Assembly (NCBI GenBank): GCA_944321875.1
Contig: CALUMX010000013.1
Span: 2,816-66,815 of the forward strand
DNA length: 64,000 nucleotides
Reading direction: 5' to 3'
From: an uncultured Muribaculaceae bacterium
GTDB lineage: Bacteria > Bacteroidota > Bacteroidia > Bacteroidales > Muribaculaceae
Shown: positions 1 to 64,000 of the stretch, in pieces
Layout of the letters: the number at the start of each line of letters is the position of its first letter
Numbering within the stretch: the first letter of the stretch is position 1
Program-made: the position numbers and the translations under genes
The notes under the pieces: generated by a model
What the model was told of the DNA's origin: nothing
The model's input: the letters and a program-made list of their open reading frames with translations, nothing else
Database searches by the model: none

Positions 1-1004
1 GTGTAGTAGCGTGCGATAGTCAGGCGCATGGACGAGGAGTCGGGGAAGTTGATTTCGTTCTGCACAAGGCCTTTACCGAACGTGCGTCGTCCGACAAGAA
101 CTCCGCGGTCCCAGTCCTGGAACGCTCCGGCGAGAATCTCGCTTGCCGAGGCAGAGTACTGGTTGAGCATTACGACCACCTTCATGCCCTTCAGCTTGCC
201 GCGTCCGTTGGCGTTGAGGTCCTGGCGTGGTTTGGCGCGTCCTTGCGTGTAGACAATCAGCTCGCCGCGGTCGAGAAATTCATTGATAATCTCTGCCGCG
301 ATGTTCATATAGCCTCCGCCATTATCGGTCAGGTCGAGAATCAGCTGCTTCATGCCTTGCTTCTTCAACTTCTCGATAGCCTCTGTAAACTCATCATGTG
401 AGGTGCGGGCAAAGCGGGAGAGGCGGATGTAGCCTGTTTGCTTGTCGGCCATGTAGACAGCGTCGATGCTGTGCATCGGGATGTCGTCACGCGTCAGCCG
501 GAATTCCAGCAACTCTTTCTCACCGCCACGTTTCACGCCGATGTCGACTTTCGAGCCTTTCTTGCCACGCAACAGCTTCATGATGTCACTCGTTTTCAGC
601 TTCTTGCCGGCAATGGTGCTGTCGTTGACCGTAATAAAGCGGTCACCCGGCAGGATTCCTGCCTTTTCCGATGGACCTCCTGCAATGGTCTGCACGACGT
701 AGAGCGTATCTTTCTGCATGTTGAACTGGATGCCGATTCCGCTGAAACTTCCGTCCATCGACGCTCTCATCTCAAGCGTCTCCTCCTTTGTGCTGTAGGA
801 CGAGTGCGGGTCGAGATTCTCGAGCATGCCGCGGATGGCATCGGCTACGAGTTTTTCCTCGTCGACCTCGTCAACGTAATTACGCGCAATCGTCGCCTCG
901 ACAGCCGACAGCTTCTGGCGTGCCGACATCTTGTTGAAGAATTGCGCCTGTGAGGCTTGGGCCGACAGCAGAAGTGCGGCGGCCAGTATGACAAAACGAT
1001 TCAT
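1..1004 (-). CDS. Carboxy-terminal processing (tail-specific) protease, S41 family; 3' end lies outside the window
   Basis: The minus-strand frame is open to the window edge, so it is absent from the ORF track. ATG is the complement of 1002-1004. My translation starts MNRFVILAAALLLSAQA (signal peptide) and contains NQYSASASEILAGAF and RRTFGKGLVQ, which are typical S41 motifs. Confidence 0.85.
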   Translation of the reverse strand, partial: MNRFVILAAALLLSAQASQAQFFNKMSARQKLSAVEATIARNYVDEVDEEKLVADAIRGMLENLDPHSSYSTKEETLEMRASMDGSFSGIGIQFNMQKDTLYVVQTIAGGPSEKAGILPGDRFITVNDSTIAGKKLKTSDIMKLLRGKKGSKVDIGVKRGGEKELLEFRLTRDDIPMHSIDAVYMADKQTGYIRLSRFARTSHDEFTEAIEKLKKQGMKQLILDLTDNGGGYMNIAAEIINEFLDRGELIVYTQGRAKPRQDLNANGRGKLKGMKVVVMLNQYSASASEILAGAFQDWDRGVLVGRRTFGKGLVQNEINFPDSSSMRLTIARYY

Positions 1005-1018
1005 AGTAGCAAATTAAT

Positions 1019-1483
1019 TTATTCGTTGATGTGATAGCCCGGAGGCAGCATCGAACTCGCATCGCGGCCGAAGCTGAGCAGCTCGCGCACGATGGAGGAA
1101 CTGATGTGTCCGTATTCGGGCAGCGTGTAGAGCAGTACGGTCTCCAGTCCCGACAGCTCACGGTTGACTTCGGCGAGATTCTTCTCATACTCGAAGTCCT
1201 GTATCATTCTGACGCCACGCAGCAGGAACTGCGCGCCGTGCTCCCTGGCCGCATCGACCGTCAGTCCGCTGTAGGAAATCACCTCAATGCGCGGTTCGTC
1301 GACAAACAGCTCGCGGATGGCCTCCACGCGTCTGCGCTCGGTCATGAACGATTTTTTCAGACTGTTGACTCCCACGGCGATGATGATTTTGTCGAAAAGC
1401 GGAAGCGCCCGCTCTACGATGGAATGGTGGCCGATGGTATAGGGGTCGAAAGAGCCCGGAAAAATGGCAATGCGTTGTTGCAT
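1019..1483 (-). CDS. coaD: Phosphopantetheine adenylyltransferase
   Basis: ORF 1019..1516. IAIFPGSFDPYTIGHHSIV is the T/HxGH nucleotidyltransferase motif and ISSSIVRE is near the C-terminus. I prefer the internal ATG (MQQRIAIFPG) at 1483. Confidence 0.9.
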   Translation of the reverse strand: MQQRIAIFPGSFDPYTIGHHSIVERALPLFDKIIIAVGVNSLKKSFMTERRRVEAIRELFVDEPRIEVISYSGLTVDAAREHGAQFLLRGVRMIQDFEYEKNLAEVNRELSGLETVLLYTLPEYGHISSSIVRELLSFGRDASSMLPPGYHINE

Positions 1484-1496
1484 TTTGTATCTGAGA

Positions 1497-3434
1497 TTAG
1501 GATTTTGAAATTTCAAGTTCCTCGTCGTCCTCCACTACCAGGTTGTCGACGATGAAAAGCTGACGTTCCATTGTGTTCTTACCCATGTAGAAGTCGAGCA
1601 TTTCCTTCACGGAGTCGTCCTTGCGGAGCTTCACCTGGTCGAGGCGCATATTCGGTCCGATAAAGTCCTTGAACTCCTCAGAGGAGATTTCACCCAGACC
1701 CTTGAATCGTGTAATCTCGGCGTTTGCTCCCAGTTTCTCGATAGCGTTGACGCGTTCCTCGTCGGTGTAGCAGTAATAGACCTCGTTGCCTGTATTTTCC
1801 TTCTTGCCCTTGCCCTGACGGCGCGATGTCTTTTTGTTGCGCACACGGAAGAGCGGTGTCTGCAGGATGTAGACGTGTCCCTTCTTGATAAGGTCGGGGA
1901 AGAACTGCAGGAAGAACGTAATCATCAGCAGGCGGATGTGCATGCCGTCGACATCGGCATCCGTCGCGATAATCACCTTGTTGTAGCGCAATCCGTCGAT
2001 GCCTTCCTCAATGTTGAGGGCTGCCTGCAGCAGGTTGAACTCCTCGTAGTCGTAGACCACTTTCTGCGTCTTGCCGAAAGTGTTGAGCGGCTTACCGCGG
2101 AGGGAGAACACGGCCTGCGTCTCCACGTCGCGGATTTTCGTAATCGTACCCGTAGCCGAAAGACCCTCGGTGATGAAAATCGACGACTCATCGACGCGGT
2201 CGCCCTTCGGGTCGTTGTAGTGGACGCGGCAGTCGCGCAGCTTGCGGTTGTGCAGGCTCACTTTCTTGGCACGCTCGCGCGATTGCTTCGTGATGCCGGC
2301 AATGGCCTTGCGCTCCTTCTCCGACTCCTGAATCTTGCGGAGCATGATTTCGCTTGTCTCGCCGTCGATGTGCAGATAGTTGTCAAGTTCGCGCTTGAGG
2401 AAGTCGCCGATAAACTTGGCTACCGTCGGACCTTCCGGGCCCATGTCGCGTGAGCCGAGCTTCGTTTTCGTCTGTGACTCAAACACCGGCTCCTGCACCT
2501 TGATGCTGATGGCCGCCACCATACCGTTACGGATGTCGGCATACTCGAAGTTCTTGCCGAAGAATTCCTTGATGGTGCGCGACACCGATTCGCGGAACGC
2601 CGTCAGGTGCGTACCGCCTTGCGTTGTGTGCTGTCCGTTGACGAAGGAATAGAATTCCTCGCCGTATTGTGAGGCGTGGGTGATAACGATTTCAATGTCC
2701 GGTCCCGTAAAGTGGATGATGGGGTAGAGCGGGTCGTTGGTCATGTTTTCCTTCAGCAGGTCGACAAGACCGTTGCGCGAGTGCATCTTCTGACCGTTGA
2801 AAACGATGGTAAGCCCCGTGTTGAGGAACGTGTAGTTGCGCAACAGCGTTTCCACAAATTCCTCCTTGAACTTGTAGTCGCGGAAAATCGTGTTGTCGGG
2901 CACGAACGTAACCAGTGTTCCGTTTTCCTCAGTGGTCGGGAAAATGTCGCTTTCCTCCAGCACCTCTCCGCAACTGTATTTGATGGTTTTGCCCTCGCCG
3001 TCGCGGAAGGCTGATATTTCAAAATAGGACGACAGGGCGTTGGTAGCCTTGATACCTACACCGTTCAGACCGACCGACTTCTTGAAAGCCGCCGAGTCGT
3101 ATTTCGCTCCCGTGTTCATCTTGGACGACACATCCTTCAGCGCGCCCAAAGGGATACCGCGGCCGTAGTCGCGCACCTGTGCCCGTCCGTCGTCGGAGAT
3201 GTTGACGATAATCTGCTTGCCGAAGCCCATCGCATACTCGTCGATGGCGTTGTCAAGCACCTCCTTCAGCAGCACATAGATACCGTCATCGGAATGGGAG
3301 CCGTCGCCCAGTTTTCCGATATACATACCCGGACGGCGGCGGATGTGTTCCCTCCAATCGAGGGTTTTGATGTCGTCCTCCGTATAGTTGACGGTCTGTT
3401 CAGAAAGTTGCTCGTTGATTATTTCTTCTGCCAT
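1497..3434 (-). CDS. parE: DNA topoisomerase IV subunit B (type IIA topoisomerase ATPase subunit)
   Basis: GHKL ATPase and TOPRIM motifs are present: [49 protein letters not shown]. The N-terminus resembles ParE rather than GyrB. ATG at 3434 (MAEEII) is preferred over TTG at 3446. Confidence 0.8.
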
Positions 3435-3467
3435 TGTAGATTGCAAGGGTTAAAAATCGGGGTTGAA

Positions 3468-4559
3468 TTAAAGTTGGGCGGCTACAGCCTTCGCCAGGTC
3501 GGCCAGGTTGATGACACGTTGTTGCAGCGCACCGTTTCGGTCGATGATGAAGATGGCCGGAAGAGAACCGACGTTGTAGTTGCGGAGGTGTTCAGAGTTG
3601 ATGCCGTTCGGGTCAAATACGGTTACCCATGGCAGACTCTTGGCAGCGTCCTTCCAGCTGAATTCGTTGTTGTCGTAGCCCACCTGGTAGATTTCCACGT
3701 CAGGAGCATATTTCTTGTAGACTTCGAGCAGCAGGGCGTTGAATGCCGGTGATTCCTCTCCGAGGTAGGAGGTAAAGTTGAGGATTACGACCTTGCCTTT
3801 TCCGGCCACGTCGGTCAGTTTCACGGATTTTCCGTTCTCGTCAGTCAGGTTGATGTCGAAGATGCCCACTTCCTCCGCCATCACCGTGCGCTGGTTTTCA
3901 GTTGACGGAGCGCGGTGGAAACGAAGGTATTTCTTGTATTCGTCAGTCAGATACTGTGTCAGCGGGTCGTTCGGGCGGAACGTCTGGTAGCCCGTAGCAA
4001 CGGCACCGATGATTTTGAAGTCAAATCTGTCGAGCGGGTCGAAAATGCGGCGGTTGTCCACCTGTTTCTCCACTGTGTAGAATGCGATGATGCTCGACGG
4101 GTCTTTCAGCAGCAGGTTGGCCAGCTGTTTCTTTGATTCGAGAGCCGTAGAGTCGTTGAGCGGCTTGCCGGCCATCGTTGCGGCGATGCGGTCCACTTCC
4201 ATAATCCATTTTGCGTTTTCCGAGCCTTCGAGCGTATAGCGTGTGTCGAAGTTGACAGAGTCGGTCTTAACGGTGATGTGCTCTGTGCTGTCGATAGGCA
4301 CATAGACATAGCGGTCGTGGAAAGAGAGACGGTAGATGGCGGGATTTTCCGGAATGTCGCCCTTGAACGAGAACGTTCCGGCCTCGTCGGTATGAAGCGT
4401 GTCGAGCGGAGCCCAGAAGCCGTTGACAGAGTGCTGTACGACGAGCTCAGCGTTTTTCACGCCGTCGATTGTTCCGCTGATTTCAAATTTGTTACTGTTG
4501 TCGGAGCAGGATGCCAGAATGGCCGCCGACGCAAAAAGAGTATAGATTAGCTTTTTCAT
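3468..4559 (-). CDS. TlpA-like thioredoxin-fold lipoprotein (DUF4369-type N-terminal domain plus AhpC/TSA-like C-terminal domain)
   Basis: Lipoprotein signal MKKLIYTLFASAAILASC. The C-terminal region (KVVILNFTSYLGEESP ... LPAIFIIDRNG) looks like a thioredoxin fold but lacks the CxxC motif. Confidence 0.7.
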   Translation of the reverse strand: MKKLIYTLFASAAILASCSDNSNKFEISGTIDGVKNAELVVQHSVNGFWAPLDTLHTDEAGTFSFKGDIPENPAIYRLSFHDRYVYVPIDSTEHITVKTDSVNFDTRYTLEGSENAKWIMEVDRIAATMAGKPLNDSTALESKKQLANLLLKDPSSIIAFYTVEKQVDNRRIFDPLDRFDFKIIGAVATGYQTFRPNDPLTQYLTDEYKKYLRFHRAPSTENQRTVMAEEVGIFDINLTDENGKSVKLTDVAGKGKVVILNFTSYLGEESPAFNALLLEVYKKYAPDVEIYQVGYDNNEFSWKDAAKSLPWVTVFDPNGINSEHLRNYNVGSLPAIFIIDRNGALQQRVINLADLAKAVAAQL

Positions 4560-4834
4560 TATATTAATGTTTTAATGTGCCAAAGTTACGCTTTTTCTGC
4601 GACAAATCGAACAAAATCCACCCAATAATCGAAAGCACGGGGACGCGGCCGCCGATTTGACCCGAGGCGCGGAGCGGCAATCAGTCTTTAGCAAAACCCG
4701 TTTGCCGGCGAAGTTGTCGGAAATGCCTCTGACGGAATTCCTTAAAAAAGCATAATAACAGAGCGGAACGTAACCACTTAAATGCCCGAAAATAAAAATA
4801 TTGCAAAAACGGCGGTAACACGGGAAACTTTCAC

Positions 4835-4842
4835 TATCTTTG
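4835..4842 (+). promoter_or_regulatory. Bacteroides-type -7 box (tatctttg) for pnp
   Basis: Exact TAnnTTTG match 29 nt upstream of the pnp ATG. Confidence 0.5.
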
Positions 4843-4870
4843 TGCGAATTTTAAGCGTTAAAAAATATAT

Positions 4871-7117
4871 ATGAATCCAATTAAGAAAACCATCACGCTT
4901 GCCGATGGCAGAACCATCACTCTGGAAACAGGAAAATTGGCAAAGCAGGCTGATGGCGCAGTAGAGTTGCGCATGGGAAATACGATGCTCCTCGCAACTG
5001 TTGTTTCAGCAAAAGAAGCTGGAGAGGGCGTTGATTTCATGCCGCTCCAGGTAGAGTACAAAGAGAAATTCTCAGCAGCAGGCCGCTATCCGGGCGGTTT
5101 CTTGAAGCGCGAAGGTCGTGCGTCTGATTATGAAATCCTGACGGCGCGTCTTGTTGACCGCGTGCTTCGTCCGTTGTTCCCTGAAAACTATCACGCGGAT
5201 ACTTTCGTGAACATCATCATGTTCTCTTCTGACGGTGTCGACATGCCGGACGCATTGGCCGGTCTTGCAGCCTCAGCCGCTATCGCCGTATCTGACGTAC
5301 CGTTCCACGGTCCTATCTCTGAGGTACGCGTAGCCCGCGTAGACGGACAATTTGTAATCAACCCGACATTTGAGCAGGCTGAAAGAGCCGACATCGAATT
5401 GATGGTAGGTGCTACCTACGACAACATCATGATGGTGGAAGGTGAGATGAACGAAGTGTCAGAGGCTGAATTGCTCGACGCTTTGAAGGCCGCTCACGAA
5501 GCTATCAAGGCTCAATGTCTTGTTCAGGAAGAACTGGCTAAGGAGTTGGGTGTAGTTAAGCGTGAATATTGCCACGAAGTGAACGATGAGGAGCTTCGCA
5601 AGGACGTACACGAAAAGTGCTACGACAAGGCTTATGCCATCGCGAAGGCAGGTTGCGCAGACAAGCAATGGCGCAACGAGTCGTTCCAGAAAGTGGAAGA
5701 AGAATATCTCGAGTCAATTCCGGAAGAGGAGCGCGAGGAAAAGGCTCCGCTCGTTGCCCGTTACTATCACGATGTTGAGAAGGAAGCCGTACGTCGCTGC
5801 ATTCTCGACGAGGGTATCCGTCTTGACGGTCGTAAGACAAACGAAATCCGTCCTATCTGGTGTGAGGTTGATTACCTGCCGGGCCCTCACGGATCAGCCG
5901 TGTTTACCCGTGGTGAGACTCAGGCTCTCGCTACTTGTACGCTGGGTACGAAGCTCGACGAGAAGATTCTCGACGACGTGCTCAACCAGGGCAAGGAACG
6001 CTTCCTCCTTCACTATAACTTCCCTCCATTCTCTACGGGCGAGGCTAAGCCGCAACGTGGCGTAGGCCGTCGTGAGATTGGTCACGGTAACTTGGCTCAC
6101 CGCGCGTTGAAGCGTATGTTCCCGGATGACTTCCCTTATACTTGCCGTATCGTTTCCGATATTCTCGAGTCTAACGGTTCTTCATCCATGGCAACTGTTT
6201 GTGCCGGTACGCTGTCACTGCTCGATGCAGGCGTGAAGATGAAACGTCCGGTTTCAGGTATCGCAATGGGTCTTATCACAGACAATGAAAAATATGCCGT
6301 ACTTTCCGATATCCTCGGCGATGAGGACCACCTCGGAGATATGGACTTCAAGGTAACAGGTACAGAGAAGGGTATCACTGCCACTCAGATGGATATCAAG
6401 TGTGACGGTCTGTCATACGAAATCCTTGAGAAGGCGCTCAACCAGGCTCGCGAAGGCCGTATGTATATCCTCGGCAAGTTGCAGGAGGCTATCCCGGCTC
6501 CGCGCGAGAATTACAAGCCTCACGTTCCTCGCATCGTAACGATGACTATTCCGAAGGAATTCATCGGTGCGGTAATCGGCCCGGGCGGAAAGATTATCCA
6601 AGGCATTCAGGAGGAATCAGGAGCTATTGTTACAATTGAGGAAGAGGGCGACCATGGCAATATCGAGGTGGCTGCTCCTAACCGCGAATCAATCGACAAG
6701 GCTCTTGCACGCATCAAGGCTATCGTGGCTCAGCCGGAAGAGGGTGAGGTTTACACCGGTAAGGTTGTAAGCATCATGGACTTCGGTGCATTCGTAGAAT
6801 TCATGCCGGGTCGTGATGGTCTGCTCCACATCTCTGAAATCGGTTGGGAACGTTATGAATCAATGGACGCTACCGGCCTGCACGAAGGTGACGAGGTAAC
6901 AGTGAAGTTGATTGAGATTGACAAGAAGACAGGTAAGTTCCGCTTGTCAATGCGTGCCCTTCAGCCAAAACCGGAAGGCTACGTAGAGCGTCCGGCTCGT
7001 CCTCCGCGTCGCGAAGGCGGAAACGGTGGCAACGGACGTGGCGGCAACGGCAACGGCGGTGGTCGTGGCCCGCGTCGCGAAGGTGGCAACGGTGGTGGCC
7101 GTGGTCCGCGTTCTTAA
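4871..7117 (+). CDS. pnp: Polyribonucleotide nucleotidyltransferase (PNPase) with a C-terminal Arg/Gly/Asn-rich tail
   Basis: Two RNase PH domains ([14 protein letters not shown]), a KH domain (IGPGGK) and an S1 domain ([15 protein letters not shown]). Length is 748 aa. Confidence 0.95.
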
Positions 7118-7148
7118 TGCAGACATAGTTCAAACAGCGCAATAAAAA

Positions 7149-7185
7149 GCCGTTCCCGGAGAGAAACCGGGAGCGGCTTTTTTTT
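7149..7185 (+). terminator. Intrinsic terminator of pnp
   Basis: Stem gccgttcccgg / ccgggagcggc (11 bp, one G-U pair), 7-nt loop, followed by T8. Confidence 0.8.
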
Positions 7186-7373
7186 ATGTTGACTCCATTT
7201 TGACAGTATGGGGAATTTCTTCTGCTTTTTTGTCATGAGAGGTCGGAAAAATGGTATTTTGTAAGGTGTTGATTTTCAGTGGTGTAATTTTGTGCAATAA
7301 AAATAACTTCAGAAAAAGATGTTTTATAACATATTTTTTGGGCATTTTTCTTGCATAGTTTGCAATTTAGCAC

Positions 7374-7381
7374 TATCTTTG
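7374..7381 (+). promoter_or_regulatory. Bacteroides-type -7 box (tatctttg) upstream of an orphan small ORF
   Basis: Exact TAnnTTTG match about 50 nt upstream of the ATG at 7432. Confidence 0.45.
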
Positions 7382-7431
7382 CAGTGTCAAAAGGATGATA
7401 AGAAAACTAATTTAAAGGAATTGATCCTATA

Positions 7432-7599
7432 ATGCGCAAGAGAGCGCAGCAACTAAATGAAAAGAAAGGAGATTTTATTATGAACACTACGAATCTACAA
7501 AAAGTAAAGCAAATGCCATCACACAGTTTTCATCCTAATGCATCTCTTAGAATGGTGCGTAGAATGGCTTACGTGGCAGGAGTTGACAATCACAATTAA
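7432..7599 (+). CDS. Candidate small protein of 55 aa (39 aa from the internal ATG at 7480), or a non-coding transcript
   Basis: Translated by hand: MRKRAQQLNEKKGDFIMNTTNLQKVKQMPSHSFHPNASLRMVRRMAYVAGVDNHN, stop taa at 7597-7599. It is below the ORF-track size cutoff and is bracketed by a promoter box and a terminator. Confidence 0.3.
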   Translation: MRKRAQQLNEKKGDFIMNTTNLQKVKQMPSHSFHPNASLRMVRRMAYVAGVDNHN

Positions 7600-7645
7600 C
7601 AACTCTTTTAAATCGATTTCTCATAGTTATTAAATAGTTAGGTAG

Positions 7646-7670
7646 CCGACTCAATTGAGCCGGTTTTTTT
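7646..7670 (+). terminator. Intrinsic terminator after the small ORF
   Basis: Stem ccgactc / gagccgg (7 bp with one A-C mismatch), loop aatt, followed by T7. Confidence 0.5.
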
Positions 7671-7842
7671 GTGTCCAGACGGAAAGGTTGTAGGGGTTGG
7701 AATGCGTCGGAATTGCTATTGGAATATAGACAAATATAGATAAATCATTGTCATTCCGATATATAGCGGAGATTTCTTTTGAAATGCCTTTCAAAGTCGC
7801 TATATTCGCTTGTAAAGATTTATTAACTAAACCTGATACATT

Positions 7843-10371
7843 ATGAAAAAATACGGTTTGATGGTTGCGTCCCTGCTTCTCTGTTGCGCGATGCCGGCAG
7901 AAGGGCAGTTGTTGAGGCAACTGGGAAAAGAATTGAAGAAAGTGGCCGAAGACAAGGGAAAAGAGGTGGTGGAACAGTTGACGAAGTCCGATTCTCCGGA
8001 AAAGAAACAGCCGTCAGGCGCTGTGAATGCCGCAAAGTCCGACCCGAATTTCAAGCCGCAGACCATTGAGATTGATGAGGCAACTTACCATTACATCCGA
8101 TTGACGGACGACACGAAGTTTATCCGCATTCCCGAATTGCTCGATTTTGCGGAGATGCATGATGGGTTGTTTGGCGTGAAGAATGAGTCCGGGCGGTGGG
8201 CATTTTTCAATGCGGAAGGAGAGATGGTGTTCGGCTTTGATTGGAACAATCCGACCATGAAGAATGCGAACGTCCGATTTGAGAACGGAGCTGTCATCAT
8301 GAAGAGCGCGAAGTCCGAAGGGTCTAATTATCCTTACTATATTCTTTATAAGGACGGAAGTTGCAAGAAGTTGCCGACTACCTATCTGAATCCTACTCCG
8401 TTTTCCGATGGTCTTGCGAGGGTTTTGAAGAAAACGACAGGCACAGTCAGCTCGCAGGGTGTGTGGGTCTATATCAACACGGAGGGAAAAGAGGTGTTTC
8501 CCAATCTGAACGAGCCGGTGAAGTACAGCTTTACGCCGATTGAGCGCGTAGGACGTATCGGCGACGGATTGCGTGCCCACTACGATACGGACAAGAAGCT
8601 CTGGGGCTACATTGACACGAAAGGCAACATGGTGATTGAGCCGGCATATTTCGAGGCTGGCGATTTCAACGAAGGCCGTGCTGTGGTTGTAACCAGAGAG
8701 GGCTGGGACAAAAAGTGGCATATTATCGACACGCAGGGAAAGGACGTGTTTGGCCGCAGTTTCACGAGTTTTGTTTCCGGCTGTTCTGATGGGCGTATCG
8801 TGGTGCATAACGACGAGAAAAAGCAGGATGAGATCTATGACCGTGACGGAAAATTGCTCAAAACCTTTGAGGTGGCGACTCCGTTTGTGCGCGGCTTCTC
8901 ATGGGTGAAGGAAAAGGAAGGAAACGAAGCTGGTTATTTAGGAGCTTCCAACAGGATGATTGTGGTTGATGAAAACTTCAACAAAGTCAATGACCTTCCG
9001 TTCAGTACGATTTACCGCAACGCTACGGACCAGTATGGATTCAAAGTGGGCGATGCCGGTGTATTTACCTTGAGTGTCAATTCCGTTCCGCAAATCTATA
9101 TGCCCGACGGCCGGCTTGTGATTTCCGGCAGGACTACCGGAGAGGTGGAGGCTTTCAGTTCAGATTTCATGGCGAAGGCTGATATGGCGCCTTTCGACAA
9201 TGGATATTGCGGATTTATCAACGAGAAAGGCGAATTTGAACTGGTGTTGAAGTCGGAAGTAACGGCAGGCAGAGTGCCTTCCGTTGTTGGTGGCAATCCG
9301 GACACAACACCCGGAGAAACGGTCGAGGTGGAATGGAAAGAACCGCCTTCACCACCGACACCGCCGGCAGGAAAGCCTTGGTCGGAACCCGTCTATACGG
9401 TGACGGCAGTTGCCGACCCGGCAGAGGGTGGAACGGTAACCGGTTCCGGAGAATACAAATACGGCGACCAGGTGGAAGTGGTGGCATCTCCCAGCGAAGG
9501 CTGGAAATTGGGAACTATCGAGTCGGATACTTATGTGACCAACCTGTCGGACAATGCGGTACGTGCTACCGTCAGAGGCCGTGACTTGAATTTTACCGCA
9601 AAATTCATCAAGGAGGATGAGCTGCTTGAGCCTCGTCCGTTGACGGCATCCGGCAAGGGTAGCTATGGCAATACGGACAGCAAGGTGGAATGGGACGTTT
9701 ATTTGCTGCAGAGCAATGAGAAGAACGTCAGCTCGCCTTATGGCAACGCGACTTATGGCTATCTGACGGCGATTTTCGACAGCGAGCAGCTGTATGCCTT
9801 CGAAATGGATGAGCTGAAGGACGTCGGTCAGATTTATGCGAAATTCTGTTTTGTACCGATGTTGATTTCCGGCCGGATTGTCGACGGAGAGAAAGAGTAT
9901 ATCGTAGCCGACGGTGGTCAGTTCATGGTGGGCGGATTGAACGCGAAAATCAACGACCCGCTGATGAATCTCTATCTGAGTTTCCTTATCAGCTACAACG
10001 GAGCGTCGCACGCTACGGTGAGCGATGCCCGCTACCGCATTGAGGTTCAGAGCCGGGATGAGGCGACGGGAGCCTGCACGTTGGGTCGTCTTGAGCGCTA
10101 TCATCCTTCTTATGGATGGTTGCCGTCCGACAACGATGCGTTCAAGCCTTCGGGAAGTGGAGGTTTCACGCTGTTGCCAAAGACCAACAAGAATGCGTCC
10201 ATCCCGACGTTTATCTTCCAGGGCATACGCCTGACACCTTGCGACGTGCGCAACGACGTGACGTGGGCACCGCCTGCAGGATGGTTTGCCGACCAGAAAG
10301 AATATGACGACGCAACGACAAAACTGATGGAATCAATCAGCACGTTTATAGAGCGCTTTGAGCAGTTTTAA
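7843..10371 (+). CDS. Secreted WG-repeat (KWG) protein with a Listeria-Bacteroides-type repeat and a C-terminal region of unknown function
   Basis: Signal peptide is present. There are multiple W(A/G)(F/Y)I(N/D)..G repeats (WAFFNAEGEMV, WGYIDTKGNMVIEPAYFEAGDFNEGRAVV, WHIIDTQGKDV). YTVTAVADPAEGGTVTGSGEYKYGDQVEVVASPSEGW resembles an InlB B-repeat. Confidence 0.75.
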   Translation: MKKYGLMVASLLLCCAMPAEGQLLRQLGKELKKVAEDKGKEVVEQLTKSDSPEKKQPSGAVNAAKSDPNFKPQTIEIDEATYHYIRLTDDTKFIRIPELLDFAEMHDGLFGVKNESGRWAFFNAEGEMVFGFDWNNPTMKNANVRFENGAVIMKSAKSEGSNYPYYILYKDGSCKKLPTTYLNPTPFSDGLARVLKKTTGTVSSQGVWVYINTEGKEVFPNLNEPVKYSFTPIERVGRIGDGLRAHYDTDKKLWGYIDTKGNMVIEPAYFEAGDFNEGRAVVVTREGWDKKWHIIDTQGKDVFGRSFTSFVSGCSDGRIVVHNDEKKQDEIYDRDGKLLKTFEVATPFVRGFSWVKEKEGNEAGYLGASNRMIVVDENFNKVNDLPFSTIYRNATDQYGFKVGDAGVFTLSVNSVPQIYMPDGRLVISGRTTGEVEAFSSDFMAKADMAPFDNGYCGFINEKGEFELVLKSEVTAGRVPSVVGGNPDTTPGETVEVEWKEPPSPPTPPAGKPWSEPVYTVTAVADPAEGGTVTGSGEYKYGDQVEVVASPSEGWKLGTIESDTYVTNLSDNAVRATVRGRDLNFTAKFIKEDELLEPRPLTASGKGSYGNTDSKVEWDVYLLQSNEKNVSSPYGNATYGYLTAIFDSEQLYAFEMDELKDVGQIYAKFCFVPMLISGRIVDGEKEYIVADGGQFMVGGLNAKINDPLMNLYLSFLISYNGASHATVSDARYRIEVQSRDEATGACTLGRLERYHPSYGWLPSDNDAFKPSGSGGFTLLPKTNKNASIPTFIFQGIRLTPCDVRNDVTWAPPAGWFADQKEYDDATTKLMESISTFIERFEQF

Positions 10372-10391
10372 AAATGATTGGATTAAATGAC

Positions 10392-10430
10392 AGAGAAGGC
10401 CGGTTGCACCATCTGCAACCGGCCTTCTCT
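10392..10430. terminator. Bidirectional terminator between the convergent WG-repeat gene and trpS
   Basis: Perfect 17-bp stem agagaaggccggttgca / tgcaaccggccttctct with a 5-nt loop. Confidence 0.8.
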
Positions 10431-10450
10431 TATGAGATTTTCCGTTGAGT

Positions 10451-11536
10451 TTACTTCCCGTATTTCTTTGCTTGCTCGGCGATGAGGGCTGCATCCTCAA
10501 AGTAGTTGATGCGCATCGCGCGGCGCACGTCGTCGAGCGTAGCGGCTGCCACCTTGCGGGCCTCCTCGCTGCCTTTCTTCAGAATGTCGAACACGGCAGG
10601 GATGTCCTTTTCGAAATGGCTGCGGCGCTCGCGGATAGGAGCAAGTACGTCCTCAAGTACGTTGATGAGGAATTTTTTCACCGTACCGTCGCCAAGACCT
10701 CCACGCGTGTAGTGGTCCTTCATTTCCTGCAGGTTCTTGTAGTCTGTGCTGAATTTCGCGAAATGCTCGTCGGTTGCGAATGCGTCGAGATAGATGAACG
10801 GGCAGTTGCCTTCCAGGTGTCCCGGGTCGCTTACGTTGAGGTGGAGCGGGTCGGTGTACATGCTCTTTACCTTCTTGGCTAATTCCTTCGGTGTGTCGGA
10901 GAGGTAAATGCAGTTGCCCAGCGACTTACTCATCTTCGCCTTTCCGTCGATACCCGGCAGACGCAGGCAGGCTGCGTTTTCCGGCAGCAGAATCTCAGGT
11001 GTGACAAGTGTCGGACCGTAGACGTGGTTGAAGCGTTCCACGATTTCGCGTGTCAGCTCAATCATCGGTTTCTGGTCCTCACCCACGGGCACGGTCGTAG
11101 CACGGAATGCCGTAATGTCGGAGGCTTGGCTCACCGGATAGCAGAAGAAGCCTACTGGGATGCTTGCCTCGAAATTGCGCATCTTGATTTCCGTCTTTAC
11201 GGTCGGGTTACGCTGCACGCGCGACACGGTTACGAGGTTCATGTAGTAGAAAGCCAACTCGCAGAGTTCCGGAACCTGAGACTGTATAAAAATGGTGGTT
11301 TTTTCAGGGTCGAGGCCGGCTGACAGGTAGTCGAGAGCCACTTCCACGATGTTCTGACGGATTTTTTCCGGATTGTCAGCGTTGTCGGTGAGCGCCTGGG
11401 CATCGGCAATCATAACGAATATTTTGTCGTATTCGCCTGAGTTTTGCAGTTCTACACGGCGTCGGAGGGAACCGACGTAGTGTCCCAAGTGGAGTTTGCC
11501 GGTAGGGCGGTCACCCGTAAGTATGATTTTTTCCAT
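10451..11536 (-). CDS. trpS: Tryptophan--tRNA ligase
   Basis: Class I HIGH motif (TGKLHLGHY) and KMSKS motif; 361 aa. Confidence 0.95.
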
Positions 11537-11565
11537 ATATATTCAATATTTGTTTATTTATGCTG

Positions 11566-11573
11566 CAAAGATA
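11566..11573 (-). promoter_or_regulatory. -7 box (tatctttg on the minus strand) for trpS
   Basis: Plus-strand caaagata is an exact TAnnTTTG match about 30 nt upstream of the trpS ATG. Confidence 0.5.
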
Positions 11574-11637
11574 AGAAAAAAACTTGATATTCACAGTATG
11601 TTATTGCATTAATATTAGTTGTGCGGGCAATCGGCGG

Positions 11638-12321
11638 TCAGGCGGAGAACAGGGTGGCTGTGGCTGCTACGGCGATGATGAGGAGCATCAGGGCGAATGT
11701 CAGCGAAATGTAGCGGGTCTGGCTGAAAACTGCGGGTGAGTGCATTTGGTAGCGGCGGTCGACTGCTGCGATGGCTTTTCGTGCGGCAAAGGCCATCAGC
11801 ATGCCTACGGCGGCTCCGATAATTCCTCCGACGATGAGGTCGCCGGGATAGTGTACGCCGAGATAAAGCCGTGAGTAGGAGTTGAGCACTGCCCAGACAA
11901 TGACGACGGCCGTCAGCCAGCCGCGACGCATCAGCACTCCGATAAATCCGGCCAATGCAAACGTGTTGGCTGCATGGCACGACGGAAAACCGTAGGCGCC
12001 TCCCCGGTAGCCGTCAACGATATGGACGAGCGGCGATATGGAGTTCTCCAAGTTGGCCGGCCGCAATCGGGCCACGACGGGACGGATGGTCGAGCTGCAC
12101 AGTTGGTCGGCAATCAGGATAGTCAGCGCGACCGCCGCTATCGCACATGCCAGCTGGCGGAGGCGGAGGTTACGCGTCATGACGTAGAGTATAGAGGCAT
12201 AGAACGGCACCCAGATGAGCTTGCCGGTGGCAATCTTCATGAAATGGTCGAAATAGGCGCAGTGGTAGCCGTTGAGTGTCAGAAAAATGTCGTTGTCAAT
12301 CGAATTGAGCAGTTCAATCAT
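11638..12321 (-). CDS. PAP2-family membrane phosphatase
   Basis: The three PAP2 motifs are present: RLRPAN, FPSCHAAN, SRLYLGVHYPGDLI. The protein is multi-pass hydrophobic. Confidence 0.8.
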   Translation of the reverse strand: MIELLNSIDNDIFLTLNGYHCAYFDHFMKIATGKLIWVPFYASILYVMTRNLRLRQLACAIAAVALTILIADQLCSSTIRPVVARLRPANLENSISPLVHIVDGYRGGAYGFPSCHAANTFALAGFIGVLMRRGWLTAVVIVWAVLNSYSRLYLGVHYPGDLIVGGIIGAAVGMLMAFAARKAIAAVDRRYQMHSPAVFSQTRYISLTFALMLLIIAVAATATLFSA

Positions 12322-12361
12322 CGGGGTAGATATTTTTTTGTAGTGTCAGAATCGGTGTAAA

Positions 12362-14200
12362 TTATCGTTGTGCCAAATCGTCGTAAAGTTTCTGCAGGAA
12401 CGCTTTGGCGAAGGGGGCGTTCTTGCCTTTGGCCGTGCCTTCGTCGGAGAGCGTCCGCTCGGCATCGGTGGCTATCACAACCCGGTTGTCGTCGGTAATC
12501 ATGCCGAAGCATGAAGGGTCGGTGAAATAGCCGAATTTCGGCGAATCGGGGTTGAGCACGTTTTTGCTGAACGTGAACTCATCGTGGGGCAGACCCAGCT
12601 GATAGAGCAGGGTGGCAGCCAGGTCGATTTGAGAGGCCGGGACGCTGATGTCGCGGTGGCCTGCAACGGCACCTCCCAACATGACGAGCGGAATGTGGTG
12701 GCGTGTTACGGGGTCGGTCAGCCGGGTGAAATAATCGCCTCCGCCAAAGTGGTCGGGCACCATGATTACAACCGTATTGTTCCAGAGCGGTGACTGGCGC
12801 AGCCGTTCCACAAACTTGCCGAGACAGTCGTCGGCATAGGCGAAGCTGTTCTTTATCTTGTTTTCGTGACGTTCAAACGGCACTTCCCACGGTTCGTGGC
12901 TACTCGATGTCTGGATGACGCGCAGCAACGGACGGTCGGAGGGAGCGGCCTGCAGGTCGTTCCACAGGCGGTCGAACACGACGCCGTCCTGTGCGCCCCA
13001 TTTGCCCGTGCGCTCACTTAGCGGGAAATCCTTGTCGCTGATAATTGTGTTGAATCCCGCCGACACGAGGAAGGCGCGCATATTGGTAAAGTTGGCATCG
13101 CCGCCGTAGTAGTAGGCAAGGTCGTAACCGACATTTTTCATCGAGCGGGAGAGCGACGGAAGGTTTTCCACCTTTTCCGTATATTTCATGATGCTCGTAT
13201 TGGGCTGGGCCGGATAGCCGCTGATGATGGAGACGAGTCCACGGTCCGTGCGGAAGCTGTTGGCGAAGAAATTGGAGAATATCACACCCTCGCGGGCATA
13301 GCGGTCGATGCAGGGTGCGATGTCCTCACCGCCGAGCGACGGCATCAAGTGGACGGAGAAGCTTTCGAGTATCACCAGAATGACGTTCGGTCGCTGCTGC
13401 GTGAACAGCCGGGGCACGGAGTCGGCTGCGGCGATGGGACGGTCGGTCATGGCGGCAAACAGCCGAGTGGCCTTCGCGTCGTCCATGTAGCGGAACTGCT
13501 TGTCGAAGTTGGTCTGGTGGGTAGCGGAATAGAGGAAGCTGAACATCGGGTTCATGGCCGCATGGTTCAGCCGTTGGTTGTCGCTGAAGTAGACTGTTCC
13601 CGGATTCATGGTCGCCGTCGTGAGACCGCCACGGATGGGCAGGAAGAGTGCGCCCGTCAGCAGCAGGCAGCCGAAGCCGGTCGCAATGCGCCGTCCCGTC
13701 CCTTCAACGTGGTTGAGGCGTATGCGTTCGGTGAGGCGCAACAGCCGGTAGATACCCCATGCGTAGAGGCCGATAGCGGCAACACCAGCGGCAACAAACC
13801 ATGGGCTGACGCTTGCCAGCGCGTCGGCCGGCGACGACATGAAGTAGAACACCGGCGTATAGTCCAGACGGAAGCCCCAGTAGCCGTAGAGAGCGAGGTC
13901 GGTGATGAAGACCATCGACATGACGATGGCAGCAAACAGGAAATATCCGCGCTCGATTTTCTTGAGCAGGGAGGCCTGTGTCCATACGGATGCAATCAGC
14001 AGCAGGCCGGGGATGGCCGTCAGATAACCTGCCATCGACAAGTCGTGGGGGAGTCCGTGTCCGATGGCTCCGAAAAATTCACCGATGCTGACCCCTTCGA
14101 ATAACGAGTGGTAGACAGCGAAGAATATGGGCCGTTGCGTGATGAACACCGCGACTATGAGCAGATAGACGGCTATGAATTTAAGAATTCGGTTTCTCAT
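12362..14200 (-). CDS. LTA synthase / phosphoglycerol-transferase-like sulfatase-family membrane protein
   Basis: N-terminal transmembrane segments, then an alkaline-phosphatase-superfamily domain (NVILVILESFS ... SFRTDRG ... IMVPDH). Confidence 0.75.
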   Translation of the reverse strand: MRNRILKFIAVYLLIVAVFITQRPIFFAVYHSLFEGVSIGEFFGAIGHGLPHDLSMAGYLTAIPGLLLIASVWTQASLLKKIERGYFLFAAIVMSMVFITDLALYGYWGFRLDYTPVFYFMSSPADALASVSPWFVAAGVAAIGLYAWGIYRLLRLTERIRLNHVEGTGRRIATGFGCLLLTGALFLPIRGGLTTATMNPGTVYFSDNQRLNHAAMNPMFSFLYSATHQTNFDKQFRYMDDAKATRLFAAMTDRPIAAADSVPRLFTQQRPNVILVILESFSVHLMPSLGGEDIAPCIDRYAREGVIFSNFFANSFRTDRGLVSIISGYPAQPNTSIMKYTEKVENLPSLSRSMKNVGYDLAYYYGGDANFTNMRAFLVSAGFNTIISDKDFPLSERTGKWGAQDGVVFDRLWNDLQAAPSDRPLLRVIQTSSSHEPWEVPFERHENKIKNSFAYADDCLGKFVERLRQSPLWNNTVVIMVPDHFGGGDYFTRLTDPVTRHHIPLVMLGGAVAGHRDISVPASQIDLAATLLYQLGLPHDEFTFSKNVLNPDSPKFGYFTDPSCFGMITDDNRVVIATDAERTLSDEGTAKGKNAPFAKAFLQKLYDDLAQR

Positions 14201-14593
14201 CTTGTTTTAAAATGCTATTGAAAGCGTAAAGATAGTGCAAATTAGGCGCAACTGGAAATGGGAAACTGTTTAAATTTGATTGAGGTGATAAAGTTATGAA
14301 TCGTATGATTTCAGGTTTCTTTCCGTTCTGTATCCTTGTCCTTACTCATTGCGTAGCCCGCTACGCTCCTTCTGGAAGTGGAAAACAGCCTCTCAAACAA
14401 TGCTTGAAACGGGGATTTGACGGGACAGAAATTCTTTGCGGAAAATTTGCCGCGATTGTACTTTGACATCTTTTTGCCTGTTTTTTCAACTCTTTGTAAA
14501 CAATTTGGGGGCTTTCTTTGTATCTTTGTTGACGAATGGATGAAGCTTGGTAAAAAAACAAGGATGCTTGTTTTTTCTGCGCTCTCCTTTCGC

Positions 14594-14601
14594 TATCTTT
14601 G
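14594..14601 (+). promoter_or_regulatory. -7 box (tatctttg) for ddh
   Basis: Exact TAnnTTTG match 22 nt upstream of the ATG at 14623. Confidence 0.5.
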
Positions 14602-14622
14602 TAAAAAAATTTATAGGAATCT

Positions 14623-15510
14623 ATGATTAAAGCAGCAATAGTAGGTTATGGAAACATCGGGCATTTCGTGCTCGACGCTTTGAAGGTGGCTGCCGATTTC
14701 GAAATTGCAGGAATCGTGCGCCGCAGTGTGGAAAATATTCCGGAGGAATTGAAGCCGTATAAGGTGACAACATCGTTGGCCGATTTGGACGCGGACGTGG
14801 CTATTCTCTGTACTCCGACCCGTAAGGTGGAGGAATATGCGAAGGAAGCCCTCGCGCTCGGTATGAATACGGTTGACAGCTTCGACATTCACACTAGCAT
14901 CGTTGACCTTCGCCGTTCGCTCGACGCAGCAGCTAAGGAACACGGCCGTGTGTCTGTCATTTCAGCCGGATGGGACCCGGGTAGCGACTCCGTAGTGCGC
15001 ACGTTGCTTCAGGCTTGCGCTCCGAAAGGTATCACTTACACCAACTTCGGTCCGGGTATGAGCATGGGTCACACCGTAGCAGTGAAGGCTATTGAAGGTG
15101 TAAAGGCCGCTCTTTCAATGACAATTCCATTGGGTACGGGCATCCATCGCCGTATGGTTTACGTGGAACTTTGCGAAGGCTATAAGCTTGCCGACGTGGC
15201 GGCAGCCATCAAAGCTGACCCGTATTTCGCAAGCGATGAGACTCTCGTGTTTGAGGTGCCGTCAGTTGACGAGGTGAAGGATATGGGTCACGGTGTCAAC
15301 ATGGTGCGCAAGGGTGTTTCAGGTACGACACAGAACCAGCGTTTCGAGTTCAATATGTCAATCAACAATCCGGCGCTTACGGCTCAGATGCTCGTATGCG
15401 TAGCCCGCGCTTCCATGAAGCAGCAACCGGGTGCCTATACAATGATTGAGATTCCGGTAATTGACCTGTTGGAGGGCGACCGTGAGGAATTGATTCGTCA
15501 TTTGGTATAA
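14623..15510 (+). CDS. ddh: meso-Diaminopimelate D-dehydrogenase
   Basis: The N-terminal Rossmann motif AAIVGYGNIGHFV, the ~295 aa length and the overall sequence resemble Bacteroidales Ddh. Confidence 0.85.
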   Translation: MIKAAIVGYGNIGHFVLDALKVAADFEIAGIVRRSVENIPEELKPYKVTTSLADLDADVAILCTPTRKVEEYAKEALALGMNTVDSFDIHTSIVDLRRSLDAAAKEHGRVSVISAGWDPGSDSVVRTLLQACAPKGITYTNFGPGMSMGHTVAVKAIEGVKAALSMTIPLGTGIHRRMVYVELCEGYKLADVAAAIKADPYFASDETLVFEVPSVDEVKDMGHGVNMVRKGVSGTTQNQRFEFNMSINNPALTAQMLVCVARASMKQQPGAYTMIEIPVIDLLEGDREELIRHLV

Positions 15511-15543
15511 GAGATTACGGCAGTTTCTGCTGAAACATAAAAA

Positions 15544-15572
15544 AGCAACCATCATTCGATGGTTGCTTTTTT
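15544..15572. terminator. Bidirectional terminator (ddh and the PepSY-like gene)
   Basis: Stem agcaaccatc / gatggttgct (10 bp), loop attc, flanked by an A-run and a T-run. Confidence 0.8.
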
Positions 15573-15595
15573 ATTATGTCATTTCATTGGGGTTA

Positions 15596-16423
15596 TCAGT
15601 TGTCCTGAATGATGTGGCCGTCGTTGCTGATGCAGACCGAGTAGACGAGTGTGTCATTGTGAAGCTCGACGGTATAGGTCTTTTCTTGCGGCATTTCCTT
15701 CAGCCGGATATTGCCGATGGTGCAGTTCTGGTAATTTTTGCTGAGGGTGCGGCTTACGGCCTGCGGCAAATCCTTTTGGGGAATGTCGAACGACGAACTT
15801 TGCCAGCCGCTTTCGGAAATGACGATTTTTTTACCGATTTCCTCGTCGATGACGTCGATGGCATAGGTCGAATCCTCGCGTGCCACCTCATAGACTATGG
15901 CGGTGGGGTAGATGTCGTAGAGCGACTGTGCAATCTCGTCGGGAAGTTCGGTCGGGAGGAAGTCTTCCGACGTGCGTTCCTGTCCCGTAGCATTGACCGT
16001 GCGTAGCAGTATTCCCGTCTGAGTGTAGTAGAGCGCATATCTCACTTTGTTGCGTTCCACGTCGATAATCCATACAGGGTTCTGGTTGACACGTTCCACG
16101 CGTTTCACTCCGAGCTGCTCCCATTCGGCATAGTCCGATTGGGAGAATTTATGTTTAACTTTCTTCGGCAGGTGCGTGTATTGCTGGTCGGAAATCGTCA
16201 TTACCCATCTGTTCTTGTCAAACCATGCCTCTCTGTTTTTTCGTTTGTCCTTGAATGTGGCAACTTCATATCCGTCGCGTTGCGACCATTTGGTATGTTT
16301 TGCCTCAGGATATAAGGAGGCGAAGGTGTCTTTAGCGGGCTGCGTGACGTCCTGCTTATTTCCGGAGCACCCGGAAATAACGAAGATTGTAGATAACAGT
16401 AGTATGTATATAAGATGTGTCAT
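15596..16423 (-). CDS. PepSY-like repeat lipoprotein
   Basis: Lipoprotein signal LLLSTIFVISGC. There are repeated LP..V...L...YP modules (LPQAVSRTLSKNY, LPDEIAQSLYDIYP). Confidence 0.6.
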   Translation of the reverse strand: MTHLIYILLLSTIFVISGCSGNKQDVTQPAKDTFASLYPEAKHTKWSQRDGYEVATFKDKRKNREAWFDKNRWVMTISDQQYTHLPKKVKHKFSQSDYAEWEQLGVKRVERVNQNPVWIIDVERNKVRYALYYTQTGILLRTVNATGQERTSEDFLPTELPDEIAQSLYDIYPTAIVYEVAREDSTYAIDVIDEEIGKKIVISESGWQSSSFDIPQKDLPQAVSRTLSKNYQNCTIGNIRLKEMPQEKTYTVELHNDTLVYSVCISNDGHIIQDN

Positions 16424-16551
16424 GGAACGTCAAAAAGAAATAATAATCCAAATTAATGCAAAGCTAATAAAATAAATCTAAAAAAGCCAAAAATGAAGCA
16501 TTAAAATTGTCGGATTTTTATGAATGAGAAAAGTCCATGATAAATGGAAAC

Positions 16552-16588
16552 GAAGAAGGCTGCTCCGTGATGGGGAACAGCCTTCTTC
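16552..16588 (-). terminator. Terminator downstream of the TPM-domain gene
   Basis: 11-bp stem gaagaaggctg / cagccttcttc; the minus strand is T-rich after the stem. Confidence 0.55.
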
Positions 16589-16633
16589 GCTATTGGAACG
16601 GGCAATGGGGAAATGCCCGGAGATTTTCGTTTT

Positions 16634-17884
16634 TTACCAGCCGCCGGATGCTCCTCCGCCTCCGGTAGAGCCACCGCCGAAACTTCCGCCTCCGCTGAAG
16701 CCGCCACCACCGCCGCCACCGCCGATAAACGGAACGATGACCGGTGCTTCCTCGCGTGGGATGGAGTACCGGAGGTCGGTTGTGTGGTTGCAGTTACGGC
16801 ATTTGTAGGTTCTTACACCGATGCCTTCGCTGCGGAAGCTTGCCTTCTGGAGAATGCGGTCGCTGACGAGCATGGCCGCTTTCGTGTGGCAATGAGGGCA
16901 TTCGGAATATACGGTGTTTTTGTTGACAAACGGGAAAATGTCTACCTCATTGCAGCGGTCGCAGACCCATACGTCGTAGTCGACCGATTGCAGTTGCTCC
17001 TCGAGGTCCTGAGCCGGCGTGAGGTATCTGTTGTCCTCATCCTCCGGAAGTTTGCGCATCGTGGCCTTGCAGTTCGGGCAGATGCGTGGTTTCGTACGGC
17101 ATCGTTTGATGGACCAGAGCAGGATGAGGAAGGCGGGCAGGGCGCATCCGAGAGAGAAGAGGGTCAGCATGCCCAGGGTCAGCTTCTTGTTGCTCAGAAG
17201 CATGTGGCGCTCTGCCGGGTCCGACTTGGAGGTTTTGGCCAAAAGCATCAACACCCATACGAGGGCACCGATACCGATAATGATGGCGATATTGCCATAC
17301 ATGCTGAACATTCCGCCGTCGCTGTTGCGGCGGGCGTTGTTGGCATATTTCGACTTGAGCTCCTCTACGGCTCCCGGAGTGGTGAGCAGTTTGCCGATTT
17401 CGTTGACGGCGGCAAGCATACCGCTGTCGTAGTCGCCTTTCTTGAACTGCGGAAGCATCAGGTTGCGGATGATGCGGCTGCAGTAGATGTCGGGCAACAG
17501 GCCTTCCGTGCCATAGCCGGTACGAATCACGACGCGTCTTTCCTCGGTTACGAGCAGGATGAGCACGCCGTTGTTCTTGTCTTCCTTACCGATGCCCCAA
17601 TGGCGGTAGAGCTCTGTTGCAAAGGTTTCGATGTCCGACGAGCCGTCTATCTTGGAAATGGCTACGACGGCCAGCTCGGCAGTCGTCTTTTCCCAGACAT
17701 TGCCGATGATGGCGTCCATCTGGCTGACGGTTGTGGCCGACAGGATGTTGTCGGGGTTGGAAACGTAGCGGTTCTTGTCGGTCAGGTGTATGTTGGGTAC
17801 TTCCTCCACCGTATAGGCAAACGCCGGAGCGGCTGCGAGGAAGCACAAAAGAAGAAGCAGAATGTATTGTTTCGTTTTTTGCAT
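16634..17884 (-). CDS. TPM-domain membrane protein with a C-terminal 4x CxxC zinc-ribbon region and a poly-Gly tail
   Basis: TPM-like region LAVVAISKIDG ... NNGVLILLVTEERRVVIRTGYG, followed by transmembrane segments. Zinc-ribbon cysteines are CPNC, CDRC, CPHC and CRNC. The tail is GGGGGGGGFSGGGSFGGGSTGGGGASGGW. Confidence 0.75.
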   Translation of the reverse strand: MQKTKQYILLLLLCFLAAAPAFAYTVEEVPNIHLTDKNRYVSNPDNILSATTVSQMDAIIGNVWEKTTAELAVVAISKIDGSSDIETFATELYRHWGIGKEDKNNGVLILLVTEERRVVIRTGYGTEGLLPDIYCSRIIRNLMLPQFKKGDYDSGMLAAVNEIGKLLTTPGAVEELKSKYANNARRNSDGGMFSMYGNIAIIIGIGALVWVLMLLAKTSKSDPAERHMLLSNKKLTLGMLTLFSLGCALPAFLILLWSIKRCRTKPRICPNCKATMRKLPEDEDNRYLTPAQDLEEQLQSVDYDVWVCDRCNEVDIFPFVNKNTVYSECPHCHTKAAMLVSDRILQKASFRSEGIGVRTYKCRNCNHTTDLRYSIPREEAPVIVPFIGGGGGGGGFSGGGSFGGGSTGGGGASGGW

Positions 17885-17902
17885 ATCGTCAGTTTCTTGG
17901 GG

Positions 17903-19240
17903 TTATACGGCCGGCAGGCTCTGACCGTTCAGCTTTCGGAAGAGGTCGAGCGCGTAGACGTCGGTCATGCCGGAGATGTGGTCGAGTACGGACTGAATTT
18001 TGCCGTAGGGTGTTGGACTTCCTGTGTCGTACTGCGTCGGGACGCGGCTCAGCAGCAGTTTAGAATAGTGCTTCTCGGGATGGAGCACCGCGTCGAGCAG
18101 GCGTTCGAGCAGGTAGGAGATAATGCGGTTTCCGGCCAGCTCGATGTCGACAACGTGCGACGAGTTGTAGATATGTTTCCAGGCCACGTCGGAGCAGCAT
18201 CCGTAGCTTTCGCGCAGGTGGTCGGACACATGGTCGATGAGGCAGCCCGAAAAGTCACCTTGCAGGATGGTGTCCTCATTGCTGACAAAGGCAGCGGCAC
18301 ATTCGTTAACCAGCTCGCCGATGACACAGGAGCGCAGGTAGGCCACTTTCTCGTTGTTGTCGTCGATGTGGGCCAGTACGTCCTTTATGTGACTGCGTCG
18401 CTCTCCGTGGAAATAGCCGATGAAGAGGTGCTCCACCATGTCGTAGTTGAGGATTTTCAGCTTGTGGGCGTCCTCGATGTCCATCACCTGATAGCAAATG
18501 TCGTCGGCCGCTTCCATGAGCAGCACTAACGGGTGGCGTGCGAAAACGTCGTCCGACTTCTGTATCAGTCCCAGTTCGTCGGCCACTTGCATGAAGCATT
18601 CCCGTTCTGAGCAGAAATAGCCGAATTTTCCTCTTTTCGGAGTCATGGAGGAGGAATAGGGATATTTTACGATGGCCGCCAGCGTCGAGTAGGTCATTGC
18701 CAGTCCGCCCTCACGCCGTCCCTTGAATTGGTGCGAAAGCAGGCGGAAGGAGTTGGCGTTGCCGTCGAAATTAATCAGGTCGTTCCATTCGTTCTCACTG
18801 AGAAGACCGCGCACGGCCATTCCGTCGCCCTCTGAGAAATAGGTGGCGATGGTACGCTCTCCCGAATGTCCGAACGGAGGATTGCCGAGGTCGTGAGCCA
18901 GACAGGCCGCGCCTACGATTTCAACGATGTGACTGAGTTTGTCGCATACGTCTTTGTCGTGGCGGTAGCGTTGGCTGAGCTGCATATAAACCTCGTTGGC
19001 AAGTGATTTGCCGACACTCGACACCTCAAGGCTGTGGGTCAGACGGTTATGGACGAAGATGCTGCCCGGAAGAGGGAACACCTGCGTCTTGTTCTGCAAA
19101 CGCCGGAAAGGAGAGGAGAAGACCAGACGGTCAAAGTCGCGCTGGAAGTCGCTGCGGCTCTGCGCTGACGACGTCCGGTAACGCTCCATGCCCAGCCGCT
19201 TGTGGCAGATGAGCTTGCTCCATTGCATGAGTTCTGTCAT
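17903..19240 (-). CDS. dgt: dGTP triphosphohydrolase-like HD-domain protein
   Basis: HD motifs HSLEVSSVG and CLAHDLGNPPFGHSGE; 445 aa. Confidence 0.85.
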   Translation of the reverse strand: MTELMQWSKLICHKRLGMERYRTSSAQSRSDFQRDFDRLVFSSPFRRLQNKTQVFPLPGSIFVHNRLTHSLEVSSVGKSLANEVYMQLSQRYRHDKDVCDKLSHIVEIVGAACLAHDLGNPPFGHSGERTIATYFSEGDGMAVRGLLSENEWNDLINFDGNANSFRLLSHQFKGRREGGLAMTYSTLAAIVKYPYSSSMTPKRGKFGYFCSERECFMQVADELGLIQKSDDVFARHPLVLLMEAADDICYQVMDIEDAHKLKILNYDMVEHLFIGYFHGERRSHIKDVLAHIDDNNEKVAYLRSCVIGELVNECAAAFVSNEDTILQGDFSGCLIDHVSDHLRESYGCCSDVAWKHIYNSSHVVDIELAGNRIISYLLERLLDAVLHPEKHYSKLLLSRVPTQYDTGSPTPYGKIQSVLDHISGMTDVYALDLFRKLNGQSLPAV

Positions 19241-19243
19241 AGC

Positions 19244-19813
19244 TTAACAGTCAGCCGGGTATCCGTGTTCGTTGACATTCGGTGAACTCTTCTGCGCAAA
19301 CCAGATGAGCAGGATGATTGAACCAACGAGCGGAATGAAGCTGATGAAAATGTAAGCCCAGTGTTTGTCCAGGTCGTGCAGACGACGTACCATTACGGCA
19401 AGCATCGGCAGAATCATGGCGAGCTCCACCGGAATGAGCAGGAAGCCTACAATAGGAATTATCATCAGGGTTGCCACGATTCCGTAGAGCAGGAATGGCC
19501 ACCAGAATTCCTGACGGCCGGCGCGGCCTGAGAACTTCGCGTAATTGACGAAGAACAGCTTGATGTAGTAGAACATTCCGCTGCCTTTCTGCTCAGCCGG
19601 TCTCGGTTGAGGTTTCGGCTTTGGCGTCGGTCTGGGTTGTGCTGGTTGCTCAGGGGTGACAGCCACCGGCTCTACAATTATGTCTGGATTGATAACATGC
19701 GTTTTCGGGCCTTCCGGCATAGTCTGATTTTCCACTTTGGCACCGCAGTTAGGGCAGAAACGTTGGTTTTCCTGAAGTTTATTGCCGCAATTTGAACAAA
19801 ATGATATTGCCAT
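19244..19813 (-). CDS. Zinc-ribbon plus DUF805-family inner-membrane protein
   Basis: N-terminal CSNCGNKLQENQRFCPNCG, a Pro-rich linker, and a DUF805-like core (GRAGRQEFWW ... VRRLHDLDK). Confidence 0.7.
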   Translation of the reverse strand: MAISFCSNCGNKLQENQRFCPNCGAKVENQTMPEGPKTHVINPDIIVEPVAVTPEQPAQPRPTPKPKPQPRPAEQKGSGMFYYIKLFFVNYAKFSGRAGRQEFWWPFLLYGIVATLMIIPIVGFLLIPVELAMILPMLAVMVRRLHDLDKHWAYIFISFIPLVGSIILLIWFAQKSSPNVNEHGYPADC

Positions 19814-19936
19814 AGTTATATTAATTAGTTTGTAATTTACGAATTTACTTATTTTTGCTTATGAAACAGGTGTAAATTATCTCTTTAACACATGTTTTAA
19901 CAATTGAATTTAACGTTTGTTTGACGATTGAAGCAG

Positions 19937-20845
19937 ATGAAGCACTGCATATTACAATTCAAACCACTGACATTTGAGGATGCCGGAACTATCAAGCCTT
20001 TCCTTGCCGGGTCGGGAAGCCGTTCGTGCGACTATTCGCTGGGCGGTTTGCTGATGTGGATAGGCTGTTTCGGCTATGAGTATTGTATCCATGAGGATAC
20101 GCTTTTTATCAAAGGACGGATGGGTGGCGACTCTCCGCGTGAGGCTTTTTCGTTGCCGATAGGCCGTCTTTCCCTGCCCGAAGCCGTCAGCCTGTTGCGG
20201 AGCTATTGCCGTTGTGCCGGACGGTTATTGGAATTCTCGGCCATCCCTTGCGAGCGGATTGATGAGTTCCGTGGGCTGAATCCGATGGCCATTGGCCTGA
20301 TGCGCCATTATTCCGACTACCTTTACGATATACGGGAGATGGCTACCTATGCAGGAAAGCGGATGGCCAAGAAGCGCAACCATCAGAACCGTTTTATGTG
20401 CGACAATCCTGACTGGCGGGTCGAGGAGATTGGTGCGGAAAACATTGCTCTTGTCAAGGAATGTTTCCGTCGGATTTGTGAGATGGAGCCTGCCGACAGT
20501 GCCATGCAGGCCTACGAGCGGGAGCAGGTGACCCATGTGCTTGAACGTCCGGAACTTTACGGTTTCGAGTCGCTGTGCCTTTTTGCCGGCGGAGAAGTGG
20601 TGGCGTTTACGTTCGGAGAGGTGGTGGGCGATACGCTTCACGACCACATCGAGAAAATGCGCCGTGACGTGGCCGGGAGCGGAGAAACGGTGTTCAGCCG
20701 CTTTTCGGCTGCCATGCTTGAGAAGTATCCGCATCTGAACTATGTGAATCGGGAAGACGATGCCGGCGACATCGGGTTGCAGCGGTCGAAGCTGTCCTAC
20801 AATCCGGTGATGATGATTGACAAATACAATGTCTTGTTTGAATAA
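19937..20845 (+). CDS. DUF2156-like protein (related to the C-terminal domain of phosphatidylglycerol lysyltransferase)
   Basis: The N-terminal pattern (F.PLT.ED...I..F......S.CDYS.GGL..W) resembles this family. I chose ATG 19937 over TTG 19928. Confidence 0.55.
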   Translation: MKHCILQFKPLTFEDAGTIKPFLAGSGSRSCDYSLGGLLMWIGCFGYEYCIHEDTLFIKGRMGGDSPREAFSLPIGRLSLPEAVSLLRSYCRCAGRLLEFSAIPCERIDEFRGLNPMAIGLMRHYSDYLYDIREMATYAGKRMAKKRNHQNRFMCDNPDWRVEEIGAENIALVKECFRRICEMEPADSAMQAYEREQVTHVLERPELYGFESLCLFAGGEVVAFTFGEVVGDTLHDHIEKMRRDVAGSGETVFSRFSAAMLEKYPHLNYVNREDDAGDIGLQRSKLSYNPVMMIDKYNVLFE

Positions 20846-20848
20846 CCC

Positions 20849-21961
20849 CTATTCTTTCGGGGTGCTTCCGTCATTCTCCGGCTTTTTGCGGTAAGGCTCG
20901 ATGACGTAGGTGTTGTAGTAGGAGAGCAGGATGGAGGTGAGCGGCAACGCTACAATCAGGCCGAGGAATCCGAGAAGCGTTCCCCAAATGGAGAGCGAGA
21001 GCAGGATGATGGCCGGATTGAGTCCCATTTTGCTGCCCATGATTTTCGGGACGAGATAGAGGTCCTGAATGGCCTGCACGACAATATAGACAGTCATTGC
21101 CAGCGCAAAGATTACCCAGAATTCAGTTCCTGTCTCTGCTGAATAGACAACGCAGAGGAACGTGGTGGGGAGCAGGGATATGAGTTGTAGGTAGGGAACA
21201 AGGTTCAGCACTCCGATAAACATGCCGAGAACGATGGGCATGGGTATGTCGATAATCAGAAATCCGATACTGAAAAGCACGCCTACCAGAAAGGCTACGA
21301 GCGTCTGTCCGCGGAAATAGCGGTTCATGCTGTCTTTGACGTCGTTGGCCACTTTCAATACCTTTTCTTTGTATTGTCCCGGAATGAGGTTTTTCATTCC
21401 GTTCATGAAGCGGTCGTAGTCCATCAGGATGAAGAAGAAATAGAGCAGCACGATGAACCAGCTGCAGATGGCCCAAAGGAAGGCAACTCCGCTGCTCACC
21501 ATTGTCCATGTGCCCGACAGCGTCTGCTTGGCTATCTCAATCCATTCTTCCCGCGTGAAAAGCGACTTGATTTCCTCCGCGTTGATATGCTCGACGATGA
21601 ACTGATGCACTTCCGGCGGAAGTATCGGGGAGTCGTTGCGTGACGCGTAGTCCATGATGAGGTCAACAACGATGTTGATTTCCTGGATAACTTGCGGAAT
21701 GAGCAGATAGATGCACAATGCGATTATCCCCGTGAATTCCAGCAGAAAGAGGAAGATGGGGAGCGCATTTGAGCGGCATCGCAGCATTTTCTTGTTGAAT
21801 GCGACGAAGGGCTTGAAGATATAGGCCAGAAGGCAGGCGATGAAAAAGGGCAGCAGTGCCCCGCTCAGAATGTTGAGCACCCAGAAGAATGCAATCACGG
21901 AAACGATTCCGATGATGATTCTGACTACGCGGTCAAACGTGTATGGGCGCGACGAGAGCAT
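20849..21961 (-). CDS. AI-2E family transporter (PerM/UPF0118)
   Basis: About 8 transmembrane segments and typical motifs (GQTLVAFLVGVLFSIGF, NLVPYLQ, LNPAIILLSL). Confidence 0.8.
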   Translation of the reverse strand: MLSSRPYTFDRVVRIIIGIVSVIAFFWVLNILSGALLPFFIACLLAYIFKPFVAFNKKMLRCRSNALPIFLFLLEFTGIIALCIYLLIPQVIQEINIVVDLIMDYASRNDSPILPPEVHQFIVEHINAEEIKSLFTREEWIEIAKQTLSGTWTMVSSGVAFLWAICSWFIVLLYFFFILMDYDRFMNGMKNLIPGQYKEKVLKVANDVKDSMNRYFRGQTLVAFLVGVLFSIGFLIIDIPMPIVLGMFIGVLNLVPYLQLISLLPTTFLCVVYSAETGTEFWVIFALAMTVYIVVQAIQDLYLVPKIMGSKMGLNPAIILLSLSIWGTLLGFLGLIVALPLTSILLSYYNTYVIEPYRKKPENDGSTPKE

Positions 21962-21977
21962 GGGCTGTCCCTCCTTC

Positions 21978-22907
21978 TTATCGGTTCATGGCGAATGAGC
22001 GGGATGCCAGGCGGTAGTTGTCGACAAATACCTCTACCAGATAGCTGCCTTTGGAAAGGTCGGACGTTACGTTGTGGTAGACAGAGAGCGACACTTCCTG
22101 CTGGTCGTATTCGATGGTCTTCTTTTCCGTGTAGACTACATTTCCACCCTCAAACGGGAATGTGCGGCCTTGTCCGAGTACGGTACCTTCAGGGCTGACG
22201 ATGCGCACATAGAATGTCTTCTCGCCTACCGGAGTAGAATTGTTTTGCGGAATGGTGAATGATACGAGAAGCTGCTTTGCTTTTCCGATTTTCTTTTCAG
22301 TCTTGCCTTTCTTGTTGAGGGCGTTGAATGAAAGTCCGGTGAGGTTGAGCTTCTCGGCCAGTTCCATACGCTCGCTCAGACGCTGGTTCTTCTGCGTGTA
22401 GTCCGACACGGTTGAGGAGAGCTGGCGGTTTTCTGTCTGGAGCTGTTGGTTCTGGTTTTTCAACTCTGTATTTTCACGGCCGAGGGAGTCGATGACAGCG
22501 ACATAGTGGCGCAAAAGGCTCTTCAACGTGGCGATTTCGCCCTGCAGTTCCTTGATGCGCTTGCGGTTGGTTGCCTTTTCCGTCTTCAGCTCGGCAAGCA
22601 GTTTCTCCACTTTGTCCTTTGCCTGAGTGTATTGCTCAAGCAGAGAGTCGTTTTGGAGGTATTGGGCTTGGTTCTCATATTGCTGGAACTCGTTGTTGAG
22701 CGTCTCATATTCGCCTGCCAGCTGGAGTTTCTCGTTGGCAAGCTTCATGGAGTCGAGTTGTCGTTGCAACTGCTCTTTGTCGGAGCTGCAGGAGCCCAGA
22801 CCCATAATCAGCAGACCTATTAAAGCGATGGCTACCAGGATGCCGCCCGCCTTGACCATACGGCTGGCACCTTTCATTTCTGTATCATTGTTGTTGTTAG
22901 TGCTCAT
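21978..22907 (-). CDS. Membrane-anchored coiled-coil protein of unknown function
   Basis: One N-terminal transmembrane segment, about 150 aa of heptad-rich Q/E/L sequence, and a beta-rich C-terminal domain. I recognised no family. Confidence 0.6.
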   Translation of the reverse strand: MSTNNNNDTEMKGASRMVKAGGILVAIALIGLLIMGLGSCSSDKEQLQRQLDSMKLANEKLQLAGEYETLNNEFQQYENQAQYLQNDSLLEQYTQAKDKVEKLLAELKTEKATNRKRIKELQGEIATLKSLLRHYVAVIDSLGRENTELKNQNQQLQTENRQLSSTVSDYTQKNQRLSERMELAEKLNLTGLSFNALNKKGKTEKKIGKAKQLLVSFTIPQNNSTPVGEKTFYVRIVSPEGTVLGQGRTFPFEGGNVVYTEKKTIEYDQQEVSLSVYHNVTSDLSKGSYLVEVFVDNYRLASRSFAMNR

Positions 22908-23008
22908 AATTATAATTCGTTGAAATTAATTGCACAAATATACTATAAAAGGAAAATAATTACAAAATTTCTGTTGTTATTTTGATTTTGACAGCCGGTG
23001 GGACGGGT

Positions 23009-23482
23009 TTACTGTGCGATGTTTATGCGGGTGTCGAAACTCAGCAGCCGGTACTTGACCGTATAGGGTGTTGCCGGATTTTTGGGTTGCTTTCCGTGGA
23101 GATAGTACATTTTGTGCTGGCGGTCGAAGGTGCTGACGAGCAACTGCCGCGTTTCTCCGGCGGGGATGTCGCATTCGATGTCGTAAGTCTCCTCATGGAG
23201 CATTTCCGACGTGTCGCCGTAGAAATAGGTGAACCGTATTTGCAGACGGGACAGATGGAACGGTGTGCCGTTGGTGACGAAGAATGATTCTTTGGCGTCG
23301 CTGACGGTCTTGCGGTAGCCGGAGATGACAATTTGATGTTCCATGCGCAGCGTGTCGGCCGCTGTTATGCGCTCGAGCAGGGCGAGTTGTTCAGGCGGGG
23401 TCGCCGTGGAGCGCAGTGTATTGGTACGGGCCGAGAGCAGGAATGCGCAGAGAAGGGCGGCCATAGTGAGAAGCGGTTTCAT
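23009..23482 (-). CDS. Secreted hypothetical protein (157 aa)
   Basis: Signal peptide MKPLLTMAALLCAFLLSA. It sits 7 nt downstream of the preceding gene in the same operon. Confidence 0.55.
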   Translation of the reverse strand: MKPLLTMAALLCAFLLSARTNTLRSTATPPEQLALLERITAADTLRMEHQIVISGYRKTVSDAKESFFVTNGTPFHLSRLQIRFTYFYGDTSEMLHEETYDIECDIPAGETRQLLVSTFDRQHKMYYLHGKQPKNPATPYTVKYRLLSFDTRINIAQ

Positions 23483-23488
23483 ACGGGG

Positions 23489-24067
23489 TTAGAATATTAG
23501 GGTCGGTGTTGTGTCTTCTGGAGGGTATGTCTTGAAAAGGCCGGGGTCGACCGTCGGCTTGTCGACGTGGGGATAGAGACGGAAGGCTCCGAACACGGAG
23601 GGCATGAAGCGCATGACGTTGACCGACAGGCGCATGCCTATTTTGGTGCGGGCAATGGTGATGGAACGGTCGCCGGTAAGCGTGCCGACGCATTGGCGGG
23701 GTGAGGACGGAGTCTCGTTTTCCCATTCGGAATAGAGCCAGAGCCGGAGTTTCCCGGGGTCGGCCGACGGTTGCGCGTAGCCGATGACAAGGCCGCAGTC
23801 GATAGCGGCGTTGGCAGCCTCGACGGCTACGATGCGGTAAGTGGGCAAGCCGTTCTCTTCTCCGTCGGCTTCGATGGCTACCGTCATTTTCTCCTCTGGC
23901 ATGACCCAGAGTCCTTCAAGCGGCAGTAGCTGCCGGCTGTCGAGTCTTTGTTCGACAGAGAGTCGGTCGTAGCCGGGTAAAACGCACGACAGCGAAGGCA
24001 CATCGGATGCCTTCGCTGTCGTTGCTGCGTATGCTGTCATCATTATGAGAATGATACGTCTTATCAT
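23489..24067 (-). CDS. Secreted hypothetical protein (192 aa)
   Basis: Signal peptide is present. Its start overlaps the stop of the upstream DUF3078-like gene by 4 nt. Confidence 0.55.
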   Translation of the reverse strand: MIRRIILIMMTAYAATTAKASDVPSLSCVLPGYDRLSVEQRLDSRQLLPLEGLWVMPEEKMTVAIEADGEENGLPTYRIVAVEAANAAIDCGLVIGYAQPSADPGKLRLWLYSEWENETPSSPRQCVGTLTGDRSITIARTKIGMRLSVNVMRFMPSVFGAFRLYPHVDKPTVDPGLFKTYPPEDTTPTLIF

Positions 24068-25515
24068 ATCTTGAATTTATATTGCAGACCAAAGCTGAAA
24101 ATTTCCTTGAACTGCCAGTATTGCCATTTGTCGTTGAATCCGGCTGAGTCGTCGTAACGGAGGTGGGCATAGAGGCGTGTCGAGAGCCACTTGTTGACAG
24201 AGAAGTCGAGGGTAGCCTCTAGGTCGCCTTGAATGTAGCCGTAGTCGGAGAAGATGAACAGACGTTGCGAGAGGGCAATGTTGCGGGCGATGTTCCACGT
24301 CAGTTTGCATTCACCGCTCGAACCGATTTCGTGGCCAAGGTGCTTTCCGGCATCGATACCGAATCCGGTCGGGTCGACTTTCTGGTTGGCACGGCAGATT
24401 TTCATGTTGTAGGAAACGGGAGAGAGCGACGCGTCGAAGGAGAACGTGCCTCGTTCGTTTTTCGTGCTGTACGTCATACCGACACCGGCATTGAACTCAC
24501 CCGGAGTAAGGAAAGAAGCCGATACGTCCCACGTGTTGCTCTTGAAGCTTTGGAACAACTGTGTCTTGAACTGGAAGTTCATACTGTAGTAGAACTTCTT
24601 GGTGGCCTTCACACCGAAACGGGTATTAATCTGGAAGATATCGTCGGTGAAGCTGTAGTCGCGCAGCTCGTCGTCAGGCGCGGAGTTCAGACCTACCTTA
24701 TATTGTATTGACAGCTCGTAGAGATAGTTGGGGTTCAACTTCTGGTTGAGCTGCAGGAAGTAGTTGATGTTGGAAATCATGTTCAAGTTCTTGTTACCGC
24801 CCTGATACCAGTTGTCGGACAGGTAGGCTTGCGAGAACTGAACGGATGCGTCGAAGTTGTGCATCCAGTTGCGCTCGCCCACATTAGCTTCCGGCGCTGC
24901 TTTCGGCAGCTCGAACTTACGTTCCTCGATGGTAAGGATGTTTTTCGATACGTCGAGCACGGCCTCGTATTGCTTCGGGGCTTCCGGCATCATATCCATA
25001 TTGTAGGGGACGAGCCACGGAGAGTAGGCTGCAACGGTCTGCAGCTGGTATTTCTCAAACTCGATGGCCCATTTCAGGTCGTCCAGCCATTCTCTGTCGT
25101 AGACCAGTTGCATGGAGTCGGGTTTGGCCGTCCATTCGGGGAAGTCGATTTTGCGCTCCGGCAGGATTTCGTATTTGTTGAATACGATGGGCAGGAACAT
25201 CATTGTCTCATACGGCTTGCGGGGCTCGTAGATAGCAAGAGAGTCAGCGAGCTGAAGCAAGGACGCCGAATTGTCGATAGCCGTGGGATATTCCACTTGC
25301 TTGGTTGTCCTCTTTCGGGATGAGACAGTCACCGTCTGTTTCTTTTTCGTACTGTCGGCAGGAGCGGTGCTGCGTGCCGGTGTCAGTCTTGTTGCCGGAA
25401 CAGAGTAGGCAGGCTTGGTGGTAGATGTCGAGTCGGAAGCCTGTATCTGGGCAGACAGGGTGTTGCCGCAAGAAAGGGCAGCGGCGCATAAGAGCAAATG
25501 TAAAATTTTATTCAT
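24064..25515 (-). CDS. DUF3078-like outer-membrane beta-barrel protein
   Basis: Signal peptide, the motif SQAYLSDNWYQGGNKN, alternating beta-strand pattern, and a C-terminal ...LQYKFKI. Confidence 0.6.
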   Translation of the reverse strand: MNKILHLLLCAAALSCGNTLSAQIQASDSTSTTKPAYSVPATRLTPARSTAPADSTKKKQTVTVSSRKRTTKQVEYPTAIDNSASLLQLADSLAIYEPRKPYETMMFLPIVFNKYEILPERKIDFPEWTAKPDSMQLVYDREWLDDLKWAIEFEKYQLQTVAAYSPWLVPYNMDMMPEAPKQYEAVLDVSKNILTIEERKFELPKAAPEANVGERNWMHNFDASVQFSQAYLSDNWYQGGNKNLNMISNINYFLQLNQKLNPNYLYELSIQYKVGLNSAPDDELRDYSFTDDIFQINTRFGVKATKKFYYSMNFQFKTQLFQSFKSNTWDVSASFLTPGEFNAGVGMTYSTKNERGTFSFDASLSPVSYNMKICRANQKVDPTGFGIDAGKHLGHEIGSSGECKLTWNIARNIALSQRLFIFSDYGYIQGDLEATLDFSVNKWLSTRLYAHLRYDDSAGFNDKWQYWQFKEIFSFGLQYKFKI

Positions 25516-25771
25516 CGCTTTTTTCGTTACTATCCAGAGTCGTGTTTTGTTCGTTTTCTAAAATAATCTTGTGGGCCAGCTCAAGGTCACAGCGGCGTAC
25601 CATCAGGCGCACCTGGGTGAACCGGATGCCTTGAAGGGCGAATACGCTTGAAGTCAACTCGTTGTTGACAACGGCGTCGATACCGTTCGTTTCGAGCACG
25701 CCTTTGATGATGTGGGCGTGAACGGCATCGTCGAAAGTGCTGAATAGTACTAAGTCGTCTGGTCTTTCCAT
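25508..25771 (-). CDS. DUF2007-like small protein (putative signal-transducing fold)
   Basis: The pattern LVLFSTFDDAVHAHIIKGVLETNGI is typical of DUF2007. It overlaps the downstream gene by 8 nt. Confidence 0.6.
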   Translation of the reverse strand: MERPDDLVLFSTFDDAVHAHIIKGVLETNGIDAVVNNELTSSVFALQGIRFTQVRLMVRRCDLELAHKIILENEQNTTLDSNEKSDE

Positions 25772-25948
25772 AATAGCTAAGCCAATTTTTGTTTGTGAAT
25801 ATAGCGACAGGCAAGTGCTGAGTCAGAACGCGAACGGCATTTTCAAGTTCCGACTAAGCCTGGCCAAATCCTATATTATGCAAATATACTGTAATTAATG
25901 TATAAACAAAAATTTAAATGTAAGTTTTGTAAATTATTGTTGTTGACA

Positions 25949-27004
25949 CTACTTAATGCCGCGTCGGTTGAGCTCGGCCTGATAGCGGTGAGCGTTGTTG
26001 ATGTGTGTCGCGTAATTATTTGTGAAGTTGTGACGGCCGGAGAAATCCTCTTTTGCGCACATATAAATATAGTCGTGCTCAGGCGCGTTGAGGATGGCTG
26101 TAAGTGTCGATTTTTCCGGCAGGCGGATGGGACCCGGTGGCAATCCCTGATGGATGTAGGTGTTGTAGGGTGATTCCGTCTTCAGGTGTTCCAGCGTAAT
26201 ACGGCGGAGCGTCTCGTCGCCGATGGCAAACTTGACGGTCGGGTCCGATTGCAGCGGCATGCCTTTGTGCAGGCGGTTGAGGTAGAGACGGGCTACGGTG
26301 CCGCGCTCGTCCTTGGCTGCGGTCTCCTCTTCTACGATGGAAGCCAGTGTCGCCACGTCGACCGGCGACAGTCCGAGTTTCTCGGCCTGGTTGACGCGGG
26401 TCTCTGTCCAGTAATTATCGAAGTTGCCTTTCATTTTCTTCAGCAGGTCTTCCGGCTTGATTGCCCAGTAGACTTCGTAGGTGTCAGGGATGAGCATGGC
26501 GGGGATGGTCTGTGGATTGAACCCGAGGCTTGCGCAGTGGGTAGAATCGGTGAGAAGTTTCAGAATGTCCTCCTTGCTCATGGCAAGCTGGCGGTCGGCT
26601 GTTTGGGCGAAGTCGTCAAGCGTGCGGAGGTTGTTGAATGTGAATTTGACAGGCGTCTGTCTGCCGGATACGAGCATGCGCCATGCCTCGACGGCCGTCA
26701 TGCCCTTGGTGATGCGGTAGGCACCGCTGCGTCGGGCCGGCTCGAAGTCGCGGTAGGTGGTAAGCAGCATCACTTTGTCAGCGAACTTCTTGCCGAAGTG
26801 GACATTCAGACTGTCGGCCACGTCCTGCTTGGTCATTTCGGCGCGTACATAAAGCATACCGTCGGCCGTAGAGCGGGCCGACAGTACGGAATACGCAACG
26901 GCAGCGCCGGCAATCACGATTGCCAGAGCTGCCACTGTCAGTATTGTCCTTAATTTTTTGTTCCCTTTCTTCTTGTTCTTTTTTTGTGTCGGGTTCTGTT
27001 CCAT
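25949..27004 (-). CDS. mltG: Endolytic murein transglycosylase MltG (YceG-like)
   Basis: N-terminal basic transmembrane anchor and the YceG motif YNTYIHQGLPPGPIRLP. Confidence 0.9.
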   Translation of the reverse strand: MEQNPTQKKNKKKGNKKLRTILTVAALAIVIAGAAVAYSVLSARSTADGMLYVRAEMTKQDVADSLNVHFGKKFADKVMLLTTYRDFEPARRSGAYRITKGMTAVEAWRMLVSGRQTPVKFTFNNLRTLDDFAQTADRQLAMSKEDILKLLTDSTHCASLGFNPQTIPAMLIPDTYEVYWAIKPEDLLKKMKGNFDNYWTETRVNQAEKLGLSPVDVATLASIVEEETAAKDERGTVARLYLNRLHKGMPLQSDPTVKFAIGDETLRRITLEHLKTESPYNTYIHQGLPPGPIRLPEKSTLTAILNAPEHDYIYMCAKEDFSGRHNFTNNYATHINNAHRYQAELNRRGIK

Positions 27005-27010
27005 TTTCTT

Positions 27011-27955
27011 TTAAATACCGTAAGTCAATATTGTATAATATTGTTGTCCGTAGTCAAAGGAGTCCATCGGTCCGTAGGCCAGCGTGATGTAGTGTCGTCC
27101 GGAATAATCCACCCAGGTGTACGACATGTTGAAGCCGTTTCCGCCTGTCTGTACCGGCGGTCCGTAGCTGTCCGAAAGATATCGGTAGAGCTGGTTGTAG
27201 CGGCCTGTGTCGTACCCGTAGGTACGGTTATAGAGGCTGACGTTGGTCATCTGCTGGTAGTTGTTGAAGCGGATGATGGCATCCTCCCAATAGAAATTGG
27301 CTTGGAAAACATTCCGCAAATATAATTCATTGTTGTGAATTCCGTCAATAAAATAACCGCCAGTGTTGAGAATTGGCAGCGAAGCCTGTATGGAAATGCC
27401 GAAATTGAGTCCGAAAATGGCCGACAGCGTTACGGCTCCCGGGTGCGGACGGAAGCCCGGACGCAGGTGCGGCATGCTCCATACCGGTGGGTGACACGGG
27501 CGGTATGGCCTCTGTGGCGGACGGCAATAGTAGTGGTTGCCGTAGTGATAGCCGCTGTAGTGAGGATTGCCGTGGTGACCCGGGTTGGGCTTGTGGAGCG
27601 GTTTATGGTTGGGTTTGGACGGAGCTCCCGGATTTCCCGTCGGGCGATTTTGCGGACGGTTGAAGAAGTTGGAACCGCCCGGATTTCCTGTCGGACGTGT
27701 TGTGCCCGGACGTCGTCCGTTGTCCGGCTTGGCCGGTTTCCCCGGTTTCCCGGGGTTTCCCGGCTTCCCCGGATTGCCTGGCTTTCCGGGATTTCCCGGT
27801 TTCCCTCCGTTGTTGCCCGGGTTGCGTTTCGGTTTGTCCTTGTTTCCGCGGTATCCGTTGTATTGGGTGGTTTGTGCGGCCGACAACGGTTCGAACGGAG
27901 TAGCCAGCAAGGCGGAGGCTATCAGTATGGATGCGAGAATTCTTGACGCTTTCAT
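27011..27955 (-). CDS. Secreted protein with a Gly/Pro/Asn/Lys low-complexity repeat region and a Tyr/Asn-rich C-terminal domain
   Basis: Signal peptide, then (GKPGNP)n, then a His/Pro/Tyr-rich segment, then a globular region of about 140 aa. I recognised no family. Confidence 0.65.
   Translation of the reverse strand: MKASRILASILIASALLATPFEPLSAAQTTQYNGYRGNKDKPKRNPGNNGGKPGNPGKPGNPGKPGNPGKPGKPAKPDNGRRPGTTRPTGNPGGSNFFNRPQNRPTGNPGAPSKPNHKPLHKPNPGHHGNPHYSGYHYGNHYYCRPPQRPYRPCHPPVWSMPHLRPGFRPHPGAVTLSAIFGLNFGISIQASLPILNTGGYFIDGIHNNELYLRNVFQANFYWEDAIIRFNNYQQMTNVSLYNRTYGYDTGRYNQLYRYLSDSYGPPVQTGGNGFNMSYTWVDYSGRHYITLAYGPMDSFDYGQQYYTILTYGI
27728..27805 (-). repeat. In-frame tandem 18-nt repeat encoding GKPGNP x ~4
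   Basis: The plus strand reads ggtttccccggtttcccggggtttcccggcttccccggattgcctggctttccgggatttcccggtttccc. The protein reads GKPGNPGKPGNPGKPGNPGKPGKP. Confidence 0.85.
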
Positions 27956-28091
27956 AGTTTCGAAATCTTGAAGTTGAGTTCTGTTGTTTTCCTTTTTGAC
28001 GAAAGAGAACGCCGGTCGTTTAACGATTAAATGTTAAATAGTATGTTTTTTTAGCTTTTCGATGGGCGGAAGTCTGTGCCGGAAATAAAGA

Positions 28092-28121
28092 GAGCGGACG
28101 TCCCGCACGGGAAGTCCGCTC
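28092..28121 (-). terminator. Terminator of the alkaline phosphatase gene
   Basis: Stem gagcggac / gtccgctc plus an inner tccc / ggga stem; the minus strand is T-rich afterwards. Confidence 0.6.
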
Positions 28122-28202
28122 ATAGGCAGGTTTTGTCTTTTGTAAGGTTGGTTGTGTGTTCTGTCGGAATTTACCTGTGTCGTAGTGATGCGTTTGATTT
28201 AA

Positions 28203-29612
28203 TTATTCGACAGTATAGCCTGCTATTTTGGCAATTTTTACAGGAATTTCAGTATTGTCCATACGGCTTTGGAAGGCTTCGGCACCTGCGCCGATGGCAT
28301 ATACCGGAGCATAGGAGGCGGAGTGTCCGTCGCTTGCCCAGTCGACCAAAGCTATCTCGTTGATGATTTCGCACGCGGCAACGCCGATTGGGTCGTCGGT
28401 CTGATAGGCGCTTGCGCTCATTTCAACCGTATTCTTGCAGTTTTCTTCGTAGACTTCCTTCAGCTGTTCCTCCTGTTCCTCTGTCAGTTTGACGCTTTTC
28501 CAGAAACCGAAGTTGTCCTCAAGCGCTTTCTTTACCTCTTCCCAAGAGATGTTGCGCTTCTCCTGACGGTATTGGTTCATGACAGCCGTAAAACCGCTAA
28601 GACTCACTTTCTGATTCTCCAACGCCTTGAGATTTAATTGGTAAGGACCGTTGCCGAGAGCCAGACCGCCGGTCTCATGGTCGGCAGTTACGAGAATCAG
28701 CGTCTCGTCGGGGTGCTGCTTGTAGAACTCATAGGCGATTTTAATGGCGTTGTCGAAGTCGATTACTTCCTGAAACGTAGTGGCTGCATCGTTGGCATGG
28801 CAGGCCCAGTCGATTTTCCCACCTTCCACCATCAGGAAGAATCCCTTTCCGTCGTTGCCCTTGTTCAGAAAGTCGATGGCAGAGCGTGTGATTTCGCAGA
28901 GTGTGAGGTCACCTTCCTTGCGGTCGATGGCGTAGGGGATAGCCGTGTTGTCTTTGCGGGATGCCTCTTCCGTCTGGAGCAGAATCATTTTTTTGGAAGC
29001 AGGAGCTTTTTTCAGATAATCCTGGTAGCCACGGGCGATGGAGTAACCGCTTTTCTTGGCTGCGGCATACAGATTGCCTTTTCCGTCGGGAGCTTCCGGC
29101 GACAGGAAGTCGGAGCCGGCATAGAAATCGAATCCTGTGGAAATCAAATCCTCTCCGATGGCATAAGCGCTGCCGCGGCTGCCTTCGTGTGCATAGAATG
29201 CGGCGGGAGTGGCATGGTCAACACTTACAGAAGTGGCGATGCCCACCTTGCTGCCTGCTTTCTGCGCCCATACGGCTACGCTGGTGACCGGAGTTGTGAG
29301 GTCGGGCAGCACGCCGATGGCTCCGTTTTGTGTCTTGTGGCCGGTGGCCAATGCCGTTCCTGCGGCTGCGGAGTCAGTCACGCCGTTGGTGGCTGAATAG
29401 GTCGTCGCTACGGATATATAAGGAAATTGAGAAAACAAAAGAGGAGTCGTGCCGATTTTCCCGGCTTGCTCTCCCAGATAGAGCTCGGTACCTTGTACCT
29501 GGTTGATGCCCATGCCGTCACCGATGAAGAAAAACACGTATTTGGCTTGCTGGCCAAAAGCCGTGCATACACACAGCAGGGCGAATAATACTGAAAGTTT
29601 GAGTTTGCGCAT
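28203..29612 (-). CDS. Alkaline phosphatase (PhoA family)
   Basis: Signal peptide; FFIGDGMG; active-site TDSAAAGTALATGHKT; ADHETGG. Confidence 0.9.
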   Translation of the reverse strand: MRKLKLSVLFALLCVCTAFGQQAKYVFFFIGDGMGINQVQGTELYLGEQAGKIGTTPLLFSQFPYISVATTYSATNGVTDSAAAGTALATGHKTQNGAIGVLPDLTTPVTSVAVWAQKAGSKVGIATSVSVDHATPAAFYAHEGSRGSAYAIGEDLISTGFDFYAGSDFLSPEAPDGKGNLYAAAKKSGYSIARGYQDYLKKAPASKKMILLQTEEASRKDNTAIPYAIDRKEGDLTLCEITRSAIDFLNKGNDGKGFFLMVEGGKIDWACHANDAATTFQEVIDFDNAIKIAYEFYKQHPDETLILVTADHETGGLALGNGPYQLNLKALENQKVSLSGFTAVMNQYRQEKRNISWEEVKKALEDNFGFWKSVKLTEEQEEQLKEVYEENCKNTVEMSASAYQTDDPIGVAACEIINEIALVDWASDGHSASYAPVYAIGAGAEAFQSRMDNTEIPVKIAKIAGYTVE

Positions 29613-29899
29613 AATATTATATTGTTAGTAGCTTTGTAATTCGTGTGCAAATTTCAGGAAACGAAACTGCGCGGTTATAACATTTCGGTAAAAATTGCCG
29701 GCGGTCTTGATTTTTGTTTGGAAAAGAGAAATGGAGTGGTCAAAATTGGGTGAAGAGAGGTGAAAGGTGCTGTTTTATGAAAGTTTAACATTTTAAAGAC
29801 GGCCAAAAGCCCCCGTAATAAGGGGCAATCCCTTTGAAAATAAGGGCTCGGGAGAAAAGAGAAAAATTGCGGACTATTTGAAATTTAGAATTTATGTAG

Positions 29900-29907
29900 T
29901 ACCTTTG
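29900..29907 (+). promoter_or_regulatory. -7 box (tacctttg) for the rplM-rpsI(-rpsB-tsf) cluster
   Basis: Exact TAnnTTTG match about 112 nt upstream of the rplM start. Confidence 0.5.
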
Positions 29908-30019
29908 CAGTCCGATTATATCCAAAAATTAGCGAATTATTGTCTCGCCGCGGATGCTTTTGGCCGGGCAGCTGCGGAGGAGGCATGGATTATGTAATTA
30001 TTTAAATTAAAATTAAGAA

Positions 30020-30499
30020 GTGGATACTTTAAGCTACAAAACCGTTTCAGCTAACGTTGAAACAGCTCAAAAAGAGTGGGTTGTAATTGACGCAACCGAT
30101 CAAGTTTTGGGTCGTCTTTGCGCGAAGGTTGCGAAAATTCTTCGTGGTAAGTACAAACCCAACTACACACCTCATGCAGATTGTGGTGACAATGTAATTA
30201 TTATCAATGCTGACAAAGTCGTATTGACAGGAAAGAAGTGGACAGACCGTGTATATCTTTCTTACACAGGCTATCCAGGTGGACAGCGTGAGTGCACTCC
30301 TGCAATCATGAAGCTCAAGGCAGAAAACAAGCACATGAAGCCGGGTATGAACCCATTGTTCATCAAGGTTATGAAAGGTATGCTTCCTAAGAACCGTCTT
30401 GGCCGTCGTTTGATTGAGAACATGCACGTTTACAACGGTGGCGAACACCCGCACGCAGCACAAAATCCTAAAGTAATTGACATCAACAAGCTTAAATAA
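30020..30499 (+). CDS. rplM: 50S ribosomal protein L13
   Basis: The sequence MDTLSYKTVSAN...KEWVVIDA...LGRLCAKVAKILRGK is unmistakably L13. The start codon is GTG. Confidence 0.95.
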   Translation: MDTLSYKTVSANVETAQKEWVVIDATDQVLGRLCAKVAKILRGKYKPNYTPHADCGDNVIIINADKVVLTGKKWTDRVYLSYTGYPGGQRECTPAIMKLKAENKHMKPGMNPLFIKVMKGMLPKNRLGRRLIENMHVYNGGEHPHAAQNPKVIDINKLK

Positions 30500-30508
30500 T
30501 ATTGAGGT

Positions 30509-30895
30509 ATGGAACAGATTAATGCAGTAGGACGCCGTAAAGCGGCTATCGCGCGTGTTTTCGTTAAGGAAGGAACAGGCGTAATGACAATCAACAATCG
30601 CACGTTGGAAGAATACTTCCCGAATCCTATTCTTCAATATATCGTAAAGCAACCGTTGGCTTTGTTGGATGTGCTCGAAAAGTATGACATCAAGGTTAAC
30701 TTGGTAGGTGGCGGTTACACTGGTCAGGCAGAGGCATTGCGTTTGGCAATCGCTCGCGCTTTGGTTAAGGTTAATCCGGAAGACAAGAGCGCTCTCCGTC
30801 AGGCAGGCTTCGTAACACGCGACCCACGTTCAGTAGAGCGTAAGAAACCGGGTCAGCCGAAAGCTCGTAAGAGATTCCAATTCTCAAAGCGTTAA
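30509..30895 (+). CDS. rpsI: 30S ribosomal protein S9
   Basis: GRRKAAIARV ... GGGYTGQAEA ... C-terminal RKRFQFSKR. Confidence 0.95.
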   Translation: MEQINAVGRRKAAIARVFVKEGTGVMTINNRTLEEYFPNPILQYIVKQPLALLDVLEKYDIKVNLVGGGYTGQAEALRLAIARALVKVNPEDKSALRQAGFVTRDPRSVERKKPGQPKARKRFQFSKR

Positions 30896-31003
30896 TATTT
30901 GGATTCTTACAGCTATTGTGTTTAGTATCCAAACCATCAAGACTCGTAAACAGGCTACTTGGTGGTTGTGTTAAGTAGAATGTAAACAAAAAAGAAAAGA
31001 AAA

Positions 31004-31816
31004 ATGTCAACACCAAATTTTGAACAATTATTAGAAGCAGGTTGCCATTTCGGCCACTTGAAACGTAAATGGAATCCTGCAATGGCTCCGTATATCTTCA
31101 TGGAGCGCAATGGTATCCACATCATTGACTTATACAAGACAGCTGCAAAGCTTGAGGAAGCTGCAGCAGCTTTGAAGAGCATCGCTAAATCGGGTAAGAA
31201 AGTGCTTTTCGTAGCAACTAAGAAGCAAGCTAAGCAAGTAGTTGCTGACAAAGCCAGCTCAATCAATATGCCATACGTAATCGAGCGTTGGCCGGGCGGT
31301 ATGCTCACCAACTTCCCGACTATCCGTAAGGCTGTGAAGAAGATGACCAACATTGACAAGATGACTAAGGACGGTACGTTCGACAACTTGTCAAAGCGTG
31401 AGCGTCTCCAAATCAACCGCCAGCGCGCTAAGTTGGAGAAGACTCTCGGCAGCATCGCTGACCTGAACCGTCTTCCTTCTGCTTTGTTTGTAGTTGACGT
31501 AATGAAGGAGCACATCGCAGTTGCTGAGGCTAACCGTCTTGGTATTCCTGTGTTCGCTATGGTCGACACTAACTCTAACCCGAACAACGTTGACTTCGTA
31601 ATCCCGGCTAACGACGATGCTTCTAAGTCTATCGAACTCGTTCTCGACACTGTTTGCGCTGCTATGGCAGAAGGTCTCGAGGAGCGTAAGGCTGAGAAGA
31701 TTGACACTCCGGCTGAGGGCGAAGAGAAGGACGCTGCTCCAAAGCGTGAGCGTCGCCGCGTACGCAAGGGTGCTGCTGAAGCTGCTGAAGCTGTAGAAGA
31801 AGCTACTGAAGCTTAA
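31004..31816 (+). CDS. rpsB: 30S ribosomal protein S2
   Basis: LLEAGCHFGH ... ERWPGGMLTN. It has an acidic, Ala-rich C-terminal extension. Confidence 0.95.
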   Translation: MSTPNFEQLLEAGCHFGHLKRKWNPAMAPYIFMERNGIHIIDLYKTAAKLEEAAAALKSIAKSGKKVLFVATKKQAKQVVADKASSINMPYVIERWPGGMLTNFPTIRKAVKKMTNIDKMTKDGTFDNLSKRERLQINRQRAKLEKTLGSIADLNRLPSALFVVDVMKEHIAVAEANRLGIPVFAMVDTNSNPNNVDFVIPANDDASKSIELVLDTVCAAMAEGLEERKAEKIDTPAEGEEKDAAPKRERRRVRKGAAEAAEAVEEATEA

Positions 31817-31858
31817 TTCCGGCAAAACAATTTATTAACGAAAAAAATAAATAAGAAT

Positions 31859-32680
31859 ATGGCAGTTACTATGGCTGACATCAGCAAGCTCCGCAAATTG
31901 ACAGGTGCTGGCATGATGGACTGTAAAAAAGCATTGGAAGAAACCAATTGTGATATGGACGCAGCTGTTGAAATCATTCGTAAGAAGGGTCAGGCAGTTG
32001 CTGCTAAGCGTGAGGACCGCGAAGCTTCTGAAGGTTGCGTGCTTTCAGCTGCTCAAGACGGATTCGCTGCTCTTGTTGCTCTCAAGTGCGAGACTGACTT
32101 CGTTGCTAAGAACGAAGGTTTCGTAGCTCTTACAAAGAAGATTCTTGACGCTGCTATGGCTGCTAAGTGCAAGTCTTTGGAAGAGGTTAACGCTTTGGTT
32201 ATCGAAGGTCGTCCGGTTTCTGAGCTTATCGTTGAGGAAATCGGTAAGACTGGTGAGAAGATGGAGCTCGGTGGTTACGAGTGGCTTGAGGGTGCTGGCG
32301 TTACTTGCTACGACCACCTCGGCAACAAGCTCTCTACTATCCTTGCTTTCAACAAGCCGGTTGAGCGTCAGGTAGGCCGCAACGTTGCTATGCAGGTTGC
32401 TTCCATGAACCCGATTTCTGTAAGCCGTGCTGATGTTCCTGCTGAAGTTGTTAAGCAGGAGTTCGAAATCGCTCGCGAGAAGGCTCGTGCTGAAGGCAAG
32501 AAGGAAGAAATGCTCGACAAGATTGCAGAAGGCCGTCTGAACAAGTTCTACAAGGAATCTTGCCTTTTGGAACAAGAATACATCATGGACGCTTCTATGA
32601 CAATTGAGAAGTATCTGAAGAGCGTAGAGAGCGACTTGGTTGCTACTGCATTCAAGCGTCTCAACCTCAACGAAGATTAA
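31859..32680 (+). CDS. tsf: Elongation factor Ts
   Basis: UBA-like N-terminus ISKLRKLTGAGMMDCKKALEE and the dimerisation core. Confidence 0.95.
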   Translation: MAVTMADISKLRKLTGAGMMDCKKALEETNCDMDAAVEIIRKKGQAVAAKREDREASEGCVLSAAQDGFAALVALKCETDFVAKNEGFVALTKKILDAAMAAKCKSLEEVNALVIEGRPVSELIVEEIGKTGEKMELGGYEWLEGAGVTCYDHLGNKLSTILAFNKPVERQVGRNVAMQVASMNPISVSRADVPAEVVKQEFEIAREKARAEGKKEEMLDKIAEGRLNKFYKESCLLEQEYIMDASMTIEKYLKSVESDLVATAFKRLNLNED

Positions 32681-32708
32681 TTTAGCAATAAATTATATTC
32701 GAGAATAT

Positions 32709-32740
32709 GCCGCCGGGGAGTTTTCTCCGGCGGCTTTTTT
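32709..32740 (+). terminator. Intrinsic terminator of tsf
   Basis: Stem gccgccgggg / ctccggcggc, loop ~tttt, followed by T6. Confidence 0.8.
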
Positions 32741-32882
32741 GTTGTTATTGAGATTAAATTAGTGCCATGAGCAAAAATGTAGAAAAATCGCTTATAACAG
32801 ACTAAAAGGGAGTAAATCCGATAAAAAACTACTTATTTTTTGTATCTTTACAGCAAAAGGACGTTATTAGACCCGAGTGATA

Positions 32883-33239
32883 ATGACAACAAAATTTAGT
32901 GTCACAATAGCTGGAGGGCGAGTTCTCTGGCTACAAATTAGACAAAGAAAAAGTACTCTACTTTCTCCAGAATACACTACTTGACGTAACTATCAGTTCC
33001 AGTGGTGCGTCTGGAGTTGATGCTTGAGGGGAAGGATTTGCCAAAGAGCAAGGTTTAGAGTTGATCACTAAACATGTAGATTGGGGCAAGTATTGAAGAA
33101 GTGAAGCTAAAAGAAATGCAAAATGGCAGAGATAGCGGATGCTCTTATTGCTTTTTGGAATGGTTAATCTAGAAGTACAAAGAATATGATAAATACCTCT
33201 ACTTCCAAAGGACTAGTAGTGAAAGTTGTAAAATATTAA
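32883..33239 (+). pseudogene. Decayed DUF2493 / SLOG-family (YspA-like) gene
   Basis: My three-frame reading gives MTTKFSVTIAGGR, then EFSGYKLDKEKVLYFLQNTLLDVTISSSGASGVDA*GEGFAKEQGLELITKHVDWGKY*, then KMAEIADALIAFWNG*SRSTKNMINTSTSKGLVVKVVKY. This matches the DUF2493 pattern (SGGA.G.D..GE.YA...GL......ADW.KYG..AG..RN..M...AD.LIAFWDG.S.GT..MI) but carries at least 3 in-frame stops and at least 2 frameshifts. Confidence 0.7.
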
Positions 33240-33244
33240 ATACT

Positions 33245-35029
33245 ATGGCAGGTTTATTTCAAGAATCAGATTTTGCTTTATTTACACAATATCAAGGCAA
33301 AACGCAAGCTGAAGCCCCAGAGGGCCAAGTACCTTTGACGCAGATGTATCATAAACTAGGCAATATACTTGATGGTCTTCAAAGTTTGGGATATCGTACT
33401 AACATTAGAAGAAACCCATTAGCCCAAGCTGGTCCGGCGACCTTTAAGTATTGTGACTACCATTGGGCTAAAGTATATCCTAAAGAATATACTCTTTTCA
33501 AGGAGTGTGAAGATAAGATTTTTTTTGTGATTGGTACGACACAAGATGGCTTTAACATTCATATAGATACTAACTCCAAAAAGGGCATTGACAGTGAAAA
33601 CAACAAGGAAGCCAAAGCAATCAAGAAAGAGACTTGGTGGCAATTCTCTCCCGCAGAATCAAGTCAAAAATCACTTGAAGAATTTGTCTCTGCTACTGAC
33701 AAATATATACAAGAGTATTGGATAGAGTTTAATAAGTTTGCTAGCATCTATGGAGTCCAAGAAAGTATAAAGATTCTAAAGAATATGGAGCTAGAAAAAA
33801 CAAAGAAACTTCTATTAGGCAATCATAATTTAATATTAACAGGAGCTCCGGGTACGGGTAAAACATATCTTGCAAAGCAACTTGCTAAGGCTATTGGAGC
33901 AACCGATGAATCAATCAAACTAGTTCAATTTCATCCTTCTTATGACTACACTGACTTTGTTGAAGGATTGAGACCTGTTGGTGAAAAGAAGGAACTTGGA
34001 TTTGAGCGAAAAGATGGTGTATTCAAGGCTTTTTGTAAAGAAGCTATTACGGCTCAATCGGGAAGAAGTTTTGAAGCTTTGTATAAGGCTTTAACTAAAG
34101 ATATTACCGATGGTATCATTACAAAGTATAGGACTCTTTCAGGTAATGAGTATGAACTTAAAGTTGACGGTGGTACTATTAAGTTCTGCTGTCTAGAGAA
34201 TGGCACAAAATGGAGGAGTGAGAATACCGATAACATCAAATTGCTCTTTGAGTTCTTATGCAAGGACACCGATCCTAGTAGATATTACAATACGGAGAAA
34301 ATAAGAAATCTTATGGAAAAGGTTTCGGGTGGTGCAGTAAAGACAGTTGACCCATCAGAGTATATATGGACTATCAAACAACTTATTGATAGATACAAGG
34401 TGATACCTACTATCTATGTATTTATCATTGATGAAATTAATAGAGGTGAGATATCTAAAATCTTTGGAGAATTGTTCTACTCAATTGATGCAGGATACAG
34501 AGGCACAAAAGGTAGGGTTAACACGCAATATCAAAATCTAGTTCCAAAGGATGATTTATTTGCGAAAGGCTTCTATATTCCTGAAAATGTCTACATCATT
34601 GGCACAATGAATGACATTGATAGAAGTGTAGAAAGTATGGATTTTGCTATGAGAAGAAGATTTGCTTGGAAGGAAATTACAGCAGAATCTAGACAATCTA
34701 TGCTTGATGAAGATGATGCTTGGGGTGATAATCCAAAGCCATCTCCTGATGTTATTGCAGAAATGAAAATCAGGATGAACAACCTCAATGCTTGTATCAT
34801 TGATAAGTATCTTGATGGGACTCTTTCACCCAAGGATAAGATTGGGCTTGCCAAGGCTTACCAAATTGGTGCTTCCTACTTCTTGAAATATGCAACCTAT
34901 GGCAATTTTGATGAACTATGGGAGAACCATATTGAAGGATTGCTTTATGAATACTTGAGAGGTTCTTCTAATGTGGAGACAAAGATAGAAAGATTACATC
35001 AAGCATATAACGATATTACCGCACATTGA
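33245..35029 (+). CDS. McrB-family AAA+ GTPase subunit with an uncharacterised N-terminal domain (~185 aa) and a ~120-aa insertion in the AAA+ core
   Basis: Walker A GAPGTGKT (aa 200-207). McrB signature LVQFHPSYDYTDFVEGLRP. Walker B YVFIIDEINRGEISKIFGEL. The motif ENVYIIGTMNDIDRSVESMDFAMRRRFAW corresponds to E. coli McrB NVYIIGLMNTADRS...ALRRRF. The gene is AT-rich. Confidence 0.85.
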   Translation: MAGLFQESDFALFTQYQGKTQAEAPEGQVPLTQMYHKLGNILDGLQSLGYRTNIRRNPLAQAGPATFKYCDYHWAKVYPKEYTLFKECEDKIFFVIGTTQDGFNIHIDTNSKKGIDSENNKEAKAIKKETWWQFSPAESSQKSLEEFVSATDKYIQEYWIEFNKFASIYGVQESIKILKNMELEKTKKLLLGNHNLILTGAPGTGKTYLAKQLAKAIGATDESIKLVQFHPSYDYTDFVEGLRPVGEKKELGFERKDGVFKAFCKEAITAQSGRSFEALYKALTKDITDGIITKYRTLSGNEYELKVDGGTIKFCCLENGTKWRSENTDNIKLLFEFLCKDTDPSRYYNTEKIRNLMEKVSGGAVKTVDPSEYIWTIKQLIDRYKVIPTIYVFIIDEINRGEISKIFGELFYSIDAGYRGTKGRVNTQYQNLVPKDDLFAKGFYIPENVYIIGTMNDIDRSVESMDFAMRRRFAWKEITAESRQSMLDEDDAWGDNPKPSPDVIAEMKIRMNNLNACIIDKYLDGTLSPKDKIGLAKAYQIGASYFLKYATYGNFDELWENHIEGLLYEYLRGSSNVETKIERLHQAYNDITAH

Positions 35030-36333
35030 TTACAAGAGACTATAGCATAGCAAGTGTCAATCCTGAAGAACTTCAAGACTTGAAGACCATTGTTGGTGTA
35101 CCCATCTCAACTATCGGTTTAGAGGAGTACCCCAACTTACTTGTATTTCCGGATTCCTTTGAAGAGTATGATAGGGACTTTGGAAAGAAAGTTGTGTGTG
35201 ATATAGTAGATGACAGTAAATTACTAACCAATAGTATCGTTGGCTTTATTGGCAGAAATAGCACAAAACTCTCTATCCATTCAAGATTTTCAAAAGAGGA
35301 TGAAGGTGACTACTTCTTGCATTATATGCTCCAGAAGGTAGCTAAGGTGAACATCCTAAATTTACAGCACACTTTGGATGAGGATAGTGTGTTTGATTAT
35401 TTAGTTTATTTGTTTCCCTTATATTTAAAGAAGGCTATTACCCAAGGAATATACAAGCAATATAAAACACAAAAGTACAATGATGCAAATGTAAAAGGTG
35501 TCATAGATATAAACAGGCATATCAGATACAATAAGCCTTTCAATGGTAAGGTAGCATATACTACAAGGGAGTATAGTTACGATAACGATATTACCCAATT
35601 GATTAGGCATACTATAGAATACATCTCCAAGCGTAAAGAAGGTGGAACTGAAATCCTATCAATTGATACCGATACAAAAGAGGCAGTATCCCAAATAATC
35701 AGTGCTACTCCTACGTATTTGTCCAATGAGTTGGTAGCCATTATAAATAAGAATATTCGACCATTAGTACATCCTTACTATAGTGAGTATGTTTCGCTTC
35801 AAAGACTATGTTTGCAGATTCTTCGTCACGAAGAATTGAGATATGGTCAAGAAGAAGATGAAATTTATGGAGTACTTATTGATGCTGCTTGGTTATGGGA
35901 AGAGTATTTGGATATAATATTAGAAGGTAAGTATGTCCACTATAAGAAGAATGAGGGTAAACGATTCTACTTATTTGAGAACTTCCAACAGATTATACCA
36001 GATTACCTATCTTTGGATAAGAGTATTGTTGCAGATGCCAAATACATTCCACTCAATAAAGAGAGGGACTATGGTGAGGAAAAAGCTACCGCTATTTATT
36101 ACAAGACTATTACTTATATGTATAGGTTTTGCTCTAACAAAGCATACTTATTCTATCCCCATCCTGATGGAGAAGAACAACCTGTTACTTACAAGATAAA
36201 AACGGAGCAAGATGGTATAAATGGGGGTGTCATTATCAAGCAAGGATTAAGTATACCTTCCGGATGCAATTCCTTTATAGAATTTTCCAACAAGATGAAG
36301 CAATCAGAGGAAAAGTTTCTATCTGAGATATAA
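35026..36333 (+). CDS. McrC / LlaJI-R2-like PD-(D/E)xK nuclease subunit
   Basis: The TTG start overlaps the upstream TGA stop by 4 nt (ttga). N-terminal NLLVFP ... NSIVGFIG ... LSIHSRF resembles McrC. C-terminal WLWEEYL ... IIPDY(D326) ... VADAKY(D337, K339) is a PD...D.K nuclease motif. Confidence 0.75.
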   Translation: MITRDYSIASVNPEELQDLKTIVGVPISTIGLEEYPNLLVFPDSFEEYDRDFGKKVVCDIVDDSKLLTNSIVGFIGRNSTKLSIHSRFSKEDEGDYFLHYMLQKVAKVNILNLQHTLDEDSVFDYLVYLFPLYLKKAITQGIYKQYKTQKYNDANVKGVIDINRHIRYNKPFNGKVAYTTREYSYDNDITQLIRHTIEYISKRKEGGTEILSIDTDTKEAVSQIISATPTYLSNELVAIINKNIRPLVHPYYSEYVSLQRLCLQILRHEELRYGQEEDEIYGVLIDAAWLWEEYLDIILEGKYVHYKKNEGKRFYLFENFQQIIPDYLSLDKSIVADAKYIPLNKERDYGEEKATAIYYKTITYMYRFCSNKAYLFYPHPDGEEQPVTYKIKTEQDGINGGVIIKQGLSIPSGCNSFIEFSNKMKQSEEKFLSEI

Positions 36334-36533
36334 AAACGAGTTGTTGGATTATTATAAATTATTCAATAAATGAAAAATTATTTCTTTCAATAGTAATACG
36401 AGAGACACAGAAGTCTATATTAAAGTAGAATTTGTACGGACAAATATAAATGATATCAACATAGACAATAAGGATAATACCGCGTATGCCGATGCTAATA
36501 ACCGTTATGCAGATAAAAATAGCCCTTTGTCAA

Positions 36534-36584
36534 AGAAACAATAATCGGTTGTAACCTGAAAAGTTGCAACCGATTATTGTTTCT
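36534..36584. repeat. Long perfect inverted repeat (hairpin) at the right edge of the AT-rich island
   Basis: Arm 36534-36555 pairs with 36563-36584. There are 22 bp (18 perfect, then one G-U, then 3 more) around the 7-nt loop ctgaaaa. It lies 200 nt after the mcrC-like stop. Confidence 0.7.
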
Positions 36585-36595
36585 ATAAAAGCAAA

Positions 36596-36633
36596 AGAGA
36601 CCGACCTCAAAAAATCTCTTTTGGGTCGGCTCT
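36596..36633 (-). terminator. Terminator of the T9SS cargo gene
   Basis: Stem agaga-ccgacc / ggtcgg-ctct with one bulge; the minus strand continues with T-rich sequence. Confidence 0.6.
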
Positions 36634-36657
36634 GTTCTTTTATCAGGTTATCGTGGC

Positions 36658-38883
36658 TTAGAAAACGACCTTGAATGTGCGTGCGCCTACCTTGATAATG
36701 TAGACTCCGCGTGCTGGAAGCTTATAGGCTGCGTCTGTTGCCGCTGTATTGTCAAGAGTGACTGTTCGTCTGTCGAGCGAGTAGATGCCGACAGGAGCGT
36801 TCTGAGGATTGCATACGCGGAGCAGATTGCCGTCGACAAATACCTTTGTCGCGTCGTCGAAGAGCTTGCAGGCTCCGCTTACCGATTCGTTCACGGTGAT
36901 TTCCTCGGAATACGGGCTGGTGATTTGCACCTTGTTCGGGTTTACGCTCGCAGCGAAGAGCTTGTAGGAGATGATTTCCGGACCCGTGAGGTTGATGTCT
37001 TCGAAGTTGCAGGAGCTGTTCTGGTTGCCGTAGAGCGTCTTGCTGTCGATTTCCTTGGAGAGGGAAGTGCCTTGCTTCATGTCGATGGACAGTTGGAGGT
37101 CATCAAACATGAGTGACTTGCCGTCTGTCGGATAAATCAGCACATAGCATTTCTCCGTTCCGTTGGCGAGGTTGACCGTCTGCTTCGTCATGGTGGCTGT
37201 CACAGGAACTTCGTGGGTGTCGATTTCCACAAAGCTGCCTTCCTCGTCGGTTGTGGCGAGGGCGACAATGGCCTTTGTGCATTCCTCTGCGCTGCCCAGT
37301 GTAAGGGTTAGCGTAGCCTTTCCGTCAAACGGCGTGAGGTCGAGTGCCGGTGAGTACATATAGGTCAAAGAGCCGTATGAGCCGAAAGAATTGTCGAGGC
37401 CGACACCGCCGTTCATCAGCGCTTTCATCTGTACGAACCATCCGTAAGCGCCTGTCTCACGGCCCAGATATTCGTTGTCGTAGGTCTTTTCCGGCTTCTC
37501 GAGCGTACCTTCGGAGACGATGCCGTTGAAGTCAGTGTCGGTGTGCATGTAAGTCTCATCAGTGGCGGCTGTATAGTTGCTGAACACGTCGATTTTGTAA
37601 GTGTTGGCAGCAGGGTGAACTTCCCAGTTGGCCGTGAAGGCATTGTCGGTCTTGTCGGAGGCTGCAAGGGCAACCGGTGCGTCGAGGGTTGCCGGCTTGA
37701 CAACGATACTCTCCGATGTTTTTGTCTTTGAGTCGTTGGTCTCCGTTGCTGTCACGTTGTAGTAGTAGACGGTCGGAGCGGGTAGGTTGTCAATGACGAG
37801 TTGTGTCTCTGTGGTCTCTGCGTCGGTCAGAACCGGTTTCTGGACGAAGGTGTTGTCCTCGTTCAGGTCGTTGTAGTAGACGTTGACAGTATAGCTTTTC
37901 GCGCTTTCCACCTTGCTCCAGGATGCGGTGAACTTCTTGCCGTCGTAATCGGTCACCTCATTGGGGACAGGTGCGGCTGTATAAGTGATGCCCAGTTTGG
38001 TTGAATATGGCGATGGTACGCCGTCTTTCACGGCTGCCACCTGGAACGAATACTCATAGTCGGGATTCAAGTCAGTGATGTCGTAGAAATTCTCGTTGAC
38101 CTGCTGGTCCTTTATCGGATAGTGGATGTCCCACATCTCGTCCAGGTAGGACACGTTGAGAAGGTAGTAGTCGGCACCTTCCGATGCGTCCCAGCTCAGG
38201 TGGGCTGATTTGCCGTCAAAGAGCGATGTCTTCAATCCCGTAGGCGGTTGCAGACCTTCGGCTGAGATGACGATATCGTCGATGTAGAGCCCGGCCTCGA
38301 AGGCGTAGAACTGGACGTAGCACAGGTCTGTGCCTTGGGCAAGAGCAACCTTATAGTCTTTCCACTCGCCGGTCATCGGCAGGTCGACAACACTGAGCGG
38401 ATAATAGGGGTCGTCGGGGTCGTAGATACCGACTGACACATGGTCGTCGATGGATTTGTCGGAGCGTGCGCGGAACGAAATCGTGGAGATGCCTCCATTC
38501 GCACTCATGTCGAGGATAGGAGTGTTGAGGAATCCGTGTTCCGGGCCATACCAACCGTCGACCATGCCGATATAGGCTATACCGCCGGCCTGATAGACGG
38601 CGGCTCCCGTCCAATTAGGGGTCTGGAAGTAGTTCTCGCTGCCTTGGATTTGTCCATATTCATCGTCGAGCGGAGTGGTGTCGGGAGCGGCTTCGCTTCC
38701 GGCAGTGAATTTCTCGAAGTTCTCAGAGATGATAATGGCTCCCTCCTGCGTGTCTGCCTTGTGGATGGCGCTGACGAGCTTGAACGGTTTTTCTTCAGGT
38801 AATAACCTGCCTTTCTGAATAGCGGCTGTGCCCACACCGACGGACAGAGCGGTGGTGAGGGTTAAGATGATAAAGTTTCTCAT
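36658..38883 (-). CDS. Secreted multi-domain protein (N-terminal choice-of-anchor-J-like domain, several FN3-like modules) with a T9SS C-terminal sorting domain
   Basis: Signal peptide is present. FN3-like segments include PPTGLKTSLFDGKSAHLSWDASEGADYYLLNV. The C-terminal sequence LLRVCNPQNAPVGIYSLDRRTV...LPARGVYIIKVGARTFKVVF matches the type-A T9SS CTD pattern. Confidence 0.75.
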   Translation of the reverse strand: MRNFIILTLTTALSVGVGTAAIQKGRLLPEEKPFKLVSAIHKADTQEGAIIISENFEKFTAGSEAAPDTTPLDDEYGQIQGSENYFQTPNWTGAAVYQAGGIAYIGMVDGWYGPEHGFLNTPILDMSANGGISTISFRARSDKSIDDHVSVGIYDPDDPYYPLSVVDLPMTGEWKDYKVALAQGTDLCYVQFYAFEAGLYIDDIVISAEGLQPPTGLKTSLFDGKSAHLSWDASEGADYYLLNVSYLDEMWDIHYPIKDQQVNENFYDITDLNPDYEYSFQVAAVKDGVPSPYSTKLGITYTAAPVPNEVTDYDGKKFTASWSKVESAKSYTVNVYYNDLNEDNTFVQKPVLTDAETTETQLVIDNLPAPTVYYYNVTATETNDSKTKTSESIVVKPATLDAPVALAASDKTDNAFTANWEVHPAANTYKIDVFSNYTAATDETYMHTDTDFNGIVSEGTLEKPEKTYDNEYLGRETGAYGWFVQMKALMNGGVGLDNSFGSYGSLTYMYSPALDLTPFDGKATLTLTLGSAEECTKAIVALATTDEEGSFVEIDTHEVPVTATMTKQTVNLANGTEKCYVLIYPTDGKSLMFDDLQLSIDMKQGTSLSKEIDSKTLYGNQNSSCNFEDINLTGPEIISYKLFAASVNPNKVQITSPYSEEITVNESVSGACKLFDDATKVFVDGNLLRVCNPQNAPVGIYSLDRRTVTLDNTAATDAAYKLPARGVYIIKVGARTFKVVF

Positions 38884-39056
38884 TCGCTTTTAATTTTAGG
38901 TTATTGATTCTGTTAGTAGTGCATATAGATTAAACAAATGAGGCGGGCCAAGGTTGCTGAAATCTGTATATATTTTGATATTTTTCCCTCAATTTTGTTG
39001 AAATGTTTTATTTATGCATTTTGCCGCAAATTGCATACTGTAGTTGCGAAAAAAGA

Positions 39057-39092
39057 AACGGGGCTGTCTGACCGATGTCAGACAGCCCCGTT
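39057..39092 (-). terminator. Intrinsic terminator of rpsA
   Basis: Perfect 16-bp stem aacggggctgtctgac / gtcagacagccccgtt, loop cgat, then a U-run on the minus strand. Confidence 0.85.
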
Positions 39093-39121
39093 GGCTTATA
39101 GAGTTGGATTAATCCTTCGGA

Positions 39122-40903
39122 TTATTTCTCACCCTTAGCGAGTTTTTCCTTCAAAGCAGCGAGCTCAGAGATGTCACCAAGAGTAGTCTTCTCGATTGCC
39201 GGAGCAGCTACAGGAGCTTCTTCAGCCTTAGCCTTCTTGGCAGCCTTCTTAGCTTCAGCCTTTTCTGCCTTAGCTTCATCTTCGAAGATGCGGCTGTGAG
39301 AAAGGATGATGCGCTTAGATTCCTTGTTGAATTCGATTACCTTGAAGTTGAGCTTCTCGTCAACTTGAGCTTGAGTACCGTCTTCCTTGATGAGGTGCTT
39401 CGGAGTAGCGAAGCCTTCAACACCGTAAGGCAGAGCGATTACCGCACCCTTGTCAACCTTCTCGATGATAGTACCTTCGTGGATGCTACCTACAGTGAAG
39501 ATTGTTTCGAATACGTCCCAAGGATTTTCTTCGAGTTGCTTGTGGCCGAGGCTCAAGCGACGGTTTTCCTTGTCGATTTCGAGAACCTGAACGTCGATAT
39601 CAGCACCGATTTGAGTGAATTCGCTCGGGTGTTTGATTTTCTTAGTCCAAGAAAGGTCAGAGATGTGAATCAAGCCGTCAACGCCTTCTTCCAATTCAAC
39701 GAATACACCGAAGTTAGTGAAGTTGCGAACCTTTGCAGTGTGCTTAGAGTTAACCGGATACTTCTCTTCGATGTTTTCCCATGGGTCAGCCTTCAATTGC
39801 TTGATACCGAGAGACATCTTGCGTTCCTTGCGGTCGAGTGTCAAAACAACAGCCTCTACCTCGTCGCCCACCTTCATGAAGTCCTGAGCAGAGCGGAGGT
39901 GCTGTGACCAAGACATTTCAGAAACGTGAATCAAACCTTCTACGCCCGGAGCGATTTCAACGAATGCACCGTAGTCAGCCATAACGACAACTTTACCCTT
40001 CACCTTGTCGCCAACCTTCAAGTTAGGATCAAGGGCATCCCATGGATGCGGTTGAAGTTGCTTCAAGCCGAGAGCGATACGCTTCTTCTCGTCGTCGAAG
40101 TCGAGGATAACAACGTTGAGCTTCTGATCCAAAGTAACAACTTCGTTCGGATCGTTTACGCGGCCCCAAGAAAGGTCAGTGATGTGAATCAAGCCGTCAA
40201 CGCCACCCAAGTCGATGAATACACCGTAAGAAGTGATGTTCTTGACTGTACCTTCGAGTACCTGTCCTTTTTCGAGTTTTGCAATGATATCTTTCTTTTG
40301 TTGTTCGAGTTCAGCTTCGATAAGAGCCTTGTGAGAAACGACAACGTTCTTGAATTCCTGGTTGATTTTAACCACCTTGAATTCCATAGTCTTGCCTACG
40401 TAAACATCGTAGTCGCGGATAGGCTTAACGTCAATTTGAGAACCCGGCAAGAATGCTTCGATGCCGAATACGTCAACAATCATACCACCCTTAGTGCGGC
40501 ACTTGATGTAACCCTTGATGATTTCGTCGTTCTCAAGAGCTTCGTTCACGCGATCCCAGCTGCGGGTAGCGCGAGCTTTCTTGTGAGAAAGGATAAGCTG
40601 GCCTTTTTTGTCTTCTTGATTCTCGATAAATACCTCAACCTTGTCGCCAACTTTGAGTTCAGGGTTGTAGCGGAATTCATTTACCGGGATGATACCGTCT
40701 GACTTGTAGCCGATGTTAACTACAACTTCGCGGTTTGTAATTGCAATTACAGTTCCTTCAATGACATCCTTGTTCTTGATAGTGTTCAAAGATTCATCGT
40801 AAGTCTTTTCCAACTCTTCACGAGTTTTGCCGGTTTCAACTTGGCCGTGTTCGTAAGAATCCCAGTCGAAATCAGCGATTGGTGAATTTTTTAATTCGCT
40901 CAT
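39122..40903 (-). CDS. rpsA: 30S ribosomal protein S1
   Basis: Six S1 repeats (G.V..I...G..V.L......G..H.S). It has a Lys/Ala-rich C-terminus and is 593 aa long. Confidence 0.95.
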   Translation of the reverse strand: MSELKNSPIADFDWDSYEHGQVETGKTREELEKTYDESLNTIKNKDVIEGTVIAITNREVVVNIGYKSDGIIPVNEFRYNPELKVGDKVEVFIENQEDKKGQLILSHKKARATRSWDRVNEALENDEIIKGYIKCRTKGGMIVDVFGIEAFLPGSQIDVKPIRDYDVYVGKTMEFKVVKINQEFKNVVVSHKALIEAELEQQKKDIIAKLEKGQVLEGTVKNITSYGVFIDLGGVDGLIHITDLSWGRVNDPNEVVTLDQKLNVVILDFDDEKKRIALGLKQLQPHPWDALDPNLKVGDKVKGKVVVMADYGAFVEIAPGVEGLIHVSEMSWSQHLRSAQDFMKVGDEVEAVVLTLDRKERKMSLGIKQLKADPWENIEEKYPVNSKHTAKVRNFTNFGVFVELEEGVDGLIHISDLSWTKKIKHPSEFTQIGADIDVQVLEIDKENRRLSLGHKQLEENPWDVFETIFTVGSIHEGTIIEKVDKGAVIALPYGVEGFATPKHLIKEDGTQAQVDEKLNFKVIEFNKESKRIILSHSRIFEDEAKAEKAEAKKAAKKAKAEEAPVAAPAIEKTTLGDISELAALKEKLAKGEK

Positions 40904-40968
40904 TTAAAATAAAGTTAATACTAAGTTAATTTAATAAGTTAGACATTATATTGCTATATAGTCGGGTG

Positions 40969-40976
40969 CAAATTTA
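40969..40976 (-). promoter_or_regulatory. -7 box (taaatttg on the minus strand) for rpsA
   Basis: Plus-strand caaattta is an exact TAnnTTTG match about 65 nt upstream of the rpsA ATG. Confidence 0.45.
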
Positions 40977-41085
40977 CGACTTATTTTATTCTCACGCAAC
41001 AACTTCGGTGCTTTTTTTCTGCTTTTTTATCATACTATCAGCGTTTTGCCTCCTTCCGGAATCTCCAAAGCGCATAGTCGACCAA

Positions 41086-41264
41086 CTATATCACGCCAAA
41101 CTTTCGGAGAGCATTGCTGACACCGTTGTCGTCAACCGAGGTCGTCACATAGACTCCGGCAGCCTTAGCCGCTTCGAGCGCCTCAATCGTAGAGGCAGGT
41201 ATCTCGTGGGTATTGAAGCTGACGAGTGTCCCGTCGATGTCAAAAAAACAGCGCTTTAATCATA
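41086..41264 (-). pseudogene. Remnant of a Cof-type HAD hydrolase gene (only the N-terminal ~60 codons, frameshifted)
   Basis: The minus strand reads atg att aaa gcg ctg, then a T8 tract (plus-strand A8 at 41242-41249), then gac atc gac ggg aca ctc. This gives MIKALFF / DIDGTLVSFNTHEIPASTIEALEAAKAAGV, which is HAD motif I, out of frame with the ATG. A stop follows after GVI, so the rest of a ~260-aa gene is missing. Confidence 0.6.
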
Positions 41265-41279
41265 GTTCTTCACACTGCT

Positions 41280-41912
41280 TTATTTGTCGCCCTTCAACTT
41301 GTTTCTGTAATAGGATGTTGACGTATAGAGCACGGCGGCAGGATTGTGTCCCGTTACACGGTCCTTCGTCACAAGCGTTGTGGCATAGGCATCAGAATAT
41401 TTGTAAAACAGACTGTCGTGGCCCACGCAAAGTCCAATGACCACATTCAGCTCTGTGCCGGCCTGATTCAGCAAACGAGCCTGCAATATCGGGTTGCACA
41501 TCGCCGCTCCGATGCTTTCACACTCTTTTGGTATGCCCATCGACGATTTTGCCTTGCCGCCTGCCTTACAGATAACGGAAAACACTTCAAAGCCGTTGTC
41601 ACGAAGGATGCGGGCAAAAATTCGTGCCTCGTTCTGCAAGCCGATGCAGTTGGCTATACCGATACGGCGGTAACCCATTTTCCGGGCGAAAGTCATGATT
41701 TCCTCCACACGGGTCAGTCGGCAGTAGCCTTCATATTCCACCTCGGCCGAAGCTACCATCACCCGGTGGTTGTCGCCTTCGTCATAACGCTCCACCGCCC
41801 ATTGCCAGTCGGCATCGTCGAGTCCGGTAGTCAGACAAAATTCAGGATATGTGCGGTCCTTGTATTTGCAGTTCTGCGTGCCGCAATCCACGCAACTCAA
41901 TTCTTTTTCCAT
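41280..41912 (-). CDS. DUF1847-like Cys-rich metal-binding protein
   Basis: N-terminal CVDCGTQNCKYKDRTYPEFC plus further conserved Cys residues; 210 aa. Confidence 0.5.
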   Translation of the reverse strand: MEKELSCVDCGTQNCKYKDRTYPEFCLTTGLDDADWQWAVERYDEGDNHRVMVASAEVEYEGYCRLTRVEEIMTFARKMGYRRIGIANCIGLQNEARIFARILRDNGFEVFSVICKAGGKAKSSMGIPKECESIGAAMCNPILQARLLNQAGTELNVVIGLCVGHDSLFYKYSDAYATTLVTKDRVTGHNPAAVLYTSTSYYRNKLKGDK

Positions 41913-42035
41913 AATGATTTAGCTTGCCGGATGAGTTAAATTCAAGTAATTCGACTATGTATTTTTCACTATTCCGGCGACAGATGAAGCCTCTTTCACC
42001 GAAATGCAGTATTTTTACACAAATAAATAACAGAT

Positions 42036-42764
42036 ATGACACCTCAGCAAAACGAACGCTATAAACGACATATTCTGCTGCCGGAAATCGGCGAGGCCGG
42101 ACAGCAGCGCCTGCTTGACAGCCGTGTGCTGATTGTAGGAGCGGGAGGACTCGGTTCGCCGGTAGCCCTCTATCTGGCAGCCGCAGGAGTCGGACACATC
42201 GGTATTGCCGATTTCGACACCGTGGACCTCTCCAATCTTCAACGGCAAATCATCCATACTACCCACGATATTGGCCGATCGAAAACCCTGTCTGCCCAGG
42301 AAAAAATCGCCGCGCTGAATCCGGATGTGAAAGTGACGGCTATTCCGTCGCGTTTCGATAGTGAAAATGCCGTCAAGTTGATTGCTGACTACGACATCGT
42401 GGTCGACGCCACGGATTCGCTCGACGTAAAATATCTTATCAATGATACTTGTGTGAGGGCTGGAAAGCCATTCGTCCACGGAGGCATCAACCAATATACG
42501 GGCAACGTGATGACCGTTCTGCCCGGCACGGCCTGCTACCGCTGCGTGTTTCCACAGGCGCAAGCACTGAAAGCCAGTTCGGAGTACGGTGTGTTCGGAG
42601 CCATTGCCGGCATCGCAGGAACGCTTCAGGCCGCTGAGGTAATCAAATTCCTCACCGATACGGGCGAACTGCTCACCAACCGGCTGCTGTCGTTCGACGC
42701 ACGCACGATGCAGTTCTTCGTGCTCGACGTAGCGCCGTCATCCGCTTGTCCCAACCACCGCTAA
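42036..42764 (+). CDS. ThiF/MoeB/HesA-family E1-like adenylyltransferase
   Basis: RYKRHILLPEIGEAGQQRL ... VLIVGAGGLGSPVALYLAAAGVG ... DFDTVDLSNLQRQ ... one CYRC motif. Confidence 0.85.
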   Translation: MTPQQNERYKRHILLPEIGEAGQQRLLDSRVLIVGAGGLGSPVALYLAAAGVGHIGIADFDTVDLSNLQRQIIHTTHDIGRSKTLSAQEKIAALNPDVKVTAIPSRFDSENAVKLIADYDIVVDATDSLDVKYLINDTCVRAGKPFVHGGINQYTGNVMTVLPGTACYRCVFPQAQALKASSEYGVFGAIAGIAGTLQAAEVIKFLTDTGELLTNRLLSFDARTMQFFVLDVAPSSACPNHR

Positions 42765-42767
42765 GGG

Positions 42768-43991
42768 TTATTCCATTTCTATATCGTCGTATTTCTGGAA
42801 AAGGAAATCGTTGTAGGGGAAACGCTTCATGTGGATTTCCTTTGCCATTTCGTAGAGACGTTGCTTCAGCTCGTCGATGTTGATTTTCTGTTTGGCGGAG
42901 ATGAAGATGCAGTTGTCGTTCATCTTGGCCATCCATGTCTGCTTCAGTTCCTCGAGCGGAATGTTCTCGCGGGTGCGCGGTGTGAGGTCATCGTCGTCCT
43001 TCTTGACGTAGGTGAAGGCATCCACCTTGTTGAACACGAGAATCATCGGCTTGTCGGTAGAGGCGCACACCTCCTGCAATGTTTTGTTGACCACTTCTAC
43101 CTGCTCCTCAAACTGCGGGTGGGAGATGTCGACCACGTGAACCAGGATGTCGGCGTCGCGTACCTCGTCGAGGGTCGACTTGAAGGAGTCTACCAGGTGA
43201 GTCGGCAGCTTGCGGATGAAACCGATGGTGTCGGTCAGCAGGAACGGAAGGTTGTCGATGATTACCTTGCGCACGGTGGTGTCGAGCGTGGCGAACAGCT
43301 TGTTCTCGGCAAACACGTCCGACTTGCTCAGCAGGTTCATCAGCGTTGATTTTCCCACATTGGTATAGCCCACAAGAGCGATGCGCGTCAGCTTGCCGCG
43401 GTTCTTGCGCTGGATGGATTTCTGGCGGTCGATGCTTTTCAGCTCTTCCTTCAGGCGGGAAATCTTGTCGAGGATGATACGGCGGTCGGTCTCAATCTGT
43501 GTCTCACCCGGACCGCGCATACCGATACCGCCTCGCTGGCGTTCGAGGTGCGTCCACATTCGTGTCAGTCGCGGCAGCAGGTACTGGTACTGGGCCAGCT
43601 CCACCTGCGTGCGTGCGGTGGCCGTCTGTGCGCGTTTTGCGAAAATGTCGAGGATGAGGTTCGTACGGTCGAGAATCTTCACCTTCAGCTCGTTCTCGAT
43701 GTTGAGCACTTGTTTTGAAGTCAGGTCGTCATCGAAAATGACCAGGTCGATTTCGTTTTCCTCGACATACTGGCGGATTTCGTCCAGTTTGCCCTTTCCT
43801 ACAAAAGTGCGGGAATGAGGCGAATCCATACGCTGGAGAAATTTCTTTTGCGTGACGGCTCCTGCCGTCTCGGCGAGAAACGCCAATTCGTCAAGGTATT
43901 CATTTGCCTTTGTCTCGTTCTGTGACGGAGTGATAAGGCCGACCAGTACGGCACGCTCGTCGGCATACTCGATTTTTTTCTTTTCAATCAT
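42768..43991 (-). CDS. hflX: GTPase HflX
   Basis: HflX N-terminal domain (LDEL..L..TAG) plus G-domain motifs GYTNVGKST, DTIGF and NKVD. Confidence 0.9.
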   Translation of the reverse strand: MIEKKKIEYADERAVLVGLITPSQNETKANEYLDELAFLAETAGAVTQKKFLQRMDSPHSRTFVGKGKLDEIRQYVEENEIDLVIFDDDLTSKQVLNIENELKVKILDRTNLILDIFAKRAQTATARTQVELAQYQYLLPRLTRMWTHLERQRGGIGMRGPGETQIETDRRIILDKISRLKEELKSIDRQKSIQRKNRGKLTRIALVGYTNVGKSTLMNLLSKSDVFAENKLFATLDTTVRKVIIDNLPFLLTDTIGFIRKLPTHLVDSFKSTLDEVRDADILVHVVDISHPQFEEQVEVVNKTLQEVCASTDKPMILVFNKVDAFTYVKKDDDDLTPRTRENIPLEELKQTWMAKMNDNCIFISAKQKINIDELKQRLYEMAKEIHMKRFPYNDFLFQKYDDIEME

Positions 43992-44109
43992 ATTGCAAAA
44001 TTACGCAAAAATGTCGGTATAATCCAATAAAAATCAAAGAATAGCCTCAAAAAAAGAAGGGAAGCCGGCTTGTGCGGTTTCCCTTCGTTATGCTGTGAGT
44101 GGCGGGTGC

Positions 44110-44697
44110 TTACTTGCTTTCTGCCACTTTTGTGTAGCGGGTGTTGAGGATTTTCACGATGTCGTTGGTAATGTTCGGAATGTTGTTGACATACCAAGTC
44201 TGGCTCTTGTCGAGCACTACGGAGATGTTGTGCTCCTTCGCGTATTCCTTCACGCACTTGTTGATGGAGTCCTGAAGTTGCTTTGTGCTCTGGCCCATTT
44301 CTGTGCCGAGCGTGTTCTGCAGGTTGACCATGTAGCGTTCAGCGTCGGCCTGCATTTGCTGCAGTTTCTGCTGGTCAGCGTTGAAGCTCTGCTCCGTCAG
44401 GTATTGGTTGTTTTTATATTTCTGCTCCATGCTTGCTGCGAAACGCTGTATCTCAGCTGCCTTCTGCTGTCTTGCAGACTCGAGCTTTGACTGGGAGCGC
44501 TGGCTTGCTTCGTTGACGTCCTTTGCAAAGTTGTAGTTAGTGTAAAGAGAGTCGCTGTCGATGTAGGCCATTTTCACTTCCGCAGGCACTTCAGCTGGTT
44601 TCTTGTCGGTATTCTCAGCCTTTTCAGACGAACACTGATAGAATAAAACTGCAGATAGCAGAACAGGAGTGATTTTGATGAGTTTGGTGAGATTCAT
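44110..44697 (-). CDS. OmpH/Skp-family periplasmic chaperone
   Basis: Signal/lipoprotein peptide, Q/K/E-rich helical hairpin region, and VVLDKS near the C-terminus. Confidence 0.75.
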   Translation of the reverse strand: MNLTKLIKITPVLLSAVLFYQCSSEKAENTDKKPAEVPAEVKMAYIDSDSLYTNYNFAKDVNEASQRSQSKLESARQQKAAEIQRFAASMEQKYKNNQYLTEQSFNADQQKLQQMQADAERYMVNLQNTLGTEMGQSTKQLQDSINKCVKEYAKEHNISVVLDKSQTWYVNNIPNITNDIVKILNTRYTKVAESK

Positions 44698-44710
44698 ATT
44701 TTATAATTTT

Positions 44711-44881
44711 TTACTTTTTTAATTCTTCGTCCTTAGCGCAACGGATATTGTGCTTCCTCATCGCCGGGTTGTCGTGAATGTGTCCCGACGGGAACTTTCC
44801 CCCTTTCACAAAAAATACTTTCACCCCCAACATGATGATACATAGGGCGATGATTCCGATAGAGAGCAATATGGTTGGCAT
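44711..44881 (-). CDS. Small single-pass membrane protein (56 aa)
   Basis: MPTILLSIGIIALCIIMLGVKVFF transmembrane segment followed by a basic tail. I chose ATG 44881 because a -7 box lies about 20 nt upstream. Confidence 0.5.
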   Translation of the reverse strand: MPTILLSIGIIALCIIMLGVKVFFVKGGKFPSGHIHDNPAMRKHNIRCAKDEELKK

Positions 44882-44900
44882 TGTCTGTGATTTTTGAGTG

Positions 44901-44908
44901 CAAATATA
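44901..44908 (-). promoter_or_regulatory. -7 box (tatatttg on the minus strand) for the small membrane protein/OmpH unit
   Basis: Plus-strand caaatata is an exact TAnnTTTG match. Confidence 0.45.
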
Positions 44909-45028
44909 TGAAATTGGCACATAAATTTCGCGGTAAAATCAATTTATTTTTTTATCTTAGGGGTCGAATTGTTTTGGATTTAACAATATTTCAAAAATAC
45001 AGCAACTTAAAATTAATTCTAAATAACT

Positions 45029-46498
45029 ATGACAATCAAAGATTTGGAACCAAAATTGATTTGGTCAATTTTCGATGAGATTACACAAGTACCTCGCCCT
45101 TCAAAGAAAGAAGAGAAAATTCGCGAATATCTGCTCGATTTCGCAAAGAAATATAATTTGGAGGCTAAGACTGACGGCGTAGGCAACGTCGTTATCTATG
45201 CTCCGGCAACTCCGGGTAAGGAGAATGCTCCGGTTGTTGTACTCCAAGGCCACATGGACATGGTGCCTAACCAGACAAAACCGGAAACTCACAACTTCGA
45301 AACTGACCCTATCCTGACGGAAGTGGACGGCGAATGGCTGCACTCAGCAGGCTACAAGACTACGCTCGGTGCCGACAACGGTATCGGTATGGCTGCCGCT
45401 CTTGCCGCTCTTATCGACAAGTCGTTTGAGCACGGTCCGCTGGAGGCTCTCTTCACGGTTGACGAGGAGACGGGTCTGACAGGTGCGAAGAACCTGGGCA
45501 AGGACATGATTACAGGTGAGATTCTTCTAAACCTCGACTCTGAGGATGAGGCTCAAATCTTCCTTGGATGCGCAGGTGGTATCGACACTATCGGTTATTT
45601 TGACTACAAGTGTGAGGAAGTGCCTGCCGGCTATCAGTTCTTCAAGTTCTCGATGACAGGTTTCCGTGGCGGTCACTCAGGTGCCGACATTCATTTGGGA
45701 CGTGCCAACGCCAACAAGTTGCTCGCGCGCTTCCTTGTTGACTGCTACAAGGCTTACGGCAACATCGCCCTCGCCGACATCAACGGTGGTGAGCTCCGCA
45801 ACGTAATTCCGGGCAACGCATACGCTGTTATCGGTGTTCCTGCCGACAAGAAGGAAGACCTCCGTACACGCGTTAATCACTACGCTGCCGTTATCGAGGA
45901 AGAATACCGCGGCATCGAGGACCTTCAGAAGATTGCTCTGGAGTCAGCCGATACCCCTTGCTGCGTAATCGACGGTTGCACGGCGAAGCGTGTCGTTCTG
46001 GCGTTGAACTCCATGCCGAACGCTGTGATTGCCATGAGCCGCAGCATCAAGGACATGGTGAGCACATCCACTAACCTCGCTCTTATCCGCAAGGACAGCG
46101 AGAAGAAGCAAATCGTCATCACAACTTCTCAACGTAGCGAGGAGGAGACTCGCAAGTTTGACATCGCATCCCAAATCTACTCTCACTTCGAGCTTGCCGG
46201 TGCTACGGTAGAGCAGGGTGACGGTTATCCGGGATGGACTCCTAACATGGATTCAAAGATTCTGAAGGTGGCTGTCAAGGCTTACGAGGACCTTTACGGC
46301 ATCACTCCTTACTGCACTTCTCTCCACGCTGGTTTGGAATGCGGTAACTTCTTGGTTGACAATCCGAAGCTCGACATGATTTCATTCGGTCCGACACTCC
46401 GTGACGTTCACACTCCGAAGGAATCCATGCACATTCCGGCTGTAGAGAAATTCTGGTGCCACTTGGTAAGAATTCTTGAAATGGTAGCTGAAAAGTAA
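45029..46498 (+). CDS. pepD: Aminoacyl-histidine dipeptidase (M20C, PepD)
   Basis: IPRPSKKE-like start (QVPRPSKKEEKI), GHMDMV, GADNGIG, DEETG. Confidence 0.9.
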   Translation: MTIKDLEPKLIWSIFDEITQVPRPSKKEEKIREYLLDFAKKYNLEAKTDGVGNVVIYAPATPGKENAPVVVLQGHMDMVPNQTKPETHNFETDPILTEVDGEWLHSAGYKTTLGADNGIGMAAALAALIDKSFEHGPLEALFTVDEETGLTGAKNLGKDMITGEILLNLDSEDEAQIFLGCAGGIDTIGYFDYKCEEVPAGYQFFKFSMTGFRGGHSGADIHLGRANANKLLARFLVDCYKAYGNIALADINGGELRNVIPGNAYAVIGVPADKKEDLRTRVNHYAAVIEEEYRGIEDLQKIALESADTPCCVIDGCTAKRVVLALNSMPNAVIAMSRSIKDMVSTSTNLALIRKDSEKKQIVITTSQRSEEETRKFDIASQIYSHFELAGATVEQGDGYPGWTPNMDSKILKVAVKAYEDLYGITPYCTSLHAGLECGNFLVDNPKLDMISFGPTLRDVHTPKESMHIPAVEKFWCHLVRILEMVAEK

Positions 46499-46529
46499 AC
46501 TATCGGCTATATTTATAAACACTTACGTT

Positions 46530-46576
46530 AAGGGCGTTTCCCGGAGTGGCCTCTGCCGCAGGGAAGCGCCCTTTTC
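46530..46576 (+). terminator. Intrinsic terminator of pepD
   Basis: 13-bp stem aagggcgtttccc / gggaagcgccctt (one G-U pair), followed by a T-rich run. Confidence 0.75.
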
Positions 46577-46593
46577 TTGTTAATGAATTGATT

Positions 46594-47142
46594 ATGTTGG
46601 TGATACATCCGAAAGACCGGACTACGGCGATGCTGACGGCTCTCTATGAGGGGACGGATGCCCGTCTGATTGACCAAAGCCGGAGCAATGCCGAAATCAA
46701 GCATCTGCTGAACCATGTATCCTCTTTGGAGCGGATTCTGCTGCTGGGGCATGGCTCGGACAAAGGACTGTTTTCCCGGGAGAGCGAGGACGACGGCCTG
46801 TTTGACCGATTGCTGATAGGGCATTCCCATGCCTACTATCTGCGCCGTCATGGAGGGAATACGGTGGGCGTATGGTGCAACGCCGATTTGTTTGCCCGGA
46901 AGGAGGGGTTGCACGGTTTGTTCTCCGGGATGATTATTACGGAGATGGAGGAGGCCGCCGCTTACGGTGTGGAAACCACCCGGGCCGAGCTTGACGTGGA
47001 GAGCGTGAAGTTGGCGCGTCGGCTCCGTCAACTGATGGACGAGGAAGTGCCTTTGAGCGACATTCCGGCGCGTCTGCTGTTGATGGACGATGCACATTCG
47101 AAACTTACAACCTTCAATTATCGTAACTTTTATTATTTATAA
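46594..47142 (+). CDS. Hypothetical protein (182 aa)
   Basis: ORF 46546..47142. I prefer the ATG at 46594 (MLVIHPKDRTT) because the pepD terminator occupies 46530-46576. I recognised no family. Confidence 0.55.
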   Translation: MLVIHPKDRTTAMLTALYEGTDARLIDQSRSNAEIKHLLNHVSSLERILLLGHGSDKGLFSRESEDDGLFDRLLIGHSHAYYLRRHGGNTVGVWCNADLFARKEGLHGLFSGMIITEMEEAAAYGVETTRAELDVESVKLARRLRQLMDEEVPLSDIPARLLLMDDAHSKLTTFNYRNFYYL

Positions 47143-47291
47143 ATGGTTTTTTACGATAAAAATTAATACATTTGCTTTCGGTAATAACAAGTTACATGCT
47201 CCGTGACGTAAGGAGTCGGTTGCTTTGCCCGCATCAGGGGCATGGCTTTTTGGGATAATAGTGAATGTTTTTGTTGAAATAATAGAATCTG

Positions 47292-48029
47292 ATGAAAAAA
47301 GTACTTATTGTAGTTTCGTTTCTTGTGATGACGGCTGTCTATGGGTTGGCGCTTCCTGCAGTCGGAGAGGGTGACACTGCCGCCGTGAAGACAGACAGTC
47401 TGCCTGCCGCTCAAGCCGATACGCTTGCCGCCGATTCCGTCAGCGAGAAACCTCACAGACTGAATGATGACGACTATCAGAGAGTGGCCGATGAGCTGGG
47501 TATTGACAAGGCGACCATGAAGGCGGTGGTGGAAATCGAGGCAGGACACACTCACATAGGGATGGTTGAGGAAGGCAAGGCGTTGATTAATTTCGATTTG
47601 GGCGTATTCAAGTCGCTGATGCGCCGCAACAAGAAAAGCATAAAGCCCTATCTGGGCTATGAGGCGTTCAAGAAAGTAAATGTGCGGAAATACGGTTCCT
47701 ACGGCAAGGCGCAGTGGGCGCGGCTGGAGTCGGCACGGACGATTGACGCCGATTTGGCCAATCAGGCTACATTCTGGGGAATGTTCCAGATAGGAGGCTT
47801 CAATTGGAAGAAGTGCGGCTGCAGCTCGATTGACGAGTTTGTGGAGCGGATGTGCCGCTCGGAGCAGGAGCAGTTGGAGTTGTTTGCCCAATTCTGTATC
47901 CATATGGATTTGGTTAAATATCTGAAGAAACACGATTGGAACAGCTTTGCCTATCACTATAACGGACCCCGCTACAGGTCGCTGGGTTATCATACGCGCT
48001 TGCGCAAAGCCTACGCTAAACATAAATAA
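47292..48029 (+). CDS. N-acetylmuramidase-family protein (DUF3380)
   Basis: Signal peptide; KAVVEIEAG ... WGMFQIGGFNWKKCG ... EQEQLELFAQF. Confidence 0.75.
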   Translation: MKKVLIVVSFLVMTAVYGLALPAVGEGDTAAVKTDSLPAAQADTLAADSVSEKPHRLNDDDYQRVADELGIDKATMKAVVEIEAGHTHIGMVEEGKALINFDLGVFKSLMRRNKKSIKPYLGYEAFKKVNVRKYGSYGKAQWARLESARTIDADLANQATFWGMFQIGGFNWKKCGCSSIDEFVERMCRSEQEQLELFAQFCIHMDLVKYLKKHDWNSFAYHYNGPRYRSLGYHTRLRKAYAKHK

Positions 48030-48041
48030 TCTAATCTAACG

Positions 48042-49223
48042 ATGAAAATAAAAACTTTTATTCCGGCAGTCTTCGTTGCCGGAGCAATGTTGTGCAGTTA
48101 TGCGTCTGTGCCGAAGGTGCCGGCCGGAGAATACCTGATTGAAGGAGAGTTGAGAAATGTGCCGGACAGTGTGGTAATTGACTTGTTGCAGGAGGTCGAG
48201 GGCGGACGGACGCTTCGTGTTGTTGCCAAGGACACTGTCGTGCAAGGCCGGTTCGCCTTTCGTGACACCATCAGCGGGACCGGTCCGAAGAAATTGCTTT
48301 TATTCTCTTTCAGCAAGGGTTTCCCGGGAACAAGGGCGGATGTCTGGGTACAGTCTGGAAAGTATGTGAAAATAACGGGTGACGACTGCCTGCTGCCTTT
48401 GTGGAAAGTCAGCAGTGAGGTAGCCGAGCAGCAGTTCTCCAATGATTTCCTGGCCTTGTGTCCCTCGGAGAGACGGCAGTCTTTGGAATGGATGGCGCAG
48501 GAGTATGACTTGATGCGGGGTAAGAAAATGCAGGAAGTCAACTGGGAAAAGGTGAACTCCTTGCGTGCTATGTATGAGCCGCTGGACAGCCTCATTTATG
48601 TGGCAGAGATGAATTATATGAAGACGGCTCCGGTCTCGGCAGTGTGGATGGATAAGTATAAATTGTATGCCTCGTTTTTGCAGTGGAATCGGAAATTCGG
48701 ACATGAGGACCTGATTCGGTCGCTCTATGCGCGCATGTCGGAGGCTGATAAGGCCACTGCGGCAGGCCGGGAAATCACCGCTTACATGAATCTTCCCAAA
48801 TCGGTGAAGGTCGGCGATGAGATGGTCGACGGCGATTTGTATGATTTGGAGGGAAACGTGCGTCATTTGTCCGAATTTAAGGGAAAATATATCTTGTTGG
48901 ATTTCTGGAGCATGGGCTGCGGTCCTTGTGTGGCATCGTTGCCTGAAATGGAGGAAATAGCCCAATTGTATAAGGATAAGATGGAGGTCGTAAGCATCAG
49001 TCAGGACTCCAAGGAGCAATGGAAATCGTTTGTTGCCAAGAAAAATATGAAAGGTAACCAATGGAACGAGCTGCGCCAGGGTAACACAGGCTTGGCTGCT
49101 GCTTATCAGGTTATCGGTATTCCTCATTATGTGATGATTGCGCCGGATGGCAGGGTGTTGCAGGTGTGGAATGGCTATGGCAAAGGTTCGCTGAAGAAAA
49201 AGATGGAAGAATTGATTAAGTAA
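48042..49223 (+). CDS. TlpA-family thiol:disulfide oxidoreductase (DUF4369-type N-terminal domain)
   Basis: Signal peptide and a thioredoxin motif LLDFWSMGCGPCV. Confidence 0.8.
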   Translation: MKIKTFIPAVFVAGAMLCSYASVPKVPAGEYLIEGELRNVPDSVVIDLLQEVEGGRTLRVVAKDTVVQGRFAFRDTISGTGPKKLLLFSFSKGFPGTRADVWVQSGKYVKITGDDCLLPLWKVSSEVAEQQFSNDFLALCPSERRQSLEWMAQEYDLMRGKKMQEVNWEKVNSLRAMYEPLDSLIYVAEMNYMKTAPVSAVWMDKYKLYASFLQWNRKFGHEDLIRSLYARMSEADKATAAGREITAYMNLPKSVKVGDEMVDGDLYDLEGNVRHLSEFKGKYILLDFWSMGCGPCVASLPEMEEIAQLYKDKMEVVSISQDSKEQWKSFVAKKNMKGNQWNELRQGNTGLAAAYQVIGIPHYVMIAPDGRVLQVWNGYGKGSLKKKMEELIK

Positions 49224-49257
49224 GAGGAAGGCCAGTGCTTTCCCTTTCTCCTCATTA

Positions 49258-49313
49258 TCCCTCTCCAAAGAATTAATTATTGTAAGATTCTTGGGGAGGG
49301 GTAAATTTTTTTT
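49258..49313 (+). terminator. Probable terminator after the TlpA-family gene
   Basis: Stem ccctctccaa(a)gaat / attcttggggaggg (14 bp with one bulge), then gtaaa and T9. Confidence 0.5.
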
Positions 49314-49446
49314 TGCTATTTTTCAATTGATAAAGATGCAGGGTTTATATAAATCGTGCGTTTTATTAACAAAAAAACAGGAGTGTAAACCACATTATTG
49401 GAATCTTTAAGAAAATCTTTATTCATAAACTTAAAAATTTAATAGT

Positions 49447-49932
49447 ATGAAAAAATTAGCACTTGTGGTCTGTATGCTGATTGCTTCCGCAGTCGCTCTT
49501 TATGCGGAAGAAGGGAATGAGTCAAGACGTTTTGAGGTGTCGGGAACGGCTTATGCCCCGATTGGAGAGTCTTCCGAATTTCTTGGTGAAGTGACTTTTG
49601 CCAGCGACCTTTCCGACCTTGTCGGTCTGTCGGTCGACGGTTTGGTATCGCATCTGAGCGATGACGACCCGACATGGGGAGCTTCTCTCAACGTTTATGT
49701 TGAGCCGAAGGTGGCCGACCGGTTCTATATCATTCCTTCGATGGGTCTGGGTGTGTACGGTGGTGACTGGTGGACCTACAACGACGCTGTTCGATTCGGT
49801 GGAAACATGGCGGTCGCCCTGCGCTATGAGGTGAACGAATCCCTGTTCTGCGGTCTGAAGGTGAAAGCCATTTTCTGCAAGCACGATATGAACGCGATGC
49901 TGGTGGGTGTGAACATCGGTATGCATTTCTAA
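49447..49932 (+). CDS. Small outer-membrane beta-barrel protein (OmpW/porin-like, 161 aa)
   Basis: Signal peptide, alternating hydrophobic beta pattern, and a C-terminal Phe (IGMHF). Confidence 0.5.
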   Translation: MKKLALVVCMLIASAVALYAEEGNESRRFEVSGTAYAPIGESSEFLGEVTFASDLSDLVGLSVDGLVSHLSDDDPTWGASLNVYVEPKVADRFYIIPSMGLGVYGGDWWTYNDAVRFGGNMAVALRYEVNESLFCGLKVKAIFCKHDMNAMLVGVNIGMHF

Positions 49933-49951
49933 GAAACAGCTTCTAAATACA

Positions 49952-49988
49952 GAAGGCGGGCACTGAATCAAAATCAGTGCCCGCCTTT
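49952..49988. terminator. Bidirectional terminator between the beta-barrel gene and ispF
   Basis: Stem gaaggcgggcactga / tcagtgcccgccttt (15 bp) with the 7-nt loop atcaaaa. Confidence 0.8.
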
Positions 49989-50009
49989 CGTATATGCTGG
50001 ATAATTTCC

Positions 50010-50495
50010 TTATTTTTTTGCGATAAGTACGGTAGCGTAGGCTGAGATACCCTCCTTGCGGCCGGTAAATCCGAGTTTCTCGGTTGTCGTGGCCTTGATG
50101 GAGATGTCGTCGGTGTCGCATCCGATACAGTCGGCCAAAGCTGCCTGCATGGCCGGTACGTGTGGATTGAGTTTCGGAGCCTCCGCACAGATGGTGATGT
50201 CGGCATTTCCGAAGACGTAGCCTTTTTCGTCAAGCAGGCGGGCCACCTCACGGAGCAGCTTCTTGCTGTCGATGCCCTTATAGCGCGGGTCGCTGTCGGG
50301 GAAATGGAAGCCGATGTCGCGCAGGGCGGCAGCTCCCAGCATTGCGTCGCAGAGGGCGTGGATGGCCACGTCGGCGTCGCTGTGTCCGAGCAGTCCCTTT
50401 TCGTAGTCAATTTTCACACCGCCGAGCCAAAGCTCACGGTCATCGGCAAACTTATGCACGTCGTAGCCGAATCCAACTCTTATGTTAAGTCCCAT
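50010..50495 (-). CDS. ispF: 2-C-methyl-D-erythritol 2,4-cyclodiphosphate synthase
   Basis: GFGYDVHKF ... GHSDADVAIHALCDAMLGAAALRDIG.HFPDSDPRYKGIDS. Confidence 0.95.
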   Translation of the reverse strand: MGLNIRVGFGYDVHKFADDRELWLGGVKIDYEKGLLGHSDADVAIHALCDAMLGAAALRDIGFHFPDSDPRYKGIDSKKLLREVARLLDEKGYVFGNADITICAEAPKLNPHVPAMQAALADCIGCDTDDISIKATTTEKLGFTGRKEGISAYATVLIAKK

Positions 50496-50519
50496 ATTCT
50501 AAATCGTTGGTTGTGGTTA

Positions 50520-51722
50520 TTAACGGCGGCCCATCAGGTATTTCAGACCGTCCATGTCGAACGTCAGCGAGAAGCGGAGCGTCTGGTCGAGCGGGCTGTT
50601 TTGTGCCGTGGCAATCATGTAGGAGGCGTCGAGTTGGATGACGTTGAGCGAGAAGCCCGCACCGAAAGCGAAGTATTGGCGGTTACCCTTGTTGGCATTC
50701 TCGTAGTAGTAACCCGTACGCACGAAGAACTGGTGGTTGTAGCTGTACTCAGCGCCGACTGAGAAGTTGATTTCCTGCAATTCCTCCTTGAAGCCGCCCG
50801 GAGCGTCGCTGAACGACTTGAAGATGCCGGAGATGGACGACGTGTTGCGCCAGTCCTCCAACTTTGCCTCATAGCCCTCGCTGTCGAAGTTGCCTTCATC
50901 GTCGGTGAAGTCGATTTCACGCGGGCGCACCGGCACGAGCAGTTTGTTCATGTCGACGGAGAGCGCCAGGTTGTTGTATTGGGCAAGCGGGAACGTGAAA
51001 GTCGTACCGAGACGCAGGTTGGTCGGCAGGAAAGCCGGGTCGTTACCGTTGTTGTACGATACCTTTGAACCGATGTTCGAGATGTTGAAACCCCATGACC
51101 ATTGGCACTCGTTACGGCCGATGATGGGGTAGGTGGTAAGGTAGCCGGAAATGTCGGCGGCAAATGCTGAGGCTCCCTTTTGCTGTTCGGCGGAGTAGCT
51201 GTCGCCGAAAGCGAGGTCGGAGTAGATATAGCGCAACGCTACACCCATGGAGAAGCTCTCCGAGAGTTTGCGGGAGTAGCCGAGGTCAAACGCCATTTCG
51301 TAAGGGTTGACGGAGTTGAGCGCGTTACCTTCCAGGTCGGTCATCGAGATTTCACCCAGCGAGAAGTAGCGGAGCGAACCACTGATGGCCTGGTTGTCGC
51401 CGTCGCCGATTTTCCAATAGCCGGACAGGTTGGCGAGGAAGATGTCGTTGACAAGTTTACGCAACCACGGCGTGTAGGAGAGGCTGGCCGCCGCCGAGCT
51501 GTAGGCGAAGGCATATTTGGACGGGTTCCAGTATTGGGAGTAGGCGTCAGGCTCGGTAGCCGCACCCAGGTCACCCATTGACGCACCACGCGCGTCAGGA
51601 GCGATGCCCAGTGACGTTACACCCGTCTGAATCGGGTTGAATTCGCTTTTTCCTTCGGCCTTGACAGCAGGCATTGCCGTCAGAGCCAGCAATAATGCTA
51701 TGACTATTCGGTTTATTCTCAT
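50520..51722 (-). CDS. porV: T9SS outer-membrane shuttle/channel protein PorV (LptO)
   Basis: Signal peptide and a FadL-like 400-aa barrel. The N-terminal motif GIAPDARGASMGDLGAA..PDAYSQYWNPSKYAF is present, and the gene lies immediately downstream of a porU-like gene, as in the P. gingivalis porU-porV arrangement. Confidence 0.75.
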   Translation of the reverse strand: MRINRIVIALLLALTAMPAVKAEGKSEFNPIQTGVTSLGIAPDARGASMGDLGAATEPDAYSQYWNPSKYAFAYSSAAASLSYTPWLRKLVNDIFLANLSGYWKIGDGDNQAISGSLRYFSLGEISMTDLEGNALNSVNPYEMAFDLGYSRKLSESFSMGVALRYIYSDLAFGDSYSAEQQKGASAFAADISGYLTTYPIIGRNECQWSWGFNISNIGSKVSYNNGNDPAFLPTNLRLGTTFTFPLAQYNNLALSVDMNKLLVPVRPREIDFTDDEGNFDSEGYEAKLEDWRNTSSISGIFKSFSDAPGGFKEELQEINFSVGAEYSYNHQFFVRTGYYYENANKGNRQYFAFGAGFSLNVIQLDASYMIATAQNSPLDQTLRFSLTFDMDGLKYLMGRR

Positions 51723-51779
51723 TTTTTCGTTTCGATACTGTGTTTGTAATCTACCAATAATAACACGAAAACGGGCTTT

Positions 51780-54700
51780 TTATTGTCTGACAACCACGAT
51801 TTTTTTCATCGGAGTGGCCAGCCCGTCGGTCGTAGCCGAGAGGTTGTAGACGCCTTCCGGCAGACGGATGCCGGTGTTGTCGCAGCCGTCCCAGGTGTAG
51901 GGCAGCGTTGATGTGGTGGTCCGGAAGCGGACGTTGCCCTGCATGTCGCTGACGGTGATTTCCGTTTCCTCGCCTGCATGCTCCACGTCGATGGCGATTT
52001 CCTCGTTAACTGCCTGACTGTCGGTTACGATTTCCGGCTGCTCTCCGCTGCTCACAATGAACGAGAGCGTGCGGGAAGTGCGGTTGCCGGAATAGTCGGT
52101 GGCCGTTAGTTCTCCCACATGGCGTCCGGGATTCAGGTTGTTGACGGGGATTTCCAGCTTTGTCACACCGTTTTCCGTGCTGAATGCGGTTGCGCTGTGA
52201 ACGCTTTTGCCGCCGTCGATGGAGAAGACGGTGCCGGAGAAAATGTTTTCCTTCGAAGTGTTGAGGCCGAAATTGTCGTAAACCTCGGCGCAGACCGTGA
52301 TGTCTCGGCCGACGGTCGCCGTTGCCGCGCTTTCCGCATCACGGATGTAGAGCGTGCGGATGACGGGAGATTCCGTGTCGGTTGCCGCCGGTTGTGCTTC
52401 CGGGTCCAGGTAGAGCTTGTCGAATACCGTCGATGCTGAATGGTGTTCGCCGTCGTAGGCCGCAATGCGCAGTTTCAGCGCTCCGCCGGCTGCGTAGGCA
52501 GGTACTGCAATTTCTCCTTTGAATTGGCCGTTCTCTACCGTAATGTCGGCATAGCAGAGCTCCGCGCCGCGGCTCATGGCTGTGTAGTTGCTGTTGCTGT
52601 AGGTATAGTCTAGCAGTTCCTGGTCAGGGGCGTAGAGAGTGGCGGTGGCTGTGCCGTTGAAATCCGTGTTTACCGAGCCGTCAGCGTTGGTTACCGTACC
52701 TTCCAGGCTGATGCGTTCCAACGGACGTATGCTGATGCTGTTCCCGTCGATGGCTGCGTCGTTGACGGCGGTGAGGCTGACACGGTGGGACGCCATCGGG
52801 ATTTTCATGGACGGGTCGCCGATAACGTGGTATTTCAAACGGTTCTTGCTCAGGTCACCACAGGTGTTTTTAGCCTCTTTCAGAATGATTCCGAGCGTTT
52901 TGCCGTGGGAAAATTCGCTCTCGTCCTTGCCCAGCATTTTGGCGATGGCATTCGAGAGGTATCCGTTCTGGTTGGTGAACGCCTGACGTGTCGCAGCGAT
53001 GGAGGCTACGATGCCGCCGTCGGGGTTGAGCATCATTCCGTCGAGTACGGTCGAGAACCCGATGTCGAAGCGTCCGACGTCGCACGACGAGAAGTACATG
53101 ATGGGCGGAATGGTGAAACGGGTGCCTTTCGCCTTTTCAATCGTCATGATGGCGGTCGTCATCGAAACGGAGTAGGGGTTGCCGTGTCCGACGAAGAGGC
53201 CGAACGCGATGCCGTCCGACAGCCGTTCCTTGAATTTCAGCCATGCGTTTTCCGGCGATGTGTAGCTGGCGAAATATATTTTCGTGAAATTGGGGCAGTA
53301 GTTGCCATCGTTCAGCAAGTTCTGTTCGAACGTTTCGTTCTGGTACAGGTGAATGTTGTTGTCGCCGGCATCGCCGATGAGCAGCATTTCGTTGTGCCAT
53401 TTGCCGGCGGCCTGACGCTCGTAGGCAAACAGCTTGTCAAGATAGAGGTTGACATCCTTCTTGGTGAAGAACGGGATGCGTCCCACGGCAATGTCCAGCT
53501 CCGCATACTCCAGTTTGGATTCCGTCGACGTCAGTACGCCGAAGAAATCGTCGCTTGAGTAGGAGTTGGTCGTATGGTGGGAGTCCTCCGACTGATAGGT
53601 CAGAAGCTGGTCATTTTTATGGTCGGGGTTGAAAATCTGACGGTTGTCGTAGGTTCCGCCGCCCATGAGCAGGAGGTACTGCATCTTTTCCGGGTTGCGG
53701 GAGTGCAGCATCTGCGCGAAACGGCGATAGGCCATTGCGTCCTGTCCGCCGGAGGAGAATTCGTTGAAAATCTTCTCCTGCGCAACAATCAGCACGTCCA
53801 GCCCGTCGTTCTCACGGCGGTAATCGGCCAGACGCTTGGCTTCATCGGCGAGTGTGGCGGTCGTGATGATGAGCATGTCGGGCGTTGCCAGTCCGTGCAA
53901 ATTCTGATTGCTTACCTTTTCTACAAATTCCGGGACATACTGTTGCCGTGAGCTGTCGAAGAAGATGAATTTCAGCCACTCGCCGCTCTCCTGCGGTACG
54001 ATGACGCGGTGGGATGCGAGAACGTACTCCTGAGGCTGGAGGTTCAGGCTGCCGTTGTCGACCAGCCATGCGTGCGTTGTGGCTGTGGTACTTTCCATTT
54101 CGATTCCCTCATTCTGCTTGAGGAAGAAGAAGCGGCGTGCCTGGGCGTAGCCGTCAGGTATGACGTTGCGAGCCTGATAGCCCACGGTGACGTAGTCGAT
54201 GCGTGCCGTGTGGAAATTGCCCGGCTCGTAGGAGAGACGGATGTCGGCCGCGCTGCCGTTGTAGGCGATGTCGGCTGCATTGACGGTGGCACCCACGCTG
54301 AACGGCTCATAGATGTAGGAGCTGTAGCTGATGTTGGCGCGCTTCGTGTTGGTGTTGCGCAGATAGGTCATCTCCTTGCCGTTGACGGTAAATTTGGCAG
54401 TAGCGAGAGTTGCTGTCTTGATGCCGATGTTGGAGTAGATGCTCACTTTTCCCGTACCGGCAAAGGCGGGGAATTGGACAGTATATTGCTTCTTTCCGTC
54501 GACGGCGATGTTGTCGCCCAGGAAAATCTGGCCGGAGTAGCTCGGGTTGGTCACTTCGTTTTCGAAAATCAGATAGTCCGTTCCGTCAGTGTACCGCTTG
54601 CTGAGGCCCGCAATGTCGCCGTTGCCGGTACTGACGGAAGTGACGTTGAGAGCCGGAATGTCCGACCGGTCGGTCAGAAAGTAATAACCGTAGCTTGAAT

Positions 54701-55088
54701 AGGGATTGTTTGTCGGCTGGCAATAGCGGGTCGCGTCGGTGTCGTTGATGAGCATTTTGAGGCTGGTGGTTCCCTTTGCGTAAAAATAGGTTTTCCCGTT
54801 CTCACGCAGCGTAGCCACTTGCGGAAGGTCGTCAATGCCCTGACGGTCAATGTGCTCATCCTGACGGTAGCCGCCGTAGCCGAACACCTTGACTTCCGCA
54901 GGATTGCTGAAGCCGAATTCCTTCAGTTGGGCGTCGGTGAGCTCGTAAATGCCGTCCTTGCTGACTTTTATTTTAATCCAGTTGCCCTCGGAGAGCATGG
55001 ATTTGTTGGCAAATTCAACCGCATGAGCCAAAAAACCTGCACAGAAGAATACGGTGCAGGTAAGAAGTCTGATATGTAATTTCGTCAT
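51780..55088 (-). CDS. porU: T9SS C-terminal signal peptidase/sortase PorU (C25 family)
   Basis: 1102 aa with a signal peptide. The gingipain-like His/Cys dyad context is LFVGHGNPYS and MYFSSCDVGRFD. The tail resembles a T9SS CTD (GVYNLSATTDGLATPMKKIVVVRQ). It is adjacent to porV. Confidence 0.8.
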   Translation of the reverse strand: MTKLHIRLLTCTVFFCAGFLAHAVEFANKSMLSEGNWIKIKVSKDGIYELTDAQLKEFGFSNPAEVKVFGYGGYRQDEHIDRQGIDDLPQVATLRENGKTYFYAKGTTSLKMLINDTDATRYCQPTNNPYSSYGYYFLTDRSDIPALNVTSVSTGNGDIAGLSKRYTDGTDYLIFENEVTNPSYSGQIFLGDNIAVDGKKQYTVQFPAFAGTGKVSIYSNIGIKTATLATAKFTVNGKEMTYLRNTNTKRANISYSSYIYEPFSVGATVNAADIAYNGSAADIRLSYEPGNFHTARIDYVTVGYQARNVIPDGYAQARRFFFLKQNEGIEMESTTATTHAWLVDNGSLNLQPQEYVLASHRVIVPQESGEWLKFIFFDSSRQQYVPEFVEKVSNQNLHGLATPDMLIITTATLADEAKRLADYRRENDGLDVLIVAQEKIFNEFSSGGQDAMAYRRFAQMLHSRNPEKMQYLLLMGGGTYDNRQIFNPDHKNDQLLTYQSEDSHHTTNSYSSDDFFGVLTSTESKLEYAELDIAVGRIPFFTKKDVNLYLDKLFAYERQAAGKWHNEMLLIGDAGDNNIHLYQNETFEQNLLNDGNYCPNFTKIYFASYTSPENAWLKFKERLSDGIAFGLFVGHGNPYSVSMTTAIMTIEKAKGTRFTIPPIMYFSSCDVGRFDIGFSTVLDGMMLNPDGGIVASIAATRQAFTNQNGYLSNAIAKMLGKDESEFSHGKTLGIILKEAKNTCGDLSKNRLKYHVIGDPSMKIPMASHRVSLTAVNDAAIDGNSISIRPLERISLEGTVTNADGSVNTDFNGTATATLYAPDQELLDYTYSNSNYTAMSRGAELCYADITVENGQFKGEIAVPAYAAGGALKLRIAAYDGEHHSASTVFDKLYLDPEAQPAATDTESPVIRTLYIRDAESAATATVGRDITVCAEVYDNFGLNTSKENIFSGTVFSIDGGKSVHSATAFSTENGVTKLEIPVNNLNPGRHVGELTATDYSGNRTSRTLSFIVSSGEQPEIVTDSQAVNEEIAIDVEHAGEETEITVSDMQGNVRFRTTTSTLPYTWDGCDNTGIRLPEGVYNLSATTDGLATPMKKIVVVRQ

Positions 55089-55657
55089 TTTACTCTTATG
55101 TTGACAGATTCTTTCCCGTTGATGCAGGCCAGGATACGACTGTTGATGGTCAATGAAATTTCGTGGGAATCCTCAATCAGGATGCAGTCGCCTATTTTCA
55201 GCGTGAAGAAACGGCTGAGGTAGGCGATGAGCCGGTCGATTTCCGCGGCTTCAGGAAGGGTAAAGGATGCGGCTTCGTTACCGTCGACGGTCGTTGTCGC
55301 ACGTCCTTCTCCCGGCATGACTTCCTCTTTCGGGAAGACGTTGCCCGTAATAACGGAGCCGTCAAATGCCGTAGCCAAGGCCCAGGGGGCACCTGTCTGG
55401 CGGAGACGGTCGAGCAATTCGGGTGCCTCGATGGAGAGGCAGAGGCCGATTTCGTCATAGTAGCGGTGGGCGAACCGCTCGCCGATGTTCTTGCCGAGGC
55501 GGTTGATTTGCACGGCTGTAGCCGTCTGGCAGATGAAACGGTCGGCAAAGTCAGGAACGAAGAATGGTTTCCCGCTTTTCTGCAGGGCTGAGTCCGGGAG
55601 GATGTCGACAGCCGGATGCTCAAAGCCTTCGATTGTTTTTATTCTGATTGTTTTCAC
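55085..55657 (-). CDS. Small FAH-fold-like protein of unknown function
   Basis: GKPFFVPDF ... RLGKNIGERFAHRYYDEIG resembles, from memory, short fumarylacetoacetate-hydrolase-family proteins of Bacteroidales. The start is GTG. It shares 4-nt overlaps with rex upstream and porU downstream. Confidence 0.4.
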   Translation of the reverse strand: MKTIRIKTIEGFEHPAVDILPDSALQKSGKPFFVPDFADRFICQTATAVQINRLGKNIGERFAHRYYDEIGLCLSIEAPELLDRLRQTGAPWALATAFDGSVITGNVFPKEEVMPGEGRATTTVDGNEAASFTLPEAAEIDRLIAYLSRFFTLKIGDCILIEDSHEISLTINSRILACINGKESVNIRVK

Positions 55658-56295
55658 TTGTTTCCGTTGATTCGGTTATACATAACTGCCAGATGGGCAT
55701 AGATGGAAGTGTTCTGCACGACGATGTTGTCGGCCACTTTGATGCGGAACGGCGTGAAGTTCCAGATTGCCTTGATGCCGCATTCGATAAGCAGGTCGGT
55801 TGACTGCTGAGCGTGCTCCACAGGGACGGCGAGGATGCCGATTCCGGCCTGGTATTTCTCGACCATTTCCTTGAGCGTGGAGATGTGATAGATGGGAACA
55901 CCGCAAATGTTCTTGCCCACAATGTTCTCGTCGACGTCGAACCCGGCCACGATGTGCAGGCCGTACTGAATCAGTCCGGAGTCCTGAATGAGCGCGGAGC
56001 CCAGGCTGCCCACTCCAATCATGAATGCGCTGTGGTCTTCGTGGAATCCTAGGAAATTGGAGAGTTCCGTCGACAGGTGTTCCACCTGGTAACCGATACG
56101 CGTCTTCCCTTTAATGTTGAGGAACGACAAGTCCTTGGCAATTTGTGAGGCATCGACGTTGATGGTGCGCGAGATTTGTGTGGAAGAGACGTACTCCACC
56201 TTCTGTGTACGCAGCATGTTTATGTATGCGAGATACCACGGCAGTCGGCGCAGTGTCGGCTCTGGCAATAATATTTTCTTTCCTTCGACACTCAT
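55654..56295 (-). CDS. rex: Redox-sensing transcriptional repressor Rex
   Basis: Winged-helix N-terminus (RLPWYLAYINML ... SSTQIS ... ASQIAKDLS) plus the Rossmann motif IGVGSLGSAL. Confidence 0.9.
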   Translation of the reverse strand: MSVEGKKILLPEPTLRRLPWYLAYINMLRTQKVEYVSSTQISRTINVDASQIAKDLSFLNIKGKTRIGYQVEHLSTELSNFLGFHEDHSAFMIGVGSLGSALIQDSGLIQYGLHIVAGFDVDENIVGKNICGVPIYHISTLKEMVEKYQAGIGILAVPVEHAQQSTDLLIECGIKAIWNFTPFRIKVADNIVVQNTSIYAHLAVMYNRINGNK

Positions 56296-56326
56296 AGCTT
56301 TATAGGGGTATGTTCCTTTTTGCCTG

Positions 56327-56334
56327 CAAAATTA
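56327..56334 (-). promoter_or_regulatory. -7 box (taattttg on the minus strand) for rex
   Basis: Plus-strand caaaatta is an exact TAnnTTTG match about 32 nt upstream of the rex ATG. Confidence 0.45.
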
Positions 56335-56403
56335 ATGATTATTGCCCTAAGTAGCAAATTCAGAGAGAAGAAAGCCTCGGGGAAGCCCGGGTTGCCGGAT
56401 GTG

Positions 56404-56438
56404 AAAGAGGCGGAAAACGTTCGGTTTTCCGCCTCTTT
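56404..56438. terminator. Terminator downstream of the second porU-like gene
   Basis: Perfect 15-bp stem aaagaggcggaaaac / gttttccgcctcttt with a 5-nt loop. Confidence 0.8.
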
Positions 56439-56447
56439 TCTGGTCGT

Positions 56448-59400
56448 TTATTCTCCTGCTACGGCGATGCGCTGGGTGATTGCCGAAGCCTCGCCGCCGT
56501 CGGTCCACACTTCGGCGCGGTAGAGGTAGATGCCTCTCGTCACGCGGCGGCCGCTTCCGTCGGTCAGGTCCCAGGTGATGGGTGACGACGTGAACATGTC
56601 GCTGCGGCCCTTCTTCTCGGCTGTCCAGACTGACTGGCCGAGCATGTTGTAGACGGTCAGGCGCACGTTGAGCAGCGCATCCGGCCGGTTATGCTCGATG
56701 TAGAAGTCGGCCGATGTCTTTGCCGGATTGGCGGTCGTGTAGATGCGGAAAAGTTGCGGACGCTGGCCTTTCTCGACGTTGAACGAGATGGTCTTTTCCG
56801 ACATATTGCCCAGCACGTCCCAGAGGCGCAGGCGCATCGTGTGGCTGCCGGGTGCCAGCTCGTCAAGCTGGTAGTTGAGGTGGCCCACCTTTTCCGTATC
56901 CTGTGAGTAGAAACTTTCCATGCCGGTGATGGACGTGCGTCCGTCGATGGTCAGGACGATGTTGTGGCCGATGTCGATGCTTGACAGGTTGATGCCCGAC
57001 TCATCGTAGAAGGAAGCGACGAGGAACGGTGTCTCGTTGACGGTGTCGCCGTCCTTGAAGCCCGCATTGTTGAGATACATGGTGCGGATTTCCGGGCCTG
57101 TCACGTCGTCGGATGCCGACTCGTCGATGCCGTAGACGTAGAACTGCTCGTTCTTGCCGATGGCGTCGTAGTTGTCGGACTGCGCATAGAGGCTAATCAT
57201 GGCCGGCGTGTAGTTGTTGACGATGGCCGATGGCATCTTGAACGAGAGCTGGAACTCACCGTTCTTTACGGAGTCGGTGCCGAGGTAGAGCCGGTTGGTA
57301 TGCTCCTGATAGGTGACGACTGCACCTTCCGTGCCGTTGTCGCCGTTGCCGTGGGTCGAAACGGACTGTTCGGCGTCATAGACGGAGACGGAGAGCAGAC
57401 CGGAGAAGTCGTCGAGCTTCTTGCCGCTCTTGTCGGTGACGTAGCCCTTGAACACCACGTTCTCACGGGCTTTTATCTCCGGCATGTTGTCGGGGTCGGG
57501 TGTCTGGTCGTTGATGGAAGTGACCTGAACGCCCCCTTCCGGATATTTCAGGCGCAGTGCCGGGTCGCCGAGCAGGACGTAGCGCATGCTGTGGTCGGCA
57601 TACTGGCTGTATTCCTTGTCGTTCTTGGAACGCTTCATGATGTCGCCGAGGCGCGGCATCTCACCGTTTGTCAGCGGCGAGAACACATAGCGCGAGAGGC
57701 AGTCGGCATAGCGGCCGTTGGAGTCGATGCCGGTCACGCGCGAGGAGGTAATCATGGCGATGGTGCCTCCGTCGGGGTTGAGCAGCAGCAGTTCGCCGCC
57801 CGACACGGAAGGCGCGTCCCAGCGGGTGAACTCGCAGGTGCCTGTATAGAGCAGCGGGTAGTTGCGGTAGTAGAACTCATTCTCAATGTCCTGCCAGCGC
57901 AACAGCTCGTTGTGTGTCCAGGAGTAGGGGTTGGCGTGGCCGAGGTAGGCGGCATAGATGACGCCCTCGCGGAAACGGCGCAGCATTTCGTTCTTTGCAT
58001 CGGGATAGGAGTGTCCGGCACCCGATGATTCCTGATTGTAGGCATCGAGATAGATGCGTTTCACGACGTAGTCGCCTCCGCCGTTGCTGCCGAGCGAGCT
58101 GACGGCTTTCTCCATCCACTTCATGTGGCTGCCCGTATCGCCGTCGTCGGCAATCATCATGACGTTGGTGCGCCAGTCTCCGGTATTGTCTGAGGTGGCA
58201 TAGCGGTAGATTTTGTCGACCATCTCAGCTGCCTCCGTGGCATCCTTGACCGGCAGTCGGCCGATGCCGATGCACATTTCGCGTGCCGTATAGCGGGAGG
58301 CATCGGAGCCGTCGACCAGGTAGCCGAACACGTCGTCGGCGTTGAGGCTTGACGACTCGCTGTCGCAGTCGTAGGATTCCCATGTGAGCAGTGTGGGGTA
58401 TTTCACGGTCGATACCGCTGATGAGAGCCGGCGGTTGTCGAAAACGGAACGGCCGAAGAGCAGCAGATAGCGGAACCGTTCAGGACTGTATTCGTCCTTG
58501 TCGGCACTGCGGTCCCACCACATTTTGGCAATCTTGCGGTAAGCCATCACGTCGGGAGTACCGGATGAGAATTCGTTGTAGACGGCCTCGTCGGTCACCA
58601 CTTCCACCTTGAAGCCATCGGTGGTGCGGTGAAGCTCAGCCAGCCGTTCGGCCTCGCTTCGGAAGGCGCTGGGCGTGATGATGAGCATTGTAGGAGTTTC
58701 CTTGCCGTGCAGGTTCTGGTTGGCAACGTTTTCCGCCTTTTTGGGTGACGGGAATATGGAAGAGGGATTGAAAGCTATGTATTCGCGAATGCCGCTTTCC
58801 GTCTGGCGGAACTGGGCATTGCTTCCGCTCATCCCGAATTTGACCGACTTGGGTGCGTACGGAACTGTGACGTCCCATATCTTCTGGCTTTCTGTGAAGT
58901 TGGAAACGACAAAGGTGCTGTCGGTGCAGCGGGCTGACGTGCTTCGGAAGTCCATGGATTTGTCCAGCATCTTCAACTGTCGGCGGTAGTTGACGGTGAT
59001 GTAGTCAAGGTTGGCAAACGAGACGCTTCCCGACGGTTTGAAAGCAAGGTCAAGGTCCAGAATTTCAGAGTTGTATCCCGCAATGTTTCCTTTGGAGGTG
59101 ACGGTGCGGCCGATGGCATACGAGCCGGATGTGCTCATGATGTTTGATTCGCTGACCTTAGAACCATCCTTCGTGGTTACCGAAAGCCGTGACGTGCCGC
59201 TGGTGGCCGCCATGAAGCGGGTCGTAACCGAAACGGTGGACGAAGGAACGATGTCAGGAAGCTCGAATTTGAAAGACTGGGTCTGCTTGAACTTGAAATC
59301 CTCGCCGAGCAGCGTACGGCCTGTGGTGGCCGGTGCCACTTCCTCCAACTCATGATAGAGGCGGGCGGGGAAATCGGTGATGTTTTTTCCGTTGCCTGCG

Positions 59401-59864
59401 TTGCTGCCTGTCTCCTCCATCGGAAGTGACGGCAGGTCCTCGCGGTCGGTGATAAAGTAGTAGGCTTTGGTCGAGTAGGGGTTCTGCTGTTGGATGTAGG
59501 AGCTGCCGCTTTGTTTCCAGTCGACGGGGCCTTGCGCGTAGAAGATGATTTTGTCCTTTTCGCGGAGCACGCGCACTTGTGGCAGGTCGTCGGTATATCC
59601 GATACCCTCGCCCATGACTTCTGAAATCATGGCGCCTCCATAACCGTAAATCTTCACGGCATTGATGTCGCCGAAGCCCCATCCGGCGAGCGTGGAGCGA
59701 GTCAGCTGGTAGATGCCGCTCTCTTCAATCTCTATTTTAACCCATTTGCCCTGAGCCAGTACCGACTCGGCGGCATAGTCGGCGGCGTTGGCCTGCAGCA
59801 AGCCGCCTGTCACGAAGGCCAGTGCCAGCAGTAGGTGGTAATATATTCTGTAACGTAGTCGCAT
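56448..59864 (-). CDS. Second PorU-like C25-family peptidase (paralog, 1138 aa from the ATG at 59864)
   Basis: ORF 56448..60107. I chose the start MRLRYRIYYHLLLALAFVTGGLLQANA because it is a signal peptide. It is colinear with the porU above (GKWVKIEIEESGIYQLT, DDLPQVRVLREKDKIIFYAQG). The dyad context is AYLGHANPYS and LLYTGTCEFTRWD, and the tail is CTD-like. Confidence 0.75.
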   Translation of the reverse strand: MRLRYRIYYHLLLALAFVTGGLLQANAADYAAESVLAQGKWVKIEIEESGIYQLTRSTLAGWGFGDINAVKIYGYGGAMISEVMGEGIGYTDDLPQVRVLREKDKIIFYAQGPVDWKQSGSSYIQQQNPYSTKAYYFITDREDLPSLPMEETGSNAGNGKNITDFPARLYHELEEVAPATTGRTLLGEDFKFKQTQSFKFELPDIVPSSTVSVTTRFMAATSGTSRLSVTTKDGSKVSESNIMSTSGSYAIGRTVTSKGNIAGYNSEILDLDLAFKPSGSVSFANLDYITVNYRRQLKMLDKSMDFRSTSARCTDSTFVVSNFTESQKIWDVTVPYAPKSVKFGMSGSNAQFRQTESGIREYIAFNPSSIFPSPKKAENVANQNLHGKETPTMLIITPSAFRSEAERLAELHRTTDGFKVEVVTDEAVYNEFSSGTPDVMAYRKIAKMWWDRSADKDEYSPERFRYLLLFGRSVFDNRRLSSAVSTVKYPTLLTWESYDCDSESSSLNADDVFGYLVDGSDASRYTAREMCIGIGRLPVKDATEAAEMVDKIYRYATSDNTGDWRTNVMMIADDGDTGSHMKWMEKAVSSLGSNGGGDYVVKRIYLDAYNQESSGAGHSYPDAKNEMLRRFREGVIYAAYLGHANPYSWTHNELLRWQDIENEFYYRNYPLLYTGTCEFTRWDAPSVSGGELLLLNPDGGTIAMITSSRVTGIDSNGRYADCLSRYVFSPLTNGEMPRLGDIMKRSKNDKEYSQYADHSMRYVLLGDPALRLKYPEGGVQVTSINDQTPDPDNMPEIKARENVVFKGYVTDKSGKKLDDFSGLLSVSVYDAEQSVSTHGNGDNGTEGAVVTYQEHTNRLYLGTDSVKNGEFQLSFKMPSAIVNNYTPAMISLYAQSDNYDAIGKNEQFYVYGIDESASDDVTGPEIRTMYLNNAGFKDGDTVNETPFLVASFYDESGINLSSIDIGHNIVLTIDGRTSITGMESFYSQDTEKVGHLNYQLDELAPGSHTMRLRLWDVLGNMSEKTISFNVEKGQRPQLFRIYTTANPAKTSADFYIEHNRPDALLNVRLTVYNMLGQSVWTAEKKGRSDMFTSSPITWDLTDGSGRRVTRGIYLYRAEVWTDGGEASAITQRIAVAGE

Positions 59865-59976
59865 TGTATCAATTTTCTGGTGGATTCGGGCGTAATATCC
59901 CTGCCAAGTTATAAACGTAGAAAATTGTAAATTATTGCATCCTTTTTGCAGGTGGAGGGATGTGATGGCGGTGGAA

Positions 59977-60738
59977 TTATTGCCTGATTTTCGCCGCTTC
60001 GGAAAATTCGTAGCGTGTCCGGCTGACAAAGGTGTCCCATTCGGTGCTGTCGCCGCAGAACACGTTGAGGTCGACATCGCCCGGAATGCCGGAGATTTGT
60101 CCCACATGGCTGTATTGCCAGATGGTCCACTGGTAGGTCGTGTCGGGTTTTGAGAAGGTGCAGAGCCATAGCGGACAGTCGTGGAAGCGTCCGCTAATCA
60201 GGTCTTTATGCGTGCTTTTGTTGGTGTAGACGATGACCGGGTAGTGGCGTGCTTTCAGGTGGTCAATCATGTTGCGCAGCTCGCGGGATGCCGGGCTTTT
60301 GAAAAATACCCACGGGTTGCCGGAGTTCTCAACGTCGATGGCCAACGGCAGCGACAGGTCCTTGCCTTTGACGGCATCCAGAAAGTTTTCGGCCTGCTGA
60401 CGGCCGGTCACGTCGTAGCGGAAAAAGTGGTAGGCGCCCACTTTGAATCCGGCTTTGCTGGCGTTCTCGTAGTTGTCGTTGAATTTGGCGTCGCGGAATG
60501 TGGCGCCTTCCGAAGCCTTGATGAGCACAAAATCCAGGTTGTCGGCCTTGGCCGTTGCAAAGTCGATTTCTCCGTTGTGAGCCGATATGTCAATGCCGTA
60601 GACGTTGTAGTTGCTGACATTGGCCAGCGGCACGATGGCTGAGGCCCTGTTGTACATGTACTCTTTATAGCCTACAAACAGCATGAAGAGCAACGACAGG
60701 ACAATAATCAGTCTTATATGTGCCAGCCTCAGAGACAT
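59977..60738 (-). CDS. GH25-family lysozyme (muramidase) with an N-terminal membrane anchor
   Basis: YGIDISAHNGEIDF ... FVLIKASEG ... GAYHFF ... WQYS. Confidence 0.85.
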   Translation of the reverse strand: MSLRLAHIRLIIVLSLLFMLFVGYKEYMYNRASAIVPLANVSNYNVYGIDISAHNGEIDFATAKADNLDFVLIKASEGATFRDAKFNDNYENASKAGFKVGAYHFFRYDVTGRQQAENFLDAVKGKDLSLPLAIDVENSGNPWVFFKSPASRELRNMIDHLKARHYPVIVYTNKSTHKDLISGRFHDCPLWLCTFSKPDTTYQWTIWQYSHVGQISGIPGDVDLNVFCGDSTEWDTFVSRTRYEFSEAAKIRQ

Positions 60739-60752
60739 CGTTGCGGAGCGGT

Positions 60753-61562
60753 TTATTTTTCAACCTTGACCAGTGATTGCGCCTTGAAGGAACGGTAGTG
60801 GATGGTTTCCACGAGGAAGGGCTTGATTTTCTCATAGTCCTCCTTGCTCATGTAGTCCTTCAGCGTCAGAGTGAGCGTCATGTCGCCGGAATTGTCGAAG
60901 TTCATCCGGTAGAGCAGGAAATCAACCAGTTTGGCGAGGTCTTTTTTCTGCTTGCGTCCCTCTTTAGTCAGAAAATCATTCAGCGTCGGCTTTTTCCAGA
61001 AAGATTCGAGCTTGTACTCGTCGCCGTTGCTGTTGAAGATGCGCATGTCGCTTGACTCGGCCGGCAGGGCTACGGTGGTGACGGCGGCATACAGCACGGT
61101 CTCTCCCTTGTCGTTCAGGTAGTTGACCAGTTCGACGGAGGAGTTCTCGCCGATGCGGATGACCATGCGTTCCACTTTCAGCTTGCCCGACGTTCCGTAA
61201 CCGATTTCAGCAATCCATGTCTCGTCGTTCGTGCGGGTAGTCGACTTGTGGTCGCTGTGGTTGATGTAATACTCCACCATGTCGAGCCGTGTGGTCGGGT
61301 CGATGATGTCGAGGGCCGGCAGACGGAAGATGTTGCTGTGGAAAGCGTCGGTCATGACCGGTCGTTCTATCGGAGCGGCGGCCGTCTTCTCCGTTGCCGT
61401 GCGGGCCTGTTCAGAAAGCTGTTCGGGGCTTACGACCTTCACTTCCATGATTGTATCCATTTCGGCCTCAGGAGTCGAGAGAAAGTTTTGCGGAGAGCCG
61501 GCGGCGAATGCCGCAGAGGCCATGCAGGCAACAGCCGTGGCCATCAAGAGTCGGAGTGCCAT
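60753..61562 (-). CDS. Secreted hypothetical protein (possibly DUF3256-like)
   Basis: Signal peptide. LPALDIIDPTTRLDMVEYY recalls DUF3256, but this is a weak assignment made from memory only. Confidence 0.45.
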   Translation of the reverse strand: MALRLLMATAVACMASAAFAAGSPQNFLSTPEAEMDTIMEVKVVSPEQLSEQARTATEKTAAAPIERPVMTDAFHSNIFRLPALDIIDPTTRLDMVEYYINHSDHKSTTRTNDETWIAEIGYGTSGKLKVERMVIRIGENSSVELVNYLNDKGETVLYAAVTTVALPAESSDMRIFNSNGDEYKLESFWKKPTLNDFLTKEGRKQKKDLAKLVDFLLYRMNFDNSGDMTLTLTLKDYMSKEDYEKIKPFLVETIHYRSFKAQSLVKVEK

Positions 61563-61568
61563 AATGCT

Positions 61569-63317
61569 TTATTTTGATTTTTTGTTTTTACGTTTCTTGA
61601 ATTTGCTGAAGTTGTCGTCATCGTCCTTGCGCTTACCCTTGCTGTTGGATTTCCGCTCGGAGGCATGCTCGTAGTCGCGGTTGGGGTCGGCGATTTCCGA
61701 GTAGAGGCGTTTGCCGAAATAGCGTGCGTTCTTCAGCGCGGCTACGGCTTTCCGGCCTTCGCCCTTGCGCACGTCGAACAGCGCATAGTTGTTGAAAAGG
61801 TCGATGCGGCCGATTTCGACGCGTCCGTCCATGTTCTGGTTGAGCGTGTCGATGAGGCGGGCAGGGTAGAATCCGTCGGCCTTTCCGGCGTTGACGTAGA
61901 CGCGCTCAAAGCCTTTTTCGGCTACGCGGCGGTCCTTGTCGGCGCGCTGTGCGGTCTTGGCGTTCTTCTCTGCTTTCTTCGGCTTCTTTTCCTCATAGTC
62001 GATTACCTCAGGAGCGTCCTTGTAGTAGTCGAGTAGGCGGTTGAACTCCAGCGAGACGATGCGCTTCAGCAGGTCGTTCTCGGAGAGCCATTCGAGTTTG
62101 CGCACGATGCCCGGCAGGTATTTCTCGATTTCCTCTTCGTTGACTTTCACTCGCTCGATGCGGTCGGCCAGGTTGTAGAGCTGTTTCTCGATGATGCGCT
62201 GCGGAGTCGGGACAGTGCCTTTCTCAAACTCCTTCTGTATCTTCTTCTCAATCTCGCGGAGCTTTGATTTCTCGCGGGAGTGGATGATGGCGATGGACAC
62301 ACCCGTCTTTCCGGCGCGTCCGGTACGTCCGCTGCGGTGCGTGTAGGTGGCAGGGTCATCGGGCAGTCCGTAGTTGATGACGTGCGTCAGGCTGTCGACG
62401 TCGAGACCGCGTGCGGCAACATCGGTGGCGACAAGCAGTTGGAGCGTACGCTCGCGGAATTTCTTCATCACCGTGTCGCGCTGCATCTGCGAGAGGTCGC
62501 CGTGCAGGGCGTCGACGTTGTAGCCGTCGGCGATGAGGTTGTCGGCGATTTCCTGCGTGTCGCGGCGCGTGCGGCAGAAGATGATACCGTATATGTTGGG
62601 GTTGGAGTCTGCGATTCGCTTCAGCGCCAGGTATTTGTCCTTGGCGTTGACCATGTAGTAGACGTGCTTCACGTTCTGCGCTCCCTCGTTGCGGGTACCG
62701 ATGACAAACTCCTGCGGGTTGTGCATGTAGTTTTTCGCGATTTTCGCGATTTCATCGGGCATGGTAGCCGAGAAGAGAAGCATCTTGCGTTCCTCCGGCA
62801 CATTCTCCAATATGGCATTGATGTCGTCGAGAAATCCCATGTTGAGCATCTCGTCGGCCTCGTCGAGGATAACTGTGTGTACGGCCGACAGGTTGACGAC
62901 TCCGCGGTTAATCAGGTCGAGCAGGCGGCCGGGAGTGGCCACGATGATGTGTACCCCCTGACGCAGGCTGCGTATCTGGCTCTCGATGCTTGAGCCGCCA
63001 TAGACGGGCAGCACTTTCAGGTCCTTGGTGTACTTGGAGAAATCGGCCAGGTCTCCGCCGATTTGCAGGCAGAGCTCGCGGGTAGGAGAGATGATAAGAG
63101 CCTGTGGCTGACGCAGGGAAGTGTCGGTGCGCTGGATGACGGGCAGTCCGAATGCCGCTGTCTTTCCGGTGCCGGTCTGGGCAAGGGCCACAACGTCGCC
63201 GTCTTCGTGCAGCAAGTGGGGGATTACACGTTCCTGTACGGGCATCGGGCTTTCAAATCCCATTTCCATGATGGCCATCAGCAGGTCTTCTCTTACTCCT
63301 AACTCTTCAAATGTCAT
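61569..63317 (-). CDS. DEAD-box ATP-dependent RNA helicase (DeaD/CsdA-like) with a DbpA-type C-terminal domain and a Lys-rich tail
   Basis: Q-motif, AQTGTGKT, DEAD (ILDEADEM), SAT, HRSGRTGRAG. Confidence 0.9.
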   Translation of the reverse strand: MTFEELGVREDLLMAIMEMGFESPMPVQERVIPHLLHEDGDVVALAQTGTGKTAAFGLPVIQRTDTSLRQPQALIISPTRELCLQIGGDLADFSKYTKDLKVLPVYGGSSIESQIRSLRQGVHIIVATPGRLLDLINRGVVNLSAVHTVILDEADEMLNMGFLDDINAILENVPEERKMLLFSATMPDEIAKIAKNYMHNPQEFVIGTRNEGAQNVKHVYYMVNAKDKYLALKRIADSNPNIYGIIFCRTRRDTQEIADNLIADGYNVDALHGDLSQMQRDTVMKKFRERTLQLLVATDVAARGLDVDSLTHVINYGLPDDPATYTHRSGRTGRAGKTGVSIAIIHSREKSKLREIEKKIQKEFEKGTVPTPQRIIEKQLYNLADRIERVKVNEEEIEKYLPGIVRKLEWLSENDLLKRIVSLEFNRLLDYYKDAPEVIDYEEKKPKKAEKNAKTAQRADKDRRVAEKGFERVYVNAGKADGFYPARLIDTLNQNMDGRVEIGRIDLFNNYALFDVRKGEGRKAVAALKNARYFGKRLYSEIADPNRDYEHASERKSNSKGKRKDDDDNFSKFKKRKNKKSK

Positions 63318-63372
63318 ATATATGTCTGTTCTGTTATTTCCGGCAGGTTTGCCCGGAGGGTTGTTATACTTG

Positions 63373-63380
63373 CAAATTTA
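63373..63380 (-). promoter_or_regulatory. -7 box (taaatttg on the minus strand) for the DEAD-box helicase
   Basis: Plus-strand caaattta is an exact TAnnTTTG match about 55 nt upstream of the ATG. Confidence 0.4.
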
Positions 63381-63432
63381 AAATCTTTGCGCGTAACGGC
63401 AAAGAAAAGGCTTGTCTTTTGATGACAAGAAA

Positions 63433-63468
63433 GGCAGGGTGGCCTTGACGTAGCGCCTCCACCCTGCC
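63433..63468 (-). terminator. Terminator of asnS
   Basis: 10-bp stem ggcagggtgg / ccaccctgcc with a 16-nt loop, about 50 nt downstream of the asnS stop. Confidence 0.55.
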
Positions 63469-63520
63469 GTTCGTATTTTTATTTACGTTGTCTGTAGAAT
63501 TGTCTTGTCCGTGTGCGCGA

Positions 63521-64000
63521 TTAGAACTCGCAGTTGTTCGGAGTGCGCGGGAACGGAATCACGTCGCGGATGTTGGTCATGCCGGTTACGAACAGCACGA
63601 GGCGCTCAAAGCCGAGGCCGAATCCTGCGTGAGGCACTGTGCCGAAGCGGCGTGTGTCGAGATACCACCACATATCCTTCATCGGGATGCCGAGCTCGTT
63701 GATGCGAGTCTCGAGTTTCTCGTAGTTCTCCTCACGTTCTGAACCGCCGATAATCTCGCCGATTTTCGGGAAGAGCACGTCCATGGCGCGTACGGTCTTG
63801 CCGTCTTCGTTCTGCTTCATGTAGAAGGCCTTGATTTCCTTCGGATAGTCAGTCAGGATAACCGGCTTCTTGAAGTGCTCCTCTACGAGGAAGCGCTCAT
63901 GCTCGCTCTGGAGGTCTGCGCCCCAGAATACCGGGAATTCGAACTTGTGGCCGGATTCCTCGAGAATCTTGATACCCTCAGTGTAGGTGAGGCGTACGAA
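63521..64000 (-). CDS. asnS: Asparagine--tRNA ligase; 5' end lies outside the window
   Basis: Class II motif 3 region GGSEREE ... [16 protein letters not shown] ... [11 protein letters not shown]. The frame stays open to the window edge. Confidence 0.9.

Follow-up and report, generated by a model that had tools for sequence, protein, structure and literature searches.

What does an AT-rich island behind tsf encode in a gut Bacteroidales bacterium, and what would its McrB-like and McrC-like proteins recognise when no methyltransferase accompanies them? A preliminary description of the window (the whole 64-kb stretch of DNA that was analysed) had proposed a variant modification-dependent defence module, and each computational test that it suggested came out in favour of that interpretation. 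In our assessment, the island is probably a horizontally acquired, self-contained two-gene restriction cassette of the McrBC family (NxxD clade), whose nuclease would defend the host by cutting foreign DNA. Two features set it apart from a routine McrBC system, namely an unmatched N-terminal domain and an optional, hypervariable insert in the GTPase core (Table 1).

Table 1. Features of the island and its borders, in window coordinates (L-numbers denote compared loci)
Feature	Position	Strand	Description
tsf terminator hairpin	32709-32734	+	11 bp stem, T-run; outside island, kept in both alleles
Accessory island	32741-36626	.	3,886 bp, 35.4% GC; replaced by 61-bp native spacer in empty alleles
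Cassette leader	32746-32848	+	79% identical to L107 7906-8009
Extra segment between leader and mcrB	32849-33236	+	frame-broken remnant, ~390 bp
N-terminal domain, aa 1-182	33245-33790	+	conserved; McrB-like protein; presumed reader
AAA+ core, first half, aa 183-267	33791-34045	+	aligned to E. coli McrB 180-266
Hypervariable module, aa 268-388 (121 aa)	34046-34408	+	between helix alpha2 ('FCKEA') and Walker B strand
AAA+ core, second half, and lid, aa 389-594	34409-35029	+	aligned to E. coli McrB 273-417 and T. gammatolerans McrB 146-345
McrC-like nuclease subunit, 435 aa	35026-36333	+	PD-(D/E)xK motif encoded at ~35992-36045
Short 3' tail travelling with cassette	36334-36388	+	L107/L109 homology reaches 36388
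AT-rich tail, island-specific at this locus	36389-36626	.	without counterpart in other cassette copies
Hairpin after stop codon of downstream minus-strand gene	36596-36633	-	crosses right junction

A foreign island present in some strains only

The GC content of 32746-36590 is 35.3%, compared with 51.7% (1-32680) and 52.7% (36658-64000) in the flanks, and the island lies at z = -6.6 relative to the remaining 3,886-bp segments of the 64-kb stretch (mean GC 52.1%, sd 2.5%, minimum 47.2%). The four 60-nt lines counted in the preliminary description were exact (30%, 25%, 51.7%, and 51.7%), but the range of 25-30% that it drew from them is unrepresentative of the island, whose mean is 35%. When positions 32500-36900 were compared by blastn with empty loci (L093-L097, L101, and L102), homology ended at 32740 and restarted at 36627, mapping the junctions to the base, while occupied loci (L098-L100) were collinear with the island region at 99.8-100%. 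Among contigs with 100% identical RpsA, about 6 are occupied (L098-L100 and others) and about 16 are empty (the seven loci named above and others), and the island is present in only about one quarter of conspecific contigs. The presence/absence polymorphism anticipated at this locus thus exists within the species, with identical RpsA in both allele classes; the island is foreign DNA carried by some strains only.

Neither a target-site duplication nor a terminal repeat was found in the junction sequences, and the ORF list of the island contains no integrase, transposase, or methyltransferase, in agreement with the preliminary description. On the left, the tsf hairpin folds at -25.5 kcal/mol, is identical in sequence in empty alleles, and was the sole terminator-like site found in a scan of 32600-36750. 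On the right, the hairpin behind the downstream gene has been rebuilt, with one arm derived from the island and the other being the shared native CGGCTCT (RNA fold of 36585-36650, -23.6 kcal/mol); the empty allele has a hairpin of its own, AGAGCCGTAC...GTACGGCTCT, at -18.7 kcal/mol. The label of 'T9SS cargo' given to this downstream gene could not be confirmed, as Pfam returned fn3 only and NCBIfam nothing. Within the AT-rich tail lies a 22-nt inverted repeat, I1 (36534-36584, 95% complementary), which is restricted to occupied alleles among the 125 loci compared.

In other genomes, the same cassette is found between different genes at 92-93% nucleotide identity, and these copies have 34-36% GC against 42-50% in their flanks. 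No methyltransferase adjoins the cassette in any of eight Bacteroidales-type metagenome contig contexts (the present one and seven other copies), and neither an integrase nor a specificity subunit was found in the island or beside those seven copies. The cassette moves between genomes without a methyltransferase.

The McrB-like and McrC-like proteins

The gene coordinates and 4-nt overlap proposed earlier match the ORFs exactly: the mcrB-like ORF (33245-35029, 594 aa) starts with ATG, and the mcrC-like ORF (35026-36333) starts with TTG across the mcrB stop codon (35027-35029). Both the TTG start and the overlap are conserved in two other copies of the cassette (L104 and L107), and the arrangement is compatible with coupled translation. 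All of the McrB hallmarks listed in the preliminary description are present: the first half of the core holds Walker A GAPGTGKT (residues 200-207, including K206), the aromatic Y208, and QFHPSYDYTDFVEGLRP (228-244), and the second half holds Walker B IIDEINR (394-400), the NxxD signature MNDIDRS (455-461), and RRRF (470-473). The motifs of the second half are invariant, and all of those quoted are invariant or nearly so in 53 homologs. The McrB-like protein matches solved McrB structures (PDB 6hz4/6ut6 from E. coli, E 1e-35; 6ut3 from T. gammatolerans, E 1e-30) and Pfam AAA_5 (E 3e-17), and precomputed Pfam annotation places the McrB_lid family (PF28529) in it. Judged by its sequence, the first gene product is an McrB-type AAA+ NTPase, a predicted GTPase, in which no catalytic motif known from solved McrB GTPases is missing.

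Its partner matches PF10117 over profile positions 3-318 of 318 (E 9.3e-45), with IIPDY from residue 323 and ADAKY from residue 336 supplying D326, D337, and K339, all of which are invariant in 20 homologs. A profile of the McrC-like protein reaches one solved McrC only, that of T. gammatolerans, weakly (E 0.13) and with the PDY...DAKY motif aligned. Motif content and profile coverage thus identify the second gene product as a full-length McrC with a predicted intact PD-(D/E)xK site.

HMM searches placed the pair in the McrBC family yet left it untyped, with no known reader domain detected. Orthology to EcoKMcrB is ruled out, the McrB-like protein scoring 136 bits where the NCBIfam equivalog model for E. 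coli McrB has a cutoff of 637. In PADLOC (2023), no McrBC-type model recognises the pair: the McrC-like protein has no match, and the defence-type matches of the McrB-like protein are partial ones only, to two 'REase_II' models, which cover the C-terminal half of the AAA+ region, and one 'mad8' model. The pair nevertheless resembles EcoKMcrBC of E. coli K-12 (PDB 6hz4, 6ut6, 7vsr) in its two-gene operon, B then C, in its AAA+ core with Walker A, Walker B, MNxxDRS, and an arginine motif, and in its PF10117 partner with a PD-(D/E)xK motif and no cognate methyltransferase; unlike EcoKMcrC, the McrC-like protein extends beyond the Pfam model with additional segments at both termini. It likewise resembles T. 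gammatolerans McrBC (PDB 6ut3-6ut8) in its AAA+ core and aligned nuclease motif. Structures of the E. coli and T. gammatolerans complexes provide a model for assembly and cleavage, by which the McrB-like protein would assemble into a hexamer in a nucleotide-dependent manner, the finger domain of McrC would enter the ring and stimulate hydrolysis, and translocation would bring complexes together for the McrC nuclease to cut DNA (PMC7680126).

Expression of this machinery is not assured in the present genome, since the leader is split from mcrB by the ~390-bp remnant. In L107, nothing separates the leader from the start codon of the mcrB-like gene, and the extra segment is missing from the cassette copies L103-L107. 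This upstream 'pseudogene' of the preliminary description is indeed a frame-broken stretch, with stops and frame shifts in its three-frame translation, but its identity is weak (YspA/SLOG family PF10686, E 0.004, below cutoff). The end of the leader adjoins the promoter-like box at 32843-32850; no convincing promoter was found in a sigma-70-type scan, which omits Bacteroidota promoters and whose matches were not enriched over shuffled sequence (19 versus 14.5 +/- 3.6). One could thus regard the cassette as a non-functional or silenced passenger that lost its promoter to the remnant and brings the host no benefit, a reading with which its occurrence in a minority of conspecific contigs also agrees. 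We consider this very improbable, given that both ORFs are intact, that the catalytic residues are all kept, that the promoter scan had the scope just described, and that the McrB-like protein is 100% identical in 18 contigs from several samples. Furthermore, both genes are under purifying selection (dN/dS 0.14-0.21 for mcrB and 0.11-0.13 for mcrC), which supports the earlier proposal that selection maintains the pair.

The N-terminal domain and the insert in the GTPase core

New N-terminal readers are to be expected among McrB homologs. The N-terminal domain described here has no Pfam match and contains no recurrent Pfam family, and its AlphaFold model (pLDDT 95.6) gave no Foldseek match at E <= 0.001 in the PDB or BFVD. 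Neither its sequence nor its predicted fold is like that of any known modified-base reader (McrB-N/DUF3578, YTH, EVE/PUA, SRA); the domain is unrelated in sequence to the corresponding part of EcoKMcrB, and the fold search does not retrieve McrB-N. The reader of T. gammatolerans McrB is YTH-like, and the fold of the present domain is different and unmatched. It is therefore position that points to a reader role, the DNA reader of canonical McrB being likewise N-terminal (bioRxiv 10.64898/2026.08.31.748284). Among 1.84 billion representatives, the domain occurs in only 55 clusters (50% identity), in all of them N-terminally, and all ten of the distant full-length carriers scanned are AAA_5/McrB-type proteins. 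Homolog alignments show Y69, H73, W74, F93, and G102 to be invariant. Considering its position and conservation, this 182-aa domain may be the primary DNA reader, with Y69, H73, W74, and F93 as a candidate base-binding pocket.

The second unusual element is the 121-aa module, which stands where E. coli McrB has ~6 residues; no AAA+ insertion of T. gammatolerans McrB has both its position and its size. At least 8 insert types occur among 53 homologs, with a mean pairwise identity of 17% and a median of 11%, compared with a mean of 76% for the surrounding core scaffold, and a secondary-structure pattern is common to the types. The insert contains no recurrent Pfam family, and its model (pLDDT 83.8) has no fold match in the PDB. 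Among close copies of the same type, selection is purifying and not positive (dN/dS 0.12-0.15), so the diversity stems from the exchange of whole modules. Of 120 close relatives, 37 lack the insert, and insert-less versions of the McrB-like protein are also paired with McrC; the insert thus cannot be the sole recognition element. In its main text, the McrBC census that defines the NxxD clade describes GTPase-domain inserts as frequent and as likely to encode specificity domains (Bell et al., 2024, eLife, PMC11090510), and the present protein, an NxxD GTPase with an insert, resembles those insert-bearing members. The census removed the inserts for its phylogeny, and its main text gives no account of insert types, of their being optional, or of the present N-terminal domain (PMC11090510).

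By position and conservation, the optional module would add or tune target specificity. It has also to be asked whether the N-terminal domain is the only reader and the insert an arms-race surface, either a docking site for phage anti-restriction proteins that diversifies to evade them or a sensor of a phage protein that switches on the motor. Dispensability in relatives, a single secondary-structure pattern despite sequence divergence, the absence from the PDB of a similar DNA-binding fold, and diversification by module replacement would all suit such a role. On the other hand, no phage inhibitor of this McrBC-like family is known, and the census authors take such inserts for specificity domains (PMC11090510, main text); we regard the arms-race role as unlikely and retain the specificity module as the preferred reading.

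Target and related systems

LlaJI, LlaI, and BsuMI are non-canonical, site-specific relatives of McrBC that likewise combine a McrB-like AAA+ motor with a McrC-like nuclease; a further point of likeness is the set of partial PADLOC matches to 'REase_II' models. These systems come with methyltransferases, whereas the cassette has none, and LlaI comprises three genes with a separate DNA-binding R1 protein, whereas here there are two genes and the N-terminal domain is fused. An Enterococcus relative, the E. faecium plasmid pair WP_002346665.1/WP_002346666.1 (annotated as 'AAA family ATPase' and 'hypothetical protein'), consists of a 590-aa McrB-like protein, 34% identical and with its insert at the same position, and an overlapping 430-aa PF10117 partner, 36% identical. 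Its N-terminal region is different and lacks the YHW domain, and, unlike the present cassette, the pair immediately follows a type I RM operon (hsdM-hsdS-hsdR) on a conjugative plasmid.

That neighbourhood lends some weight to the idea that the cassette encodes a sequence-specific, modification-independent enzyme of the LlaJI/LlaI/BsuMI kind, in which the insert is the target-recognition domain and the host owes its protection to an unlinked methyltransferase or to absence of the site. The insert types, divergent on a conserved scaffold, do behave like the exchangeable target-recognition domains found in type I specificity subunits, and methyltransferase-associated McrBC branches appear in the main text of the census (PMC11090510). 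However, the cassette stands alone among housekeeping genes, with a methyltransferase in zero of the eight contexts, and a site-specific nuclease arriving unprotected should be toxic. Moreover, insert-less versions pair with McrC, the nuclease matches PF10117 rather than an LlaJI-type model, and the gene number differs from that of LlaI, which together leave this an improbable explanation.

Under the preferred reading of a restriction cassette, the absence of a travelling cognate methyltransferase makes it most likely that the target is a feature which host DNA lacks. By analogy with type IV systems, this feature would be a modified base, and we infer modification dependence on that footing. 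The McrBC-like family to which the pair belongs is without a specific name of its own and is very common in metagenomes, a search of which yielded at least 8,000 McrB-like candidates and 5,547 McrC-like proteins at E <= 1e-5.

A two-gene McrBC-type cassette

An ORF scan of the island recovered the two intact genes of the preliminary description, an mcrB-like gene opening with ATG and an mcrC-like gene opening with TTG, at unchanged coordinates (see the table) and with the predicted 4-nt overlap at 35026-35029. As had been read from the bare sequence, none of the island's ORFs encodes a methyltransferase, a specificity subunit, an integrase or a transposase.

Features of the island and its insertion site, and loci used for comparison (L numbers denote loci on other, mostly metagenomic, contigs)
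Feature	Location	Strand	Size	Description
tsf terminator	32709-32734			left of the island
Island (cassette)	32741-36626		3,886 bp	between tsf and the downstream ("cargo") gene
Leader	32746-32848			first ~100 bp of the island
Remnant	32849-33236		390 bp	frame-broken; weak YspA/SLOG-family similarity
mcrB-like gene	33245-35029		594 aa	N-domain, aa 1-182; module, aa 268-388
mcrC-like gene	35026-36333		435 aa	PD-(D/E)xK nuclease motif
Inverted repeat	36534-36584		22 nt	95% complementary, 7-nt loop; in the island-specific tail downstream of mcrC
Downstream gene	36658-38883	minus	741 aa	Pfam, fn3 only; NCBIfam, no match
Occupied alleles	L098-L100 and 3 similar places			order cargo gene, mcrC, mcrB, tsf, as in the window
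Empty alleles	L093-L097, L101, L102 and 9 similar places		~150 bp	cargo gene to tsf
Cassette copies	L107-L110			between TamB and an ECF sigma factor
Cassette copy	L104 4227-9079			~92% nucleotide identity; beside a type II CRISPR-Cas9/Cas1/Cas2 locus
Cassette copy	L103 1173-7756			~92% nucleotide identity; within a patch that also holds CHAT, RES and DDE-transposase genes
Plasmid pair	L114 1-8794 (NZ_LR135783.1)			insert-bearing McrB-like/McrC-like pair, same orientation, right after hsdM-hsdS-hsdR on an E. faecium conjugative plasmid
Genes beside a homologous cassette	L120 9255-11533			PDDEXK_9/AAA-ATPase_like/HTH gene and PDDEXK_3 gene

The pair displays those defining features of the McrBC family that can be tested, namely its motor motifs, McrC architecture and operon layout, and lacks those that define EcoKMcrBC orthologs, LlaJI/LlaI-type systems and CoCoNuTs. 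The McrB-like protein matches AAA_5 (E 3e-17), and its AAA+ core aligns with the solved McrB structures of E. coli (E 1e-35) and T. gammatolerans (E 1e-30) through Walker A, a QFHxSYxYxDF segment, Walker B, MNxxDRS (which replaces sensor I) and the arginine motif; GAPGTGKT, IIDEINR, MNDIDRS and RRRF are invariant in 53 of 53 aligned full-length homologs. The McrC-like protein matches PF10117 (E 9.3e-45) over profile positions 3-318 of 318 and has the McrC layout of an N-terminal finger/DUF2357 region followed by a C-terminal nuclease. Its PD-(D/E)xK residues D326, D337 and K339 are invariant in homologs, some of which are named McrC by JGI, and this nuclease motif aligns with PDY...DAKY of the solved T. 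gammatolerans McrC, the overall profile match being weak (E 0.13). The mcrB-like gene lies upstream of the mcrC-like gene, a tandem that recurs in most other copies examined, with a gap between the called genes in the copies at L103 and L116-L119. The McrB-like protein is not an EcoKMcrB ortholog, scoring 135.8 bits against the NF008457 cutoff of 637 with the AAA+ core alone matching, and its partner scores 30.5 bits against the cutoff of 338 for the McrC equivalog NF007277.

In the solved homologs, selectivity for GTP arises from contacts through the main chain and water, made upstream of the core and varying from one homolog to another (PMC7680126), and so it cannot be read from the sequence; the stacking aromatic Y208 is the only related residue visible there. 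Membership of the CoCoNuTs, an NxD clade of McrBC systems predicted to target RNA and described in a published census as carrying an NxD signature and long coiled-coil fusions (PMC11090510), was rejected because the signature here is NxxD (N456-D459 in MNDIDRS); moreover, no long coiled coil is seen in the secondary structure predicted for either the N-domain or the insert.

The suggestion that selection maintains the pair was supported by comparing cassette copies from different genomes, with dN/dS of 0.14-0.21 for mcrB and 0.11-0.13 for mcrC. This purifying selection, together with the conservation of the genes, stands against the idea that the cassette is a silenced passenger, which we regard as highly improbable.

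The family is also abundant, with at least 8,000 scored McrB-like candidates and 5,547 McrC-like proteins at E <= 1e-5, and host-associated Bacteroidales metagenomes are very rich in the subfamily. Public labels for these proteins are only 'AAA family ATPase', 'hypothetical protein', 'McrB family protein' or similar, and PADLOC contains no McrBC-type model for this McrB/McrC-like subfamily. A more distant pair (L114), annotated only as 'AAA family ATPase' and 'hypothetical protein', immediately follows a type I RM operon on an E. faecium conjugative plasmid, an arrangement that recurs on many E. faecium plasmids. It has the core, an identically placed insert and the McrC partner in common with the window's pair, but its N-terminus is different. 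The insert-bearing clade thus spans phyla, while the N-domain marks a narrower subfamily.

The N-terminal domain and the motor-embedded module

McrBC systems rank with the most common defence nucleases, and it is their reader domains that determine what is cut; to our knowledge, only a handful of these readers have been characterised. The N-domain of the McrB-like protein is conserved (52% mean pairwise identity, with invariant Y69, H73, W74, F93 and G102), and an exhaustive search through 1.84 billion protein representatives found just 55 clusters with it, N-terminal in every case. All ten distant full-length carriers scanned are McrB-type NTPases; a separate homolog search with the N-domain alone as query, limited by its word index, returned 4 proteins. 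The AlphaFold model of the domain (pLDDT 95.6, pTM 0.89) gave no Foldseek match at E <= 0.001 in the PDB or among viral predicted structures (BFVD), the best PDB match being Spo0M (E 0.03, TM 0.34), and no Pfam family recurs across 23 members even at E <= 1. The preliminary description had left room for a known reader domain, and none was matched in Pfam, the PDB or BFVD.

One specific candidate, a divergent form of E. coli McrB-N (DUF3578/'ADAM'), was pursued on the basis of an apparent likeness between motifs (IPW...GIYPVILY and YHW...IFFVIG). It was rejected, as the Foldseek PDB matches include no McrB-N, YTH, EVE/PUA, SRA or B3 structure; the identity is further disfavoured by full-length E. 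coli McrB, which has no sequence match in the N-domain region, and by the lack of a recurrent Pfam family. The DNA reader of canonical McrB is N-terminal (bioRxiv 10.64898/2026.08.31.748284), and from this shared position we infer that the N-domain is the primary DNA reader. As far as we could find, this N-domain, which has no fold relative, has not been described before.

The second distinctive element is a 121-aa module embedded in the GTPase core. It follows helix alpha2 ('FCKEA') and precedes the Walker B strand, a position occupied in E. coli McrB by about 6 residues. Across the 53 homologs, its pairwise identity averages 17% (median 11%), against a mean of 76% for the halves of the AAA+ core on either side. 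Single-linkage clustering at E 1e-3 chained 52 of the 53 inserts and was replaced by clustering at E 1e-6 and a coverage of 70% or more, which resolved eight types, that of the window being common to 9 proteins. The types align to a common pattern of a helix, four strands and helices, and resemble diverged forms of a single module. The predicted structure of the module (pLDDT 83.8) has no significant Foldseek match in the PDB, and no Pfam family recurs. Copies of the same type are under purifying selection (dN/dS 0.12-0.15), indicating that module diversity arises by whole-module exchange and not by ongoing point-wise positive selection.

The module is also optional: an insert of 99-141 aa is present in 81 of the 120 closest homologs, while 37 have only a 7-10-aa connector. 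These insert-less proteins retain the N-domain (55-57% identity), the core (75-76%) and an overlapping McrC partner, providing a natural experiment in which near-identical motors differ only in the embedded module that they carry, or carry none. According to the same census, inserts are common in McrB GTPase domains and likely serve specificity (PMC11090510); in keeping with this reading, the module probably adds to or tunes specificity. Alternatively, instead of reading DNA, the insert might sense a phage protein or present a surface shaped by an arms race, which we judge rather unlikely.

N-terminal readers are known from the literature to vary between McrB homologs, and since such variation and GTPase-domain inserts are both on record, an McrBC system with yet another new reader would be unsurprising. 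What appears distinctive is that a constant N-domain is paired with an optional module that sits within the motor and exists in several types; we found no earlier description of such a combination.

Proposed mode of action

By homology to solved complexes (PMC7680126), the McrB-like protein would assemble into a nucleotide-dependent hexamer, a finger of McrC would enter the ring and stimulate hydrolysis, and the PD-(D/E)xK domain of McrC would cleave DNA after translocation. Primary recognition would fall to the N-domain, with the insert supplementing or tuning specificity. We tentatively propose, as a possibility short of even odds, that the enzyme has two recognition modules, a constant N-terminal reader of novel fold and an exchangeable motor-embedded module whose exchange or loss (at least eight types and an insert-less form, on a 76%-identical scaffold) retargets it. 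Such exchange would be comparable to the way type I specificity subunits swap their target-recognition domains, only here inside the AAA+ motor of a type IV system, and if true would be a previously undescribed means by which gut and oral Bacteroidales diversify the specificity of type IV restriction.

Relatives of the LlaJI/LlaI type have one or more cognate methyltransferase genes at the locus, in contrast to the window's island and to seven other cassette copies on metagenome contigs, which have none adjoining. LlaI and BsuMI further employ a separate DNA-binding R1 subunit in a three-gene layout (literature), whereas the layout here is of two genes with the extra domains fused to the motor. 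A site-specific enzyme like LlaJI or LlaI is unlikely, given the missing methyltransferase and the occurrence of insert-less forms. A nuclease that reaches new genomes without a methyltransferase is best tolerated if host DNA lacks its target, and this reasoning favours a modification-dependent (type IV) mode for the cassette, as the preliminary description had assumed by default.

If the modules set specificity, they could explain strain-level differences among gut Bacteroidales in susceptibility to phages and DNA transfer, and they would supply new modification-specific DNA-binding domains and enzymes of use in epigenetic tools.

Insertion site and distribution of the cassette

The island has a GC content of 35.3% (32746-36590) between flanks of 51.7% and 52.7%, with an abrupt fall at both edges in a 300-nt sliding profile. 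Relative to all other equally long stretches of the 64-kb sequence (mean 52.1%, sd 2.5%, minimum 47.2%), its GC content lies at z = -6.6, and it is the sole patch below 40% GC in the 64-kb window that exceeds 800 bp. The preliminary GC counts were exact for all four 60-nt lines, although the 25-30% given for the interior describes its most AT-rich lines and not the whole island. Other patches below 40% GC, each of at most 800 bp (7101-7900, 44501-45300 and more), occur within the window and may be intergenic regions or small accessory inserts.

The closest Tsf among GTDB species representatives shares 68% identity, and none of these genomes is syntenic downstream of tsf; the window's ribosomal proteins reach at most 90% identity with their counterparts in MAGs of Muribaculaceae and other Bacteroidales. 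With the species representatives too distant, the comparison of alleles rests on an exact RpsA look-up of conspecific metagenome contigs. Contigs with identical RpsA occur in two states, about 6 occupied and about 16 empty, a count that assumes the same state for the unlisted similar places as for the listed place. The proposed insertion between tsf and the downstream gene is thereby confirmed, and alignment to the empty alleles maps the breakpoints to 32740/32741 and 36626/36627. Empty alleles contain a 61-bp spacer of native composition that is missing from the occupied allele, and so the event exchanged 61 bp for 3,886 bp; the island retains no trace of the spacer. The mapped alleles offer a clean natural contrast in which phenotype can be compared.

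Horizontal acquisition is indicated by presence or absence among identical-RpsA contigs, by deviant GC and by occurrence at unrelated loci in other genomes. Mobility machinery and insertion scars are lacking: there is no integrase, transposase or tRNA target, no target-site duplication or direct repeat at the junctions, and no terminal repeat, inverted repeats included, at the ends. The tsf terminator was left intact, and the hairpin after the stop of the downstream gene was reassembled over the right junction from an island arm and a shared native arm. The T9SS cargo label first attached to that gene was not upheld by its Pfam and NCBIfam results (see the table). Its product varies by 1-2% between the occupied alleles compared, while neighbouring ribosomal genes are 100% identical. 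Separately, the 61-bp spacer differs at several positions between two empty alleles (L094 and L093) though their flanks are 98-100% identical, suggesting that this hotspot evolves faster than its surroundings.

Within the island, the conserved leader is separated from mcrB by the frame-broken remnant, whose similarity to PF10686 is weak and sub-threshold (E 0.004). Because the leader directly abuts the mcrB-like start in L107, these 390 bp represent an extra piece here. The remnant, which is missing from other cassette copies, suggests that the island derived from, or passed through, a larger element. The inverted repeat downstream of mcrC is confined, among 125 loci compared, to this species' occupied alleles and could be a cassette terminator or a relic of the donor element. 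A sigma-70 promoter scan, not informative for Bacteroidota, gave no more matches than in shuffled sequence.

Cassette copies with 92-93% nucleotide identity were found in several other genomic settings, and the cassette keeps a GC content of 34-36% where host flanks have 42-50%. The CRISPR-Cas and CHAT/RES settings of L104 and L103 indicate that in some hosts it enters neighbourhoods resembling defence islands. Another copy, 68% identical, is flanked by purL and esterase genes, and copies with other insert types or without an insert sit among housekeeping genes. Phage genomes gave only partial matches, to the AAA+ core, and hence no evidence for a phage-borne cassette. In L120, the two PDDEXK genes that immediately follow a homologous cassette of another insert type are candidates for additional nuclease-type defence genes.
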